Assembly (NCBI GenBank): GCA_020073445.1
Contig: JAIQFE010000010.1
Coordinates: forward strand, 88,740-152,739
DNA: 64,000 bases
Origin: Terriglobia bacterium
GTDB taxonomy: Bacteria; Acidobacteriota; Terriglobia; Bryobacterales; Bryobacteraceae
Direction of reading: 5' to 3'
Shown here one piece after another: positions 1 through 64,000 of this stretch. A program made the position numbers and the translations under genes. Every line of letters starts with the position of its first letter. Position 1 is the stretch's first letter. Below the pieces are notes generated by a model. It saw only the letters and a list, made by a program, of their open reading frames with translations. It was not told the DNA's origin and ran no database searches.

Positions 1-252
1 CGGTTGGCCTCATAGTCGGCTGGAGTGAGCGCCGAGCAGTAGGCTCCGGCGCCTACCAGGTACTGGTCGAAGCGATTCAGATCGTCGTAGGTGACCTTGT
101 TGGGCTGCTGGCCGAGGATGCCGCCGAGATTACCTCTCCACAGAGATCCCGCACCAATACCGACGCTGCCCACGCCAGGAACGCCGACGCGCGGCACGAC
201 CTGCGCTTGTGCGCCGAGGCAGACGACAAACAGTAGCGCGCGGGAAATCCGC
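1..252 (-). CDS. Hypothetical secreted protein, partial. N-terminus is in the window; C-terminus lies beyond the window start.
   Basis: Minus-strand reading frame starts with ATG at 252..250 and runs off the window edge. Translation begins MRISRALLFVVCLGAQAQVVPRVGVPG..., which is signal-peptide-like. It is absent from the ORF track because there is no stop inside the window. It lies 3' of two CsgG-like genes on the same strand. Confidence 0.4.
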
Positions 253-263
253 ATGGGGCCTAC

Positions 264-1235
264 TTATTTCCTGACAACATCTCCGACCACGGGAGTCGGG
301 CCGCCCGACGCGGCGAATGTTCCGGTGGAGATGCGATCGCGAACGTTGGTGATCGTGAGCTTGCCGATCGGGGTGGTCTGCACGTCCAGAACCTCGCCCG
401 TCTTGGGATCCTTGATTTCTTTGCCCTTGTGATAGATGGTGAAAGTCTGGCCTTTGGCGAGACCCGCGGCGCTTCCGGCGTTGATCGTGATGTTGGCTCC
501 GTCGACGTCCGCCACGACGGCGTCCAGGTCGTCTTCACGGCTGCCGGCGCTACCTGTCGTAGGCCCTGCCGCGATTTGTTGAGAGAGCTTGTTCACGGCG
601 TCCATGGTGGCTTCGCCGATGATCGTTTCCGCGAAGTTCGAGCTGGTCATGTTGAAGCCGCCGCCCGCGCCTACGCCGCCCGCAAACATCGCTGCGCCGA
701 AGCCCTTGCTGGTGCGCTTGGATTCGCCGCGAGCCTCGCCGCTGCCGACAACCTCGCTGGTTTCCGCGTCCACCAGGCGGTAGTCGATGACGACGACGGC
801 CTTGGCATCGGATTTCGACCCGCCGATGACGCCGCCCGCGCCGCCCACGATCGCTCCGGCTGCCCCGCCGACCTTGCGATCATCGCGGCCAAACACGACG
901 ATGTCGCCCATCAGTGTCAGATCCGCACCGCGAATCTGGCCGACGCGCGCGCCGGTCCCTTGCTTCACGCGATTGCTGGCTGCGAAATCCTGCTCCTTGG
1001 TGAGGTTCGCAACCTTGCGGCGCTCCACCACGGTGAACTTGCCATCCTGGGTAATCCGCGTGGTCAGCATGGCGGCGATGCCGGTACCGATGTTCTGCTG
1101 CGTGCCGAAGATCGCCTGGACACTGGTCATCACGGTGGAGTAATCGAAGGGCTCGATCATCAGCGCCTTCTTGGTCTGTGCTGATACCAGGGTCGCCGAC
1201 GCGGCGAGTAAGCTTACCAGAAGTTTTTTGTTCAT
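264..1235 (-). CDS. CsgG-family (curli-secretion-channel-like, COG1462) lipoprotein, paralog 1.
   Basis: 323 aa. Signal peptide MNKKLLVSLLAASATLVSAQ. Contains the conserved block VERRKVANLTKEQDFAASNRVKQGTGARVGQIRGADLTLMGDIVVFGRDD, shared almost verbatim with the next gene and resembling the CsgG LERQGL..NERK / IMVEGSIIGYE region. Confidence 0.65.
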   Translation of the reverse strand: MNKKLLVSLLAASATLVSAQTKKALMIEPFDYSTVMTSVQAIFGTQQNIGTGIAAMLTTRITQDGKFTVVERRKVANLTKEQDFAASNRVKQGTGARVGQIRGADLTLMGDIVVFGRDDRKVGGAAGAIVGGAGGVIGGSKSDAKAVVVIDYRLVDAETSEVVGSGEARGESKRTSKGFGAAMFAGGVGAGGGFNMTSSNFAETIIGEATMDAVNKLSQQIAAGPTTGSAGSREDDLDAVVADVDGANITINAGSAAGLAKGQTFTIYHKGKEIKDPKTGEVLDVQTTPIGKLTITNVRDRISTGTFAASGGPTPVVGDVVRK

Positions 1236-1247
1236 GTGAGTGGCCCT

Positions 1248-2621
1248 CTATAACTTCTTGCGCGCCATGAAACCGACCTTTGCGGGTGATCCCGTATAAG
1301 TTCCGGTTGCAACTTTATCGCGCACGCTGGTGATCGTCATCTCGCCGGTTTTCTCGGTCACCACGTCCAGGGTTTCCTTGGTCACCGGATCTTTGACTTC
1401 CCGAATGATGTTGAGGATCTCGAAGACCTCGCCGACGTTAACGCCATCGTTCGATCCAACGTTAAGCACGAGCGTCTTTCCGGAAACGTCGGCCACGCGG
1501 CCTTCCACTTCACGAACCGACTTCTTCATGTTGGTGGTCTGTTCCAGGAGAATGTCCGCGAGCTTGTTGACGCAATCCTGCGTGGCTTCGCCGATGATCG
1601 TCTGAGCGAAGTTCGAACTGGTCATGTCCACCTGAACTCCGGCCACGCCCTTGCCAATCGCGCCGCCGATGGCGCCGAGAGCGTTGCCCTTGCGGGACGA
1701 CTCGCCGCGAGCCTCGCCGGTGGCGATGATTTCGGACGTCTCTGCGTCGATCAGCCGGTAGTCGATCACGACCACGGCTTTGTCTTCATTCTTGCTGGCC
1801 GCGATGCCGCCGATCACTCCGCCGATCAGGCCGCCGCCCTTGACGCTCCTCTTCTTGTCATCCCGGCCGAAGACCACGATGTCTCCGGATAGCATTGCGT
1901 CAGCGCCAGAGATCTGGCCCACGCGGGCTCCGGTGCCTTGTTTGACCCGGTTGCTCGCGTTAAAGTCCTGCTCCTTGGTCAGCGTGTTGATCTTGGCGCG
2001 CTCGACGATGACTACCTTATTCGCCTGTGCCAGCCGCGTAACCAGCATGGCGCGAATGCCTTTGCCGATGTCCTGCTGGGTGTTGAACACCGATTGCACC
2101 GCGGTCTTCACCGTGGAGTAGTCAAATTCGTCGACAATCACGCGCTTCTTCTGCGCTTGCGTAGTGGGCCCGGAAGCGGCCGGAGCGGCGGCAGCACTCG
2201 CTACGGGTTCAGGAGCAGGTGCGGGAGCTGGCGCGGGCGCCGGAGCGGCGGCCGCAGTGGGAGCCGGAGCCGGCGCGGGAGCAGCGGCTGCAGCTGGAGC
2301 GCTGCCCGGATCGAGCATCACGCTGATAATGTTTTCCGATACGCCGTTATTCTTGAGCTTCACCATGTCAGCGGTGGTCAGATCGAACGGCTTGTTCTCG
2401 CGCTGCAGCCCCCGAATGATCAGGCTCTCCGAGAGTCCGGCTTTGACCGACTCGATTACCGAATCGACCCGAGAGGGGGCGGCTTTCGTCGCGGCTTTCG
2501 CCGGCGCGGCTTTGGGCGCCGCTTTGGAGGCCGGTGCGGGCGCCGGGGTCTGGCCCACGGTAATCCCGACGGCAAAGCCGGCCAACACTACGAGTCCGAG
2601 CGTGAACGTCTTGAGTTTCAT
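1248..2621 (-). CDS. CsgG-family lipoprotein, paralog 2, with an extra N-terminal domain and Ala/Pro-rich linkers.
   Basis: 457 aa. Signal peptide, then a PAPAPA linker, then a roughly 60-aa module (DSVIESVKAGLSESLIIRGLQRENKPFDLTTADMVKLKNNGVSENIISVM), then a second AAPAPAPAPAP linker. The CsgG-like core is highly similar to 264..1235. A 12-nt spacer separates the two genes, suggesting one operon. Confidence 0.65.
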   Translation of the reverse strand: MKLKTFTLGLVVLAGFAVGITVGQTPAPAPASKAAPKAAPAKAATKAAPSRVDSVIESVKAGLSESLIIRGLQRENKPFDLTTADMVKLKNNGVSENIISVMLDPGSAPAAAAAPAPAPAPTAAAAPAPAPAPAPAPEPVASAAAAPAASGPTTQAQKKRVIVDEFDYSTVKTAVQSVFNTQQDIGKGIRAMLVTRLAQANKVVIVERAKINTLTKEQDFNASNRVKQGTGARVGQISGADAMLSGDIVVFGRDDKKRSVKGGGLIGGVIGGIAASKNEDKAVVVIDYRLIDAETSEIIATGEARGESSRKGNALGAIGGAIGKGVAGVQVDMTSSNFAQTIIGEATQDCVNKLADILLEQTTNMKKSVREVEGRVADVSGKTLVLNVGSNDGVNVGEVFEILNIIREVKDPVTKETLDVVTEKTGEMTITSVRDKVATGTYTGSPAKVGFMARKKL

Positions 2622-2855
2622 CTAGAATCCTCCTGCTTAACGAATGGGAAACTGCGCCGCGCAATCGACTCTGCCAAGCCGATCGCTATCTTCTTAAGAT
2701 CACTTAGGATGCTGTGCTTTAGTATGTCGATCCTGAAAGATCCGTGTCAAGGCCATCATCCCTGGAAACACACTGGATAGATCGGCAAGGAATGCGCGCG
2801 CCATTAATCGCGGCCGCGACGGCTAAGTAAGTGCTAAAATCGCCTCGGCGGCATC

Positions 2856-3863
2856 GTGAGCATGTGGCGAAACATCGCGCTTTTGCTGGGCATTTCCCTG
2901 ATCGCCGGGGGACACGCCTGGGCGCAAGTCGTTACGCCGCGCGTGAAGCCGCCTAAGAAGGAAAAAGAGCCGGAGACCCAGACGTTACCGCTTCCACCCG
3001 AGCCTCCATCGGCGGTGATTGCGGAGACAGGCAAATTGGCGTTTCACGTCTCGCCGCTCTCGGCCAAGGGTCTGCTGACCCAGCAGGTGCACGATGCGCT
3101 CAAGGCGCTCGATCGGGCCAGCGGGGGTGCGACATTCGTGAAGCTGCGCGCGTTTGTCGCGGGCACCGGGGACATGCGCCGCGTGGCGACCATCGTGGCC
3201 GAGGATTTCTCGGATAAGAAAATGCCTCTGCCTGCGGTGACGACGATCCAGGTCGGCGCGCTTCCCATGGATGGCGCACAGGTGGTGATCGAGAGTATCA
3301 ATGCCGAGAAGAAGGTGGTGAATCCCAACGGCCTGGCGTTCTTTTCGGCCCAGCACGTCCCGGAGTTGGCGGCGGCGGCTAAGGCACAAGACGCGGTCAT
3401 GGTGCAGGTCACCTGCTTCGTGGGGGACCTCAATCAGGTGGATAGTGCGCGGGCGGCGGTAGCATCGGCGTTTCCGGGGTCAGCCGCGAACTTCGTGCAA
3501 CTCACGCGGCTGGCGGTCGAGCCGGGGACTGCGTGTGAAGGCGTAGGACGCCTCCAGAAGCCGGGAAACAGTCCGGCCAAGCTGGTGTTCACCGCCACCC
3601 AGATGGCGTTTGGGGATCAGGAGCAGGCCCTTCGGCTGGCTTACGGCCGTCTCGGACGGGCGCTCCAATCCATGAAAGCCTCTTACGCCGATGCGCTGGT
3701 GATGAGCGTTTATTCATTAGGCCGGCCAATGCCCGACAAAGCCGCGGCGCTGGCCCCCGAGTTCCTGGGTGGCGCCCACCCCACAGGCTCGACGCAAATC
3801 GTGGAAGGGCTACCCTCCTTGGACGCCACCGTCGCGATCGAGCTGATTGCCGCAGGCCCTTGA
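2856..3863 (+). CDS. Secreted protein with two tandem RidA/YjgF/TdcF-like (endoribonuclease L-PSP family) domains.
   Basis: 335 aa with an N-terminal signal peptide. Both halves show the RidA pattern: domain 1 is GATFVKLRAFVAGTGDMRRVATIVAEDF...PAVTTIQVGALPMDGAQVVIESI; domain 2 is AVMVQVTCFVGDLNQVDSARAAVASAF...FVQLTRLAVEPG. Confidence 0.5.
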   Translation: MSMWRNIALLLGISLIAGGHAWAQVVTPRVKPPKKEKEPETQTLPLPPEPPSAVIAETGKLAFHVSPLSAKGLLTQQVHDALKALDRASGGATFVKLRAFVAGTGDMRRVATIVAEDFSDKKMPLPAVTTIQVGALPMDGAQVVIESINAEKKVVNPNGLAFFSAQHVPELAAAAKAQDAVMVQVTCFVGDLNQVDSARAAVASAFPGSAANFVQLTRLAVEPGTACEGVGRLQKPGNSPAKLVFTATQMAFGDQEQALRLAYGRLGRALQSMKASYADALVMSVYSLGRPMPDKAAALAPEFLGGAHPTGSTQIVEGLPSLDATVAIELIAAGP

Positions 3864-3982
3864 CACCGCATCTCGTAACTGTTACTTTCTATTGAGATTT
3901 GCGGGTCAGACCGATTACCTCAACGGATGTACGCCGCAGCCGAATCCCGCGCCTCGGGGTCCGGTAGGATCTGGAGTCAGAC

Positions 3983-4483
3983 ATGGCTTATACGATAAAA
4001 GTGAACGGGCAGTCCAAGACTGTAGATGTGCCCGCGGATACGCCCCTACTGTGGGTGCTCCGAGACGTTCTTGACATGAAAGGCACCAAGTTCGGCTGCG
4101 GAGCCGGGCTTTGCGGTGCCTGCACGGTCCACGTGAACGGCAAAGCAGTCCGGTCTTGCCAGACACAAGTGGGCACCGTGAAAGATCCGGTGACGACGAT
4201 CGAAGGGTTGTCGGTAGACGGAACGCATCCAGTGCAGAAAGCCTGGATGGAAGTCGACGTCCCGCAGTGCGGGTATTGCCAGGCTGGCCAGATGATGACC
4301 GCATCGGCGCTGCTCGCGACCAAACCTCAGCCTACCGACAAGGACATTGACTCCGCTATGTACGGCAATCTTTGCCGCTGCGGAACGTATCTCAGAATTC
4401 GCCAGGCGATCCACAGGGCGGCTCAGCTAGCGTCCTCGCGGCCGGCGACCTCTGGCGGCGGCGCTGGAAGGGCAAGGGAGTAA
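3983..4483 (+). CDS. (2Fe-2S)-binding small subunit of a molybdenum hydroxylase (isoquinoline 1-oxidoreductase alpha / aldehyde oxidoreductase small-subunit type).
   Basis: 166 aa. Plant-type ferredoxin motif [12 protein letters not shown] and a second cluster motif [10 protein letters not shown]...CRCGTY. Lies immediately upstream of the Moco large subunit. Confidence 0.85.
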
Positions 4484-4495
4484 GGGAGAACGATC

Positions 4496-6823
4496 ATGAA
4501 AAAGAAAAACACCGTGAAGAATATCGATCGTCGCTCCTTTTTGACCGTGGCAGCCACCGGAACGGGTGGCGTGCTGTTTGGACTGGTATTTAAGGCGGAT
4601 GCCCAGCAGGGCGCTGCCAAAGGCGCTCCTCCGGCCGGAGGCCGTGGCGGCGCGGGTGGCTTCGGAGGCCCGGGTGCCGCGCTGAAGCCTGCCGACTTCA
4701 TCACCGTCAACTCCGACAACAGCGTCACCATCGTCGCGAAGAACCCCGAAGTAGGCCAGGGCGTTCGCTCGTTGTTGCCGATGCTGATCGCCGAAGAACT
4801 CGACGTCGATTGGAAGGACGTTAAAGTCGTCCAGGCCGATCAGGATCAGGCTAAGTACGGCGGCCAGATCGCGGGCGGCAGCACGGCGACCCCAACCAAC
4901 TGGGTTCCGATGCGGCAGCTCGGCGCGCAGGCGCGGATGATGTTCGTCAACGCCGCGGCGCAGACCTGGAATGTTCCCGCAGCCGATCTGACTACCGGTT
5001 CCGGCAAAGTGATGCACAAGGCATCTAACCGGACCATCACCTACGGCGAACTGGCTTCGAAAGTGGCCAGCATGACGCCTCCGGATGCCGCGTCGATCAA
5101 GTACAAGGATCCGAAAGACTACAAGATCATCGGGACGACGGTTCCCAGCCCCGATCTTCCCAAGATCATCACCGGCAAGCCGGTTTTTGGCATCGACCAG
5201 ACTGTTCCTGGCATGCTGTACGCCGTGTACGAGAAGTGCGGCGTGTTCGGCGGCAAGGTTAAGACGCATAATCTCGACATGATCAAGACGCTGCCGGGCA
5301 TCAAGGCTGCGTTCGTGGTTGACCGGCCGGACATCACCGCCGCGGTACTACCCGGCGATCCGGGTCTTGAGAGCGGAATCGCGATCGTCGCGGAATCGTG
5401 GTACCAGGCGAATTCGGCTCGCAAGAAGCTGCAAGTCACCTGGGACGAAGGCACTCGCGCGACTGCGGATCACAGCAGCACCGCGTACGCCGCGAAAGCG
5501 CAAACCATCGGCATGGGCGAGCCCATGAGCACCACGCGCAAGGACGGTGATCCGGAAGGCGCCATCAAGACTGCGGCCAAGAAAGTGGAAGCGAACTATA
5601 CGTATCCGTTTATTTCGCACGCACCGCTCGAACCGCAGAACTGCACGGCGCATTATAAGGACGGCAAGCTGGAGCTGTGGACCAGCAGCCAGATTCCGAC
5701 GGGCGCCCGTGGGTTGGCTGCCACGGCTTGCGGCATCGATCAGAGTGCCATCACGCTGCACATGGTCCGCGGCGGCGGCGGCTTCGGCCGGCGCTTGACC
5801 AACGATTACGCGGCGGAAGCGGCGTACATCTCCAAGGAAGTCGGAGCTCCGGTAAAGCTGCTCTGGACCCGCGAAGACGATATGAAGCACGACTATTATC
5901 GTCCCGGCGGGTACCAGTTCCTTTCGGCCGGTCTCGACGCGTCGGGCAAGGTAGTCGCGTGGCGGAATCACTTCGTCACCTACGGCGCCAAGAACGACGG
6001 CCAGGGCAAGGGTCCCGCGATCCAGTCCGTCAGCGCGGGCGGCATCGGCGCGACCGAGTTCCCGCAACCGTTCATCGAGAACTTCGCGCTGTACACTTCG
6101 GCTCAGCCGCTGGCGATCCGCACGGGTTCGCTGCGCGCTCCGACGAGCAACGCGATGGCGTTCGTCACGCAGAGCTTCATCGACGAGCTGGCGCATGCCG
6201 CCGGCAAGGATCCGGTGCAGTTCCGCCGCGATCTGTTGTCGCAGACCAAGCCCGCTCCTCCTCCTGCACCTGGCGGATTCGGTGGCGGTAACGCGTTCAA
6301 CGCGTCCCGTATGCGTGGCGTCCTTGACCTGGTCGCCGAGAAGTCGGGCTGGGGCAAGAAGACGCTTCCCAAGGGCACCGCGATGGGCGTGGGTTTCCAC
6401 TTCAGCCATAGCGGTTACTTCGCGGAAGTCGCCGAAGTCACCGTTAGCGGCAACAAGAAGGTGAAGGTGAACAAGGTGTGGGTCGCCGCCGACATCGGCA
6501 GCACCATCATCAATCCCGGTCAGGCGATGAACATGGCGCAGGGCGCCATCATCGATGGCATGGGCGCGATGATGGAGCAGGAGATTACGGTGGATCACGG
6601 CCACGTGGTGCAATCGAACTTCGATACGCATCCGCTGCTCCGGATTACCGCGGCTCCGGCCGACATCGAAGTGCACTACGTCCTGTCGAACAATCCTCCG
6701 ACTGGTATGGGCGAACCGTCCATGCCCCCGATTCTGCCGGCAATCGCGAATGCGATCTTCTCGGCAACGGGCGATCGCGTCCGGTCGCTGCCTTTCAAGA
6801 AGGCGGGCTATAGCTGGGCGTAA
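4496..6823 (+). CDS. Molybdopterin-dependent oxidoreductase large subunit (IorB-like, xanthine dehydrogenase family) with a Tat signal.
   Basis: 775 aa. Twin-arginine leader NIDRRSFLTVAATGTGGVLFG. Size and composition are typical of the aldehyde oxidase / xanthine dehydrogenase Moco-binding fold. The start is 13 nt after the 2Fe-2S subunit stop, so the two are probably co-transcribed. Confidence 0.8.
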   Translation: MKKKNTVKNIDRRSFLTVAATGTGGVLFGLVFKADAQQGAAKGAPPAGGRGGAGGFGGPGAALKPADFITVNSDNSVTIVAKNPEVGQGVRSLLPMLIAEELDVDWKDVKVVQADQDQAKYGGQIAGGSTATPTNWVPMRQLGAQARMMFVNAAAQTWNVPAADLTTGSGKVMHKASNRTITYGELASKVASMTPPDAASIKYKDPKDYKIIGTTVPSPDLPKIITGKPVFGIDQTVPGMLYAVYEKCGVFGGKVKTHNLDMIKTLPGIKAAFVVDRPDITAAVLPGDPGLESGIAIVAESWYQANSARKKLQVTWDEGTRATADHSSTAYAAKAQTIGMGEPMSTTRKDGDPEGAIKTAAKKVEANYTYPFISHAPLEPQNCTAHYKDGKLELWTSSQIPTGARGLAATACGIDQSAITLHMVRGGGGFGRRLTNDYAAEAAYISKEVGAPVKLLWTREDDMKHDYYRPGGYQFLSAGLDASGKVVAWRNHFVTYGAKNDGQGKGPAIQSVSAGGIGATEFPQPFIENFALYTSAQPLAIRTGSLRAPTSNAMAFVTQSFIDELAHAAGKDPVQFRRDLLSQTKPAPPPAPGGFGGGNAFNASRMRGVLDLVAEKSGWGKKTLPKGTAMGVGFHFSHSGYFAEVAEVTVSGNKKVKVNKVWVAADIGSTIINPGQAMNMAQGAIIDGMGAMMEQEITVDHGHVVQSNFDTHPLLRITAAPADIEVHYVLSNNPPTGMGEPSMPPILPAIANAIFSATGDRVRSLPFKKAGYSWA

Positions 6824-6877
6824 TTCCTAGTGAGCTGTAACATGAAGAGGGGGTGCGCAAGCGCCCCCTTTTTCTTT

Positions 6878-8026
6878 ATGAGACTCCGGATTCTATCTCT
6901 CGCGCTGCTGGTCCTCGCGGCAGCTTCCGCAGTTTTCGCCGAGACCGACACCGTCAGCGTGGCTTCTCCGGACGGGCAGCTGGTGTTGCGGCTGTTTGTC
7001 GTGTCGCCGAAGGACGCCATCCTGGTGCGGCTGGCTTACTCGGTGACCTTTCACGGGAAGCTGCTGATGGATACCTCCCTGCTCGGGATCGCGATCCACG
7101 ACCAGGAAGTGTTTCTCGGAGAGACCGTGGGGTTGGTCAGTGCGACCCCGGCATCCGTGAACCAGCCTGGCAACCGCTACAATTCCCTCATCGCGCAATA
7201 TATTCAGAATGGTTCGTTGGGACGCCGCATCACGATCGAAGCGCGCGCATACGACGACGGCATCGCCTTCCGCTATTACATCCCGCGCACCAGTACTGTG
7301 GAGGACTTGCAGATCGAAGAAGAGCTGACCGATTTCCATTTCGCTCAGGATGGAGATGCGTACACGGCGGTCGCTCCCGATTACCAGTCGAAAAAAGGCG
7401 ACTACGGCAAAACGAAAATGAGCCGCATCGAGCGAAGCTCCCTTCTCGCGCTGCCCCTTCTGGTCGAACAGCCCGGAGTGGGCTGGGTGGCAATCACCGA
7501 GGCACAAATCGACAACTTCCCCGGGATGTACGTGTTCCATCCCGAGGGCACCACGATGCGCACGACGCTCACGCCGCGCTTCGATGACGCGGCTCTGACG
7601 ATGCATGGAGTCTCGCCGGCGGAGACTCCCTGGCGGGTCCTGATGGTCGCAACCGAGCCTCGCAAGCTGCTTGATTCCGACATCGTCAAGAATCTGAACC
7701 CGGCCTCCGCGATCGCCGATACGTCCTGGATCAAGCCGGTGAAGGATTACGTTCCCATCACATACTCGGCCGATCTGGCGGACCACCTGCCGGAGGAGCT
7801 CACGAGAGCCCAAAAATCGGGTGCGGCTGGTGTGACGATCGACCTCATGCATCGCTCCGACCAGCAGATGATCGCACTCTACCGTCGCGCGGCCAAGGCT
7901 GCAGCCGAGCATCACCTGATGATCGAGTTTCTGAACGGTCCGACCCCGGATGGGATCGAGCGAACCTGGCCCAACGTGGTCGCGCGCGAGGACACGCAGT
8001 TCAAGCGCCTGCTCGGGAGTTTCTAG
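6878..8026 (+). CDS. Glycoside hydrolase family 97-like protein, apparently truncated: N-terminal domain plus a fragment of the catalytic domain. Probably a gene remnant.
   Basis: Start chosen at MRLRILSLALLVLAAASAVFA (signal peptide); the track ORF begins 6830. The N-terminal domain matches the GH97 pattern (...GWVAITEAQIDNFPGMYVFHP..., ...TPWRVLMV...ADTSWIKP). The C-terminal stretch VTIDLMHRSDQQMIALYRRAAKAAAEHHLMIEFLNGPTPDGIERTWPNV resembles the SusB catalytic-domain block (KIDFMDRDDQEMV...YHLMVDFHG..KPTGL.RTYPN). The protein is only about 383 aa against about 650-740 for intact GH97, so most of the TIM barrel and the whole C-domain are missing. Confidence 0.5.
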   Translation: MRLRILSLALLVLAAASAVFAETDTVSVASPDGQLVLRLFVVSPKDAILVRLAYSVTFHGKLLMDTSLLGIAIHDQEVFLGETVGLVSATPASVNQPGNRYNSLIAQYIQNGSLGRRITIEARAYDDGIAFRYYIPRTSTVEDLQIEEELTDFHFAQDGDAYTAVAPDYQSKKGDYGKTKMSRIERSSLLALPLLVEQPGVGWVAITEAQIDNFPGMYVFHPEGTTMRTTLTPRFDDAALTMHGVSPAETPWRVLMVATEPRKLLDSDIVKNLNPASAIADTSWIKPVKDYVPITYSADLADHLPEELTRAQKSGAAGVTIDLMHRSDQQMIALYRRAAKAAAEHHLMIEFLNGPTPDGIERTWPNVVAREDTQFKRLLGSF

Positions 8027-8030
8027 AGCG

Positions 8031-8549
8031 CTATTCGTCTAGTGCAGCGAAGATTTCCGAGAGGGGCACGGTCAGGGTCGGGTTTTCCGTTTGGAGAATC
8101 CCATTCTTGGCCTCATGGACGCCCTCTTTGGTATGTACCCAGGCGCGTCGCGTGGCCGGATCGATTACCCAAATGTACTGTACTCCGAATTTCAGATAAT
8201 CGTCGATGCGTTGTTGAAACTTGGTCGTCCGGTCCTCCGGGGAAAGCACCTCGATGCATATGAAGGGAGGCGTGCGAAAGATCTGATCTTTAGGCCCTTC
8301 TCCCACATAGACGCAGACATCCGGAATCCGGAACCGTGTGGGCGAGACCTGGACTCGCTGCTCGGGATAGACAAGGACTTTCCATTCTTTCTTCCGTGAT
8401 CGGAAGTAGTAAAGGAATTCGCCCTGAAGTGTGCTGTGATCTCGTGCGCCCAAATTGCGCTCCTGGACCTCGCCATCCACGTAGTCGCAATCCGGGCTAT
8501 ACGCGGTGCGCAGATACTCGGCGACGGAAATCAGCGCTGCGGACTTCAC
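8031..8549 (-). CDS. Uma2-family (DUF820) putative restriction-endonuclease-like protein.
   Basis: 172 aa. Typical Uma2 length and pattern: ...VSPTRFRIPDVCVYVGEGPKDQIFRTPPFICIEVLSPEDRTTKFQQRIDDYLKFGVQYIWVIDP... It is convergent with the truncated GH97 gene, only 4 nt away. Confidence 0.7.
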   Translation of the reverse strand: MKSAALISVAEYLRTAYSPDCDYVDGEVQERNLGARDHSTLQGEFLYYFRSRKKEWKVLVYPEQRVQVSPTRFRIPDVCVYVGEGPKDQIFRTPPFICIEVLSPEDRTTKFQQRIDDYLKFGVQYIWVIDPATRRAWVHTKEGVHEAKNGILQTENPTLTVPLSEIFAALDE

Positions 8550-8574
8550 GATTTTAGTTTACTCCTTGCCCCAA

Positions 8575-9828
8575 TTACTCGCCGCGAATGAGGTCATCGA
8601 AGGTCTCGCGCTTGCGGATCACGCGCCAGGAACCGTTCTCGATCAATACCTCAACGGGGCGGGGACGGGCGTTGTAGTTGGAGGCTTGCGCGAAACCGTA
8701 AGCGCCAGTAGTGCACACGGCCAGAAGATCACCCGGAAACACTTCGGGCATCTGGCGATCCTGAGCCAGAAAATCGCCGGACTCGCAGACCGGCCCCACT
8801 ACATCCGCGCGCAGCCCGCAATCGGCTGACGTTGCGCGCAGCGGAAGGATCTCGTGATGCGCGTCGTAAAGAGCCGGGCGGATCAGGTCGTTCATGGCGG
8901 CATCCACCACCACGAATTCCTTGTCTCCGCTCTTCTTGCGATACAGCACGCGGGTGATCAGAACTCCCGCGTTGCCGACGATCGACCGCCCGGGTTCCAG
9001 GAACAAATGCAGATCATACCCGGCGACCTTCTCCCGGAGGGCGGCAGTAAATTCCGCGATGGGCGGAGCCGGCTCGTCCGGTCTGTAAGTCACGCCCAGG
9101 CCGCCACCGAGATCTGCGTGTCGGATGTCGAAGCCCTTGGCGCGCAAGCAGGCGATCAACTCGAGGACGCGGTCCGCGGCTTTCATCATCGGCTCAAAAT
9201 CGAACTGCTGCGAGCCTATGTGGCAGCTCACTCCTTCGAGCAGCAGGTTTTCGTACAGGCGGGCGCGTTCATAGACCGCCTCGGCCTGGCCGATATCGAC
9301 TCCGAACTTGTGGCCCAGACTCCCGGTCGCGATATGGGCGTGAGTGTCGGCGGCCACGTCAGGATTCACGCGGAGCGCAACACGAGCCTTGATCCCGCGG
9401 CGATGTGCCAGAGCATCCACGAGGGCAAGTTCCGGCTCCGATTCGCAATTGAACGCGAAGATTCCCGCGGCGAGCGCGGCATCGATCTCCTCCGAGGTTT
9501 TGCCCACGCCCGAGAAAACAACCTTGGCGGGATCGCCCCCGGCTTTGAGAACGCGATACAACTCGCCTCCGGAGACGATGTCGAAACCGGCGCCGGCGGC
9601 CGCGAGCAGGCGCAGGATCGCCAAATTGCCGTTGGCTTTCATCGCATAACATACTGTGTGCGGAACGCCCTGCAACGCGTCGTCATAGGCGTGATAATTC
9701 GCCAGAATGGTGGCGGCGGAGTACACATAGCACGGCGTTCCGACCTTAGCCGCGATGTCGGCCAGTACTACGCCGTCGCAGGAAAGAGCGCGACCCACAT
9801 AATCCATCGGTCTCATTGCCGGCTTCAT
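8575..9828 (-). CDS. lysA: Diaminopimelate decarboxylase.
   Basis: 417 aa. Fold-III PLP decarboxylase signatures (..CYAMKANGNLAILRLLAAAGAGFDIVSGGEL.., ..CESGDFLA..). Its start overlaps the stop of the upstream gene by 4 nt. Confidence 0.85.
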   Translation of the reverse strand: MKPAMRPMDYVGRALSCDGVVLADIAAKVGTPCYVYSAATILANYHAYDDALQGVPHTVCYAMKANGNLAILRLLAAAGAGFDIVSGGELYRVLKAGGDPAKVVFSGVGKTSEEIDAALAAGIFAFNCESEPELALVDALAHRRGIKARVALRVNPDVAADTHAHIATGSLGHKFGVDIGQAEAVYERARLYENLLLEGVSCHIGSQQFDFEPMMKAADRVLELIACLRAKGFDIRHADLGGGLGVTYRPDEPAPPIAEFTAALREKVAGYDLHLFLEPGRSIVGNAGVLITRVLYRKKSGDKEFVVVDAAMNDLIRPALYDAHHEILPLRATSADCGLRADVVGPVCESGDFLAQDRQMPEVFPGDLLAVCTTGAYGFAQASNYNARPRPVEVLIENGSWRVIRKRETFDDLIRGE

Positions 9829-11579
9829 GCAAGCACCCTCATCACAACTACCGTTTGATCGTCGAAGATCTGCGCGGATCCGCGGAACTTGTCCACGGCC
9901 GCGATGATGGCGTCCGCAATGGCCTGTGGAGCCTCGGTCCCCTGCTTCTTGAGAACACGCATGATGCGCTCGCGGCCGAATTCGTCGCCCTTTTCGTTGG
10001 GCTGCTCGTCGACGCCGTCCGAGTAAAGGACCAGAACATCGCCCGGTTCGGATGCGATTTCCACTTCATCGTATTCACGGCCCTCGAGCAAACCGATGGG
10101 CACGCCTTCGATCTTAGTCTCCAGAATCTCACCCTTGCGAAGAACCAAAGGTGGTGCGGAGCCGGCATTCGAAAGTAGAAAGTGCCGCGAAGCCGGTTGC
10201 CACAGGGCAATCAGAAGCGTGGCGTATTGAGCTTCCACTTTCCGTTCGAGCAGCGTTTCATTTAGCTTCTGAATCAGCTCCGCGGGCTGGCGCCGCCGCG
10301 AGAGTGTCCGGAGCAATCCCGAGAGCAGTGCTCCGTACAAAGCGGCCGCGGCACCTTTTCCACTTACGTCTCCAAACGCAATGACGCAGGCGCCCTCCTC
10401 GGCGTGATCGAAAAACCCGAACACGTCGCCGGAGATTTCCCGAGCCGGGCGGTTTCGGATCCCGGTCACGAGGCCCTGTATTTCCGGATCTTCGCGCGGC
10501 AATAGGATGCGCTGGACCTTGCGCGCCGCCTTCAAATCCTGATCCATGCGCTGCTCGCGCTGGTTCACTTCCTCATACAGACGGGCGTTCTCTACGGAAC
10601 TCGCGATCTGCTGGGCCAGCAGGGAGAGCGTGCGCTGATGGTCCTCGGTGAAGAATGAGATGCGCTCGCTTTCCACGTCGAGCACGCCGGCGACGCGGTC
10701 CTGCACGATCAGCGGAACCGCGAGTTCCGATCGGATTCCTGGATGCGAGGCGATATAGCGCGAATCGGCGCCGGTATCGAGCACACGAACCGGCTCGCGC
10801 GATTCCACGGCCGCGCCGGTAATGCCTTTTCCCAGGGGAATGTTGTCGATCTTCACTCTCTTGTCGTAGCGAACACTGAAGCGGTTTCGCAGAATGCTCC
10901 GTTCGTTGTCCACCAGGAAGACGCTGAAGGCATCGTAAGGGATCAGAGCCCGCGTAGCCGAGGCAATCTTCGTCAGCAGCTCATCCAGATCCAGGATCGC
11001 GCTAAATTCCCGCGAAAGATGAGCCAGGGTCCGAAGGGTGCGATTCTGCCGGTCGACGCGCCGGTACAGCCTGGCGTTTTCAATAGAAGAGGCCACGCGC
11101 GAACCGATCAGGCTGAGCATGGAACGGTCCTGCTCGCCGTAGGCCTTCACGCGAGTCGACTGGACGTCAAGCACGCCCACCAGCTTGCCCCGGGCGGTCA
11201 TCGGCACGGCCAATTCGCTGCGAACGGCGTCCAGAGCGTTCAGATATCGCGGGTCCTGGCTGACGTCTTCGACCAGCACGGGCTCGCGACGCGCAGCGGC
11301 TGTTCCGACGATTCCCTCACCGAGAGGAATCGACAGGCTGCGCACAACTTCCTCACGGTGTCCGATGGCGTGCCGGATGGTGAGCGCGTGCGTCCGCTCG
11401 CTGTACAGCAGAATGGCGAACACATCGTAGGGAACCACTTCCTTCACGATGGAGGCGATGGTCGAAAGCTGCTCCGCCAGATCGAGCGTCTCAGAGCTGA
11501 CGCGCGACACTTCGAGAAGAAAGTCCAGAAGTTCGGCGCGCTCCCGGAAACGAAGCGCGGTACGGCGTGGGGTTGTCAC
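9825..11579 (-). CDS. GAF-GAF-PP2C (SpoIIE-type) serine phosphatase, probably a partner-switching regulator.
   Basis: 584 aa. Two GAF-like segments (..[27 protein letters not shown].. and ..[27 protein letters not shown]..) are followed by a PP2C core (..[13 protein letters not shown].., ..[11 protein letters not shown]..). Confidence 0.8.
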
Positions 11580-12262
11580 TGCTTGATGGCCTCCACGATT
11601 TGAACTCCGGAGCTGGTGCCGATGCGATTCGCACCCGCTGCTCGCATGGCTTCCAGGTCTTCCAGAGTACGGACTCCGCCAGACGCCTTGACGCCGATAT
11701 CCGAACCGACGGTGCGACGCATCAGGGTTACATCGTGGACCGTTGCGCCTTGGGTCGAGAATCCCGTGGAGGTCTTGACGAAATCTGCGCCGGCCTGCTG
11801 ACTGATGGTGCAGGCGGCGATCTTTTGATCGTCATTCAGCAGGCAAGTTTCGAGAATCACCTTGACGATCGCGCCGCGAGCGTGAGCGGCAGTCACCACA
11901 GCCGCGATGTCGGCGCGGACCGCATCGAGGTTGCCCCCGCAAAGCTCCCCGATATTCAACACCATGTCGACTTCCCGTGCTCCCGCGGCGATGACCGCTT
12001 CCGTTTCCGCCACCTTGATGGCCGTGGTATTCGCGCCCAGCGGGAATCCCGCGACAGCAGCTACTTGCACGGGAGATCCAGCCAGCTCGGACGCCGCCAA
12101 CCCAACCCAGTAGGGATTTACGCACACCGTGGCGAATCCGTACAGGCGCGCTTCCTGGCACAACCGGCGGATATCAACGCCGGTCGCCTGCGGTTTGAGC
12201 AGGGTGTGGTCGATCAGGGCGGCGATCTCGCGCACGAGTCCCACTGAGGTACTTGGGGGCAT
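11576..12262 (-). CDS. deoC: Deoxyribose-phosphate aldolase.
   Basis: 228 aa. DeoC signature including the Schiff-base lysine region (..[10 protein letters not shown]..) and ..[29 protein letters not shown]. Confidence 0.85.
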
Positions 12263-12316
12263 TCTTCATAATATCGTGCTCGTCGGCACAATGGCCTTCG
12301 GTATTATGAAGAGATC

Positions 12317-13537
12317 ATGGAAACCGCCGTAGCCACGCCTGCCACATCGGTAATCGATCTAGAAGCCAAGTACTTATTCCAAAACTATGCGCGGTACCCG
12401 CTGGTCCTGCATCGTGGCAAAGGATGCTACGTCTACGATACGTCCGGCAAGCGCTATCTGGATCTGATTGCCGGCATCGGAGTGAATGCCCTGGGCCACG
12501 CCCACCCGCGCCTGATGAAGGTGATCCGGGAGCAGGCCGGGCGAATGCTCCACTCCTCGAATCTGTACTATCACGAGTATCAGGGACCGCTCGCGGAGCG
12601 CATCGCTAAAGTCACCGGTCTGGACCGCGTGTTCTTCTGCAACTCGGGAACCGAGGCCATGGAAGGCGCGCTCAAGATCATCCGCGCGCACGGCAAGAAA
12701 ATCAGCCCCCACAAGTTTGAGACGGTGGCCTTGTTCGATTCCTTTCACGGCCGGACGTTCGGCGCCCTTTCGATCACAGGCCAGGAGAAGTATCGCAGCG
12801 ACTTTGAACCGATGCTGCCCGGGGCCCGCTTCGTGCATCGCAACGACATCGGTGCGCTGGAGCAAGTGATCGGCGAGAATACGGCGGGGATCGTCATCGA
12901 GATTGTGCAGGGCGAAGGCGGGATCAATCCTCTGACCGACGAATATATCCGCGCGGCCCGCGACCTGGCGAACCGCCACAATGCGCTGCTGGTATTCGAC
13001 GAGATCCAGTGCGGCGTCGGGCGGCCCGGAGCCTATTTCTCGTATCAATTGCTGGATCCCGTGGTGATGCCCGATATCACCACGGCTGCCAAGCCGCTAG
13101 CGTGTGGGGTTCCTCTGGGCTTTGTCGCGGCCACCGAGCGCGCGGCGAATGCGATCGGCAAGGGCCAGCACGGGACCACGTTCGGCGGCGGACCGCTGGC
13201 GTGCCGGATCGCTCTTGAGTTCTTCGACATCCTGGACGAGCTGCTCCCGAACATCATCCATGTTGGCGGGTATTTCCGGATGCAGTTGATGGAACTGGCC
13301 AAGAAGTTCTCGTTCATCCAGGAAGTGCGCGGCTACGGCCTGATGATCGGAGTGGAGCTTGAGTTCTCGGGCAAGCAGATCGTGCTGGATGCCATGGAGC
13401 AGGGCCTGTTGATTAACTGCACGCACGATAAGGTTCTCCGCGCGCTGCCGCCTTATATCTTGAGCGAGCAGGATGTGGACCGGGCAGTGAGCGTGCTGAA
13501 AAAGGTCTTCAAGAAGGCGAAGCCGCCGGAAGCCTAA
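12317..13537 (+). CDS. argD: Acetylornithine/succinylornithine aminotransferase (class-III PLP aminotransferase).
   Basis: 406 aa. N-terminal ..LHRGKGCYVYDTSGKRYLDLIAGIGVNALGHAHP.., then ..VFDEIQCGVGRPGAYF.. and ..TAAKPLACGVPLG.. (the PLP lysine is in the T..K motif). Confidence 0.85.
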   Translation: METAVATPATSVIDLEAKYLFQNYARYPLVLHRGKGCYVYDTSGKRYLDLIAGIGVNALGHAHPRLMKVIREQAGRMLHSSNLYYHEYQGPLAERIAKVTGLDRVFFCNSGTEAMEGALKIIRAHGKKISPHKFETVALFDSFHGRTFGALSITGQEKYRSDFEPMLPGARFVHRNDIGALEQVIGENTAGIVIEIVQGEGGINPLTDEYIRAARDLANRHNALLVFDEIQCGVGRPGAYFSYQLLDPVVMPDITTAAKPLACGVPLGFVAATERAANAIGKGQHGTTFGGGPLACRIALEFFDILDELLPNIIHVGGYFRMQLMELAKKFSFIQEVRGYGLMIGVELEFSGKQIVLDAMEQGLLINCTHDKVLRALPPYILSEQDVDRAVSVLKKVFKKAKPPEA

Positions 13538-13604
13538 TAGTGTAGTGGGGACAGGCTACTCTGTCCCCTCGCGTTAACTCGTGATTTCGCGCACGGGCCT
13601 GGGA

Positions 13605-13630
13605 GTGGACAGAGCTGCCTGTCCCTATTT
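13605..13630 (+). terminator. Putative intrinsic terminator of argD.
   Basis: Hairpin GGACAG-agctgc-CTGTCC (13607..13624) followed by CTATTTT. A second hairpin, GGGGACAG-gctact-CTGTCCCC at 13547..13568, uses the same GGACAG/CTGTCC arms. Both lie in the convergent gap between argD and the guanylyltransferase gene. Confidence 0.45.
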
Positions 13631-13652
13631 TCAGCAAACCGGCCTCACGCGG

Positions 13653-14726
13653 CTACAACAGATGATGGTGGCCGGCCGCTTCCAGGAGCTTCACCAGCTC
13701 GCCGACCTGCTGGGCACGGCCGCGGTCGGCGATGAGCAAAGCGTCGGGCGTATCGACCACGATCAGGTCTTTCACGCCTAGCAGCGCTACCAGCTTCTTC
13801 TCGGCGTCGACGTAATTGCCCGTGCTGTTCTCGATCATGGTGTGCGTGCGCAGGGCATTGCCCGCCCGGTCGCGCGCATGCAGCTCATACACGGCGTTCC
13901 AGCTGCCGACGTCGTTCCAGGCGATATCGCCCGCCGGCAGTCCGACCACGTTGGCCGCACGTTCGAGCACGGCGTAATCGATCGAGATGTTCTCAGTCTT
14001 GGGAAACGCCTCTCCGAGGCTCTTGGCAAATTTCCGTGAACCGAACGGAGGAAGACTGGCCAGCAGGCTCGCGGTCTTGGGCAGATGCTGACGCAAGGCG
14101 TCCAGCAGGACCGATGTCTTCCAGAAGAACATTCCCGCATTCCAATAGAAATTGCCTGCTTTAAGAAAACGCGCGGCAGTCTTGGCGTCGGGCTTTTCGC
14201 GGAACCGCTTCACTGGCAGCGACTCCGACCCGCCGGGCTGCACGCCCTTCGGAAACTCGATATAGCCGTAACCGGTCTCGGGCCAGCGCGGCTGAATCCC
14301 CAGCACCACGATCTTGCCGGCCCGCGCGGCCTTCAGGGCGGCCTTGAGCAGGCGGACGTACTCACGCGGCTTGCCGATCACGTGGTCGGCCGGGAATACG
14401 CCCATGATCGATTCCGGATCGAGGCCGTAAAGAATCTGCGCAGCCAGGCCAATCGCGGGCGCCGTGTTGCGCTGAGCGGGCTCGGCCAGGATCTGGCGCT
14501 TGGGGACTTCCGGGAGCTGGCGAACGATCTCGTCCCGCAGATGGCCATTCGTGAGGATCCAGATTCGCTCGGGAGGCAGGACGGGACGCAGCCGGTCGAC
14601 GGTCTGCTGGATCAGGGAGCGGTCGCCGAACAGCCGCAAAACTTGTTTGGCAGTTGCGCGGCGGCTCTTGGGCCAGAAGCGGGTTCCCCGGCCACCGGCC
14701 AGTATCAGTCCGTGCACGTGTTCCAT
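13653..14726 (-). CDS. Mannose-1-phosphate guanylyltransferase (nucleotidyltransferase only; no PMI domain).
   Basis: 357 aa. Start MEHVHGLILAGGRGTRFWPKSR, the G-x-G-T-R sugar-nucleotidyltransferase motif. Length fits ManC/CpsB without the isomerase domain. Confidence 0.8.
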   Translation of the reverse strand: MEHVHGLILAGGRGTRFWPKSRRATAKQVLRLFGDRSLIQQTVDRLRPVLPPERIWILTNGHLRDEIVRQLPEVPKRQILAEPAQRNTAPAIGLAAQILYGLDPESIMGVFPADHVIGKPREYVRLLKAALKAARAGKIVVLGIQPRWPETGYGYIEFPKGVQPGGSESLPVKRFREKPDAKTAARFLKAGNFYWNAGMFFWKTSVLLDALRQHLPKTASLLASLPPFGSRKFAKSLGEAFPKTENISIDYAVLERAANVVGLPAGDIAWNDVGSWNAVYELHARDRAGNALRTHTMIENSTGNYVDAEKKLVALLGVKDLIVVDTPDALLIADRGRAQQVGELVKLLEAAGHHHLL

Positions 14727-14741
14727 GGGATTACTGGGCTC

Positions 14742-15476
14742 TTATTGAACTGGGTATCCGCGAATCAGCTTCAGTTCCCGATCCCAGCGCGTCTTGAAGA
14801 AGAAATTCTTGGCGAGATCGATGAAGTGATCGGAGCTGTAACCCACCAGGTCCGCGGTGGGCGCGTCGTAGGACCAGAAGATCAGCAGGGGCTTGCCGAT
14901 GATGTTCTCGCGCGGCACAAAGCCCCAATAGCGGCTGTCGAGCGAGTTATCGCGGTTATCGCCCATGGCGAAATAGCTGTCGGGCGGGACCACCAGCTCG
15001 CCGTTCTGCACATGCTCGGCGAGCATCTGTTTTGCGCGGTCATAAACGGGACCATCCGGCTCTGTCGGGAAATTATCGCGATACGGATCCGGGCTGGGGA
15101 AAATATGCTGCGCGTACGGCTCGGTGAGCGGCTTACCGTTCAAATAGACCACCTTGTTGACGAGGTGAATGTGGTCGCCCGGGACGCCCATTACTCGCTT
15201 CACGTAATTCTGCGAGATGTCCATCGGGTAACGGAACACGATGATATCGCCGCGCTTGGGCTCCGTGTACGGCAGTATGTAGCGGGAAATTGAGCCGGGC
15301 GGGGCATAGGACAGCTTGTCTACCAAGAGGTGATCTCCCACCATCACGGTGGTGTCCATGGAGGGCGTGGGCACGATGAAAGCTTGCACCAACGTCGTGG
15401 TGCCGAACAGCAGAATCAGGATGTTCAGAGTCCACTCGTGGAAAAAGTTCCGGACGGAGTCGGCGTATCGGGTCAT
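14742..15476 (-). CDS. lepB: Signal peptidase I.
   Basis: 244 aa. Catalytic Ser box ..VPTPSMDTTVMVGDHLLVDK.., Lys box ..KRGDIIVFRYP.. and ..YVKRVMGVPGDHIHL.. Confidence 0.85.
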   Translation of the reverse strand: MTRYADSVRNFFHEWTLNILILLFGTTTLVQAFIVPTPSMDTTVMVGDHLLVDKLSYAPPGSISRYILPYTEPKRGDIIVFRYPMDISQNYVKRVMGVPGDHIHLVNKVVYLNGKPLTEPYAQHIFPSPDPYRDNFPTEPDGPVYDRAKQMLAEHVQNGELVVPPDSYFAMGDNRDNSLDSRYWGFVPRENIIGKPLLIFWSYDAPTADLVGYSSDHFIDLAKNFFFKTRWDRELKLIRGYPVQ

Positions 15477-15482
15477 GGGATC

Positions 15483-16442
15483 CTACTTGATCGGATAGCC
15501 GTGGATCAGCATGAAGCTGCGGCGCCAACGGGTCTTAGTGAAGATATGCTCCGCCAGGTCGACAATATGATCCAGGCTGATGGAGGAAGTATTGAGCTGA
15601 TCCGTGGGCGCGTCGTAGGACCAGTAAATGACCAACGGCTTGCCGATGATGTTCTCGCGCGGAACGAATCCCCAGTAGCGGCTGTCGAGCGACGAATCGC
15701 GGTTATCGCCCATCGCGAAATAGGAATTGGGCGGAACCACAACTTCCCCGTTGACGACGTGATTCAGCAGCATGTCGGTCGCGCGGCGGTCCACGGAAAC
15801 GTTCGGCTCACCCGGGAAATTATCGCGATAAGAATCGATGTAGTCCGACTTGTGATACGTGTACGGCTCATCCAGGCGAACGCCATTCAGGTACACCTGC
15901 TTGTTGATGACGCGGATGCGGTCGCCGGGAACGCCGATGCAGCGCTTGACGAAAGTCTGGTTGATCTCCACCGGATAGCGGAAGACGATGATGTCGCCGC
16001 GCTTCACATCGGTATACGGCAGGAGATACTTGCTCACCGGACCATAGGGAGCGAACGCCAGCTTGTCGACCAGAAGATGATCGCCGATTAGCAGCGTATC
16101 TTCCATGGATCCCGTCGGAATCACATACGCCTGGACCAGGGTCGTGGTCAGGAACAGCAGCAGCAGGATGGTGATGGTCCATTCGGCGATGGTGCTGCGC
16201 GGGCGCTCATGGTTCGGATCGTCTGGAGCAACGACCGGAGCAGCAGGTACCGCTTCTTCGGTGGCGACGGCGCCGTTAAGGCCCGGCGACTCGGCCGGTT
16301 GCAACTGAGGGACCTCGGAGACAGTACCCGAACTCAAGGGCGGGGAGGGGTCCGTGGGATCTTGGGGGGTCACTACTTCTATCTTACCGGATAGCCGGGA
16401 AAGCCCCAATTCGAGGCGAAGCGGGCGGTAGAATACCAGCAT
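15483..16442 (-). CDS. lepB: Signal peptidase I paralog with a longer N-terminal cytoplasmic extension. The start is uncertain; the track ORF extends to 16661.
   Basis: The C-terminal about 250 aa parallel the adjacent lepB (..IPTGSMEDTLLIGDHLLVDK.., ..KRGDIIVFRYP.., ..FVKRCIGVPGDRIRV..). I placed the start at the ATG at 16442..16440 (MLVFYRPL...). It overlaps the divergent ATG of the 16441 gene by 2 nt, so the true start could be elsewhere. Confidence 0.7.
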   Translation of the reverse strand: MLVFYRPLRLELGLSRLSGKIEVVTPQDPTDPSPPLSSGTVSEVPQLQPAESPGLNGAVATEEAVPAAPVVAPDDPNHERPRSTIAEWTITILLLLFLTTTLVQAYVIPTGSMEDTLLIGDHLLVDKLAFAPYGPVSKYLLPYTDVKRGDIIVFRYPVEINQTFVKRCIGVPGDRIRVINKQVYLNGVRLDEPYTYHKSDYIDSYRDNFPGEPNVSVDRRATDMLLNHVVNGEVVVPPNSYFAMGDNRDSSLDSRYWGFVPRENIIGKPLVIYWSYDAPTDQLNTSSISLDHIVDLAEHIFTKTRWRRSFMLIHGYPIK

Positions 16443-17355
16443 GTTACGTCTCACTCTCTTTGGTGTCCTCGCGCTGGGAAGCGCGTATGGGGCTTCGTGC
16501 GATCGGGCGTGTTTGAAGACCACGCTGGACCAGTATCTGACCGCCGTGGTGCAGCACAAGCCGGCGTCCGCGCCACTATCCGTCGGGTTCCGGCAGACCG
16601 AAAATGCGATGGTGCGGAGGCTGGGCACGGGCCTATGGGAAAGCGCAAAAGGTCTGGGCAAGCTCCAGCTCAGATTTTTCGATCCGGAGAGCGGGCAGGC
16701 AGGCTATTTCGGAACACTGGAAGAGGCGACCGGCCCCGCCATCGTGACGCTGCGGATGAAGGTCGAGGACCGCAAAATCTCCGAGGCTGAATGGGTACTG
16801 GCGAGGAAGGGCGATCCGGGCTTGGGGCCCCTTGGTGGTGGACAGGCAACAGCAGCCTACAACGATGTCCCTAATCTGCTGGCACACGCACCGGGCGAGC
16901 GCGTTGCTCCGAAAGCCGGGCGCGTTTCCCGCTCGGAGTTGATCGCCATCACCAACAGCTATTGGGACGGGCTGTCGGCGCATGACGGAAAGCTCATTCT
17001 GGCGCACCCCGGCTGCACGCGACTCGAGAACGGGACGCTGACGACGCAACGGTCGCTTCCGGCGGGCGGCGAGACGGACTGCACATCGGAAGGAGCCATG
17101 GCGAATATTTTCGCGGTGACGGCCCGGCGCTATCCTATCGTCGATGAAGAGGCCGGAGTGGTGCTTAGCCTGGTGCTCTTTGAGCGCAAGCCAGGCATCG
17201 CGATGCGCCGCAATCTTCTGGCCGAGTGGTTCTTCATCGAACAGGGCAAGATTCGCTCGATCTACGCGTCGATGTACTATCCAGATGCGGAAGCGATGGC
17301 GCCGAACTGGCCGCCCTATGACGGCAACTGGCCGATTTTGCCGGCGCCTAAATAG
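16441..17355 (+). CDS. Hypothetical secreted protein.
   Basis: 304 aa. Signal peptide MLRLTLFGVLALGSAYGASC. Protein-like composition, no family recognised. Its 3' end overlaps the convergent NMO gene by about 40 nt. Confidence 0.5.
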   Translation: MLRLTLFGVLALGSAYGASCDRACLKTTLDQYLTAVVQHKPASAPLSVGFRQTENAMVRRLGTGLWESAKGLGKLQLRFFDPESGQAGYFGTLEEATGPAIVTLRMKVEDRKISEAEWVLARKGDPGLGPLGGGQATAAYNDVPNLLAHAPGERVAPKAGRVSRSELIAITNSYWDGLSAHDGKLILAHPGCTRLENGTLTTQRSLPAGGETDCTSEGAMANIFAVTARRYPIVDEEAGVVLSLVLFERKPGIAMRRNLLAEWFFIEQGKIRSIYASMYYPDAEAMAPNWPPYDGNWPILPAPK

Positions 17356-18437
17356 GCAGCGGCGTCGTCCCAGATCTGTTGGACCAGATCGGCGGCTGGG
17401 ATCGGTCGTGCCAGCGCGGCGGATTGACCTGCCCACACTTGCATGCGATGGTGGTCGCCGGCGGCGGCACCGGCTTCTTTCATCGCGGCGGTCAAGCCTC
17501 GCTGGACCGGATACGGTGCGGGAAGCGGAGCATCGTGCGATGCAGCCGCTCGTACATAATTGGTCGCGATCGCGCGGCCCAGGCGTCCGGTAAAAGCTCT
17601 GGTGAGTGTGGTGCCTTCGGGTTCGAGATCGACGAGCGCGTTTGCCCACGCGGGATGGGTCTGGGCTTCCGGACACCGTAGAAAGGCCGTCCCGAGCATC
17701 GCCGTACTGGCGCCCAGAGTCAAAGCGGCGGCCACGCCCCGGCCGTCGCCAATCCCGCCGGTCGCGATGATCGGGAGGTCGATCACATCGGCAAGACGGG
17801 GGACCAGTGCGAACAAACCCACGCCTTGGCGCTCGGCGGCCGCAGGGTCGGCTGGGTAAAAGAACGATCCTCGATGGCCACCGGCTTCATAACCCTGGGC
17901 GATGATCGCATCCGCACCCGCATCGCGCGCGAGTTTTGCCTCGTGGATCGTGGTGGCGGTTGCGAACCACGCGATACGACGGTCCTTTAGCCGTGTCACA
18001 AAGGACGCGGGGAACACGCCCATGATGGAAGACACGGCTGTGGGCGCGACCTCCAGCAACGTCTCGCACTGCGCATCGAAGTCAGGCGGAACCGTGTCAC
18101 CGGCAGACGCCGGCACCGTTGGACCCCACGACTCGAGAAATTTCCTGATTCGTTCCTCGGTGGCAGGATCCCGGATTGGCTTGGGATCTGGAATCCACAG
18201 GTTTATCTGGAAGGGACCGCTGCTGCTGGATCGGAATTCCTGTACCTACGAGCGGATTCCCGCGGGTGGTGTGAGCAGGGCGCCGGTCGCACCCATTCCC
18301 CCGGTGTTCGCCACGGCGATGGAGAGGCTCGCAGGAGAGGCACCTGCCATGGGAGCAACCAGTATGGGGACCTTGAGGCCGTATGTTTCGCAGAATGAGT
18401 TGGCGCGATCGAGTGGGAGCGATCTCTTGATCGTCAT
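17316..18437 (-). pseudogene. Nitronate monooxygenase (2-nitropropane dioxygenase family) interrupted by a single in-frame TAG at 18248..18246.
   Basis: Track ORFs 18246..18437 (MTIKRSL...VPILVAPMAGASPASLSIAVANTGGMGATG...) and 17316..18116 are in the same frame. My manual translation across the gap gives ...PAGIRS*VQEFRSSSSGPFQINLWIPDPKPIRDPATEERIRKFLESWGPTVPASAGD... This contains the NMO PFgvNl-type motif (GPFQINLW) and continues into ..IIAQGYEAGGHRG.. The only interruption is one amber codon. Confidence 0.65.
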
Positions 18438-18518
18438 GCTCTCAATATAACCGCGGAATTACGTCTGAACCTTTGGGTGGTGACCGCTCCATCACCGTCG
18501 CGGCTCGGTACAGGGGAG

Positions 18519-19892
18519 CTATTCCGGCGGCTCGTCCGGCAGATCGTCGATGCGATTTTCGAAGCGAGTATATTGCCCCAAAAACCGCAGCGGCACTGTC
18601 CCGATCGGACCGTTACGTTGCTTAGCGATGATCAGGTCGGCCAGCCCCTTCAAGCTAAGGTCGTCCCTCTTGTAAATTTCCTCGCGGTGGATGAAGCCGA
18701 CCAGGTCGGCGTCCTGCTCAATCGATCCCGAGTCGCGGAGATCGCTCAACATCGGCTTGTGATCGCCCGGCCGTTGCTCGGAGGCGCGGCTCAACTGCGA
18801 CAAAACTAAGAAGGGCACTTCCAGGTCCTTGGCCATCAGCTTCAGGCCGCGCGAAATGGCCGATACTTCCTGGTTGCGGTTCTCGATCCGGCCCATGCTG
18901 CTCATCAACTGGAGATAGTCGATGATCACCAGCGCCAGGCCATGCGTGTTCTTCAGGCGCCGCAGCTTGGAGTGGACGTCCATCAGGTTGACGCCCGCCG
19001 AATCGTCCATAAACAGCGGCGATTCGGTAATCTGCGCCAACGTGAAATGCAGCTTTCGGCGCTCCTCTTCGTTGAGGTAGCCCGCTCGAAACTTGTGCTG
19101 GTCGACGCGCGCGCCCGCGCACAGCAAGCGCGTCAGCAAACTCGCCGACGACATTTCGAGCGAGAAGATCGCCACCGGCTTCTGCATCTGCGGATGCGTC
19201 GCCACGTGCTGCGCGATGTTGAGTGCCAAAGCCGTCTTGCCCATGGATGGCCGAGCCGCCAGGATCACCAGCTCACCTGCGTGGAGGCCGCCGGTCATCT
19301 CATCGAACTTCGCAAATCCGGTACTGAGGCCCCGCACGCGCTGGCTGGGATCGAGAAAGGCGTTGGCGCCGCCCGGGAAGCTCTCGACGATGCTGGCAGG
19401 CGAAGATAGTTGCTCGCTCGCCGATGCCTCACCCAGCTTCAGCAGCGATTCTTCCGCCGACGCCAGGATCTTGTCCGGCTGCTCTTCACCGATCAGGCAG
19501 CGATCAATAATCCTCTGCGAGCTGAAGATCAGCTTGCGCAGCATCGCCTTATCCTTGACGATGCGGACGTAGCTGTCGAGGTTGGTGATCTCCGGCAGGC
19601 CGTCGTCGAGCGAGACTAGGTACGCCAGGCCGTCCACCGATTCGAGCTGGCCCTGCTTCATCAGCTCTTCGGCGAGGGTGACGCGGTCGATGCGCTCGCC
19701 GCGCCCGTACAGATCCCGCATGCGGCCGTAGATGCGGCGGTGCTTCTCCAGGCTGAAGTCTTCGGGTGATAAGGAACCCGCGACCTGGAGGTATACTGCG
19801 TCGTTGAGCAGGATCGAGCCGAGAACCAGCCGCTCGGTGTCTACGCTTGCGGGCAGACCTTTCTCAAATGTCAGATCCGCGGTTGCCATCAT
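18519..19892 (-). CDS. dnaB: Replicative DNA helicase.
   Basis: 457 aa. DnaB N-terminal domain (..ERLVLGSILLNDAV..), Walker A ..ILAARPSMGKTALALNIA.., and ..LVIIDYLQLM.. Confidence 0.9.
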   Translation of the reverse strand: MMATADLTFEKGLPASVDTERLVLGSILLNDAVYLQVAGSLSPEDFSLEKHRRIYGRMRDLYGRGERIDRVTLAEELMKQGQLESVDGLAYLVSLDDGLPEITNLDSYVRIVKDKAMLRKLIFSSQRIIDRCLIGEEQPDKILASAEESLLKLGEASASEQLSSPASIVESFPGGANAFLDPSQRVRGLSTGFAKFDEMTGGLHAGELVILAARPSMGKTALALNIAQHVATHPQMQKPVAIFSLEMSSASLLTRLLCAGARVDQHKFRAGYLNEEERRKLHFTLAQITESPLFMDDSAGVNLMDVHSKLRRLKNTHGLALVIIDYLQLMSSMGRIENRNQEVSAISRGLKLMAKDLEVPFLVLSQLSRASEQRPGDHKPMLSDLRDSGSIEQDADLVGFIHREEIYKRDDLSLKGLADLIIAKQRNGPIGTVPLRFLGQYTRFENRIDDLPDEPPE

Positions 19893-20107
19893 TTTGGGGT
19901 GCTTCTTACCTTAACCGGTTCGTCACAGTCCGTTACACTTTTTTTTGGCCGTTCCCCTTCTCGCACTTACAACGAGGAAAAACCTGTGGAAGATCGTGCG
20001 CGAACGGTGAACGCCAACTTGTTGAGATCAAAGCCGCGGCGGAACGATTTCCACACACACTCTCTAAATCATTTTACCGCGATTGTGTTTTGGAGGGTGG
20101 ACGGCGC

Positions 20108-20872
20108 CTATTGCTTAGCGTCGTCCTTCTTGGCTTCGTCTTTCGGGGGCTCGGCAGGAAGCGGTTCGATCACCGCCGTGGTGATCTTGTCGAGCCGTGG
20201 GAAGTTCTTTTCAAGGAATGCATTGCCCTGGTTCATGATCTCGCCTTGGAGATTCGTGACCTGCTCGCCGTAGCCGGTATACAGCATGTCGAGATTATCC
20301 AGACCTTCGATCACTTCGCCAAAGGGGGCGAATCCCATGCTGTCCAGGTAACCGTTGTCTACCTTGCTGATGAAAACCTGCACGGAGCGGCTATTCTTGT
20401 CGCCAGTGGAGGCAAAGGTGACCATGGCGCGTTTGTTGGACTGAATCGGACGGTCGTCGAACATGGTGTGTTCCATCCAGACTCGCGATATTTCCGGCCG
20501 TGAAGGGATTCCGAACTGCGCGAATTGCTTGGTGGAGCGGAAGATGACGTTGTTGTTATAGAAACCGGCGCGAACCAGGTTATAGAAGCGGTCGGCGCCA
20601 ATGGGCGCCCAGTTCTTGGTGACGCGGATGACGATGGGTCCCTTGGTGGTGTTCAGCTTCACCAGGTACACCGGGGGCGCTTTCGCGTTCAGCGTCGACG
20701 GGTCGAGCAGATTCGGTCCAGCTTTAGCCTTGGTGGCCGCTTTGGGCGCACCGGCCTTTGGCGCGCTTTTTGCAGCGGGTGCCGGGGCAGATTTGGTCTG
20801 CGCGAGCGCGGCGGCACACACCGCTGCCAACAACATGATCGAGGAGAGGAAAGCGTTCTTCATACGAAGCAT
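20108..20872 (-). CDS. Secreted cyclophilin-type peptidyl-prolyl cis-trans isomerase with a C-terminal K/D/E-rich tail.
   Basis: 254 aa. Signal peptide and an Ala/Lys/Pro-rich linker, then the cyclophilin core (..VIFRSTKQFAQFGIPS.., ..MVTFASTGDKNSRSVQVFI..). Confidence 0.7.
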   Translation of the reverse strand: MLRMKNAFLSSIMLLAAVCAAALAQTKSAPAPAAKSAPKAGAPKAATKAKAGPNLLDPSTLNAKAPPVYLVKLNTTKGPIVIRVTKNWAPIGADRFYNLVRAGFYNNNVIFRSTKQFAQFGIPSRPEISRVWMEHTMFDDRPIQSNKRAMVTFASTGDKNSRSVQVFISKVDNGYLDSMGFAPFGEVIEGLDNLDMLYTGYGEQVTNLQGEIMNQGNAFLEKNFPRLDKITTAVIEPLPAEPPKDEAKKDDAKQ

Positions 20873-20881
20873 TATTCTATC

Positions 20882-21475
20882 TCAGATTCCGAAGGGTTCC
20901 GTCAGCGTTTTCGTCCACTCGTTGAAGGCGATCTTTTCTCCCTGGCGGTTGTGCCACCAGCCGTTGGACGTAAAGTATTTGTCCGGCGCGGCCACGACGA
21001 CGAATTTCAGGTCTGGCGCGGCGGTGCGGTAGATCTTTCCAGCGCGGCGGGTATGGTAATCGCTGGTGACCAGCAGCACTTTGTGCGCGCCCATCTGGCG
21101 CAGTCGCACAATCGCATCGTGCGCTTCCTCTTTGGTGGATAGGGCGTCGTTTTCAAAATGCAAGAAGTAAGACGCGGGGTATCCGGACTTCACCGCAAAG
21201 GGTATCGCCAGGTCGCACTCGTATTGCCCGTAGACTCCGGAAGGCCCGCTGACCAGGACCTTGGAGACGTAGCCTCGCCGGGCGAGTTGAGCGGCTTTGA
21301 GGATCCGGTTGCCTTCTCCATCGCCTGCCAGCACCAGGGCGATATCGGCCTTTTCTGGCGGATCGGCCTGGATCAGGTAGGAACCGAGTTCTGTCAGGAC
21401 TGCGTTATGGAAAATGACCCCGAGGATGACAATGGCGATGAAAAGGAGCGCAAGAATACGAGTCGAACGCTTCAA
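20882..21475 (-). CDS. YdcF/DUF218 (ElyC/SanA-like) family protein.
   Basis: 197 aa. N-terminal TM helix. DUF218 pattern ..ADIALVLAGDGEGNRILKAAQLARRGYVSKVLVSG.. and ..VLLVTSDYHTRRA.. Confidence 0.7.
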   Translation of the reverse strand: MKRSTRILALLFIAIVILGVIFHNAVLTELGSYLIQADPPEKADIALVLAGDGEGNRILKAAQLARRGYVSKVLVSGPSGVYGQYECDLAIPFAVKSGYPASYFLHFENDALSTKEEAHDAIVRLRQMGAHKVLLVTSDYHTRRAGKIYRTAAPDLKFVVVAAPDKYFTSNGWWHNRQGEKIAFNEWTKTLTEPFGI

Positions 21476-21481
21476 TGAAGT

Positions 21482-22096
21482 TTACTGCTCGTCGGAGCCG
21501 CGCTGGTCCAGCCTGCCCACGGATTTCAGCCGCTGGAACATTCGCTCGATTTCTTCTTCCTCTTCGGGCCGCAGCAGAGGCCGGTAGACCGGGGAAGATT
21601 GACGTTGGGGGCCGGACTCGAGTGTCTTTCGAGGTTCGGATCTTTTCTCAAGCCCAGGCTTTTCTCCCGGCTCTCCCCAAGCCTGACGATAGGGAATCCC
21701 GTCGAGCAGCGCGTTGCGCGAGTAGCGTCGCAGGTGACGCAGCAAACTGGTGGAGGAATCCAGGTCGCCGGCGTATAATAGGAACACGCGGCGGTCGGTG
21801 GAAAGCGTCAGAGAGACGACCAGAGGAGCAATCCAGCCGGTCTGGTCTAGCCTGCGAATTTCGCGCCATAGGATAATCCGCCGGCCCAGTTGCAGATGGG
21901 TCTCATAGATTTCGATTTCGGGTTGCCACAGGAGCGTGATCAACGCCACCGAAGTTACGCCGAAGAGTCCGGCCGCGATCCAGGTGGAAGGCCAGCGCAG
22001 GCCGGTCCAGGCTGAGAAGATGGTTCCGCAGATCGCCAGAAGCGCAAACAGAAGGTAGCGGCGTGAAGGTCGGTAGCGGGCCAGCGGGCGACTCAC
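21482..22096 (-). CDS. Hypothetical membrane protein (two N-terminal TM helices, acidic C-terminus).
   Basis: 204 aa. Its ATG overlaps the stop of the upstream small ORF in an ATGA arrangement. No family recognised. Confidence 0.5.
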   Translation of the reverse strand: MSRPLARYRPSRRYLLFALLAICGTIFSAWTGLRWPSTWIAAGLFGVTSVALITLLWQPEIEIYETHLQLGRRIILWREIRRLDQTGWIAPLVVSLTLSTDRRVFLLYAGDLDSSTSLLRHLRRYSRNALLDGIPYRQAWGEPGEKPGLEKRSEPRKTLESGPQRQSSPVYRPLLRPEEEEEIERMFQRLKSVGRLDQRGSDEQ

Positions 22097-22359
22097 CCTT
22101 TCAGACTACCACTAGTCTTTGGGGGACAGGAAGCTGTTTCGTGGTTGGCTAAATCTGTCCAGCGGACGTACCACTTGGCAAAGTCGATGTCCGCCTCCGA
22201 GGGGATCAAGGGGAAGCTGGCGATCACTTCAGGGATGGACGTTTGATCGAGCTTCCCTTCGGTACGGATCCGCTCTATAGCGCTTGAACTTGCCGTCGGA
22301 CCAATGACGAAAGTGCAATCGCCAGGGACCATTGGTTCCAGTTCTACGGAGGTCATATC
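22093..22359 (-). CDS. Small hypothetical protein (about 88 aa).
   Basis: Internal ATG of track ORF 22093..22593 (MTSVELEPMVPGDCTFVIGPTASS...). The upstream part of that track ORF is Arg-rich wrong-frame-like sequence. The ATG overlaps the TGA of the 22353..22595 ORF (GATATGACC), and the stop overlaps the next gene's start (ATGA). Confidence 0.4.
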   Translation of the reverse strand, partial: DMTSVELEPMVPGDCTFVIGPTASSSAIERIRTEGKLDQTSIPEVIASFPLIPSEADIDFAKWYVRWTDLANHETASCPPKTSGSLKG

Positions 22360-22595
22360 GAAATACCCTTTCCCATGCGTTCGCACTGCTTGAAAAGATC
22401 GGCTTCCATGACGAGCACAGGCCGCCTGAGCCAGAGCACCGTCGCCACTCCGCCAGCGAAGTCGCCCGGTTGCCATTCCACGATCGAGCCCGCCGGTATG
22501 ACGGTATCGGAGATGGAGTCTTTGGCCACGGCGATCAGCGGAACATTCACTCGAAAAGCGACTAACTTGTTTGGATTTGTCTTGCTGTACCACAT
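22353..22595 (-). CDS. Small hypothetical protein (80 aa).
   Basis: MWYSKTNPNKLVAFRVNVPLIAVAKDSISDTVIPAGSIVEWQPGDF... has a beta-rich, protein-like pattern. It is the first gene of a minus-strand run of five closely spaced or overlapping genes ending with the cyclophilin. Confidence 0.4.
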   Translation of the reverse strand: MWYSKTNPNKLVAFRVNVPLIAVAKDSISDTVIPAGSIVEWQPGDFAGGVATVLWLRRPVLVMEADLFKQCERMGKGISI

Positions 22596-22725
22596 GCCAT
22601 CTACCAGTGCACCGGACGGCCCAACGCTATGTGCTTGATTGCAGGCTCCGGCCTAAGGTGGATGACGTACGGCAACTGGGCCAGAGAACTCAACCGGGCT
22701 GTGCGAAACCGCTCGCGGGCCCGAG

Positions 22726-23604
22726 TTACTGCGTGGTCGGGAACGTCTTGGAGATGTGGTCGTGCCAGGTGAGGTTTTCTTCATCGACCAGCGCCCAGAC
22801 CAAACCGAGTCCTGCGGAAAGCAGGCTCAGCAGGCTGGCGATCTGGCGAATGCCGCGCTGCTCGCGGTCCGGCCGCCGGCCGTCGAAATCCACCAGGCGC
22901 AATCCGGCGAAGCGCATCCCCGGGGAATCGCCGTTGGCCAGGCACCACAGAGCCCGATAGAACAGCGCGATGACAACCGTGACTCCGAGCATGAAGGACA
23001 GAGCCTGGCGATCCAGGGCTACCTGGCCTCCTGACAGGAAGAAAATCGTCAGGAATACGGCCACGCCCATCAGAACCAAGCTGCCGTCCACGGCCGCCGC
23101 GACCAGACGATGCGTGGGAGCCGCCACGGGCGCATCGCAATCGATGGTCTCTCCCGGCTGGACGCGGACTTCTGCCGGCGATTCCTGAAATCCCAGGCTT
23201 CGCTGTAGGTGGCTCTGCTGGGAATCCGAACGGCGATGCTGCGACCGCATGGGAGAAACCCCGCGAGTCGCCGGGCGTTGCCGGGTCGCCGTCCGAGTCG
23301 TGTCGCGATGTGTGTCGCGATGATAGGGGTGCAGCGGTGTCAGCGTCGGGATGGGAATGACTTTGCTTCCCGCGGTCCCGTCCCGAAAAAGAGAGGTCTG
23401 ATAGTTGGGAGTCTCCTGCGGCTGCGCGGGAAGGGGATCCTCCGCGGCAAAAACATCCAGGGCGGGCGCGGTGGCGGCCCCACTAATCCCATTCGCGCTG
23501 CGGACAGGGAAAGGCCCGGGCGCATCGCCGTTGAGGCGCCGACCGCAATGGACACACCGATCCTCCGCCTCTTCGTTCACGGCGCGGCAGTGCGGGCAAT
23601 GCAT
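22726..23604 (-). CDS. RDD-family membrane protein with an N-terminal zinc-ribbon (start at MHCPHC; the track ORF extends to 23748).
   Basis: CxxC...CxxC zinc ribbon (MHCPHCRAVNEEAEDRCVHCGRR), a long Pro/Arg/Thr-rich linker, then a C-terminal RDD-like TM domain (..RLVAAAVDGSLVLMGVAVFLTIFF..GMRFAGLRLVDFDG..). The upstream 48 codons (MLRRIKEKKEIKALKRNRSRAR...) may or may not be translated. Confidence 0.6.
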   Translation of the reverse strand: MHCPHCRAVNEEAEDRCVHCGRRLNGDAPGPFPVRSANGISGAATAPALDVFAAEDPLPAQPQETPNYQTSLFRDGTAGSKVIPIPTLTPLHPYHRDTHRDTTRTATRQRPATRGVSPMRSQHRRSDSQQSHLQRSLGFQESPAEVRVQPGETIDCDAPVAAPTHRLVAAAVDGSLVLMGVAVFLTIFFLSGGQVALDRQALSFMLGVTVVIALFYRALWCLANGDSPGMRFAGLRLVDFDGRRPDREQRGIRQIASLLSLLSAGLGLVWALVDEENLTWHDHISKTFPTTQ

Positions 23605-23698
23605 AATCGGGTCTGGTTCCTTGGACTCCGGCCACCTTGAACTTGGGACGCTTGGTGACCTTTTTGGTCTTGACTGTTCTAGCCGCGCTCTGCTACGG

Positions 23699-26071
23699 TT
23701 GCGCTTGAGAGCTTTTATCTCTTTCTTCTCTTTTATCCTTCGTAACATAAACCAGCCGATTTGTCACGGACTTTGTGTGCTAGTCCTGGCCGGTTTACTT
23801 ACGCCCAGCACTACGTTACAAGCCCAAACCTACCGGCCCACCTTACCTCCGCCCGCCGTTCCGGTCCAGCCGGGCCCCAACCCCAATCTGGCGATCCGGC
23901 CGCCCCGGCCCACGGCTCCCGGACCCGGCGAGACCGCCAAGACCCAGGGGGATCAAGAGGAATCCGATGGCAAGGTGCTGCACCTGCGCGGCAACGCCCG
24001 CGTCGAGACGGCGGATGCTCTGCTCACCGCCGATGAGATCGACTACAACCAGGAAACACACGAAGCTGAAGCTCGCGGCAAGGTCCGTTACGAGAGCTTC
24101 TCTCACGGCGAGAAGCTGAATTGCGACAGGGCGGAATACAACACGGAGAGCAAGACCGGAAAATTCTATAACGTCAACGGAACTTCGCCCGCCCGCATCG
24201 AGGCCCGCCGTGGACTGTTGACCACGCAGAATCCCTTTTACTTTAGCGGCGAATGGGCTGAAAAGACGGAGGATCGCTACCTCCTGCACAACGGCTTCCT
24301 CACCGATTGCCTGATCCCGGCACCCTGGTGGAGGCTCAAGGGGCCGACCTTCGACATCATCCCCGGGGACCGGGCGATCTCCAAGGCGTCGTGGTTCTAC
24401 GTCAAAGAAGTTCCCATCTTTTACACGCCATACTTCTACAAATCGTTGAAGAAGCAGCCGCGCCGCAGCGGCTTGCTCACCCCTAGCATCGGCAACAGCT
24501 CCATTCGGGGAAAGACCGTGGGCGTCGGCTATTTCTGGGCGATCAATCGCAGCTACGACCTTACCTATCGCGGATTGTTCTACTCCCAGACCGGGTTTGG
24601 ACATCAGGCCGATTTTCGCGGCGTGGTAAGCAAGAACACCTACTTCGATGTCTCCCTCTACGGCATAACGAGCACCAATGCCAACGCCATCTCGCCTAGC
24701 GGATTGGTGCTGTCGGTGGAAGGAAAGTCGGACTTGGGCAAGGGTTGGGAGGCGCGTGGCGATCTCAAGTATTTGTCATCCTTCGTTTTCCGCCAGCAGT
24801 TTACGCAGTCCTTCGACGAGGCCGTCTCGTCGGAAACTCACTCGGTGGGCTACATCACCAAGCACTGGTCCGATTACGGCTTCAATTTCGTGGCGGAGCG
24901 CAACGTCAATTTTCAAAGCACCGCTCCTAACGATGAGATCGTGCTTCGTAAGCTGCCGGAGGTGCAATTTACCGAGCGTGAGCATGAGGTGGGGAAACTG
25001 CCCGTATGGTTCTCCTTCGATAGCAGTTTCGGGTTGGAGCGCCGCACCGAGCCCGAGTTCCAGACCCGCCAGTTCGTACAGCGCGTGACTTTCGAGCCGC
25101 GCGTGATGACCGCCGTGCACTGGCACGGATTCGATCTTGCGCCCAGCTTCGGCGTTCACGAGATCGCCTACGATTCCCGCATCACCAACAATGTGGTGAG
25201 CGGCGACAATGTGCAGCACTTCGCCCGAGACGTCTCACTGGATGTATCTGTGCCGCCGCTTTCGCGGATCTTCGATGCTCCGAAGTGGATGGGTCGCGGA
25301 AAAGGAGCCAAGCTCAAACACGTCATCGAGCCGCGGGTGACCTATCGCTACGTCACCGGGATCGAAGATTTTAACAATGTAGTCCGGTTCGACGATACGG
25401 ATATTCTCAACGATACGAACGAAGTCGAGTACTCGCTGACCAATCGGCTGCTGGCGAAAGACAGCAACGGAAGCGTGTCCGAGGTACTGAGCTGGCAGCT
25501 ATGGTACAAGCGCTATTTGGATCCAACCTTCGGCGGCGCCGTGATCCCCGGCCAGCCGAACGTCCTGATGAGCACCGTGGATATCACGGGCATTCCGTTT
25601 GTGGATGGGGCCCGGCATCAGTCGCCGGTGGTGAGCGTGCTCCGGTACCAGTCGAACCTGAACCTGGAATGGCGCGCGGATTACGATCCGGTCCAGCATG
25701 GAATCATCGACAGCGGAATCAGTGTCGACCGGCGCGTAAAGCAGTTGTTCGTTTCACTGGGAGACTACCTGTTGAAGAGCAATCCTCTGCTGGGGGCTCC
25801 GGGCTCCAATCAGTTGCGCGGACAGGTTACCTATGGCGGCGATAACCGGCGCGGGTGGAACTATGGGTTCAGCGCGTTTTACGACTATCGCCTGGGCGTG
25901 ATGCAGTTCGCGCAGAGCCAGGTGACCTACAACACCGATTGTTGCGGCTTCAGCGTGCAATACCGGCGATTCAACTTCGGTACGCGCGATGAGAACCAGT
26001 TCCGTGTGGCGTTCGCGGTGTCTAACATCGGCAGCGTGGGAACGTTACGGAAGCAGGATCGGATCTTCTAG
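23699..26071 (+). CDS. lptD: LPS-assembly outer-membrane protein LptD (OstA family), probable TTG start.
   Basis: The track ORF starts 23405, but its first about 100 codons are antisense to the RDD gene. A TTG at 23699 gives the signal peptide LRLRAFISFFSFILRNINQPICHGLCVLVLAGLLTPSTTLQAQ. OstA-like N-terminal domain (..GNARVETADALLTADEIDYNQETHEAEARGKVRYE..) and a large beta-barrel-sized C-terminal region. The cognate lptE lies about 9 kb downstream. Confidence 0.6.
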   Translation: MRLRAFISFFSFILRNINQPICHGLCVLVLAGLLTPSTTLQAQTYRPTLPPPAVPVQPGPNPNLAIRPPRPTAPGPGETAKTQGDQEESDGKVLHLRGNARVETADALLTADEIDYNQETHEAEARGKVRYESFSHGEKLNCDRAEYNTESKTGKFYNVNGTSPARIEARRGLLTTQNPFYFSGEWAEKTEDRYLLHNGFLTDCLIPAPWWRLKGPTFDIIPGDRAISKASWFYVKEVPIFYTPYFYKSLKKQPRRSGLLTPSIGNSSIRGKTVGVGYFWAINRSYDLTYRGLFYSQTGFGHQADFRGVVSKNTYFDVSLYGITSTNANAISPSGLVLSVEGKSDLGKGWEARGDLKYLSSFVFRQQFTQSFDEAVSSETHSVGYITKHWSDYGFNFVAERNVNFQSTAPNDEIVLRKLPEVQFTEREHEVGKLPVWFSFDSSFGLERRTEPEFQTRQFVQRVTFEPRVMTAVHWHGFDLAPSFGVHEIAYDSRITNNVVSGDNVQHFARDVSLDVSVPPLSRIFDAPKWMGRGKGAKLKHVIEPRVTYRYVTGIEDFNNVVRFDDTDILNDTNEVEYSLTNRLLAKDSNGSVSEVLSWQLWYKRYLDPTFGGAVIPGQPNVLMSTVDITGIPFVDGARHQSPVVSVLRYQSNLNLEWRADYDPVQHGIIDSGISVDRRVKQLFVSLGDYLLKSNPLLGAPGSNQLRGQVTYGGDNRRGWNYGFSAFYDYRLGVMQFAQSQVTYNTDCCGFSVQYRRFNFGTRDENQFRVAFAVSNIGSVGTLRKQDRIF

Positions 26072-26337
26072 CAGACAGGCAGAATACCGTGGAGAATTTC
26101 ACACGTCCCGCGTCAGGGGCGCCCGCGTCGAACCGGAACAACAAGTACGAATCGGCGACCTCTAATGTCTCCAGCAGCTTTGTCCGAGTGGCTCGTAAGC
26201 CAGCCGCAAGGTCGGGCTCACTTCAACAACACCGTTTTCAGGGACGCCAGGCGTCAACCGGAAGATAATGCGAAAGCAAAGGCTTCGGGGCACCCAGCAA
26301 ACACACGCTCCTCACCCGAAGCGCGTATCATCACTAA

Positions 26338-29043
26338 ATGGCCGGACACCACCTACTCCTCCATCTGCCGGAGAACTGGTCCAATGACGAACGCGGTGCT
26401 TTCTTCGAAGACTTTATCGGCGACCTTTTGCGCCCAATGCGTCTTGCTGTGGAGAAGCGGCTGCGCGTCACGGGCATGGAAATCGATTTGTTGGCCCGGG
26501 GGTTAGACCAACCCCGAAAGGTTCTGGTCGAGTGCAAAGCGCAACGCGACGCGCTGCCAGCCGATGTAATATCCAAGCTCCTAGGGAATGTCACAATTCG
26601 TGGGGCAGACAGCGGGTGGCTCTTCTCTGCCAGCGACTTGGGGAAAGATGGCCGAGGTCAGTGGGAGGAGATACAGAGACAGCCGCAGCTAGCTTCGAAA
26701 TTCATGTGGTTTCCGCCCGAACGGATAGTGGCGATACTTCTCGACCAGCGAACAATTGTTGACCCGACAACCGCTCTGCTGAAACTAACGCCGCAAACCG
26801 AAACCTTTGGAGATGCGACTCTGATCTGTGCGCCCAAAGGCAAGTTTTGGCTAATAGAAATACTGCGCGACGGTCTTCCTGCTTCTTATACCGTAGTCAA
26901 TGCCGCGGACGGTGCACCCCTGGACGAGGAACAAGCTCTAGAGGTGGCGGGGTTTTCAGATCGGTTCATCGCACTGACTTTCGAAGACGTGCGTGCTTCA
27001 ACCGTCTCAATCTATCAACCCCCTCCACATTCGCCCATCGCTCGCGTTGTGCCAGGAGACACGTGGGATGACCTTCGCCCAGCCCGTCCGAACGACTTTG
27101 TAGGTAGAGACGATCTCATCAAGGATATTTTTCAATTCCTTGAGCAGGTGCGAATGGGCAATACGGCAACCAGGACCTTCGCCGTTCAAGGACCTAGTGG
27201 CTGGGGCAAGAGTTCCCTCGTGATCAAACTTGTTGACCTCGTCAGTAAGGGTCGGCGAATAACGAACTGCTCGTTGACGGCAGTCGACAGCCGTTCTGCT
27301 ACATCCGCAGCGTTCGTAAGTGGAGCTATTCGCCTTGCCTTGAATGACGCAGCGGCTGCGGGGCTACTCAGCAACGCAAATCACGACATTGTTAGCCTGA
27401 CGCATCCGCTTGATTCTCCGGATATCTTGTCCGCAGCAGAGCAATTGAATCAAAACAGCGGTGTGGTGATACTCGTCTTTGATCAATTCGAGGAGCTTTT
27501 CACCAAGGAAGCGCTTTTCGAAACCTTCAACGCCATCAGAGAACTGAGCGTTGATCTAGACAGCAAACAAATTCCGATTGTGCTCGGATTTGCATGGAAA
27601 ACGGATGTATCTTTGCCCCAGCAGCATCCGGCGTATCATTTATGGCACTCACTCGCCGATAGGCGAAAGGATTTCAGAGTCCGACAGTTTGGCGCACCAG
27701 ACATTGGCAAAGTTATCACGCACGCCCAACGCCAAATTGGCCTCTCTTTGGTCCCGGCCTTGAGAACAAGATTGATAGAACAATGCCAAGGGTATCCTTG
27801 GTTGCTCAAGAAACTGCTCGTGCATGTAGCCAAGCGCTTAGAGGAGGCTGCTTCTCAGTACGAACTCCTTGAACGAGAATTGGATGTTCAAGCATTGTTT
27901 GAAGAAGACTTAGCTGGGCTCGCATCCGACCAAGTACGCTGTCTCAAATATGTCGCCGAGCGAGCTCCAGCGTATGTCTCAGAGGTTGAAGAGCATTTTA
28001 GCTCGGAAATCGCGAATTTCTTGCTGTCGAAGAGGCTGTTGGTCCGAAGCGGATTGAACTACGTAATTTATTGGGACATCTTCCGTGACTATCTGGTCGA
28101 GGGCCGTGCCCCTCAAATACCTTGGACACGAACGTTCCAGCGCGATCCCAACTCAGCAGTTCAAGCGGTAAGGTGTGTTTCACAAGAGCAACCGATTTCG
28201 GTAAAGCGCATCTCCGAACTGCTCGGCGGGTCCGAGAGAGGTTGGGTTAACGTGATGAGCGATCTTGTAGCCCTCCAGCTTGTAGACAGGATCGCAGAAG
28301 ACAGTTATCGTCTTGCCCCGCACGTCAAGTCCATATCCCCTGTTGACCTAGCTGTCCACATCCATGGACAGCTCTCACGCCACGTCGTATGTCGAGAACT
28401 GACAGCGATAGAGAGAGATGCTATCGTTTCTAACGACATGCTGGACCGTCTAGTAGAGAAAACAAGGCCAGCGAGCACTCCCTCTCCCGTCGTAATCCAT
28501 CAGTACGCGATGAATCTGAAGAAGTGGTTATTGTTTTCCGGACATCTAGAAGAGCGCGGAAGTTTTCTCTACCGGCCAGCCGGTAAGGGTTCACAAATGG
28601 GCCTGCTGAAAGCCCGCAAGAATCGAGGGAAGAAGTTCTTAGGGAGTGGAACACCGGATGCGCTCATGAAACTTGTCGCCCTCCTTGCAGGAGGGGGTAG
28701 CGATGGCGTCCCCGAAGCACAACTGATGAAAATGGGCCTAAGAAATGCAGTTTATGACGCGGTCGCGTTGCAACTCGTCGATCGAACTGAAGATCGAGCG
28801 GTGCGGTTGGCTCGCTCTCTGCGCGACACGCGCGATTTTGATCAGATCGTTCGCCGTGAGATCATCAAACAGCCAAGCACTGCTATCGTTGCGGCCGCAC
28901 TACGTGACTCACCCGACATCTCGAATTTGGCGCTGGGAGATAAGTTGAGAACTGGGCTTCAACAAGATTGGAGACCAACGTCGGGGCTTCGATACGCGAA
29001 TGGTGTGAGACGGTATTTTGAATGGGCTTCGCGGCCAACATAA
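26338..29043 (+). CDS. Fusion protein: Mrr-type PD-(D/E)xK nuclease domain, NB-ARC/STAND-like P-loop NTPase, and tandem winged-helix modules. Candidate single-gene antiphage/defence NTPase; not assignable to a named system.
   Basis: 901 aa. PD-(D/E)xK residues: FEDF (aa 23-26), GMEIDLL (D50), KVLVECK (E65, K67). NB-ARC-like entry FVGRDDLIKDIFQFL, then Walker A QGPSGWGKSSL (nt 27190-27216). Walker B VVILVFDQFEE (nt 27463-27495). GxP-like CQGYPWLL (nt 27784-27807). The C-terminus has repeated wH-like modules ending DLVALQLVDR (nt 28261) and DAVALQLVDR (nt 28756). Hand-counted 60-nt lines inside the gene give 45-50% GC against 63-67% in the flanks. Confidence 0.75.
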   Translation: MAGHHLLLHLPENWSNDERGAFFEDFIGDLLRPMRLAVEKRLRVTGMEIDLLARGLDQPRKVLVECKAQRDALPADVISKLLGNVTIRGADSGWLFSASDLGKDGRGQWEEIQRQPQLASKFMWFPPERIVAILLDQRTIVDPTTALLKLTPQTETFGDATLICAPKGKFWLIEILRDGLPASYTVVNAADGAPLDEEQALEVAGFSDRFIALTFEDVRASTVSIYQPPPHSPIARVVPGDTWDDLRPARPNDFVGRDDLIKDIFQFLEQVRMGNTATRTFAVQGPSGWGKSSLVIKLVDLVSKGRRITNCSLTAVDSRSATSAAFVSGAIRLALNDAAAAGLLSNANHDIVSLTHPLDSPDILSAAEQLNQNSGVVILVFDQFEELFTKEALFETFNAIRELSVDLDSKQIPIVLGFAWKTDVSLPQQHPAYHLWHSLADRRKDFRVRQFGAPDIGKVITHAQRQIGLSLVPALRTRLIEQCQGYPWLLKKLLVHVAKRLEEAASQYELLERELDVQALFEEDLAGLASDQVRCLKYVAERAPAYVSEVEEHFSSEIANFLLSKRLLVRSGLNYVIYWDIFRDYLVEGRAPQIPWTRTFQRDPNSAVQAVRCVSQEQPISVKRISELLGGSERGWVNVMSDLVALQLVDRIAEDSYRLAPHVKSISPVDLAVHIHGQLSRHVVCRELTAIERDAIVSNDMLDRLVEKTRPASTPSPVVIHQYAMNLKKWLLFSGHLEERGSFLYRPAGKGSQMGLLKARKNRGKKFLGSGTPDALMKLVALLAGGGSDGVPEAQLMKMGLRNAVYDAVALQLVDRTEDRAVRLARSLRDTRDFDQIVRREIIKQPSTAIVAAALRDSPDISNLALGDKLRTGLQQDWRPTSGLRYANGVRRYFEWASRPT

Positions 29044-29232
29044 AGTGGTTCTTGCCCGTGATCATCCCCAAAGTTCGGCTTCTGGGAACTTGGGGTTGGC
29101 TCCGTCAGAATGGATGGCGACTCGTACAAACTGAAGCCGAACCTAGCCAGGAAGCGGAGATTCGGGCAGCTGGTCCTAACCGCCTGTTGGTTCGAAGGAC
29201 GCCCGATGCTCAACGGGTTTATGAGGTTGTTT

Positions 29233-29577
29233 CTAGTCCGTCTTGGTCGTGGTGCTGGCGGGCTTCGATTCGGTCTTAGTCTCGGATGACTTCGTCTCGG
29301 AGGACTTCGATTCGGCAGGTTTGGATTCGGTGGACTTTGACTCGGCCTTTGTGTCTGCGTCTTTTTTATCCGAGTCTTTCTTCTGAGAAGAAGATCCGCT
29401 CTTAGCGTAGTCGGTAGCGTACCAACCGGTGCCCTTGAGGCTGAATCCGGACAAGGATATCAACCGTTCCACCGTTCCTCCGCAGGCTTCGTGAACGGTC
29501 AGCGGGGCGTCGGCGAACTTCTGGATCACTTCAAACTTTTCGCCACACTTCGAGCATAGGTATTCGTACAACGGCAT
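29233..29577 (-). CDS. FmdB-family zinc-ribbon regulatory protein with a repetitive S/K/E/T-rich C-terminal tail.
   Basis: 114 aa. MPLYEYLCSKCGEKFEV...HEACGG is the FmdB CxxC...C motif. The tail is ..KKDSDKKDADTKAESKSTESKPAESKSSETKSSETKTESK.. Confidence 0.75.
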   Translation of the reverse strand: MPLYEYLCSKCGEKFEVIQKFADAPLTVHEACGGTVERLISLSGFSLKGTGWYATDYAKSGSSSQKKDSDKKDADTKAESKSTESKPAESKSSETKSSETKTESKPASTTTKTD

Positions 29578-29592
29578 AAACTTTGCGGCGTC

Positions 29593-30819
29593 CTAAGGAA
29601 CGATCGATTTCAGCGACTCGTAACCGTGCTTCAGGATCTCGTCCTCGCCGGGTTTCGCCGGCTGAGCGGGCGTTATCGGCTGAACGTTCGGCGAATCGTC
29701 ATCGGGTTCGACAATAGCCGTGGTTTCCGCTTGCAGCACGTTGGGAGTGACGTGCACGTCCTGGATGGCTTTCCCGCTGGGGGTATAGTATTTGGCGACC
29801 GAAAGGATCACCGCGCTGCCGTCGTCCATGGTGATGGCCTTGCGAATGGCGGCGTCTCCGTAGGTCGGTTCGCCGACCACCGTGGCGCGTTTGGAGTCAA
29901 GCAAAGCACCCGCGGCGATCTCCGCCGCTCCCGCCGTCCCGCGATTCACCAGCACCACCAGAGGCAGTTTGGTGATCGCCTTGGACGCAGTAGCCGGATG
30001 ATCCTGGCGCGGGGATTTCTGTCCCTGCGTGTAGGTGATCAGACCCTTGTCCATGAACAGATTTGCTACCGCGATGCCTTCTTCGTCCGGTCCAAGTGCG
30101 CAATAACGGAGGTCCAGCATCAGGCGTTTGGCGCCCTGCTTTTCGAGGTCGGTGATCTTCGTGGCGATGTCCTTGGCGCGGCCCGCTTGCAGGGTCGAGG
30201 TGGTGATCAGGCCGATGGCATCGGGGCCCTGATCGGTGACCAGCTTCCCGCTGACCGCCGGATACACCAGCGGAGCGCGCACCAGAGTCATCTTCTGCGG
30301 ATCGGCTTGCTTCGGCGTGAGCACGCTCATCTCAATCGAGGAGCCGGGCTCGCCTTGCAGCAAAATCTCGGCGAATGCCAAAGGCATGTCGCGCGTGGCG
30401 ATATTGTTGATGGATTCGATAACGTCGTTGGTCGAAAGGCCGGCTTTCGCGGCGGCCGATCCAGGCAGGGCGTCGACGACGGTCAGATAGCCCAAGCGCC
30501 GCGCCAGGGTCAAGCCGACGTCGGCCTTCCCGGTGCCTTTTTCCTTCTGATACTGCTTATATTGGTCCGCGTTGAGGTAGCTGGCGAAAGGATCCAGCGC
30601 TTCGAGCATGCCGTTGATCGCCCCGGCCGTCACGGCCTTCATGTCGGGTTCCTCGACGTAGTCCTGCTTGATGTGCGACAGAACGTCGGTGTAGACACCT
30701 AACTGCGTGTAAGGCTGATCTCCGGTACCAGCGCCCCGGCCTCGTACGGCCCCGAACAGCAACAACACGACCAAGCAGGTGGAGGATGCAACGACGGCGA
30801 ACTTAAAACGACCATTCAT
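29593..30819 (-). CDS. S41-family carboxyl-terminal processing protease.
   Basis: 408 aa. N-terminal TM/signal. PDZ-like segment, then the S41 catalytic region (..LVVLVNRGTAGAAEIAAGALLD.., ..GEPTYGDAAIRK..). Confidence 0.8.
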   Translation of the reverse strand: MNGRFKFAVVASSTCLVVLLLFGAVRGRGAGTGDQPYTQLGVYTDVLSHIKQDYVEEPDMKAVTAGAINGMLEALDPFASYLNADQYKQYQKEKGTGKADVGLTLARRLGYLTVVDALPGSAAAKAGLSTNDVIESINNIATRDMPLAFAEILLQGEPGSSIEMSVLTPKQADPQKMTLVRAPLVYPAVSGKLVTDQGPDAIGLITTSTLQAGRAKDIATKITDLEKQGAKRLMLDLRYCALGPDEEGIAVANLFMDKGLITYTQGQKSPRQDHPATASKAITKLPLVVLVNRGTAGAAEIAAGALLDSKRATVVGEPTYGDAAIRKAITMDDGSAVILSVAKYYTPSGKAIQDVHVTPNVLQAETTAIVEPDDDSPNVQPITPAQPAKPGEDEILKHGYESLKSIVP

Positions 30820-31010
30820 GGCGAAAGGCCCTCTCAGTCTTGAGCATAGCAGGTCGGAATTAGGGATAGGCAGGACCCAGAGTACTAGGGAGTACCGGAC
30901 CCCACAAATGCAACTGGCTCTGTAGGTTAACCGAATAGGGTCCGATTTCCGAATCCCCCGGGTGCGCCCCTCATCTATTCACATGGTTCAAGAAAGGAGG
31001 CTAGAGCCGG

Positions 31011-32990
31011 GTGGCTCTACCATTTATGACTATCGGGTTCTTCAGCGCGCTTCTGGTCGCGGCAGCGATGGGCGGCGTTTTGCTGATCCTGCTGTCGTCT
31101 TTTTATAGCGTCGGTCCCACAGAGGTGGGACTGGTTCGCAAACGTTTTGGGGCAAAACTTCCGGGCGACAGTCCCGTGGCAACGAAAGGCGAGGCCGGAT
31201 ATCAGGCGGACATGCTGATGCCTGGTCTTCGCTTCAAGCTAAGCCTGGTATACGCGGTGACCAAACACCCCTGGGTGCAAGTACCGGCGGGGCAGATCGG
31301 CGTCGTGATTTCGCAGGTGGGCGAAGCCTTGCCCATCGGGGCGAAGTCGGCCGTGTATAAACCGGAGTTCGGGAACTTCGCCGACGTTCGGACGTTTATG
31401 GCGAAAGGCGGACAGAAAGGTGTCCAGAGGCCGGTGCTTTCGCCGGGCACTCTGGCGCCGATTCATCCGGTGGCCTTCCTGGTGATCACGCGAGCGGAAG
31501 TGTTCGGTGTGTCTATCTCCGCGGATCTGCGCGCGCTGGCCAGATCGAAAGGCCGGCTCACGTTCGAGGCGTTCGGGCTTAGTCCGAACCAGCTCGAAGT
31601 AACGCGGATCTCTCCGCGGCCGACGGAAGGCGGCAAAGTGGTCGACATGGTTGGGATCGTGACGACGCTCGAAGGACAGCCGCTGCCGGCGGGCGATATC
31701 GCCAGCCGCTTGGGCGGATTCGATGACATTGCTAAGCTCGAAACCGCTGGTGAAGAGGGCAGTACGGACGCCCGCCTTATCGAGACGATTCTGGGCAGCC
31801 AGAACAATCGTCACAACGCCTACCAGGATTTTCAGAAGTTCCTGGACCTGGGCGGACGGATCGGATTGCAGCACGATCCGCTGCTGTATGGCGCATACAA
31901 CCTGAATCCGTTCCTGGTGCGCGTGGAAGAAGTGCCCATGCTGGTGATCGAACAGGGCCAGGTCGCCGTGGTCAAGGCGTACGTTGGTCTGCCGACGCAA
32001 GACACTTCGGGTGCCGAGTTCAAATTCGGAAGCCTGGTGCGTCCGGGACATCGGGGCATCTGGCAAGACCCGCTGCGTACCGGCAAGTACCCCATTAATC
32101 CGCGCTGCTACCAGGCGGTAATCGTGCCGACGTTCATCATCACGCTGAACTGGGCCGACGCGGTATCGCAGGCTCACAACCTGGACGCGCAGCTCAGCCA
32201 GATCGAAGCCAAGAGCAGTGAGGGCTTCCAGTTCGCCATCGACCTGCAGGTCCAGATTCACATTCCGGACACGCAGGCGCCGTACGTAATTTCGATGGTG
32301 GGCAGCGTTCCGAACCTGGTGAATGAAGTCCTGCAGGCGGCGGTAGGCAACCATTTCCGCAATAAGCTGCAGAGCATGCCGGCGGTGAAGTTCATCGGCA
32401 GCCGCGAAGAGGTCCAGCAAGGTGCGTTCGACTACGTGAAGACCGAGCTGGCCAAATATCGGGTGGAGACGCGCGGCGTGTACATTCAGGCCGTGGTGCT
32501 GCCGCAGCAACTGGTGCAGGTCCTGACGCAGCGGGAAATCGCCAATCAGGAGATCGCCACGTATCAGATGCAGAAGGCCGCGCAGGACCAGCGCATCGAG
32601 ACCGAGAAGGCCAAAGGCACTGCCGACATGCAGGCCGATCTGGCCAAGTCGCAGGTGGGCGTGACCATTCAGACCAACCGGACGGCTTCGCGCAAGATGG
32701 AAGCCGAAGGTGAGGCGACCTACATCGAGCAGACCGGCACGGCGCAAGGCGCGCAGGTACGATCGGTCGGTTTGGCTCGCGCGGAAGCCTATGAGCGTCA
32801 GGTGAAGGCTCTGGGCGAAAGCGCCACGGCGTTCGTCAACTCCGTGGAGGCGTTGTCGAAGAGCAATGTACCCTTCGTGCCCAGCACGCTGGTGATGGGA
32901 TCGAACGAGGGCGGCGCTCTGGAGGGCCTGATGGCGCTGATGATGCGCCAGATGGGGGCGGCTGGGCAGAAACCGCCGCTCGCTTCTTAA
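31011..32990 (+). CDS. SPFH/band-7 flotillin-like membrane protein (YqiK type).
   Basis: 659 aa. GTG start 10 nt after AAAGGAGG. N-terminal TM (FFSALLVAAAMGGVLLILL), an SPFH domain, and a long coiled-coil Q/A/E-rich region (..EIATYQMQKAAQDQRIETEKAKGTADMQADLAKSQ..). Confidence 0.75.
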   Translation: MALPFMTIGFFSALLVAAAMGGVLLILLSSFYSVGPTEVGLVRKRFGAKLPGDSPVATKGEAGYQADMLMPGLRFKLSLVYAVTKHPWVQVPAGQIGVVISQVGEALPIGAKSAVYKPEFGNFADVRTFMAKGGQKGVQRPVLSPGTLAPIHPVAFLVITRAEVFGVSISADLRALARSKGRLTFEAFGLSPNQLEVTRISPRPTEGGKVVDMVGIVTTLEGQPLPAGDIASRLGGFDDIAKLETAGEEGSTDARLIETILGSQNNRHNAYQDFQKFLDLGGRIGLQHDPLLYGAYNLNPFLVRVEEVPMLVIEQGQVAVVKAYVGLPTQDTSGAEFKFGSLVRPGHRGIWQDPLRTGKYPINPRCYQAVIVPTFIITLNWADAVSQAHNLDAQLSQIEAKSSEGFQFAIDLQVQIHIPDTQAPYVISMVGSVPNLVNEVLQAAVGNHFRNKLQSMPAVKFIGSREEVQQGAFDYVKTELAKYRVETRGVYIQAVVLPQQLVQVLTQREIANQEIATYQMQKAAQDQRIETEKAKGTADMQADLAKSQVGVTIQTNRTASRKMEAEGEATYIEQTGTAQGAQVRSVGLARAEAYERQVKALGESATAFVNSVEALSKSNVPFVPSTLVMGSNEGGALEGLMALMMRQMGAAGQKPPLAS

Positions 32991-33004
32991 GAAGTCGCAG
33001 TTCT

Positions 33005-33649
33005 TCAGTCCTGGCGGGGCGGGCGATTCGCGTCGCTCGCCCGGCGTCTTCCCAACACCAGCGACAAAAGCCCCAGTCCGGTTGAAATCATCACAGCCGG
33101 TTCAGGAACTGGTATGAAATTGTACTGGAAGAACGATGGGTCATAGTAGAAGTAACCTGGGTCGGGATCGTAGAATTGCTGCAAACCCACGTGCACTGTC
33201 CCGCCGCCGATTAGCGGGATAGTGATCCCCGATGTTGTGAAGCTCCCCGAGGCGGAGAAGCGTCCGCTGGCACCGCTCGGACCGTTACTCGGACCCAGCG
33301 CGGCATTGAGATACGACGTCACGTCCAGGTTGACAGCGCCGAATGTCGGATCGCAGACCGGGCAAGTCGGTGATAACACGACGCTCGCCGACACGTGATC
33401 CGTGAACGTTGTCACCCCATAATAAGGGGGGAACGAATCCGTCATATTCACAGAGAAAAGGCTGAAGTCCACACCTCCGGTCGAAAAGTGGAGCGTTAAA
33501 TCGTCCGTCTCGCCCAGAAAATTGTGGTTGAGGACCGAATAACTGCGGGAGATGGAGCCGCCTGTAATCTCTGTCACGGGTTCCGCCCGGAGCGCCAAAA
33601 CACCAAACGCGCCCAACCCGAGAGCCATAAGGCACGGTTTCATTGACAT
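33005..33649 (-). CDS. PEP-CTERM sorting-domain protein (exosortase substrate).
   Basis: 214 aa. Signal peptide. C-terminal VPEP-AVMISTGLGLLSLVLG-RRR matches the PEP motif + TM + basic cluster. Confidence 0.75.
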   Translation of the reverse strand: MSMKPCLMALGLGAFGVLALRAEPVTEITGGSISRSYSVLNHNFLGETDDLTLHFSTGGVDFSLFSVNMTDSFPPYYGVTTFTDHVSASVVLSPTCPVCDPTFGAVNLDVTSYLNAALGPSNGPSGASGRFSASGSFTTSGITIPLIGGGTVHVGLQQFYDPDPGYFYYDPSFFQYNFIPVPEPAVMISTGLGLLSLVLGRRRASDANRPPRQD

Positions 33650-33713
33650 AAGTCCTCCTATGGTGACCAGGAACGCGAAGATGGGAGCAATTCGCGCTCC
33701 AAAGGTTTAGGGG

Positions 33714-33743
33714 TTGTCAACCCAAGTCCACCTGCGATATCCT
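33714..33743 (+). promoter_or_regulatory. Possible sigma-70-type promoter of rpsT.
   Basis: TTGTCA (33714..33719), then 18 nt, then TATCCT (33738..33743), about 10 nt upstream of the rpsT ATG. Sequence-only guess. Confidence 0.25.
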
Positions 33744-33752
33744 ATAGATTCC

Positions 33753-34022
33753 ATGGCAAACACAGTTTCCGCGCTGAAGCGCGTCCGAATGACCGAACGC
33801 CGGACGGGCGTCAACCGGACCCGCAAGACTCGTCTCCGTCACCAGATCCGCGCAATGCGCCGGCTTCTGGAGTCGAAGGACGCCAAGGGTGCGACCGAAC
33901 TCATCCCGAAGACTTTCTCGGTGATCGATCGCGCCGCCAAGTGGGGCATCATCAAGAAGAACACGGCTGCCCGTTATAAGAGCCGTCTGTCGATCCGGAT
34001 TCGCAAGATCGCAAGCGCGTAA
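33753..34022 (+). CDS. rpsT: 30S ribosomal protein S20.
   Basis: Start at the internal ATG of track ORF 33714..34022: [40 protein letters not shown]... (89 aa). Basic, alpha-helical S20 pattern. Confidence 0.85.
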
Positions 34023-34028
34023 CGCGCC

Positions 34029-35102
34029 TTAGCGCGCCGTTAACGCGAACACCATCTCTTCCATCAAAATGCGGTCGTCGGGACGAGCGTCCCGAAGTCC
34101 GCGATCTGTTTCGAACACCTTCTCTACAGCCAGTGCCAGGTGTTCTTTCGAGAATGCTTCCATAGTCTGCTCGATCTGCCGAGCCCGTTCGGGCCACATG
34201 CGCGCGCCCAGTTTATTGAAGTGCGCCTGAATCTGGCTGGCGCCTCGCAGTCCTGCCTCACGAGCCGCAAGCGCGGTCCGAAACTGCGTAGCGAGGAAGG
34301 TCAGAGCAAGAGGCATATATTCGCCTGACCGTGAGAGCGTGTCCAGGATATCGAGAGCCCTGGCACGGTCACCCCGGCCCAGTGCGGCCACGAGGACGAA
34401 GATGGTGCTCGACTGTGCGTCGGGGACCAGCGCGGCGATATCGCCGGCAGTGATCTTGCGCGCAGTTCCGGCGAACAGCCGCAGCTTCTCGATTTCCATG
34501 GCAATGCGCGAGGCGTCGCCGCCGGTGGCTTCGAGCAGCAACGCCAATTCCGCAAGACCCAGTTGGATCCCGGCTTCCTTGGCTAACTTCTGGGCCAGGA
34601 AACGCGCGGCTTCCGGCGCATAGGGACGGAACTCGACCTTGGCCGGCACCGCCGCGAAGAATGTTTCCACCCGCTCCATTCGAGGCTTATCTTCGCCTTC
34701 AAACTCGTAACGTGAGCAGTCGATCACCAGGGTCACGTCCGGCGTGGGCTCTTTCAGGTAAGCGGCGAGACTGGCTCCGCCGGTCTCGTCCTCGGCTTCG
34801 GCGTCCTCACTGTTCGCGCGGCCTCGGGGCGCACGCGGGACAGCGGCTTCGGCCGCGGCGAGCCAGATCAATCGGCGCGAGGCGAACAGTGACAGCGCAC
34901 GTGCATCGTCCAGCGCGGCTGCGAGCGGGGTCCGATCCAGATCGTGGCGCGTAAATCCGTTCTCGCGTTCGTCGGGCGTGAGTACGGCATCGAGCAGCGC
35001 GCGGCGGCAGCGCGTCCGCTCAAACGCTTCGGGGCCCAAAAAAAGATAGGCGGGTTCGGGACCGTTCTTCGCTAGCCTTGCTAGAAACTGATCGGGCGTC
35101 AT
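34029..35102 (-). CDS. holA: DNA polymerase III subunit delta.
   Basis: 357 aa. ..PAYLFLGPEAFER.. N-terminus and ..GGDASRIAMEIEKLRLFAG.., typical of HolA. Conserved lptE-holA adjacency. Confidence 0.75.
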   Translation of the reverse strand: MTPDQFLARLAKNGPEPAYLFLGPEAFERTRCRRALLDAVLTPDERENGFTRHDLDRTPLAAALDDARALSLFASRRLIWLAAAEAAVPRAPRGRANSEDAEAEDETGGASLAAYLKEPTPDVTLVIDCSRYEFEGEDKPRMERVETFFAAVPAKVEFRPYAPEAARFLAQKLAKEAGIQLGLAELALLLEATGGDASRIAMEIEKLRLFAGTARKITAGDIAALVPDAQSSTIFVLVAALGRGDRARALDILDTLSRSGEYMPLALTFLATQFRTALAAREAGLRGASQIQAHFNKLGARMWPERARQIEQTMEAFSKEHLALAVEKVFETDRGLRDARPDDRILMEEMVFALTAR

Positions 35103-35114
35103 ATCGTCTGAACT

Positions 35115-35624
35115 TCAGAAATTTTCGAGAACGGCGCTGACGATGGAACGGGCCACTTGCTGTCCAGCGCGCTTCAGCGCAGGATCGCTTTCCTCGAAGT
35201 ACTGGGGGGCATCCGGGCTGATCTGGTAAGTCTCGCGCACGTCAAAGTTCTTCCGGTCAAAGAGGACCTTACCGGTGGTTCGCTCCGTCAGCGTGACGGA
35301 GAGCGTCACGCGCAGTTCGGCGTAGGCTGCGCGGCCATTCGCGGGATCGAAGGTGGTCGGATTAAAAGAATAGTTGACCACCGCGCCGCGCAGAACCGCG
35401 TCCGCGGTATTCGTGTCGGGCACGATCCGGTAGCGCGTGCGAGTCAGAAATTCGCGGGAGATCGCCTCCGGCATCTGATCCGAAAGCTTGTAGCGCGTAG
35501 TCAGATTGTTGAAGGCCGGGATCGCGATGGTGTGGACGGTCTTCGGCAGGGTGGTGTCCGTAGCCGCGAACTTGTAGCCGCAGCAGGCCAACGTCAGCGG
35601 AAGCAGCGCCAGCAGGTACCTCAC
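35115..35624 (-). CDS. lptE: LPS-assembly lipoprotein LptE.
   Basis: 169 aa. Lipobox LTLAC-C. LptE-like pattern, positioned immediately upstream of holA as in many Gram-negatives. Confidence 0.65.
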   Translation of the reverse strand: MRYLLALLPLTLACCGYKFAATDTTLPKTVHTIAIPAFNNLTTRYKLSDQMPEAISREFLTRTRYRIVPDTNTADAVLRGAVVNYSFNPTTFDPANGRAAYAELRVTLSVTLTERTTGKVLFDRKNFDVRETYQISPDAPQYFEESDPALKRAGQQVARSIVSAVLENF

Positions 35625-36619
35625 AAACTTTCCTTGGCCACGGCGACAGCATTTTCAGCCGCCAGACGCAGATTATCCGACGCCAGCCAAAACCATGACG
35701 CGCGCGGCTGATTGTGGTCGACGGCGATCGCACCCACGCTCAATCCACTTTGTCCGGCCATGCCGACGTTCGACGGAGGCTCATCCGTGCGCACATCGAG
35801 ACCCGCTTGGACCAAGGCTCTCGTGAGCGATTCGGCGCCGGGATTCTCTTCGAACTCCACCCAGGCCGAGATGCTGTGCCCGTGAAACACCGGCGCCTGT
35901 ATCACGCGCAGCGAAGGCATGGGAATGCCGGGCCAGGCGGTCAGCAGCGACGCCAGATGCTTCTCCACCCGCTGCTCGATGCTTTCCAGCGGCTCCAGGG
36001 CTTCTTCGCCGTAACGCGCCAGCATGTTGAACGCGAGCTGCGTATCGAACACGTCCATTTTCAGTTTCTGGAAAGACAGCACGCCGACGGTTTGCTGCTG
36101 CAATTCGTCCAGGCCTCGCTGGCCGCGCTCGCTGGCCGGTTCGAACACGTGCACCACGGACCGGCGAATCGTTGCCACTTTGGAAAGGCGTCCCAGGAGC
36201 ATCGCCAGAGCGATGGCCGCGGGGTGTGCGATGACTTGTATGGGCGAATCGGAATGCTGTGGCGCAGGGTCGGCGAAAGGCGCGCGCAGCCGGGCTTCAG
36301 GCTGTTCTTCGAGCCCGCCCGCCAGATCGATAAGCCGCGGACCGCCCTTGGGATTGACCTTGAGTGCCCTGCGGCTGGACGCGGGCGAGCCCGCTAAGAA
36401 CGCAACCGTGGTTCCCGCCAGACTTTCGGCCGTAAGCGGCGCCATGACGATCGGCTCATCGCCTTCCGCGGAGAGTTTGGCGGTGCCGTCTCCGGATGCG
36501 GAGATCAATTGCACGCGCGGCGCTGGTTTGGTTTCGCCCAGCACTTCACGGATTTCTTTCGCCAGCAGCGTGTCGCCACCCACCAGCGCGATCAGGGGAC
36601 GCTCGGTTAGGCTAGCCAA
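35621..36619 (-). CDS. Aspartate-semialdehyde dehydrogenase-fold protein lacking the catalytic Cys and the NAD(P) glycine loop (Asd-like pseudoenzyme, or divergent chemistry).
   Basis: 332 aa. C-terminal ..FWLASDNLRLAAENAVAVAKE.. matches Asd ..LWVVADNLRKGAALNAVQIAE.. The block ..QLAFNMLA.. and His-containing ..APVFHGHSISAWVEF.. match Asd ..QIAFN.. and ..VPVF.GHS.. Where Asd has NPNCST, this protein has IAHPAAIAL, with no Cys. The N-terminal dinucleotide motif is degenerate (ALVGGDTLLA versus VGATGAVG). Confidence 0.6.
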   Translation of the reverse strand: MASLTERPLIALVGGDTLLAKEIREVLGETKPAPRVQLISASGDGTAKLSAEGDEPIVMAPLTAESLAGTTVAFLAGSPASSRRALKVNPKGGPRLIDLAGGLEEQPEARLRAPFADPAPQHSDSPIQVIAHPAAIALAMLLGRLSKVATIRRSVVHVFEPASERGQRGLDELQQQTVGVLSFQKLKMDVFDTQLAFNMLARYGEEALEPLESIEQRVEKHLASLLTAWPGIPMPSLRVIQAPVFHGHSISAWVEFEENPGAESLTRALVQAGLDVRTDEPPSNVGMAGQSGLSVGAIAVDHNQPRASWFWLASDNLRLAAENAVAVAKESL

Positions 36620-37535
36620 CTTGATGCTCCGGCCGGTTGTCCGGTTGAGAGTGCGATGGACGCAGGCGGCGGCGTATGATGCCTCCGGCGCGGATCGCGA
36701 TGCCGCTGAGAACGTAGCAGAGCGACATCCCCAGCAACATGGGCTGCGACAAGTCCCAGATCAGGTAGATCAGGATACTCAAGACGACGAAGGTTATCGG
36801 AGATCGCGGACGCACCAGGCTGAGGTCCTTGAAGCTGGGATAGCGCCAGGTGCTGACCATCAGGAACGCAAGCAGTCCGAGTACCGCGAGCCAGACCGTC
36901 GAAAAGACCCAGGACTCCAGAGGGCCGCTATCGACGAAGGCGTAGACCACGCTGGCCACCATGGCGGCGGCGGCTGGAATCGGCATTCCCACGAAGTACT
37001 TGCGATCCGCGCGCCCGGGATTCTTCGGTACGGGATTGACTTGGACATTGAAACGCGCCAGGCGCAGCGCCCCGCACAGCAGAAACAGAAACGCACAAAA
37101 GTATCCGGCACGATGCAAGTGATCCACCGTGAGCGGGGCAGGCGGGGCACTGGCGAACTCGACGCCCCAAGCGTAAGCCAGCACGGCCGGCGCGATGCCG
37201 AAACTGATCACGTCGGCCAGCGAATCCATTTCGCGGCCGAAATCGCTGACGGTTTTGGTGAGGCGCGCGATGCGGCCATCCAGGCCGTCGAGAAAGACGG
37301 CGACACCGATGGCAATCGCAGCGGCGCGAAAATGTCCGCTCGCGGCAGCCTGCGAGTTCGCCTGTACATTCAGGAGCGCCCCGCGGAATGCTTCCATGAT
37401 GGAGTAGAAACCAAGGAATACGTTGCCCGCCGTGAACAAAGTCGGCAAGGCGTAGGCCGCGCGCCGGGGACTCCTGTCGGGCGAGCGTGGATCGATCAGC
37501 CGTTCTTGCAACCGCAATCGTTTCATTCCGCTCAT
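36612..37535 (-). CDS. pssA: CDP-diacylglycerol--serine O-phosphatidyltransferase (CDP-alcohol phosphatidyltransferase family).
   Basis: 307 aa. Motif ..FLDGLDGRIARL....DSLADVISFGIAPA.. (D-G-x2-A-R-x8-G-x3-D-x3-D). Multiple TM helices. Confidence 0.8.
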   Translation of the reverse strand: MSGMKRLRLQERLIDPRSPDRSPRRAAYALPTLFTAGNVFLGFYSIMEAFRGALLNVQANSQAAASGHFRAAAIAIGVAVFLDGLDGRIARLTKTVSDFGREMDSLADVISFGIAPAVLAYAWGVEFASAPPAPLTVDHLHRAGYFCAFLFLLCGALRLARFNVQVNPVPKNPGRADRKYFVGMPIPAAAAMVASVVYAFVDSGPLESWVFSTVWLAVLGLLAFLMVSTWRYPSFKDLSLVRPRSPITFVVLSILIYLIWDLSQPMLLGMSLCYVLSGIAIRAGGIIRRRLRPSHSQPDNRPEHQVG

Positions 37536-38167
37536 ACGGCCTCCGTTGCCGCAGCCTCACGAATACGGGCAAGGATGCTTGAACCCGCGCTTACGCGGTC
37601 GCCCGGGCTCACCACAATCTCCCATTCGGGGCCTAGAAATACATCGACGCGCGAACCGAACTTGATCAGCCCGATGCGCTCGCCTGGCTCCAGAATGTCG
37701 CCCGGCTTTTTGTAACAAATAATCCGGCGGGCGATCAAGCCGGCGATCTGCTTGAACATTACGGTCGTGTGAACGCCGCCGACGATCCCGTCCACGGTTA
37801 TGATGCTCTGCTCGTTGGCGTCGCTGGCCTCGGTTTTGTTGGCGGCCAGAAACTTGCCCTTTTTGTAAGTGACGCAGGTAACCTTGCCGGGAATCGGCGT
37901 CCGATTCACGTGGACATCGAAGACGTTGAGAAAAATGCTGATGCGGTTTGCGCCCGATGCGACGGGCCGGATCGCGACCACTTTGCCGTCCGCCGGGGAC
38001 ACGGCGACAGGGCCCGGAGGAACCTGGCGCTCGGGATCGCGGAAGAAATTCAGGCAGAAGACCGCGAGAACGTAGAAGGGCAGGGCATAAGGCCATCCCA
38101 ATAGGTACGTGGCGACGGCAGCACCTCCCAGCAACCCACCCGCATAGTAGTAGCCGTAGGACAGCAT
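37532..38167 (-). CDS. psd: Phosphatidylserine decarboxylase (short, archaetidylserine-decarboxylase-like form).
   Basis: 211 aa. N-terminal TM. ..GKVTCVTYKKGKFLAANKTEASDANEQS.. and ..IKFGSRVDVFL.. with the GS processing site region. Overlaps pssA by 4 nt. Confidence 0.75.
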   Translation of the reverse strand: MLSYGYYYAGGLLGGAAVATYLLGWPYALPFYVLAVFCLNFFRDPERQVPPGPVAVSPADGKVVAIRPVASGANRISIFLNVFDVHVNRTPIPGKVTCVTYKKGKFLAANKTEASDANEQSIITVDGIVGGVHTTVMFKQIAGLIARRIICYKKPGDILEPGERIGLIKFGSRVDVFLGPEWEIVVSPGDRVSAGSSILARIREAAATEAV

Positions 38168-38203
38168 CTACCACTATTGTCGCACCGAGGCTCGGGATTG
38201 AAG

Positions 38204-38291
38204 TGGGGCAGGATTGTATCCAGCAAGCGGGTTTGGAACCCGCTGCCAGCGCCGGTTGGAAATCGGCGCGCAGGTTGAAAAACCTGCCCCA
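38204..38291. other. Nested inverted-repeat structured element in the psd/VOC divergent intergenic region (possible structured RNA leader or protein-binding site).
   Basis: Outer 9-bp arms TGGGGCAGG (38204..38212) and CCTGCCCCA (38283..38291) enclose two internal hairpins. One is a perfect palindrome GCGGGTT-tgg-AACCCGC (38227..38243). The other is GCGCCG-gttggaaat-CGGCGC (38249..38269). Confidence 0.4.
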
Positions 38292-38413
38292 CACGATCCT
38301 TGATGCTTAAGTTGTCGGTCGGCTTCGCCTCTATGTGATCGATCATGAGGACCTGCATGGGGCGCTCCGGTAATTCCAAACGCGGTTTTGCGTGGCGAGG
38401 ATAGAATCGGAGG

Positions 38414-38761
38414 ATGAGCCATGCAAAGCCGGAAAACCAGATCGACTATATCGAGCTGCCCGCGTCCGATATCGAGAAAACCAAGACCTTCTATCGATCG
38501 GTTTTTGGCTGGGAGTTTACCGACTACGGTCCCGACTACACCAGCTTCCACGACGGTCGCATGGCCGGCGGCTTTACCAAATTGCAGGCTCCTGGCACGG
38601 GCGTGTTACTCGTGATCTATTCGACCGATTTGGACGCGGTTCAGAAAAAGATCCTGGCCGCTGGCGGACGGATCGTCAAGGACACGTTCTCGTTTCCCGG
38701 CGGGCGGAGATTTCACTTCTCCGATCCGAATGGCAACGAACTCGCCGTCTGGAGCGAATGA
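38414..38761 (+). CDS. VOC-family (glyoxalase / bleomycin-resistance fold) protein.
   Basis: 115 aa. ..IDYIELPASDIEKTKTFYRSVFGWEF.. and ..GNELAVWSE, a typical single-domain VOC. Confidence 0.75.
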   Translation: MSHAKPENQIDYIELPASDIEKTKTFYRSVFGWEFTDYGPDYTSFHDGRMAGGFTKLQAPGTGVLLVIYSTDLDAVQKKILAAGGRIVKDTFSFPGGRRFHFSDPNGNELAVWSE

Positions 38762-38762
38762 A

Positions 38763-39143
38763 ATGGTCGAAAGCGCTGAAAAAGACCCGCGCGTATACCT
38801 CGCGGCCGAGAGGACGCTGCTGGCCTGGATTCGAACCGGACTGGCCATGATGGGATTCGGATTCGTGGTGGCGCGGTTTGGACTCTTTCTGCGGGAAATG
38901 CAGGCTGTCCAGCAAGGCACGCCCCTGGCATCCGGCCGCGGATCGCTATGGTTCGGGATCGCGCTGGTCCTGATGGGAGTACTGGTGAATCTTTCCGCGG
39001 TGTTTCACCACAAGCGCCTGGTGCGCGAGTTGAGAGAAGGCAATTGGGATGCCGATCGTCCGGCACGTACCGGAATGATCGTAGCGGTTGTGCTCGCCAT
39101 CGCCGGTTTGGCGGTCGCCATTTATTTGCTGACCGTGCGCTAG
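38763..39143 (+). CDS. DUF202/YidH-family small membrane protein.
   Basis: Start at the ATG 1 nt after the VOC stop: MVESAEKDPRVYLAAERTLLAWIRTGLAMMGFGFVVARF... (the ERT-LAW-RT motif of DUF202). Two or three TM helices. Confidence 0.7.
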   Translation: MVESAEKDPRVYLAAERTLLAWIRTGLAMMGFGFVVARFGLFLREMQAVQQGTPLASGRGSLWFGIALVLMGVLVNLSAVFHHKRLVRELREGNWDADRPARTGMIVAVVLAIAGLAVAIYLLTVR

Positions 39144-39174
39144 TTTATTTCGGCGATGCTTACTTGCGGGCGTC

Positions 39175-41583
39175 TCATTTGCGCACTGCCAGCACGCTAA
39201 CGCCGGCCGGAACATCGACCCTACTGGGCGGCTGCTTGAGCGTCGCGGAAAACGATGCAGGCTCATTCGATGTCCTGACCCAAACCGTCTGCGTCGCGCC
39301 TTTGGCGAACTGAATCTCTACCGGAACATCGACAGAGAAGTTAACGTCGACGGAGGATTGTTCCACCGTGCCGGAGATCTTCCACGACGGAGCTTTGCCT
39401 TTGACCGAGTATTTTACGCGCAGCGTAGGGATGCCGGTGGAGTACACCCAGTTGTCGAAGAAAACCTCCATCGAGTCGGCGGACACGCCCGGGGGCAGCG
39501 ATTTCTTGACCAGATCCAGCAGATCCGCGGTGCCCATCGCACGAAATTGGTATTGGCGCCGCACCTCCGCCAGTACCTTGAGGAAGCGCTCATTGCCCAA
39601 CCGCTTCCGCAGCATATGCAAAACCCAGGCACCCTTCTCATACGTGATGACGCGGTACGCCTCGGATGTTTTCGATGCCTCCAGGCGATAGCCCCAGGTG
39701 ACGGGTCCAGCCGATTCCACGGTCTGGCTGTCTTCGCCGGTCTTGAGCAGGTCAGCCTGAAAGTCCGCCATGACTTCGTCCAGAGCCTTGGACCCTTTCT
39801 TCTTCTCCAGCCACAGCAGCGCGGAATAGTGGGCCAGCCCTTCGAACAGCCATTCGTCCTGATAGCTCTTGGGCATGACGATATTGCCCCACCACTGGTG
39901 CGCCACTTCGTGAGCCGCCATCAAATCGGAAAAGAAAGTCTGCAAGGTTGCGTTGCGCGCTGCCGCTGGCCGCTCCAGCGGATCGAGATACGAGAGCGTG
40001 GACAAATACACCAGGCCCGGAAATCCCTGCCCGAAAGTACCCGGGATCGGCGCTACCGTTAGTGTCTTTAGAGGAGGAGGGCCGAAGAGCCCCGAGAAAT
40101 ATTGGAAAGATGCCGACACATCCGCCGCGACGGCGTTCAGCCGCGCCAGTGGATCGGGCGGCGTCGGGGTTTGAACGATGGTCGTCAGTTCTCGCCGCGG
40201 CGGAGTCCGTGGACCCATTGGGATCACCTGGGTATAAGTAGTAGTCTTGGGCGGCGGTTGTAGTGCGGGGTCGAGATTGCGATTCCCGAACACGTCCACC
40301 GTGAGCCCGCCCGCGGACATGGAACTCTTCTCATAGTTACCGAGATTGAATCCCGCCACGCGGATAGGCACGGGAGTGCGGCGCTCGGTGTTCCGGTAGT
40401 CGCCATCGATGGTGTCCATCACGATGTCGCCCGGCGTGACCAGCGTGAGCCGGCGGGGGTAGCGGAATACCAAATCGTAATCCGCGAAAGCCGATCCGCT
40501 GCGGGGATACCAATTGGAGCGGCCGCCGACGGAATAGACTCCGTTGCCGGGGCTGGTGATGAGCGCTCCTTCGTGTTCGAACTCCACTTTGTGCACGCTG
40601 CCGGGCGCGAGGGCATCGGGCGTCGTGAGCAGGAAAACGTCGTTCTCGTCAGCGCGCAGCGCGCGGCTGCGGGTGGACTCGCTGATCAGCAGTTCCACGG
40701 GTGCTCCGTCCATTCGCGCCGCGGTGACCTGCTCCGCGCGCGAAACTTCGAACGCAAACGCCCGCAGCGGCTGGGATCCGATCTTCAGAGTGGCGCGGGT
40801 GACGGCCCGCAGACGCAGGTTTTCGTCGAGCGACGCTTCTATCCGGAATTGGGTCAGCGAAAACAACGGATCGGGAGGCGCGGCTGCACCGCTGCGAAAG
40901 CGGCGGGCGGCAAATCTTGTCCAGACATCGTAGACCACGCGTTGGCCGCGTTCCATCAATTGGCCGACCACCACTTGTTCGGATGCGGCGGGATCGTAAA
41001 TCACGTCGAAATTTCCGAGCGCCTTGCCGGCCAGCGCAGTCAACAGCAGCCCGTCCTTGCGGCCCGGAGTAAGGAGGTCGCCCGCGATGCGCGGCGCGAA
41101 GCTATCCAGGATATTGGAAACCACCGGCGCCCATTGTTCCGCCAGCAGCGGGGCCATCTCGGGAGCTTTGCGTCCCGAGCCCTTCTCGATGCTCTCAAGG
41201 AGTTGCCGCGCGGTATCGTCGGTGAACAGCAGCAGCGCCCTGGTGAAGTGTTCGTTGAGATTGGGGGAACCGGTGAAGCGCGCGAGCGACTGCCGTTCGC
41301 CACGCTGGGGCGGCAGCAGCAGGACCTCGCCATCGCCTCCCTCGACATCGGCGGTGAAGACCGCCGCGATCCGTTCCCCGGCTACGGGCTTGGAAAAAAT
41401 CAGGTAGCCTTCGTTGAAATAGAGCTTGATGTCTTCTTTATAGAGGCTCAAGTCGCGGACGCGATAGCACTGGTCGAGGTCCAGGCCTGCGTTCTTGACG
41501 GCGCGCGAGGTTTCCACCGCGGTAGGACCGGCGGCCCAGCCGGCCAGCGGCAGGATCAAAAGGAATACAGCTCTCCGAACCAC
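39175..41583 (-). CDS. Secreted M1-family zinc aminopeptidase.
   Basis: 802 aa. Signal peptide. Gluzincin motif HEVAHQWWGN (HExxH) with downstream ..WLFEGLAHY.. (the E and Y of M1 peptidases). Confidence 0.8.
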   Translation of the reverse strand: MVRRAVFLLILPLAGWAAGPTAVETSRAVKNAGLDLDQCYRVRDLSLYKEDIKLYFNEGYLIFSKPVAGERIAAVFTADVEGGDGEVLLLPPQRGERQSLARFTGSPNLNEHFTRALLLFTDDTARQLLESIEKGSGRKAPEMAPLLAEQWAPVVSNILDSFAPRIAGDLLTPGRKDGLLLTALAGKALGNFDVIYDPAASEQVVVGQLMERGQRVVYDVWTRFAARRFRSGAAAPPDPLFSLTQFRIEASLDENLRLRAVTRATLKIGSQPLRAFAFEVSRAEQVTAARMDGAPVELLISESTRSRALRADENDVFLLTTPDALAPGSVHKVEFEHEGALITSPGNGVYSVGGRSNWYPRSGSAFADYDLVFRYPRRLTLVTPGDIVMDTIDGDYRNTERRTPVPIRVAGFNLGNYEKSSMSAGGLTVDVFGNRNLDPALQPPPKTTTYTQVIPMGPRTPPRRELTTIVQTPTPPDPLARLNAVAADVSASFQYFSGLFGPPPLKTLTVAPIPGTFGQGFPGLVYLSTLSYLDPLERPAAARNATLQTFFSDLMAAHEVAHQWWGNIVMPKSYQDEWLFEGLAHYSALLWLEKKKGSKALDEVMADFQADLLKTGEDSQTVESAGPVTWGYRLEASKTSEAYRVITYEKGAWVLHMLRKRLGNERFLKVLAEVRRQYQFRAMGTADLLDLVKKSLPPGVSADSMEVFFDNWVYSTGIPTLRVKYSVKGKAPSWKISGTVEQSSVDVNFSVDVPVEIQFAKGATQTVWVRTSNEPASFSATLKQPPSRVDVPAGVSVLAVRK

Positions 41584-41621
41584 TTTGGAATCTAGTCTAC
41601 TCCAAATGGCAGGGCTGCTTG

Positions 41622-42131
41622 CTAGATGAACATTTCCTCGTCAACGGTGACTTGATCCGGGCTGGGACGAGTGCCGCGCATCAGGAATCCCAGTGCCGCG
41701 CGAACGCCCGCGGCCACGCCGTTGATTCCGCGGATGGGTGCCAGGATTCCCTTGTGCACCAACTCGACGGTATCCTGAGCGCGATTGAGGGCGTCCTCCA
41801 CCACGATTTCGGCGCGCTCCAGTTGGCGGCGAGTCCTCAAGGAAGCGTCCTGCAGAACCTCCTCCACGGTCTCCATTTGCTGCCTGGCGACATCCAGGAT
41901 CTGATTGGTCCGGGTGGTGATTTCCGTCATCTTGATGCGTGCTTCATCGATGGTGGCGCGCGAAGTCTCGACCAGCGCATCCACTTTGACGGTCAGCGGA
42001 ACGATCCGGTCGCGCAGCTCCCGCGAGGCCTTATAAGTTCCATACAGCATGGCCGCCTGAAAGATCAGAGCTGCCGCGGAAACTGCGACGAACACGGCAA
42101 TCAGTGCAAGAAATATTGTCTGGTTATCCAT
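41622..42131 (-). CDS. Hypothetical membrane-anchored coiled-coil protein.
   Basis: 169 aa. One N-terminal TM (IFLALIAVFVAVSAAALIF) followed by a helical R/E/Q-rich region. No family recognised. Confidence 0.45.
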   Translation of the reverse strand: MDNQTIFLALIAVFVAVSAAALIFQAAMLYGTYKASRELRDRIVPLTVKVDALVETSRATIDEARIKMTEITTRTNQILDVARQQMETVEEVLQDASLRTRRQLERAEIVVEDALNRAQDTVELVHKGILAPIRGINGVAAGVRAALGFLMRGTRPSPDQVTVDEEMFI

Positions 42132-42179
42132 ATGACTCGCGAGCGGGCCCTCCGTCCCGCATGGCGGCCGCTCTGGTCT

Positions 42180-42473
42180 CTAATCGGTCTGCGGCGTCTT
42201 CACCGCTTCGCGATACGCCTGTTTCCCGGCGTCGACCGCCGCTGACAGATTCTCCTTATGGCGGCGAATCTGGTCCTTGCCACGATCGATTGTTTCCGCG
42301 GCCGTGTCACGCAGGTCTTCGGCGCGGCGCTTTACATAATCCGTGCCCTCTTCGGCTTTGCTGCGCAGGAACTCGCGAGTTTCCTCGCCCGACTTCGGTG
42401 CGAACAGCACCCCGACAGCCACGCCCAATCCCAAGCCTAGGAAAAAGTACGACAGCTTGTTATCGTCCTCCAT
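42180..42473 (-). CDS. YtxH-like small membrane-associated protein.
   Basis: Start at the internal ATG (MEDDNKLSYFFLGLGLGVAVGVLFAPKSGEETREFL...). A glycine-zipper TM followed by an amphipathic helix, as in the YtxH/DUF883 class. Confidence 0.55.
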   Translation of the reverse strand: MEDDNKLSYFFLGLGLGVAVGVLFAPKSGEETREFLRSKAEEGTDYVKRRAEDLRDTAAETIDRGKDQIRRHKENLSAAVDAGKQAYREAVKTPQTD

Positions 42474-42610
42474 CTCCGTTACTCCTTTCAATAAGTTCGC
42501 CCATGTCACTCACAGAATAGCAGTGTGGGACCCACTCTGCTGATACAGCGGAGGCGTGCTTCATTTCGCGAATCGTGATCCTGGAATCGAGATGATAGAC
42601 TGGTGCAGCT

Positions 42611-43723
42611 ATGACGCGCCGCGTCGCGTGCCTTATCCTCCTGGTGGTGCCGGGACCGGCGTTCAGCCAGGGTCCCCCGGAGTCTTTGTCCGATACTTTC
42701 CAAGACGTTCGCCGGATCGTGGCGATCGGCGACGTTCATGGCGACTATCAGCGTTTCCTGGAGGTGCTGCGCACTGCGGGGCTCGTCGACGCCAGGAACG
42801 CGTGGACCGGCGGCGACACCCACCTGGTGCTAACCGGCGACTTTGTCGATCGCGGGGATCATTCGGCCCAGGTGCTGGATTTGCTGATGGAGCTGGAACC
42901 GCAGGCTAGCAAAGCGGGAGGCCGGCTGCACGCGCTAATCGGAAATCACGAGGCCATGGATCTGTATGGCGATCTGAGGTACGTGACCAAGGACGACTTC
43001 GAGGGGTTCCAGCGGCCCGATTCCAAGGATCTCCAAGACCGGCAGATGCGCGCGGCGTTGGACGATCTCAAGCGTCAAGGCACGCCGCCCGCGGACGAAA
43101 GCGCGTGGCGCAAGAAGTTCCAGGACGAACACCCGCTGGGATGGGTGGAGCATGGCCTGGCGTTTCAGCCCAATGGCAAATACGGAAAATGGATACGCCA
43201 ACTGAACGCCATCGTCAAGATCAACGATGCGGTTTTCCTGCATGGCGGCATCAGTTCGAAGTATGCCGCTTTGACTCGCGGCGAAATTAATACCAAGGTC
43301 CGGGCAGAGCTATCCGATTTCAGCAAGCTCGCCAAGGGAATCGTCACCGCCGACGATGGTCCGCTGTGGTACCGCGGCATGGCGCAGCTGCCAGAGGACG
43401 ATCGGGGAATGGCGAAACTGCTGCCCCAGGTCCTGGCGAAGCAACAAGTCCGGCACATCGTGATCGGTCACACTCCTCAGCTGGCCGTGACGCCGCGCTT
43501 CGACGGAAAGGTGATTGCGATCGACGTGGGATTATCGAAGCCGTTTGACGGGCCGCCGGCGTTTCTCCTGATTGAGGACGGCAAATACTTCGCAATGCAC
43601 CGCGGCCGCCGTCTCGACTTGCCGGTCGATGGGGGGAACCTGGTGGAATATCTCAGAGCGGCAGCCGCATTAGAGCCGGATAATTCGCGTCTGCGCCGGG
43701 CGGTCCAGAAGGGCCGGCCCTAG
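42611..43723 (+). CDS. Secreted PPP-family metallophosphoesterase (Shewanella-like Ser/Thr phosphatase type).
   Basis: 370 aa. Signal peptide. Motifs GDVHGD, GDFVDRG, GNHE and ..HGG.., the calcineurin-like phosphoesterase signature set. Confidence 0.8.
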   Translation: MTRRVACLILLVVPGPAFSQGPPESLSDTFQDVRRIVAIGDVHGDYQRFLEVLRTAGLVDARNAWTGGDTHLVLTGDFVDRGDHSAQVLDLLMELEPQASKAGGRLHALIGNHEAMDLYGDLRYVTKDDFEGFQRPDSKDLQDRQMRAALDDLKRQGTPPADESAWRKKFQDEHPLGWVEHGLAFQPNGKYGKWIRQLNAIVKINDAVFLHGGISSKYAALTRGEINTKVRAELSDFSKLAKGIVTADDGPLWYRGMAQLPEDDRGMAKLLPQVLAKQQVRHIVIGHTPQLAVTPRFDGKVIAIDVGLSKPFDGPPAFLLIEDGKYFAMHRGRRLDLPVDGGNLVEYLRAAAALEPDNSRLRRAVQKGRP

Positions 43724-44520
43724 TTCCTCTTAGGGCGGTCGAACAACGCGCTGTCGCCTTTGGCTTCGAACAACTTCACAATGAGATCGCGCCTGGCTAA
43801 CAGACCCTGAACTTCCGCTTTAGTCAGTTCCTTGCCCAGTTCCTTGCTTAAGGTAGCTTCGTCCAGGGTTTTCATTTTGGCGAGCAGGTTCCGGTCACAG
43901 CTCTTTAGAACGCTCGGATCTTTCAGAGCCTTGTGAACCCGAAAAGCCCGGCTGTGGTCGATCAACCAGAGATGCCAGCTCTTGTCGATCAGCATGTTGG
44001 TCTGGTTGCGGTCCATGTTGTAGATCAACTGATCGAAGACCTGCATGACATTGTTCTCACGGTTCCACGCTTCCTGGTCGGGAGGCTGGGTGTTCTTGGC
44101 CCTCCGCTCGGTCTCGTCCATCATGATGTTGTCGATCCACCATGTGAAGGACGCGCTCTTCCCGTCAAAGGACCGCTTCACCGAAGGAGGAATCATGTCG
44201 TCGAGCCCCAGCAGCCGCGCCAGCTTCCAGCCGGCGATGTTGAACTTGTACGTGTCTTTGAATCCTATTTCGTTCAGAAAACTCGTCTTGTAGTCGTCGA
44301 TGGTTTGCACACTGGCCTCGTGAGTGAGGGCGCCGTCGCTCAGGCTGACACGCAAGGTCCCCGTGACGCCCTTCTTCGCTTCCTTACTCTGCGTGACCTT
44401 TGCTTTCGTCAGGAAATCCTCTTGTTGTTGCGATGTGAGCGTGTCGGCCGCGTGCAGCAGGCTGAAGGGAATTGCCAGCAAAACCGCAGCGAGGGCGGAA
44501 CGGTGACAGAATGTTCGCAT
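43720..44520 (-). CDS. Secreted protein with a PI3K/PI4K-like atypical kinase catalytic core (inferred).
   Basis: 266 aa. Signal peptide MRTFCHRSALAAVLLAIPFSLLHAAD. Catalytic-loop-like NMDRNQTNML and activation-loop-like LWLIDHS, with the two Asp exactly 18 residues apart as in DRHxxN...IDFG of PI3/PI4-kinases. Convergent with the phosphatase gene and overlapping it by 4 nt. Confidence 0.4.
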   Translation of the reverse strand: MRTFCHRSALAAVLLAIPFSLLHAADTLTSQQQEDFLTKAKVTQSKEAKKGVTGTLRVSLSDGALTHEASVQTIDDYKTSFLNEIGFKDTYKFNIAGWKLARLLGLDDMIPPSVKRSFDGKSASFTWWIDNIMMDETERRAKNTQPPDQEAWNRENNVMQVFDQLIYNMDRNQTNMLIDKSWHLWLIDHSRAFRVHKALKDPSVLKSCDRNLLAKMKTLDEATLSKELGKELTKAEVQGLLARRDLIVKLFEAKGDSALFDRPKRN

Positions 44521-44573
44521 AATTCACAGCAGTCTATCACCATCCGTTGTAGTAAAATAGGCCCCTAAATTAC

Positions 44574-45935
44574 ATGTCTGCCGCTAAAGCGACGGATTCC
44601 GGCCCGAAGAAAGGCGCCGCGGAGAAAGTCTTGTCTCTGCTGGCCGATGTGCGGGCGGGCGAGGGCGTCGGCGTCTTGTTGCTGGCGCTGAACTCTTTCC
44701 TGCTGCTGATGAGCTACTACCTGCTGAAAACCGTGCGGGAGCCGCTCATCTTGACCCAGGGCGGCGCCGAGGTGAAGGCGTATTCGGCCGCGCTGCAGGC
44801 GCTGCTCTTATTGGGGATCGTCCCGGCCTACGGGGCACTGGCTTCGCGCGTCAGCCGCATCCGCCTGATCACCTGGGTCACGCTGATATTCGTAGTAAAT
44901 CTCTTGCTGTTTTACGCCTTCGGCGTGGCGGGAGTGCGCGAGGGCGTGGTTTTCTTCTTATGGGTGGGAATCTTTAACGTCTTCGTCGTGGCCCTGTTCT
45001 GGTCCTTCGCCAACGACTTGTACTCCGAATCCCACGGAAAGCGCCTGTTTCCCGCGATAGCGATCGGCGGCTCGCTGGGAAGCCTGGTGGGAGCCCAGGC
45101 GGCTGCCATGATCATGCGCGTCACCGGTCCGTATCCCTTGATGCTGATCGCGGCCGGGGTGCTGGTGGTCTGTATCCTGATCAGCCGCGTGATTCATTAC
45201 CGGGCTGCGTCCGACGCGGCGCATTTTTCCGCCGGACACGCGGCGGCTCCGTTGGCCCGAACGGGCACCCTGGAACTGCTGCTGCGCGATCGTTATCTGC
45301 TGCTGATCGCGTTGCTGGTCTTGCTGCTGAATGTGGTGAACAATTCCGGCGAGTTTCTGCTCGGGAAGCTGGTCACGGCCGATGCGATTCGCGTGGCCGG
45401 TTCCAACATAGGCCTCCAGGAAAAGATCATCGGGGAGTTTTACGGACACTACGAGGTCTGGTACAACAGCGTGGCGCTGGGGTTGCAGATGTTCGCTGTG
45501 TCCCGCATCTTCCGGTACGCGGGAGTTCGCGGCGCGCTGTTCGTCCTTCCCGCCCTGGCCATGGGGAGTTATTCGTTCCTGCTGTTGCTGCCGGTACTGC
45601 CGGTGATACGCTGGCTCAAAATCCTGGAGAACGGCGCGGATTACTCGGTGCAGAACACCACGGTGCACGCGCTGTTCCTGCCCACCAGCCGGGAGGCGAA
45701 ATACAAAGCCAAGGCGGCTATCGACACGTTCTTCAAACGTGCAGGAGATGTGATCGAGGCAGGCGTCGTTAAGGTGGGATCCCTGTTCGAACTCGGGATT
45801 CAGGGCTTTGCCGTGATCAATCTGGTGTTGACCCTGGTCTGGTTCGCCGTGGCTTTCGCAATCGCACGCGCGCACCGCAGGCGGGCCGAGAAGGAACCTC
45901 AGCCGAAAACTGCGGACGCACCCGTTCTAGCATGA
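44574..45935 (+). CDS. TLC/AAA-family (ATP:ADP antiporter-like) MFS-type transporter.
   Basis: 453 aa, about 11-12 TM segments. The N-terminal amphipathic region and ..LLLALNSFLLLMSYYLLKTVREPLIL.. resemble the Npt/Tlc family. Confidence 0.5.
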   Translation: MSAAKATDSGPKKGAAEKVLSLLADVRAGEGVGVLLLALNSFLLLMSYYLLKTVREPLILTQGGAEVKAYSAALQALLLLGIVPAYGALASRVSRIRLITWVTLIFVVNLLLFYAFGVAGVREGVVFFLWVGIFNVFVVALFWSFANDLYSESHGKRLFPAIAIGGSLGSLVGAQAAAMIMRVTGPYPLMLIAAGVLVVCILISRVIHYRAASDAAHFSAGHAAAPLARTGTLELLLRDRYLLLIALLVLLLNVVNNSGEFLLGKLVTADAIRVAGSNIGLQEKIIGEFYGHYEVWYNSVALGLQMFAVSRIFRYAGVRGALFVLPALAMGSYSFLLLLPVLPVIRWLKILENGADYSVQNTTVHALFLPTSREAKYKAKAAIDTFFKRAGDVIEAGVVKVGSLFELGIQGFAVINLVLTLVWFAVAFAIARAHRRRAEKEPQPKTADAPVLA

Positions 45936-48124
45936 AGTTCCCCGGGCTTCCGAATTCCTCCACGGCCCGCCAGGCGATTCTGGTGTCGGGCCTGATGATG
46001 GCCTGGCAGCTGGCCGCGAAGACCACGCGCGATAGCTTGTTCCTGGCCGTGTTCCCGGCCTCGGCTCTTCCTCCAGCCGTGGGAGCGGCGGCCGTCTGCT
46101 CCATCATCGTTGCGCTTTTCAGTGCGAAGTTGGTGCATCGCTTTGGTCCTTACCGGTTGATTCCATCGGTGTATCTGCTGGGCGCCGGACTACACGTGGC
46201 CGAGTGGATACTTCTCACGACCTTTCCCCGGCCTGTCGCAGCGTTCATTTATATCCACATCATGGCGCTCGGTCCAGTGATGCTCTCCGGATTTTGGGCC
46301 CTGGCCAGCGAACGGTTCGATCCCCGCGAGGCTCGCCGTCGATTCGGCCAAATCGCGGGCGCCGGGACTCTGGGAAGTCTGGCAGGCGGCTTGATGGCGG
46401 AGCGGGTCGCGGCCCTGACCACCAGCGCCGACCTACTCATTCTGCTCGCGGTGCTGCAGCTCGCGGGCGGCCTGGCCTTATTCCGCTTCGCTCCGCAACA
46501 CTCGGCGGAAAAGAAGCATGAGATTCCTTCTTTTCCTGAAATGCTTTCGGGCGCGCCCTACCTGGTGGGGCTGGCTGCCTTCGTGATGCTGATCTCGATG
46601 AGCGCGGCCGGTCTCGATTTTCTTTTCCGCTCGAGCGCCCTCACGCAGTTTGGCAAAGGCGCCGCCCTCAGCCGATTCTTCGCGATCTTTTACACGTCCA
46701 CTTCCTTGGCGACATTCGGGGTTCAAGCCGGCCTCAGCCGGATTTGGCTAAAGCGGTTCGGTCCGGGGCACACCGTGGCCGTACTTCCCGTGGCTGTAAC
46801 CGGGGTCAGTCTGGTGTCCCTGCTGGTTCCCGGCGCGGCGGCTATCTTCTTTAGCCGGGGACTGGAGGTTCTGCTGAGAGGATCGCTGTTCCGCTCCGGA
46901 TACGAGCTGTTCTACACGCCTATGCCGGCGGCCGAGCGGCGCTCGGTCAAAACCGTGATCGATATTGGAGCGGACCGTCTCGGAGAGGGATTGGCCGCCG
47001 CGTCGATTCAGCTCTTGCTGGTGTTCCCCGCGGAGATTTCCTTCCGCGTCATCCTCGCCGCTACTGCGATATGGGCGGGCGTGGCCTCGTGGCTCGCGTT
47101 CCGGCTGGATCGGGCCTACATAGCGGTGCTGGAAAAAGGCCTGGCACGCCAGACCGTCACGATTACTCCGGAAGAAGCCGAGGATGCCGTTACGCGATCG
47201 ATCGTGCTCCGTTCGTCGTCGATGATTGCCGGAGTGGGAGCGGGGCAGCACGGATCCGATTCTCTGCCTATCCATCCCGCCGATATCACCTTGCGTCGGC
47301 TGGCTGAATTGCGATCCAAGGACCCGCTGCGCGCGCGAGCGGCACTGCACGCCATCGATTTGCGGGATCCGCTGCTGGTGCCGCAAGTGATCGCACTGCT
47401 GGGCCGTGATGAAACGGCGCGCGCCGCTCACGAGGCTCTTTCCAGGGCGGCCGATAACATCGCGGGACAGCTCGCGGACCGCCTGGCTGATCCCATGGAG
47501 AACGAAAAAGTTCGCCGCCGCATTCCGCGAGTGCTGGCGGCCTCGAAGAGTCCGCTGGCCTGGCAGGGCCTGTTCCGGCAACTGCGCGATGAGCGCTTCG
47601 AAATTCGCCAGCGCTGCGCCAAGGGGCTCGAGAAGATGCTTCAGGTGAATCCAGAGTTCCGGCCGCAGCCCGTTGCAGTGTTCGAAATCGTCGCCAGCGA
47701 GCTGACCATCAGCCGGAAAAGTTTATCGAAAGCGGCGGCGGCGTCAGCGCCAGAGGAGGCGGATGGCGCGGACTTAGTCGACGAGGTGCTGCGCGAAAGA
47801 GGATCGCAGGTGATGACGCATGTCGCGACGCTGCTGGGTCTGGTGCTGCCTCAGCAATCCGTCCGGCTGGCGTTTCGGGCGCTATATACCGAAGACGCGA
47901 AGCTGCGTGGCGTCGCGCTGGAATATCTGGACAGTGTCTTGCCCAAGGGACTTCGCGAGCAGTTGGCCGCTCAGATCGAGGGTCCTGTGGCGCGTCCCGC
48001 GAAGAGCGGAACGGCTCCCGAGGAGGCCTTGTCCAATCTGATGGATGAGAGCCCGTCGATCATGGCGCGGCTGGAGCACCTAAGGGGCGACGCGCCGGAG
48101 CGCAAGGGTTCGTCGGGAACATAG
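45932..48124 (+). CDS. Membrane-transporter-like domain fused to a C-terminal HEAT-repeat region.
   Basis: 730 aa. The N-terminal about 400 aa have multiple TM helices, paralogous in style to the upstream transporter. The C-terminal about 300 aa have Ala/Leu/Arg-rich repeats (..PLLVPQVIALLGRDETARAAHEALSRAADNIAGQL..RIPRVLAASKSPLAWQGLFRQLRDERFEIRQRCAKGLEKM..) typical of HEAT/PBS repeats. ATGA overlap with the upstream gene. Confidence 0.55.
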   Translation: MKFPGLPNSSTARQAILVSGLMMAWQLAAKTTRDSLFLAVFPASALPPAVGAAAVCSIIVALFSAKLVHRFGPYRLIPSVYLLGAGLHVAEWILLTTFPRPVAAFIYIHIMALGPVMLSGFWALASERFDPREARRRFGQIAGAGTLGSLAGGLMAERVAALTTSADLLILLAVLQLAGGLALFRFAPQHSAEKKHEIPSFPEMLSGAPYLVGLAAFVMLISMSAAGLDFLFRSSALTQFGKGAALSRFFAIFYTSTSLATFGVQAGLSRIWLKRFGPGHTVAVLPVAVTGVSLVSLLVPGAAAIFFSRGLEVLLRGSLFRSGYELFYTPMPAAERRSVKTVIDIGADRLGEGLAAASIQLLLVFPAEISFRVILAATAIWAGVASWLAFRLDRAYIAVLEKGLARQTVTITPEEAEDAVTRSIVLRSSSMIAGVGAGQHGSDSLPIHPADITLRRLAELRSKDPLRARAALHAIDLRDPLLVPQVIALLGRDETARAAHEALSRAADNIAGQLADRLADPMENEKVRRRIPRVLAASKSPLAWQGLFRQLRDERFEIRQRCAKGLEKMLQVNPEFRPQPVAVFEIVASELTISRKSLSKAAAASAPEEADGADLVDEVLRERGSQVMTHVATLLGLVLPQQSVRLAFRALYTEDAKLRGVALEYLDSVLPKGLREQLAAQIEGPVARPAKSGTAPEEALSNLMDESPSIMARLEHLRGDAPERKGSSGT

Positions 48125-48140
48125 GCTGACCCCACTTGAG

Positions 48141-48575
48141 TCAAACAGGCCGACGCGGCACCCAGACGTTCGGAGTCACGACGAATACTACCTCGCCCCT
48201 CTGATTCCGAGCCGTGGATCGGAGCTTCACGATGCCGTGAGTGGGCTTGGACTTCGAAGGCCGGATCTCGAGTATTTCCGTCTCGACTTGAATGGTATCG
48301 CCGGGACGCACTGGCAGCGGCCATGCCATGTTGTCCACGCCCATTCCCAGGATGGGTAAACTCCCCAGCGGCTTCGCGTCGGCAACCAGACGCATCACCA
48401 GGGCACCGGTATGCCATCCGCTGGCGATTAATCCGCCCTCTGCGTTCGGGTCCGTATGCATCGGCTGCGGGTCGAATTTGCGCGAGAAGTCGAGGATCTC
48501 CGCCTCCGTGATCGTCACCGAGTCTGTTTTGGTTTTTTCGCCGACCTGAAGGTCTTCTAGGTAACGATCACTCAC
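48141..48575 (-). CDS. MaoC-like (hotdog fold) dehydratase.
   Basis: GTG start at 48575 overlapping the LytTR stop (GTGA). ..VSDRYLEDLQVGEKTKTDSVTITEAEILDFSRKFDPQPMHTDPNAEGGLIASGWHT.. is the MaoC dehydratase signature. Confidence 0.7.
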   Translation of the reverse strand: MSDRYLEDLQVGEKTKTDSVTITEAEILDFSRKFDPQPMHTDPNAEGGLIASGWHTGALVMRLVADAKPLGSLPILGMGVDNMAWPLPVRPGDTIQVETEILEIRPSKSKPTHGIVKLRSTARNQRGEVVFVVTPNVWVPRRPV

Positions 48576-49348
48576 AGCTTCAGCAGCGCTCGCAGCCGCT
48601 TGGTCTGGACGCGGCTCACCGGGATCTCGGTCTGTTTCTTGTCGTCCATGCGGAGCTGGAAACTGGACTTGAACCACGGGATCACTTCCTTGATCCGGTG
48701 GATGTTCACCAGATAAGACCGGTGCACGCGCCAGAAAGTATCGGGATCGAGATTGGATTGCAGCTCTTCTATGGTTCGGTAATTGGACTGGCCTTCCAGG
48801 TTACTGGCGACCACGGTGATCAGCCCGTCGTCGATGGTGGCGTAGACCACGTCCTGCGCGTCGACGATGAAGTTCCGCTGGTTGCTTCTCACCAGGAGCT
48901 TGCTGCGCTGCAGGGCAGGCTTGGGCGAAGGCGGCTCAGGCGGGGCGCCTTTATTTCGATCGCTTACCGCTTTGCGTGCGCGATCCACGGCCACCGTCAG
49001 GCGTTCCTTGTCGACCGGCTTCAGGACGTAATCGAGCGCTTCCCACCGGAAAGCCTCCACGGCGTACTGATCGTAGGCCGTGGCCATGACGAAGTGGGGC
49101 AGGGGAATGTCGAGCTCCCGCAGCTTGCGGATGACGCTCATGCCGTCCAGGCCGGGCATCTGGACGTCCAGGAACACCAGGTCCGGCTCCAGATCCTGGA
49201 TGAGCTTCAGCGCCTCAAGGCCATTAGACGCCGTGGCGATGATCTCGATATCGGGGAACTCCTTGAGCTGGTAGGCCAATTCCTCGGAGGCGAGTTTTTC
49301 ATCGTCCACCAGGATCGCGGAGATAGTCGCAGTCGCGCGATTCTGCAT
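48572..49348 (-). CDS. LytTR-family two-component response regulator (orphan; no kinase gene adjacent).
   Basis: 258 aa. Receiver domain (..ILVDDEKLASEE.., ..LVFLDVQMPGLDG.., ..ATAYDQYA..) plus a C-terminal LytTR DNA-binding domain (..FWRVHRSYLVNIHRIKEV..). Confidence 0.85.
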   Translation of the reverse strand: MQNRATATISAILVDDEKLASEELAYQLKEFPDIEIIATASNGLEALKLIQDLEPDLVFLDVQMPGLDGMSVIRKLRELDIPLPHFVMATAYDQYAVEAFRWEALDYVLKPVDKERLTVAVDRARKAVSDRNKGAPPEPPSPKPALQRSKLLVRSNQRNFIVDAQDVVYATIDDGLITVVASNLEGQSNYRTIEELQSNLDPDTFWRVHRSYLVNIHRIKEVIPWFKSSFQLRMDDKKQTEIPVSRVQTKRLRALLKL

Positions 49349-49477
49349 GAAATGCTAGTATATCAAGACAGGTGTTTTGCCCTCGCACGTCTTCGCCGCT
49401 CCCTGCATCGAAACGGCCTAAGACGACTGCCGGTGTCCAGAGGGCACGCCCGATAGGCCCAGGTAGGCCAGGAGGAT

Positions 49478-50797
<1,320 letters not shown>

Positions 50798-50839
50798 TCT
50801 CGCCTCGCGCGCGCCCGGCTTGCCTATGAATGTCTGCCC

Positions 50840-51838
50840 ATGAATTCCCTCGTTATAGGAGGAACAGGATTCGTCGGCCAGACGTTGGTGGCAGAGCTCC
50901 TGAAAGCCGGCCACAGCGTCACCGTGATGCACCGCCGCGCCAAGCATAACCTGGGCCGCAAAGTCCGAAATATCATGGCCGACCGCAATGACGCGCAGGC
51001 CGTGCGCGCCGCACTGGCCGGGACGAAATTCGAGCTGGTCTTCGACAACGTCTACGATTGGGAACGCGGCACCACCGCGGGCCACGTGGAAGCCACGGTG
51101 CGCGCGGCTGGCGACAATATCAAGCGCTACGTATTCATGTCGAGCGTCGCGGCGTACGGCGACGGGCTGAATCACCACGAAGGCGACGCTCTGGCTCCCG
51201 ATGACGCACCTGAGTTGTACGTCCGCAACAAGGCCATGAGCGAACGCGCCCTTTTCCGCCTGCATCAGCGGATCGGACTGCCGGTGGTGACGCTGCGTCC
51301 GCCCTACATTTACGGGCCGGGCAATCCGTTTTATCGCGAAGCGTTTTTCTGGGATCGTTTGCGCGCCGGCCGCGCCATCATTGTTCCGGGCGACGGCCGC
51401 CGCCTGATGCAGTTCGTTTATATTAAGGACCTGGTGAAGGCGGCGATACGCGCTATCGACGAACCAGCCGCCATCGGGCACGCGTTCAACATCGCCAATC
51501 CCCGGCCGATTTCCCAGACGGAGGCCGTGGAAGCCTTCGCCAAAGCCTGCCGCAAGCAACCTAAGTTTGTCCGGATCCCGCGCGAATATATCCTTCGCGC
51601 GGGCGGGCATCCCATGGGTCCGAAGTTGTATTTCGGAATGTACCTGGACGTTCCACCGATCACCCTCGTCACAGCCAAGGCTCAGAGGGTGTTGAAATTC
51701 AAACCTACGGACTTCGTCGCGGGCTTAAAAGAGACCCACCGGTGGTACGTCCGCAATAATGGCTTTCCTAAGCCGGATTTTGGGTTTGAAGACGGGCTGC
51801 TGGCGAATGCGCCAGTCCTCTCGCCGTCGAAGGCCTGA
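50840..51838 (+). CDS. NAD-dependent epimerase/dehydratase (extended SDR) family protein.
   Basis: 332 aa. MNSLVIGGTGFVGQTLV Rossmann motif; ..YVRNKAMSE.. (the YxxxK region). Confidence 0.75.
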   Translation: MNSLVIGGTGFVGQTLVAELLKAGHSVTVMHRRAKHNLGRKVRNIMADRNDAQAVRAALAGTKFELVFDNVYDWERGTTAGHVEATVRAAGDNIKRYVFMSSVAAYGDGLNHHEGDALAPDDAPELYVRNKAMSERALFRLHQRIGLPVVTLRPPYIYGPGNPFYREAFFWDRLRAGRAIIVPGDGRRLMQFVYIKDLVKAAIRAIDEPAAIGHAFNIANPRPISQTEAVEAFAKACRKQPKFVRIPREYILRAGGHPMGPKLYFGMYLDVPPITLVTAKAQRVLKFKPTDFVAGLKETHRWYVRNNGFPKPDFGFEDGLLANAPVLSPSKA

Positions 51839-52304
51839 CGCGCCTCTTCAACTGGGCAGGTTCCAGAAAACGCGGCGCGTAGAATCGTGCCCGGCATCCT
51901 GTGCAGCGGAAGGGCCGGAGCAAGACCACGGATGCGGCCGCATCCAGAAAGCCGTCTGAGCGGGATCGCCTCACTTTGGGCGCTCCGCAACGCCAGCACT
52001 GCGGTAGAGAAAAGCCTCGCACAACACTCCGGATGATGAACCCGGCACAAATCAACGCGGCTACCAACAAAGATGGAATGAAGGCAAAAACCCGGGGATC
52101 CATAAATGGGACGCTTACTCCTAACTTTGAAGCTGGAGTGCACGATTCATTCCAAAGCCTAGTACCTCCTAAGCTGCTGGTGGCACGGAAGTACTAAGGT
52201 TCCTGGCGGTTTTGCCCCGGTAGTTTTCCCGGAACAATCTGCACACCTTAGGAAAGATCTGCTTGACGGCTCTCAGGATTCAGTCGTATGATTGAAACGA
52301 ACGT

Positions 52305-52922
52305 ATGACTGAAAGGACCGACACCAAGGTCAAGATACTGGACGCCGCGGAGAAGCTATTTGGAATGAATGGCTTTGACGGCACTTCCCTGCGCGATATC
52401 ACCTCCGCCGCGGACGTCAATCTCGCCGCTATTAACTATCATTTTCAGACCAAAGATAGCCTGATCGACGCGATTGTGGCCCGCCGCATCGAGCCGGTCA
52501 ACAAGAAGCGATTCGAGCTTCTGGATGCCGCGGGTCCGAATCCTACCGTTGAGCAGATCCTGACAGCGTTCATGGCCCCGGTCATGCAGGTCAAAGTCGA
52601 CGCGCTGGTGCCGCTGATCGGAAGGATCCTCTCTAACCCGGAGCTGTTTGTCGAGCGCGTTTTCCATAAACATCTGGTTCCGGTGTCGCGGCGTTTCGTC
52701 GAAGCGTTGTCCAAGGCGCTGCCGGAACTGCCGCCCTCGGAGATCCTGTGGCGACTGCATTTTTCGGTAGGAGTGATGACGCACACCATGCTGTGGGGGA
52801 GAATTTTCCCTAGAATCACCAACGGAGTGTGTGATATTTCCGACCGCGAGGCGCTGGTGGACCGGACGGTGCAGTTCGTTGCCGCAGGGTTTCGTGCCCC
52901 GGCATCCAAAGGGAGTGACTGA
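52305..52922 (+). CDS. TetR/AcrR-family transcriptional regulator.
   Basis: 205 aa. N-terminal HTH ..ILDAAEKLFGMNGFDGTSLRDITSAADVNLAAINYHFQTKDSL.. Confidence 0.85.
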   Translation: MTERTDTKVKILDAAEKLFGMNGFDGTSLRDITSAADVNLAAINYHFQTKDSLIDAIVARRIEPVNKKRFELLDAAGPNPTVEQILTAFMAPVMQVKVDALVPLIGRILSNPELFVERVFHKHLVPVSRRFVEALSKALPELPPSEILWRLHFSVGVMTHTMLWGRIFPRITNGVCDISDREALVDRTVQFVAAGFRAPASKGSD

Positions 52923-52923
52923 T

Positions 52924-54240
52924 ATGAAACGATTCCTACCCGCACTCGTACTTCTTGCCCCGTTGGGGTTTGCGCAGGACGTCATGCAATTGACCCTGAA
53001 GCGCGCCGTGGACATCGCCCTGACGCCTGAAGGCAGCGCCCGTGTGGCGCTGGCCGAGCAATCGGTCCGGGTGTCGGAAACGCACGTGAATCAGGCTCGT
53101 TCGGCGTTTTTTCCCAATGTCGATGGCACGGTGAACGAGCGCAGCCAAACCGTCAACCTGCACACGTTCGGCTTCAACTTCAGTTTTCCGGGATTCTCGA
53201 TTCCGAGCATTGTGGGGCCCTTCAGTATCTTCGACGCGCGCGCCTCCACGCAATTAACGGTGCTGGATTTCACGACCATCCGCAAGTATCAGGCCTCGCG
53301 CACCGGTTTGCAGGCCGCCAAAGCGGATCTGGATGTGACCAAAGACCAAGTCAGCGAGCAGGTGGCTCGTGCGTATCTCGCCAGCCTGCGCGAGGACGCC
53401 GCATACGAGGCGGCGCGCGCCAATGTCGAACTTTCCGAGGCCCTGCTGCGGCTGGCGCAGTCGCAGAAGGACGCCGGCACCGGAACGGGTATCGAAGTCA
53501 CGCGCGCGCAGGTGCAGTTGGCAAACGATCGCCAGCGCCTGATCGTGGCCGAGAACAATCGCCGCCGGGCGGTCCTGCAGCTGTTGCGGGCCATGGGCCT
53601 CGATCTGAAAGTGGATGTTCAGCTGAGTGACAAGCTCTCCTATCAGCCGGTGGATACCGCCGCGGTGGAATCGCTTCTCGAAACCGCGCGTAAGGGCCGC
53701 TCCGACCTGAAGGCGCAGCAGCAGCACCAGCAGACTGCCCGCATGAACTATTCGGCAGTGGAAGCCGAGCGGCTGCCCTCGGTCTCCGCGTACGGCGACT
53801 ACGGGACCATCGGAAACGAGATCGTGGGTGCGCATCCGACGCATACCATCGGGGTTCAGCTCAAGGTGCCGTTGTATGACGGCGGGCGGCGATCTTCGCG
53901 TAAGCAGGAAAGTCTGCTGCAAGTTCGTGAAGAAGAAATTCGCACGCGCGACTTAGGGTTGCAGGTGGAACTGGATGTACGGCTGGCGCTCGACAGCCTG
54001 CGTTCGGCCGACAGCCAGGTGAAGACGGCGGGTGAGGGATTGACGCTGGCGCAGAGCGAACTGGAACAAGCCCAGCGCCGGTACCAAGCCGGCGTGGCGA
54101 ATTCGCTCGAGGTCACGGATGCGCAAACCCGCTTGGATCGCGCGCGCGATAACCAGGTGGATGCGCTTTATAACTACAACCTTGCCCGGTTGGAATTAGC
54201 TACGGCCACCGGCGCCATTCAGGAGTATGTCCAGAAATGA
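52924..54240 (+). CDS. TolC-family outer-membrane efflux protein.
   Basis: Start at MKRFLPALVLLAPLGFAQD (the track ORF starts 52831). Two repeated coiled-coil / beta-barrel halves, ending ..LNYNLARLELATATG.. Confidence 0.8.
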   Translation: MKRFLPALVLLAPLGFAQDVMQLTLKRAVDIALTPEGSARVALAEQSVRVSETHVNQARSAFFPNVDGTVNERSQTVNLHTFGFNFSFPGFSIPSIVGPFSIFDARASTQLTVLDFTTIRKYQASRTGLQAAKADLDVTKDQVSEQVARAYLASLREDAAYEAARANVELSEALLRLAQSQKDAGTGTGIEVTRAQVQLANDRQRLIVAENNRRRAVLQLLRAMGLDLKVDVQLSDKLSYQPVDTAAVESLLETARKGRSDLKAQQQHQQTARMNYSAVEAERLPSVSAYGDYGTIGNEIVGAHPTHTIGVQLKVPLYDGGRRSSRKQESLLQVREEEIRTRDLGLQVELDVRLALDSLRSADSQVKTAGEGLTLAQSELEQAQRRYQAGVANSLEVTDAQTRLDRARDNQVDALYNYNLARLELATATGAIQEYVQK

Positions 54241-55412
54241 AGAAACGACGAGTAGTCCTGATTCTTCTGGTGCTGGCCGCCGCGAGCGGCGGTGCGTGGT
54301 ACTGGTATTCCGAAGCCAGGAATCACAACACCAATATTATCCCAGTGTCCGGCAATCTGGAGCTCACGCAGGTGGACCTTTCCTTTAAAACGGCGGGACG
54401 CATGACGGAGCTGGCGGTGCGCGAAGGCGATTTCGTGAAGAAGGGCGACCTGATCGCGAAGCTCGATTCCGCACAGTTGGAGCAGCAACTGCTGCGCGAC
54501 CAAGCTGCGGTCGCGTCGGCGCAATCCTCCTTGCAGCAATTGCAGACCTCGATCGAATACCAGGCCGCGACCATCGACAGCGACATCTCCACGCGCCGGG
54601 CGGAGCTGGCGCAGGCGCAGGCGAAGCTGGATGAACTGCTGGCGGGAAGCCGTCCGCAAGAGATACAGCAGGCGCAATCGGCCGTTGCGGACGCGAAAGC
54701 CTGGAACGACCAGGCGAAGTCGGATTGGGAACGCGCGCAAACGCTATTCTCGCGCGAGGATATTTCGAAGTCGCAGTACGACCAGGCCCGCGCGAAACTC
54801 GACAGTACTGCGGCGCAGCTTCGGCAGGCGCAGGATCGCCTGGCATTGGTACAGGAGGGCCCGCGCAAGGAAGAAATCGCCGGAGCGCGTGCCCAGGTGG
54901 CCCGGTCCCAGGCAGCGGTGCAGACCGCGGAAGCGAATCGGATCGAGCTGCGGCGCAAGCAAGAGGAACTTGCTGCGCGAAGGTCGGAGATCGACCGCAC
55001 GCGCGCACAAGTCGGCATGACGCAGACGCAGATCGCCGATTCGACGATCTTCGCGCCCATCGATGGCGTGGTCCTGGTGAAGTCGGCGGAAGCGGGCGAA
55101 GTGATCGCCGCCGGAACTACTATCGTGAGCCTGGGGGATATCGCACACCCGTGGCTGCGCGCGTATATCAATGAAACCGATCTAGGGCGGATCAAGCTGG
55201 GCGGCAAGGTGCAGCTCAGCACGGATTCGTTCAAGGGCAAGACCTACGAGGGCCGCATCTCATTCATTTCGTCCGAAGCGGAATTCACGCCGAAGCAGAT
55301 TCAGACCAAGGAAGAGCGGGTGAAGCTGGTGTACCGGATCAAGATCGACGTCGACAATCCGCACCAGGAGCTGAAGAACAACATGCCCGTCGACGGAGAA
55401 ATACTTTTGTGA
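54237..55412 (+). CDS. HlyD-family periplasmic adaptor (membrane fusion protein).
   Basis: 391 aa. N-terminal TM, a long coiled-coil (..LQQLQTSIEYQAATIDSDISTRRAELAQAQAKLDEL..) and a C-terminal beta-domain. ATGA overlap with the tolC-like gene. Confidence 0.85.
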   Translation: MKKRRVVLILLVLAAASGGAWYWYSEARNHNTNIIPVSGNLELTQVDLSFKTAGRMTELAVREGDFVKKGDLIAKLDSAQLEQQLLRDQAAVASAQSSLQQLQTSIEYQAATIDSDISTRRAELAQAQAKLDELLAGSRPQEIQQAQSAVADAKAWNDQAKSDWERAQTLFSREDISKSQYDQARAKLDSTAAQLRQAQDRLALVQEGPRKEEIAGARAQVARSQAAVQTAEANRIELRRKQEELAARRSEIDRTRAQVGMTQTQIADSTIFAPIDGVVLVKSAEAGEVIAAGTTIVSLGDIAHPWLRAYINETDLGRIKLGGKVQLSTDSFKGKTYEGRISFISSEAEFTPKQIQTKEERVKLVYRIKIDVDNPHQELKNNMPVDGEILL

Positions 55413-56326
55413 GCATTGTCACGGCACAGGGGCTGACCCGTCGCTTCGGCGCGCTCACCGCTGTGAGTCATCTGGATCTGGAAATCCAGGAGGGCGAGAT
55501 TTTCGCTCTGGTGGGTCCGGACGGAGCCGGTAAGACCACCACCATGCGCCTGCTGTGCGGCTTGATGGACCCGACCGAAGGCAAGGCGATTGTCGCCGGC
55601 CACGATGTGTCGAAAGAGCTCGATCAGGTCAAGGATCAGATCGGTTACATGGCGCAGCGTTTCGGCCTGTATGGCGATCTCACGGTGAACGAGAATATGG
55701 CGTTCTATGGCGATCTGTTTGGCGTGATCGGCCGTGAACGCGAGGAATTGAGCGGACAGCTCATGCAGATGACGCGCATGGAACCGTTCGGTACGCGCCA
55801 AGCTGCGAAACTCTCTGGCGGCATGAAGCAGAAGCTCGCGCTGATGTGTACGCTGTTGCACAAGCCCCGTGTCTTATTTCTGGATGAGCCTACAAACGGT
55901 GTGGATCCGGTTTCGCGGCGGGATTTCTGGGCGATCCTCTACCAGCTGGTGAGCGAAGGCCTGACGGTTCTCGTGTCTACCGCGTATCTGGACGAAGCCG
56001 AGCGTGCCAATCGCGTGGGCATGATGCACAAAGGACGGTTGATCCGCTGCGACGCCCCAGCGAAGCTGAAGGAGAGCCTGGAGGAGAACTGTTACCGGGT
56101 CCATTTCCCGCATCCGGAAGAAGCCCGGCCACTGCTCGAAAGCCAACCGGGCGTGCTGGGCGTATATCATGCCGGCATCGAATATCACTTGTTTGTTGAC
56201 GAGCGCGTGACTACGGTCGAGAGCTTGCTGAAGCTGACCCCATTCACGTACCAGCGCATCGTGCCCTCGCTCGAAGACGTGTTTATCGCGCTGGAGCGCA
56301 AGGAAGAAGTGGCCCATGCTGCCTAG
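55409..56326 (+). CDS. ABC transporter ATP-binding protein.
   Basis: GTG start overlapping the HlyD stop. Walker A GPDGAGKTT, signature LSGGMKQKL, Walker B VLFLDEPT. Confidence 0.85.
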   Translation: MSIVTAQGLTRRFGALTAVSHLDLEIQEGEIFALVGPDGAGKTTTMRLLCGLMDPTEGKAIVAGHDVSKELDQVKDQIGYMAQRFGLYGDLTVNENMAFYGDLFGVIGREREELSGQLMQMTRMEPFGTRQAAKLSGGMKQKLALMCTLLHKPRVLFLDEPTNGVDPVSRRDFWAILYQLVSEGLTVLVSTAYLDEAERANRVGMMHKGRLIRCDAPAKLKESLEENCYRVHFPHPEEARPLLESQPGVLGVYHAGIEYHLFVDERVTTVESLLKLTPFTYQRIVPSLEDVFIALERKEEVAHAA

Positions 56327-56421
56327 AAGATGGCCGCTCACTGACGTTCGCGGTTCGGTGCCAAGTGCGGGACCCCAGTGCACAGAACTGCGCGGGCCAG
56401 CAAGCGGCCAGGAGGGACCGC

Positions 56422-57381
56422 ATGCAGCCTAAGAACGGCAATGGACCCGCGGTCCGCATCGAGAAGCTGGTCAAGCGCTTCGGTGATTTCGTCGCGGTCG
56501 ACAATGTATCGATCGACGTCGCGCGCGGCGAAATCTTCGGATTCCTGGGTCCCAACGGGGCGGGGAAGTCGACCACCATTCGCATCATGTGCGGACTGCT
56601 GGCGCCCACGTCAGGCCGGGCCACTGTAGGCGGTTACGACGTCGCGACGCAGTCGGAACTGGTCCGCCAGAACATCGGCTACATGTCGCAGAAGTTCTCG
56701 CTCTATGAGGATCTGTCGGTGGAGGAAAACATCGAGTTTTTCGGTGGCGTTTATGGCGTGTCTCCCGAAAAGCTTGCACAGCGCCGCGACTACGTTCTGC
56801 GCATGGCCAACCTGGAAGACCGCCGCAAAGCCTCGACGCGCGAACTTCCCGGCGGTCTGAAACAACGCCTCGCGCTGGGCTGCGCGATCCTGCACGAGCC
56901 TCCCATTCTTTTTCTGGACGAACCCACTAGCGGTGTGGATCCGGTGGCGCGGCGAAATTTCTGGGATCTGATTTACCGGCTTTCCGAGGCGGGCCACACC
57001 ATCTTCGTCACTACGCACTATATGGACGAGGCCGAGTATTGCCACCGCGTCGCGCTGATGTATGGCGGACGCGTCATCGCGCTCGGTTCGCCGACGGAGC
57101 TGAAGACCGCATTCGGCGAGCGCCATCTGCTGATGCTCGAAACCACGGACCTGTTGGGAGCCATGAAGGCGCTACGGGGCCGTCCCGCCATCGTAGACGT
57201 CGCGGTGTTCGGAAGCGGACTGCATATCAAAGTGGACGACGAAGCGCGTGCGATGCCGGAAATCCAGTCTGCTTTGGCCGGCGCCGGAATCAAGATCGGC
57301 GCGCTGGAGCCGATTCCGCCGTCCATGGAGGACGTGTTCGTGGGGTTGATCGAAGAGCAGGAACGCGCGGTGGCCAAATGA
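56422..57381 (+). CDS. ABC transporter ATP-binding protein (second ATPase).
   Basis: Start at MQPKNGNG... Walker A GPNGAGKST, signature LPGGLKQRL, Walker B ILFLDEPTSGVD. Confidence 0.85.
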   Translation: MQPKNGNGPAVRIEKLVKRFGDFVAVDNVSIDVARGEIFGFLGPNGAGKSTTIRIMCGLLAPTSGRATVGGYDVATQSELVRQNIGYMSQKFSLYEDLSVEENIEFFGGVYGVSPEKLAQRRDYVLRMANLEDRRKASTRELPGGLKQRLALGCAILHEPPILFLDEPTSGVDPVARRNFWDLIYRLSEAGHTIFVTTHYMDEAEYCHRVALMYGGRVIALGSPTELKTAFGERHLLMLETTDLLGAMKALRGRPAIVDVAVFGSGLHIKVDDEARAMPEIQSALAGAGIKIGALEPIPPSMEDVFVGLIEEQERAVAK

Positions 57382-58511
57382 ACTTTAGACGAACCAGCGC
57401 GATGGCTCGCAAAGAGCTGCTGCACATCATTCGCGATCCTCGCAGTCTGATGGCCGCCCTGACGCAGCCTGTCATGGTACTGCTGCTTTTCGGGTATGCG
57501 CTCAGCCTGGACGTCGACCGGATCCCGACGATGATCTATGACGCCGACCGCAGCGCGGTGAGCCAAAACCTGGTTCAGGAGTTTCGCGGCTCGCGATATT
57601 TTCAGATCGTGGACGAAGTCGATTCCTACAAGCCTATAGAACGCGCCATGGATCAGCGGCGCATCCTGGTCGGCGTCGCGATTCCGTACGATTACTCGCG
57701 CAATCTTCTCGCCGGCAAGGAAGCTCCGGTGCAGATTCTGCTGGACGGCGCCGATTCGAACACGGCTTCCATCGCCCAGGGATACGCGGAGGGTCTGGTT
57801 CAGACCTACGCGCGCCACGCTCGCGAAGACGCCCAAAGCATGCGCGCGGGCAGCGTTCTTCAGCCTCCCGTGGACGCCAGTGTTCGCGTCTGGTACAACC
57901 CCGATCTGCTCTCGCGAAATTTTATCGTCCCGGGGCTGATTGGCGTGATCACCATGATCATCGCGGCGCTGCTCACGTCGCTGACCATCGCGCGCGAATG
58001 GGAAAACGGGACCATGGAACAGTTGCTTTCGACGCCGGTGCGTCCTATTGAAATGGCGCTCGGAAAACTCTCCGCGCATTTTCTGCTGGGGCTGACCGAC
58101 ATGCTGATCGCCTTGTTCGTGGGCGTGGTTATCTTCAAAGTGCCGCTGAAGGGCAGTCCGGTGCTCTTGCTGTTTTCCGCATGCGTTTTCCTGTATGGGG
58201 CGCTGGCATGGGGACTTTACATCTCTGCCATGTTCCGAAACCAGCTCGCGGCCTATCAGATGGGTACGCTGACCTCGTTTCTGCCGGCGTTCTTGCTGTC
58301 GGGCTTCATCTACCCCCTCGCGAATATGCCGTGGATCATTCGCGTGATCTCCGTTATCATTCCGGCCCGCTACTTCATCGACATGACCAAGGGGATTTTC
58401 CTGAAGGGCACGGGACTGCAATTGCTGTGGTTCGATCTGCTGCTGTTGATTGTGTACGCGGTGGGCATTTCCTTCCTGGCTGTCCGAAAACTGAGGCAGA
58501 AAATCGCGTGA
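57378..58511 (+). CDS. ABC-2-type transporter permease.
   Basis: Start MNFRRTSAMARKELLHIIRDP overlapping the ATPase stop (ATGA). Six TM segments with a large first periplasmic loop, typical of ABC-2. Confidence 0.8.
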   Translation: MNFRRTSAMARKELLHIIRDPRSLMAALTQPVMVLLLFGYALSLDVDRIPTMIYDADRSAVSQNLVQEFRGSRYFQIVDEVDSYKPIERAMDQRRILVGVAIPYDYSRNLLAGKEAPVQILLDGADSNTASIAQGYAEGLVQTYARHAREDAQSMRAGSVLQPPVDASVRVWYNPDLLSRNFIVPGLIGVITMIIAALLTSLTIAREWENGTMEQLLSTPVRPIEMALGKLSAHFLLGLTDMLIALFVGVVIFKVPLKGSPVLLLFSACVFLYGALAWGLYISAMFRNQLAAYQMGTLTSFLPAFLLSGFIYPLANMPWIIRVISVIIPARYFIDMTKGIFLKGTGLQLLWFDLLLLIVYAVGISFLAVRKLRQKIA

Positions 58512-58521
58512 GGATTACGCC

Positions 58522-59667
58522 ATGAGACAACGCCTCCGCTCCATGATTCGCAAGGAATTCCTGCAGGTCTTTCGCGACCCGCGCATGCGCGGCATGCTGT
58601 TCCTCCCGCCGCTGATTCAGTTGCTGGTTTTCGGCTACGCGGCGAATCTGGACGTCAATACGGCCAAGATCGCCTGGATGGACCAGGATCAAAGCCCGCA
58701 GAGCCGTGAGCTGTACTCGCAGTTCGTGGGGTCCGGCCGGTTCATCATTGCATCCATGCCGGAGAACGAGAAGCAAATGCAGCTCGCTATGGATCGCGGC
58801 CAAGTCGACGGCGTGATCCGCGTCCTCCCGGGATTCGCCCGGGATGTCGAACGCGGCCGCCCGACCAGCGTCCAGGTCCTGCTCGACGGCACCAATTCCA
58901 ACGCCGCCTCCATCGTCTCCGGTTACGCCGGCCAGACCATCGCTCGCTTTACCGGCGACGTGATGGCGAATCGCCAGCGGCAAAAACTGGTCGCGGCAGG
59001 CGTGCCCATGCACCCCGCGGTTCCCCAGGTCTTCACCGAGGCGCGCGTCTGGTTCAATCCCGAACTCAAGAGCCGCAATTATTTCATCCCCGGCGTGATC
59101 GTCAACATCATCATGCTGGTGACTCTGTCCCTAACCACCATGGCGATCGTCCGGGAAAAGGAGCTGGGGACCATGGAGCAGCTCATGGTCACGCCGATTC
59201 GTCCGGCCGAGCTGATTCTGGGAAAGACGCTGCCTTTCGTGGTGATCGGTTTCTGGGACATGCTGCTGGTGCTGGGCGCATCGCTGGTGATCTTCGACAT
59301 GCCTTTCGCCGGCAGCTTCTGGCTGCTGTGCCTGGCGTCGCTGCTGTTCATCCTGACGACGCTGGGCGCGGGCCTGCTGATTTCGACCATTTCTCACACC
59401 CAGCAGCAGGCCAACCTGGCGACGTTCCTGCTATTTCAGCCGTTCCAGATGCTGAGCGGATTTACGTTCCCGATCCGCAGCATGCCCCAGGCGGTGCAGT
59501 GGTTCACGTTCTTCAATCCCATGCGATATTTCCTGGAAATCGTGCGCGGCATCTTCCTGAAGGGGTCGGGGATCGATACTTTGTGGCCGGAGCTGCTCGC
59601 CTTAGGCGTTTTTGGCGTGACGATCCTGTGGATCAGCGTCCTGCGGTTCCACAAGCACCTGGAATGA
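58522..59667 (+). CDS. ABC-2-type transporter permease (paralog).
   Basis: 381 aa. MRQRLRSMIRKEFLQVFRDPRMRGMLF.. Same topology and motifs as the preceding permease. Confidence 0.8.
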   Translation: MRQRLRSMIRKEFLQVFRDPRMRGMLFLPPLIQLLVFGYAANLDVNTAKIAWMDQDQSPQSRELYSQFVGSGRFIIASMPENEKQMQLAMDRGQVDGVIRVLPGFARDVERGRPTSVQVLLDGTNSNAASIVSGYAGQTIARFTGDVMANRQRQKLVAAGVPMHPAVPQVFTEARVWFNPELKSRNYFIPGVIVNIIMLVTLSLTTMAIVREKELGTMEQLMVTPIRPAELILGKTLPFVVIGFWDMLLVLGASLVIFDMPFAGSFWLLCLASLLFILTTLGAGLLISTISHTQQQANLATFLLFQPFQMLSGFTFPIRSMPQAVQWFTFFNPMRYFLEIVRGIFLKGSGIDTLWPELLALGVFGVTILWISVLRFHKHLE

Positions 59668-59690
59668 CCGCGTTGGTACACTGAAAATAG

Positions 59691-60908
59691 ATGGATTCCC
59701 GCCGGAATTTCGTCGGCAAGGTCGCTTACGGCCTGGCCGGGACCCTGGCCGCTGGGCCCGCCCGCGTCCTGGGAGCCAACGACCGCATTCGCATCGGCAT
59801 CATTGGTGCTGGCGACCGCGGGATGGAGCTGGTCAATCATATCCGCGCCTGCGCCAATACTGAAATTGCGGGATTTGCCGACGTCTACGCCAAGCGCCTG
59901 GAGACGGCCGCGGGGACAGCGCCCGGCGCGGCGATCCACAGCGATTACCGGAGTCTGCTGGACGATCCTTCCGTAGACGCCGTGATCATCGCGACGCCCC
60001 AGCATCTTCACGCGCAGCAGTTCTGCGATTCGATCGCGGCCGGCAAGCACGTGTATCTCGAAAAAGCGATGGCATTGAGCGTAGCTCAAGCCAAGGCGAT
60101 GCGCGCGGTCTACGAAGGCGACCGCCGCCGTCACGTGGTCCAGGTCGGCCACCAGGCGTGCTCCACCGGGCATGTTACCGACGTCCATCAATTTCTCTCT
60201 CGGCCGGACCGCTTAGGAAAGATCACAGCGATCAGCATGCAGATGCATCGCAACACGCCGGCGAACAAGCCGCAGTGGGCTCGGCCCGCTCTGCTGACGC
60301 CGGATATGACGCCCGACCGTCTGGACTGGGCCGCCTTCCTGGGCGATGCGCCGCAGCACGAGTTCGATCCAAACCGGTTCGTCCACTGGCGATACTTTTG
60401 GGATTACTCCGGCGGAAGCGTCTTCGAGCACATGAGCCAGCAGTTGAGCTTCTGGTACGGGACGTTGAATCTGGACATTCCGCAATCGGCCACCATGAAG
60501 GGCGGCATCTACCTGTGGAAAGACGGCCGCCAGGTTCCGGATACCGTCAGCGTGACACTGCAGCAGCCCGAAGAAATCCTGGTCAGTTGGGTATCGGGCC
60601 TTGGGAACAATCAGCTGGGAGTCACCGAAGACGTGCTGGGCACGCATGGATCGATTACGCGCGCCAGCCAGGTCCGCTATGTGCCGCAGAAAGTGAACCG
60701 GCCCGATCTGCAGGAAGCTGTCGGGCGCACGGCGCACATCCCGCAGGCCCATTTGCAGAATTTCCTCGACTGTGTCCGGCTGGGTGGCGAGCCGAATTGT
60801 CCGTTCGAGTTGGGCTATCGCGTCTCGATCGCCTGCCGTATGGCTGTGGACAGCTATCGCGAAGGCCGCACGGTTCGCTGGGACCAGCAGCGCGAAGAGA
60901 TCGTTTAG
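59691..60908 (+). CDS. Gfo/Idh/MocA-family oxidoreductase with a Tat signal.
   Basis: 405 aa. [19 protein letters not shown] twin-arginine leader. Rossmann ..[12 protein letters not shown].. and ..EKAMAL.. (the EKP-like motif). Confidence 0.8.
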
Positions 60909-60933
60909 CTCCGGGAAGCGTTCCAGTCAACCC

Positions 60934-62076
60934 ATGGATTTCGGATTCACCGAAGAACACCACCAGCTTCGCAAAACCATTCGAGCGTTCACCGAAGCGG
61001 AAATGCTGCCGCACGTCATGGAGTGGGATGAATCGCAGCAGTTCCCGGTGGAGATATTCCGCAAGCTCGGCGAGCTGGGCGTGCTCGGCGCGGTGTTTCC
61101 GGAAGAGTTGGGCGGGTCGGGTTACAGCTACGTGGACTATGCGATCCTGGTCGAAGAGCTGGCCCGCGTGGATCCGTCTATCGCGCTGAGTATCGCGGCG
61201 CATGTTTCCCTGTGCGCGAATCACATCTATCTTGCGGGCGACGACGCGCAGCGCCGGAAGTACATCTCCAAGCTCGCATCTGGCGAATTGATCGGAGCAT
61301 GGGCGCTGACCGAACCTGAATCCGGTTCGGACGCCGGCGGCACACGGACTGCCGCCGTTCGTCAGGGCGACTGCTGGGTGCTGAACGGCAGCAAGACCTT
61401 CATCACCAACGCGCACATGGCCGATGTTTTCGTCATCATGGCGATGACGGACCGGGCGCAGGGAACGCATGGCATCTCGGCGATCCTCGTCGAAAAAGGC
61501 ACGGCTGGTTTCCGCGCTGGCAGAAAAGAAAATAAGCTGGGCATGCGGTGCTCGCCTACGGGCGAGCTGATCTTTACCGATTGCCGCGTGCCGGCTGCGA
61601 ACTTGATCGGCAAGCAGGGCGAGGGATTTATCGACAGCCTGCGAGTGCTGGACGGTGGCCGGATCTCCATTGCCGCTCTAAGCGTCGGCGTCGCGCAGGG
61701 GGCCTACGAGGCGGCGCTCAAGTATTCCAAGCAGCGGAAACAGTTCGGACGCTTCATCTCGGAATTCCAGGCGATCCAGAACAAGCTGGCCGACATGGCC
61801 ACGGAGATCGACGCGGCGCGGCTGTTGACGCTGCGCGCTGCCTGGCTCAAGGACACCGGAGCATCGGTGAACAAGGAATCTTCGATGGCCAAGCTGTATT
61901 CGTCCGAGGTCGCGGTGCGCGTCGCCAACGAAGCGGTCCAGATTCACGGCGGCTATGGGTTCATCAAGGACTATCCGGTCGAAAAGTTTTACCGCGACGC
62001 GAAACTGTGCACCATCGGCGAGGGGACTAGCGAAATCCAGCGCATGGTGATCGCCCGGCAGCTGCTCAAGAGCTAA
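60934..62076 (+). CDS. Acyl-CoA dehydrogenase (short/branched-chain type).
   Basis: Start at [12 protein letters not shown] (the track ORF starts 60772). ..[16 protein letters not shown].., ..[34 protein letters not shown].. are ACAD signatures. Confidence 0.85.
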
Positions 62077-62079
62077 TAC

Positions 62080-62976
62080 ATGACCGACGCCGCGCAGAAA
62101 ATCGTCGACGGCGACTTGCGCGCGCTGGCCCGCGCCGCAACCTGGATCGAGAACCGCCATCCGGAAGCCGAGCCCCTGCTGCGCGAGCTTTTCCCGTACA
62201 CCGGACGAGCTTTGATTATCGGCGTCACCGGGCCCCCCGGGGCGGGTAAGAGCACTTTGTGCGACCAATGTGCCCGGTTGATTCGCAAGGAAGGGAAGAC
62301 CGTCGGCGTGATCGCGGTGGACCCCAGCAGCCCCTACTCCGGTGGCGCCGTCTTGGGCGATCGCATCCGCATGCAGGAGCACCATGCCGATCCGGGTGTC
62401 TTCATCCGTTCGATGGCAACCCGAGGATGGCTCGGAGGCCTCGCGCGCGCGACGACCGAAATGACCATGCTGCTCGATGCCGCGGGCCGCGATGTCGTGC
62501 TGGTGGAGACTGTCGGCGTTGGACAGGACGAAGTCGAGATCGCACGTTTGGCTCACGTGACGCTGGTGGTGCTGACGCCGGGCGCGGGAGACGATGTCCA
62601 GACGCTCAAAGCGGGTATCATGGAGATCGCTCAAGTGTTCGTCATCAACAAGTCCGATCTCCCCGGCGCGGATAAGCTGCAGCGCGACATCCATGCGGCG
62701 ATGGGTCTGGCGCACGGCCCGGAGGTCGAAATCGTTAACACGGTGGCGCTAGAAGGCAAGGGCGTGGCGGATGTGCTGGCGGCTGCCAGGCGCGCGGAAC
62801 CGCGAGGTCGCAGCGAAGAGCGATCCGCGCAAATCTGGGCTGCCCGATTGCGGGAAATGCTGCGTGACCGGATGCTGGATCGCTTCTCTGCCGAAATGTT
62901 TCTGACAGCCGGACGCGAGGTCGCGGCACACCAGCGCGATCCTTACACAATTCTGAATGACTGGCTCAAGAATTAA
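62080..62976 (+). CDS. meaB: Methylmalonyl-CoA mutase-associated GTPase (MeaB/ArgK family).
   Basis: 298 aa. P-loop GVTGPPGAGKST, ..VLVETVGVGQDE.. and ..NKSD.. G-protein motifs. Confidence 0.85.
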   Translation: MTDAAQKIVDGDLRALARAATWIENRHPEAEPLLRELFPYTGRALIIGVTGPPGAGKSTLCDQCARLIRKEGKTVGVIAVDPSSPYSGGAVLGDRIRMQEHHADPGVFIRSMATRGWLGGLARATTEMTMLLDAAGRDVVLVETVGVGQDEVEIARLAHVTLVVLTPGAGDDVQTLKAGIMEIAQVFVINKSDLPGADKLQRDIHAAMGLAHGPEVEIVNTVALEGKGVADVLAAARRAEPRGRSEERSAQIWAARLREMLRDRMLDRFSAEMFLTAGREVAAHQRDPYTILNDWLKN

Positions 62977-63355
62977 TCACTTAGGGATCGCAGTGCGCTC
63001 GATCGATCAGGCGCTGCAGTTCTATCGCGACCAGCTCGGCTTGACTGTATCACTGCGGGAAACGGTCGCGGTCGAAAAAGTTCACGCCGCGATGCTTCCC
63101 GTGGGCGAATCGCGCATCGAGCTTCTGGAAGCCACAGGCCCCGATTCGGTGATCGCGAAGTTCATCGACAAGCGCGGCGAAGGACTGCATCACGTGGCTC
63201 TCACGGTCCCCGACCTGAGCGCGGCTGTCGAGCGGCTCAAATCCGCGGGTGCGCGTCTGCTGAACGAGCCTCGCGCCGGCGCCGGCGGACACCTCTACGT
63301 ATTTATCCACCCCGCCTCAACCGGCGGAGTGCTCTTGGAATTGATACAAGCATGA
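62957..63355 (+). CDS. Methylmalonyl-CoA epimerase (VOC family).
   Basis: 132 aa. ..[23 protein letters not shown].. and ..[12 protein letters not shown].. Overlaps the meaB 3' end by 20 nt, so an alternative start is possible. Confidence 0.75.
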
Positions 63356-64000
63356 AACCAACCATTGGCATCATCGGCGGCAGCGGACTGTACTCCATGC
63401 CGGGATTCGAAAGACATGAAGAGCGTGTGGTCCAGACGCCCTGGGGCGAGCCTTCGGACGCCTATATCGTGGGCCATCTTGGCGGACGGGAAGTGGCGTT
63501 TCTTGCGCGGCACGGCCGTGGACACCGCACCTCGCCCTCGGAACTGAACTTCCGCGCCAACATCTGGGGCATGAAAGCGCTGGGCGTCGAGCGCATTATC
63601 TCCCTCAGCGCGGTGGGCTCGCTCAAAGAAGAGCACAAGCCTCTCGATTTCGTCGTCCCGTACCAGTTCATCGATCGTACCCGCGGCCGGATATCCAGTT
63701 TCTTCGGCGAAGGACTGGTCGCGCACATCAGCTTCGCGCATCCCATTTGCACCCAGATGGCCGACGTCGCCTATGCCGCCGGTCAGGATGCGGGCGTGCG
63801 CGTCAAGCTGGGCGGCACGTACCTTTGCATGGAGGGCCCGGCGTTTTCGACTCTTGCCGAATCCAACATGTATCGAAGCTGGGGAGTAGACGTCATCGGC
63901 ATGACCAACCTTCAGGAAGCCAAGCTAGCGCGCGAAGCGGAGATCTGTTACACCACCATCGCCATGGTGACCGATTACGATTGCTGGCATCCCGAGCATG
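63352..64000 (+). CDS. mtnP: S-methyl-5'-thioadenosine phosphorylase, partial (C-terminus beyond the window).
   Basis: The ATG at 63352 overlaps the epimerase TGA (ATGA). My translation [19 protein letters not shown]...[29 protein letters not shown]...[20 protein letters not shown] matches MTAP/PNP-family motifs. No stop before the window end. Confidence 0.8.

Follow-up and report, generated by a model that had tools for sequence, protein, structure and literature searches.

The eukaryotic secretory pathway combines Fam20C with lumenal ATP, which is provided through an ATP/ADP exchanger of the ER/Golgi. Researchers have assigned the key residues of Fam20C, namely the K285-E311 ion pair, E306, the catalytic D458 and the metal-binding D478, and have found that Fam20A is inactive owing to a Gln at the E306 position (PMC4421793), while Hydra Fam20B carries an Asp there and the Fam20 family has been traced only within animals (PMC5865150). 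Every NTT characterised so far is a nucleotide importer from an intracellular parasite or a plastid (PMC1951785; PMC5381601), and PamNTT1, the only NTT characterised in depth, has a strong preference for ATP import with negligible ATP export (PMC1951785). No function has been assigned to the NTT-HEAT clade that occurs in free-living bacteria (Major et al. 2017). In this work, we describe a Terriglobia locus in which a Fam20-like candidate kinase (K), a phosphatase (P) and two NTT-type transporters (T1 and T2) lie side by side, and on balance we lean towards reading it as a conserved extracytoplasmic "writer-eraser" module. The features below are numbered within the window, that is, the whole stretch of 64,000 nucleotides that was analysed.

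42611..43723, (+) strand: P, 370 aa, MBZ5674732.1, labelled "metallophosphoesterase"; predicted exported Shelph-type PPP metallophosphatase
42611..42667, (+) strand: predicted signal peptide of P, residues 1-19, MTRRVACLILLVVPGPAFS followed by QG
43720..43723: CTAG palindrome holding the overlapping stop codons of the convergent genes P and K
43720..44520, (-) strand: K, 266 aa, MBZ5674733.1, GenBank label "hypothetical protein"; exported Fam20/PI4KII-like protein-kinase-fold candidate
43939..44037, (-) strand: catalytic segment of K, FDQLIYNMDRNQTN...LWLIDHSRAFR, with D170, N175, D188, R191 and F193
44239..44307, (-) strand: N-lobe segment of K, with Gln72, Asp89 and Asn94 at the positions of Fam20C K285, E306 and E311 (alignment to human Fam20C)
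44449..44520, (-) strand: predicted signal peptide of K, residues 1-24, with cleavage between LHA and AD; disordered in the structure model
44521..44573: divergent intergenic region between K and T1, 53 bp
44574..45935, (+) strand: T1, 453 aa, MBZ5674734.1, labelled "translocase"; NTT/TLC-family membrane transporter (ATP/ADP-translocase-like)
45932..48124, (+) strand: T2, 730 aa, MBZ5674735.1; NTT-like membrane domain with a C-terminal HEAT-like region

An earlier note on this DNA had proposed that P and K form a convergent pair of a secreted calcineurin-like phosphatase and a secreted PI3K/PI4K-like atypical kinase. The ORF list bears out the two convergent reading frames, 42611..43723 on the (+) strand and 43720..44520 on the (-) strand, and all the motifs quoted there are present where they had been placed. 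Both N-termini are predicted signal peptides that combine a basic n-region with a hydrophobic core and small residues at the cleavage motif; that of K reads MRTFCHRSALAAVLLAIPFSLLHA followed by AD. The proposal as a whole is partly supported: the atypical kinase fold, the export signals and the K-P linkage stand, while an ATP-binding Lys sought upstream was not found and the calcineurin-like label does not hold in the narrow sense. The NTT-type genes adjoining K were absent from it, yet they are part of the same conserved neighbourhood. The reading frames of T1 and T2 overlap by 4 nt, and therefore the two genes probably form one operon, while the 53-bp spacer between K and T1 is possibly a shared regulatory region. 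The 4-nt overlap of the P and K stop codons was also found in two other loci (L001 and L003).

The kinase-fold check on the 266-aa protein, which had been set beforehand as a test able to refute the proposal, returned an atypical kinase fold: the predicted structure of K is protein-kinase-like and closest to solved Fam20 structures, the matched Fam20 chains being 351-418 residues long. A single-sequence PDB search with K gave only noise (alginate lyase, TBP, E about 1), and a profile of 30 sequences reached FAM20A at E=0.4; significance was reached only with a diverse profile of 84 K-family sequences, which matched FAM20A at E=5.4e-10, three Fam20B/C proteins at about 1e-5 and PI4KIIalpha/beta at E 0.12-1. 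Against the Pfam model of Fam20C (PF06702), K scored 18.7 bits, under the cutoff of 26.8, and only 6 of the 84 family members matched this model at E<=0.01. The relation of K to Fam20 is, as far as profile scores tell, one of homology and not of membership. The profile and fold comparisons thus point to a K family that is homologous to the animal Fam20 kinases and, probably more distantly, to type II PI4K, CtkA and HipA. A short motif such as that of K could arise by chance, but we consider it real because the profile similarity to Fam20, the predicted fold and the conservation of D170, N175 and D188 all agree.

The catalytic segment of K carries VFDQLIYNMDRNQTNMLIDKSWHLWLIDHSRAFR, in which the codons of D170 and D188 start at nt 44013 and 43959, and it aligns to the Fam20 segment FDFLxGNMDRHHYE...HLDNGRGFG. 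The comparison with Fam20C places D170 at D458, D188 at D478 and D89 at E306, which suggests that D170 is the catalytic Asp, N175 a metal ligand and D188 the metal-binding, DFG-like Asp. These residues are highly conserved in the family: among 150 cluster representatives at or below 50% identity, D170 was kept in 143, N175 in 144 and D89 in 141, D188 was kept in 144 of the 145 that aligned there, and each of D89, D170, N175, D188 and R191 exceeded 92%. Of 80 independent metagenome loci, 77 also had the whole D89/D170/N175/D188 set. The earlier remark that the His of DRH is replaced by Asn holds true for K (N172), and N is the rule in the family as well (133 of the 150 representatives, with H in 8).

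That same note had based its PI3K/PI4K-like reading on the DRxxxN and IDHS motifs of K and on the spacing of 18 residues between the two Asp. A lipid kinase of this kind would act on an envelope lipid. The spacing from D170 to D188 is indeed 18, but it was rejected as a PI3K/PI4K diagnostic, given that Fam20C has 20 and the fold ranking points elsewhere. The PI3K/PI4K signature consists of the catalytic loop DRHxxN and a DFG at the start of the activation loop. K has DRNQTN and IDHS, keeping only the Asp of the latter, and this Asp/Asn/Asp skeleton is common to Fam20 and type II PI4K, so that it does not tell the families apart. The beta3 Lys typical of PI3K/PI4K is replaced in K by the aligned Gln72. 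Against Pfam PF00454 (PI3K/PI4K), K scored 16.0 bits, under the cutoff of 27.1, and weak matches appeared in 25 of the 84 family members, the best at E 2e-6. We regard a lipid kinase of this type as very improbable.

The search for an ATP-binding Lys upstream in K, which the earlier note had recommended, was negative: the aligned position holds Gln72, and its partner is Asn94. The match of Q72 to K285 comes from the margin of a local HMMER alignment, where confidence is low, but positions 72 and 94 are seen to co-vary among the 150 representatives (Q-N in 109, K/R-E/D in 18, H-Q in 4, and 8 other combinations), which is independent support and fits their alignment to the ion-pair positions. 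K88, in an "FKD" motif that resembles the FKP Lys of Fam20/PI4KII, was also considered as the ATP-binding Lys and rejected, because it is not conserved (R in 37, K in 17 and V in 11 of 84 sequences) and because FKD aligns opposite "SDYE" of Fam20C, which places D89 at E306.

A sequence is usually classed as a pseudokinase when the ATP-anchoring Lys or the alphaC Glu is missing. The replacement of Fam20C K285 and E311 by Gln72 and Asn94, shared by about 75% of the family clusters, therefore counts against an active K, as does the fact that its best single sequence match, FAM20A, is a pseudokinase. Thus, K may instead be a non-catalytic, exported binder of a nucleotide or other ligand, which either controls the Shelph phosphatase or acts as its scaffold, in the way that Fam20A regulates Fam20C, or serves as an extracytoplasmic sensor. 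The sensor version is favoured by proteins such as P0204, in which a TM helix puts the K domain across the membrane from a cytoplasmic Hanks kinase, so that it forms the extracytoplasmic C-terminal domain of a Hanks-type kinase, the usual site of a sensor domain. Also, the periplasm is generally taken to be without ATP and has no known source of it, which again weighs against the main reading. Nevertheless, a catalytic-base Asp is dispensable for mere binding and is usually gone in pseudokinases, whereas in the K family D89, D170, N175, D188 and R191 are conserved to the extent given above. Moreover, the canonical K/R-E/D pair persists, with the same gene partners, in a minority of members, among them five of six P-K fusions, and unlike Fam20A, which is inactive through the Gln at the E306 position, K has the acidic D89 there. 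We therefore think a purely non-catalytic K unlikely, though it deserves more weight than the lipid kinase. The co-varying exchange of Lys-Glu for Gln-Asn in an otherwise complete catalytic set may also be seen as a natural experiment on the role of the ion pair.

The K family is large, almost always exported on the strength of its predicted N-termini, and hitherto unannotated. It comprises about 3,000 clusters at 50% identity, with at least 585 matching stretches in GTDB species-representative genomes and several paralogues in some of them. Every member with a source-given name is a "hypothetical protein", and no Pfam or NCBIfam model captures the family. An N-terminal hydrophobic signal-like segment precedes the core in 77 of 84 members, some with Tat motifs, so that the export signal noted earlier for K is a feature of the K family at large. 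By HMM recount, the 80 loci contain 89 true K ORFs; many of the tandem K paralogues that had appeared in single-linkage ORF clustering were rejected as antisense shadow ORFs inside T genes. In the literature searched, whose coverage was incomplete, the topics of a bacterial Fam20-like family, periplasmic kinases, KINtaro and a Shelph-kinase link yielded no description of the K family or the module.

P contains the motifs GDVHG (40), GDFVDRG (76), GNHE (111), HGG (211), GHT (286) and IDVG (304), and it matched Pfam Metallophos at E=6e-14. Its best PDB match was the Shewanella protein-tyrosine-phosphatase (2Z72/1V73) at E=1.5e-42, in two stretches spanning the catalytic domain, followed by PP2A and BSU1 at E about 1e-5. 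Like the Shelphs, P has all the PPP signature motifs and a long insert between GNHE and HGG (about 96 residues), and its IDVG is a motif of the (I/L/V)D(S/T)G type, with Val in third place as in most of them. By its motifs and closest match, P is an intact Shelph-type PPP of the protein-phosphatase type. The calcineurin-like label given earlier does not apply to P in the narrow sense, and the only characterised close relative is a Tyr-phosphatase. The literature searched, again with incomplete coverage, reported no link of a Shelph to a Fam20-like partner or to an NTT.

Whether K and P are linked in other genomes had also been set beforehand as a test, and many linked loci were found, with fusions in others. 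Among 80 genomes of different species, 36 have a P gene no more than 150 bp from K and 46 have one within 2 kb, in several gene orders (K> P<, P> K>, K-T-P-T and K-P-P-T), and NTT or NTT-HEAT (T-family) genes are near K in 27 of 80 loci. Fusions of a Metallophos domain to K occurred in 6 of 10 long homologues scanned and in 7 of 80 metagenome loci. All six P-K fusions examined have an N-terminal signal peptide, and five of them keep the canonical K/R-E/D pair. An NTT or NTT-HEAT gene directly follows the fusion gene in P0196, P0198 and P0256, and likewise in L096, L097 and L102. In a second sample of 80 metagenome loci, drawn with a different subfamily profile, HMM detection gave 16 P and 15 T, with nearly equal counts at the BLAST level; the co-occurrence count for this sample gave both in 8 loci and P alone in 1. 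The adjacency of K and P could be synteny that one lineage has kept by accident, with no functional tie, and it is true that two close relatives (L002 and L005) are without P, as are many other K loci. However, the adjacency is kept down to 45% K identity, in several gene orders and orientations, the association recurs in the second sample, and the K-P fusions in many independent proteins effectively refute accidental synteny, to which we give next to no credence. No fourth gene that might encode a substrate was conserved in the neighbourhood, the other ORF clusters occurring in at most 9 of 80 loci.

T1 matched Pfam TLC (PF03219) with 51.8 bits against a cutoff of 21, its best PDB match was an ADP,ATP carrier (9j3n/9j3j, E=3e-4), and the segment P..E.KxKxKAAID is conserved. 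T2 scored 20.4 bits with TLC, just under the same cutoff, and had the plastid NTT1 as best PDB match (9j3j, E=8e-4); its HEAT_2 match is weak (E=0.044), and some members of its 90%-identity cluster carry the JGI label "AAA family ATP:ADP antiporter". The T counterparts in other loci gave TLC scores of 31.7-57 bits, except for L033 at 18.8, and TLC together with HEAT_2 was clear in the T2 counterparts of L022, L047, L050, L076, L081, L083 and L087. The neighbours in other K loci have the NTT-HEAT architecture, with one NTT-HEAT-cNBD, as in the survey of Major et al. 2017. The K loci give a first hint, from gene context, of what NTT-HEAT proteins do in free-living bacteria, which that survey left open.

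Another reading of the same neighbourhood is the scavenging of nucleotides or organophosphates, in which P would hydrolyse external nucleotides or phosphoesters, the NTTs would import nucleotides, and the part of K would be to bind nucleotides or convert them in the periplasm. Soil acidobacteria are usually seen as oligotrophs, and the source of the window is a soil Terriglobia MAG, both of which suit such a role. The import by all characterised NTTs (PMC1951785; PMC5381601) suits it as well, and the PPP fold includes the dinucleotide hydrolases ApaH and PrpE, which are among the weak NCBIfam matches of P. However, P is far nearer to the Shewanella Tyr-phosphatase than to ApaH (E=7e-9, N-terminal motifs only), it is hard to see what uptake would need from a kinase-fold protein whose catalytic Asp is conserved, and the joining of P and K in one exported polypeptide suggests a common macromolecular substrate. 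We thus consider scavenging improbable, a little less so than the lipid kinase.

For the writer-eraser module towards which we lean, we speculate that K, exported by the Sec route, would be an active Mg/Mn-dependent phosphotransferase despite Gln72 and Asn94, with D170 as the catalytic base and N175, D188 and D89 holding the metal-nucleotide. K would phosphorylate a periplasmic or cell-envelope substrate, for which a protein is our first choice and a glycan the second, and the exported P would take off the phosphate added by K. T1/T2 may carry adenine nucleotide across the inner membrane and so feed the K reaction. The import preference of PamNTT1, the optional nature of the module (P is missing from the close relatives L002 and L005, and among K loci with long flanks about half lack both P and T) and the lack of a conserved substrate gene were all counted against this reading. 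More tentatively, ATP-dependent phosphorylation outside the cytoplasm might occur in many free-living diderms, with NTT/NTT-HEAT exchanging cytoplasmic ATP for periplasmic ADP, a Fam20-like kinase using the ATP and a Shelph reversing the reaction; we hold this to be possible but rather doubtful. If true, the widespread clade of NTT-HEAT proteins in free-living bacteria would gain its first function, the periplasm could no longer be assumed to be free of ATP-driven kinase chemistry, and the K family would be a bacterial sister family of the secretory Fam20 kinases of animals, or possibly their ancestor. In any case, the K family is a candidate prokaryotic relative of Fam20, and the way it is repeatedly linked or fused with a phosphatase and with NTTs, the only family known for bacterial ATP/ADP exchange, yields a concrete hypothesis with three purifiable components.

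Compared with the known systems, K resembles Fam20 in sitting behind a predicted Sec signal peptide and so probably outside the cytosol, but it is bacterial, and its mature form has about 240 residues as against about 350-400 in the Fam20 kinase domains. The K285-E311 ion pair of Fam20 is Gln-Asn in most K-family members, and K has Asn as its metal ligand at +5 from the catalytic Asp, as against Glu in Fam20. Animal Fam20 proteins also have a conserved disulfide framework and an N-terminal extension, neither of which is found in K; a Fam20-type disulfide pattern is in fact impossible there, because the mature protein has a single Cys (C208). PI4KII is a cytosolic, palmitoylated lipid kinase, and HipA is a cytoplasmic toxin that acts with HipB. 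CtkA of Helicobacter pylori, the HipA-family kinases and CotH score lower against the K family than Fam20 and PI4KII do, the HipA_2 Pfam match of K being below threshold, and pairing with a Shelph phosphatase or an NTT is not known for CtkA, HipA or CotH. By analogy, a parallel may be drawn with secretory phosphorylation in eukaryotes, where a signal-peptide kinase likewise needs a membrane nucleotide exchanger in a compartment that makes no ATP, although the exchanger there belongs to the SLC35 family and the compartment is an organelle lumen instead of a periplasm.

K, the Fam20-like kinase-fold protein of the window, belongs to a new family of exported proteins within the kinase-like superfamily, in which the ion pair is replaced in an unusual, co-varying manner, and the three-gene context that it shares with the Shelph-type phosphatase P and the NTT/TLC-like transporters T1 and T2 (family T) is previously undescribed, within a literature coverage that is incomplete. 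The window was derived from a Terriglobia (Acidobacteriota) MAG, and the ORF list contains both the phosphatase and the kinase-like gene proposed in the earlier note, with the following neighbours (GenBank names in quotation marks).

Genes around the K/P pair in the window
39175-41583, - strand: M1-family peptidase, 802 aa, hydrophobic N-terminus
41622-42131, - strand: 169-aa protein, weak DUF948 match
42180-42509, - strand: YtxH-like protein
42611-43723, + strand: P, 370 aa (MBZ5674732, "metallophosphoesterase")
43720-44520, - strand: K, 266 aa (MBZ5674733, "hypothetical protein")
44574-45935, divergent from K: T1 (MBZ5674734, "translocase")
45932-48124: T2 (MBZ5674735, "hypothetical protein")
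48141-48677, - strand: MaoC-dehydratase ORF, from the first GTG
48572-49348, - strand: Response_reg+LytTR regulator ORF

P and K are convergent, as had been claimed, and their stop codons overlap in a palindromic CTAG (43720-43723); because this leaves no space for a terminator, the two transcripts may overlap as antisense. The same 4-nt overlap of convergent genes was seen in two K-containing loci of other genomes (L001 and L003). The - strand block at 39175-42509, upstream of P, is probably outside the module, since its synteny is limited to the closest relatives (L001, L004 and L005). At the other end, the MaoC-dehydratase ORF overlaps the upstream regulator ORF by 106 nt, and its true start is probably further downstream than the first GTG.

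No model capturing K was found in Pfam-A (2025) or NCBIfam (2026); its matches there are all sub-threshold, lie within residues ~142-248 and belong to kinase-like families (Fam20C, PI3_PI4_kinase, HipA_2, the SCO1664 family and Kdo kinase). Among 84 diverse members of the K family (31-80% identity to K), the commonest weak Pfam matches were PI3_PI4_kinase (25), HipA_2 (21) and Fam20C (6). As K falls below the Pfam threshold of every family and the weak matches are mixed across members, the family is unclassified, and every public-source name for its members is "hypothetical protein". The earlier note had suggested a PI3K/PI4K-like kinase; the kinase-like homology held, but K is not part of the classical PI3K/PI4K group and is nearer to Fam20. 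The fold ranking was led by Hydra Fam20 (18.8), zebrafish Fam20C (18.1) and C. elegans Fam20 (17.4), followed by PI4KIIalpha (16.9), human Fam20C (14.9), CtkA (14.2), actin-fragmin kinase (11.7), HipA (~11) and CotH (10.8), with class I/III PI3K and type III PI4K at 8.8-9.9. A profile of the 84 members, searched against all PDB sequences, matched FAM20A (E=5.4e-10), zebrafish Fam20C (E=1.3e-5), Hydra Fam20 (E=3.2e-5) and human Fam20C (E=5.2e-5), and type II PI4K at E=0.12-1. K is homologous to Fam20 and groups with Fam20, PI4KII, CtkA and HipA within the kinase superfamily; a PI3K/PI4K-type lipid kinase is highly improbable. The family is large, with 1,557 matches among 90%-identity clusters and, in an exhaustive profile search, 2,989 clusters (50% identity) at E<=1e-3, 559 of them at E<=1e-30. 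GTDB species-representative genomes hold at least 585 matching stretches, the best 80 of which all carry Acidobacteriota labels (Bryobacterales, Solibacteraceae, Vicinamibacteraceae and others) except one Planctomycetota MAG, and some genomes have multiple paralogues.

In Fam20C, D458 has been described as the catalytic Asp, D478 as the Asp that binds metal, K285 and E311 as an ion pair, and E306 as a residue specific to Fam20; the E306 position holds Gln in the pseudokinase Fam20A (Cui et al., PMC4421793) and Asp in Hydra Fam20B (Zhang et al. 2018, PMC5865150). K was aligned to human Fam20C with HMMER, and conservation was counted in 150 K representatives of <=50% mutual identity.

Fam20C positions, K residues and conservation in the 150 representatives
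D458: D170, 143/150
E463 position: N175, 144/150
D478: D188, 144/145 aligned
R481: R191, 139/150
E306: D89, 141/150
K285: Q72 (Q 112, R 12, K 7, H 5)
E311: N94 (N 120, E 15, D 5, Q 5)

R116 (146) and F193 (145) are also near-invariant. The catalytic-loop motif reported for K is present (FDQLIYNMDRNQTNMLIDKSWHLWLIDHSRAFR), with eighteen residues from D170 to D188, whereas the canonical ATP-binding Lys for which a check had been proposed is missing, Q72 standing at the K285-aligned position. Co-variation of positions 72 and 94 is nearly perfect (Q-N 109, K/R-E/D 18, H-Q 4, eight other combinations), which independently supports both as counterparts of the Fam20C ion pair; this matters because the N-lobe alignment is at the low-confidence edge of the local match. 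The family is thus split into a minority with the canonical pair, found in five of six Metallophos-fused K proteins, and a Gln-Asn majority that includes K of the window. Position 57 is basic in both groups (R 96, K 19 in the 150 representatives) and may correspond to a second phosphate-binding Lys of Fam20.

P carries the phosphatase motifs claimed for it, GDVHG (residue 40), GDFVDRG (76) and GNHE (111), and matches Pfam Metallophos (E=6e-14) and the Shewanella cold-active protein-tyrosine phosphatase 2Z72/1V73 (E=1.5e-42), then PP2A and BSU1 (E~1e-5). It has the Shelph features of Andreeva and Kutuzov (2004, PMC535813), namely the three motifs of PPP enzymes, GNHE and HGG separated by an insert of ~96 residues, GHT, and Val as third residue of IDVG.

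The signal peptides proposed for both proteins agree with N-termini that run from basic through hydrophobic to small residues; all such calls rest on visual inspection and a hydrophobicity heuristic. An N-terminal hydrophobic segment precedes the conserved core in 77 of 84 K members, mostly Sec-like and ending in AxA-like motifs, and each of the six P-K fusion proteins examined has a signal peptide at its N-terminus. Twin-arginine motifs, which replace Sec signals in a few homologues (RRRQFLK in P0154, TRREFLG in P0231), would imply export in a folded state, possibly with a bound cofactor or metal. A Hanks-type Ser/Thr kinase domain is fused to a C-terminal K domain in P0191 (637 aa); in P0204 (1,167 aa) a cytoplasmic Hanks kinase domain, a TM helix (589-607), TPR repeats and the K domain follow one another, which would put a kinase-fold domain on either side of the membrane. 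Together, N-terminal segments and fusion topologies consistently predict the K domain outside the cytoplasm.

The linkage of P and K, which the earlier note had asked to be checked elsewhere, recurs. In 80 genome loci from different GTDB species (K 45-79% identical to that of the window), P is no more than 150 bp from K in 36, and the count rises to 46 at a limit of 2 kb and to 49 at 6 kb; these are raw counts, not corrected for phylogeny, from species with differing gene orders. The convergent layout of the window (K> P<) is commonest, and co-directional P> K> (L031, L047, L061, L067 and others), K-T-P-T (L023, L035) and K-P-P-T (L022, L026, L037, L066, L076) were also found. This survival of rearrangement argues for a functional link, and six Metallophos(N)-K(C) fusions, beside two Pkinase-K fusions, were found among ten long homologues scanned; adjacency by chance is extremely improbable. 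Unbiased clustering of all ORFs gave TLC/NTT-like membrane proteins as the sole other recurrent family (27/80 loci). In P0196, P0198 and P0256, but not in P0203, P0246 and P0208, the gene immediately after the P-K fusion encodes a TLC+HEAT protein. Of 89 K ORFs in these loci, 81 are of Q-N type and none has the canonical pair; P is within 300 bp of 37 of the 81, and T within 3 kb of 28. A second sample, 80 loci from metagenomes collected by a profile search specific to the ion-pair subgroup and limited by short contigs, gave 54 ion-pair, 16 Q-N and five H-Q K genes, D89/D170/N175/D188 intact in 77 loci, seven P-K fusions and, as a further gene order, K> T< P< (L092, L093, L101, L133). P and T nearly always co-occur there; of 11 ion-pair loci with >=3 kb on both flanks, five have both and six neither. 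The module is coherent but optional. L002 and L005 (K 74-77% identical to that of the window) are otherwise syntenic with the window and retain T1/T2, L005 also the YtxH, DUF948-like and M1 peptidase genes, without P, which appears to have been recently lost and to be dispensable in some lineages.

From sequence, predicted structure and gene context, we infer that K, P and T may together carry out reversible extracytoplasmic phosphorylation, in which K would act as writer and P as eraser while the NTT-type transporter would supply nucleotide. We lean slightly towards this model with an active K, because conservation exceeds 92-95% for the catalytic Asp, for each of the two metal ligands and for the acidic residue specific to Fam20, an acidic residue is kept where its loss inactivates Fam20A, and both ion-pair states have the same gene partners. 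The case against activity is just as concrete: the canonical Lys and Glu are missing in K of the window, the top sequence match is the pseudokinase FAM20A, and the periplasm is generally considered to lack ATP. That K is a pseudokinase regulator or sensor is unlikely. If K is an active writer, a protein substrate is favoured, as P is a member of the PPP class of protein phosphatases, with a Tyr-specific enzyme as its closest characterised relative; a glycan stands as serious second option because the top structural match is a xylosylkinase.

T1 begins 53 bp away from K, and its Pfam TLC score is 51.8 bits (cutoff 21); T2, overlapping T1 by 4 nt, reaches 20.4 bits with a weak HEAT_2 match. An NTT-type ATP/ADP carrier is the top PDB match of each, and T1 retains the ...P..E.KxKxKAAID segment in the carrier alignment. 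The one NTT that has been examined in detail works strictly by counter-exchange, with a strong preference for importing ATP and "negligible" ATP export (PMC1951785), which also counts against an active K. A specific ATP-export step is doubtful, and a nucleotide-scavenging module is improbable.

Full-text searches of an incomplete literature, which may have missed earlier work, returned no description of a bacterial Fam20-like family, a Shelph-kinase pairing or an NTT-HEAT/kinase link; Fam20 has been traced within animals only (Zhang et al. 2018, PMC5865150). After the NTT-HEAT gene downstream of a P-K fusion, an M14 peptidase gene (~880 aa) was seen in two related loci, at L081:13390-16041 and L087:11209-13842, unrelated to the M1 peptidase near the module in the window. 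Where the locus is rearranged, the T2-type counterparts are clearly of TLC+HEAT_2 type; in free-living bacteria, NTT-HEAT proteins are explicitly described as uncharacterised (Major et al. 2017, PMC5381601). One counterpart, a 1,235-aa NTT-HEAT-cNMP-binding protein in L050 (6844-10551), has a K gene on either side (5881-6744 and 10585-11481), and P occupies 11633-12730; it shares the three-domain architecture listed without known function by Major et al. (2017), and here it stands inside a K/P module.
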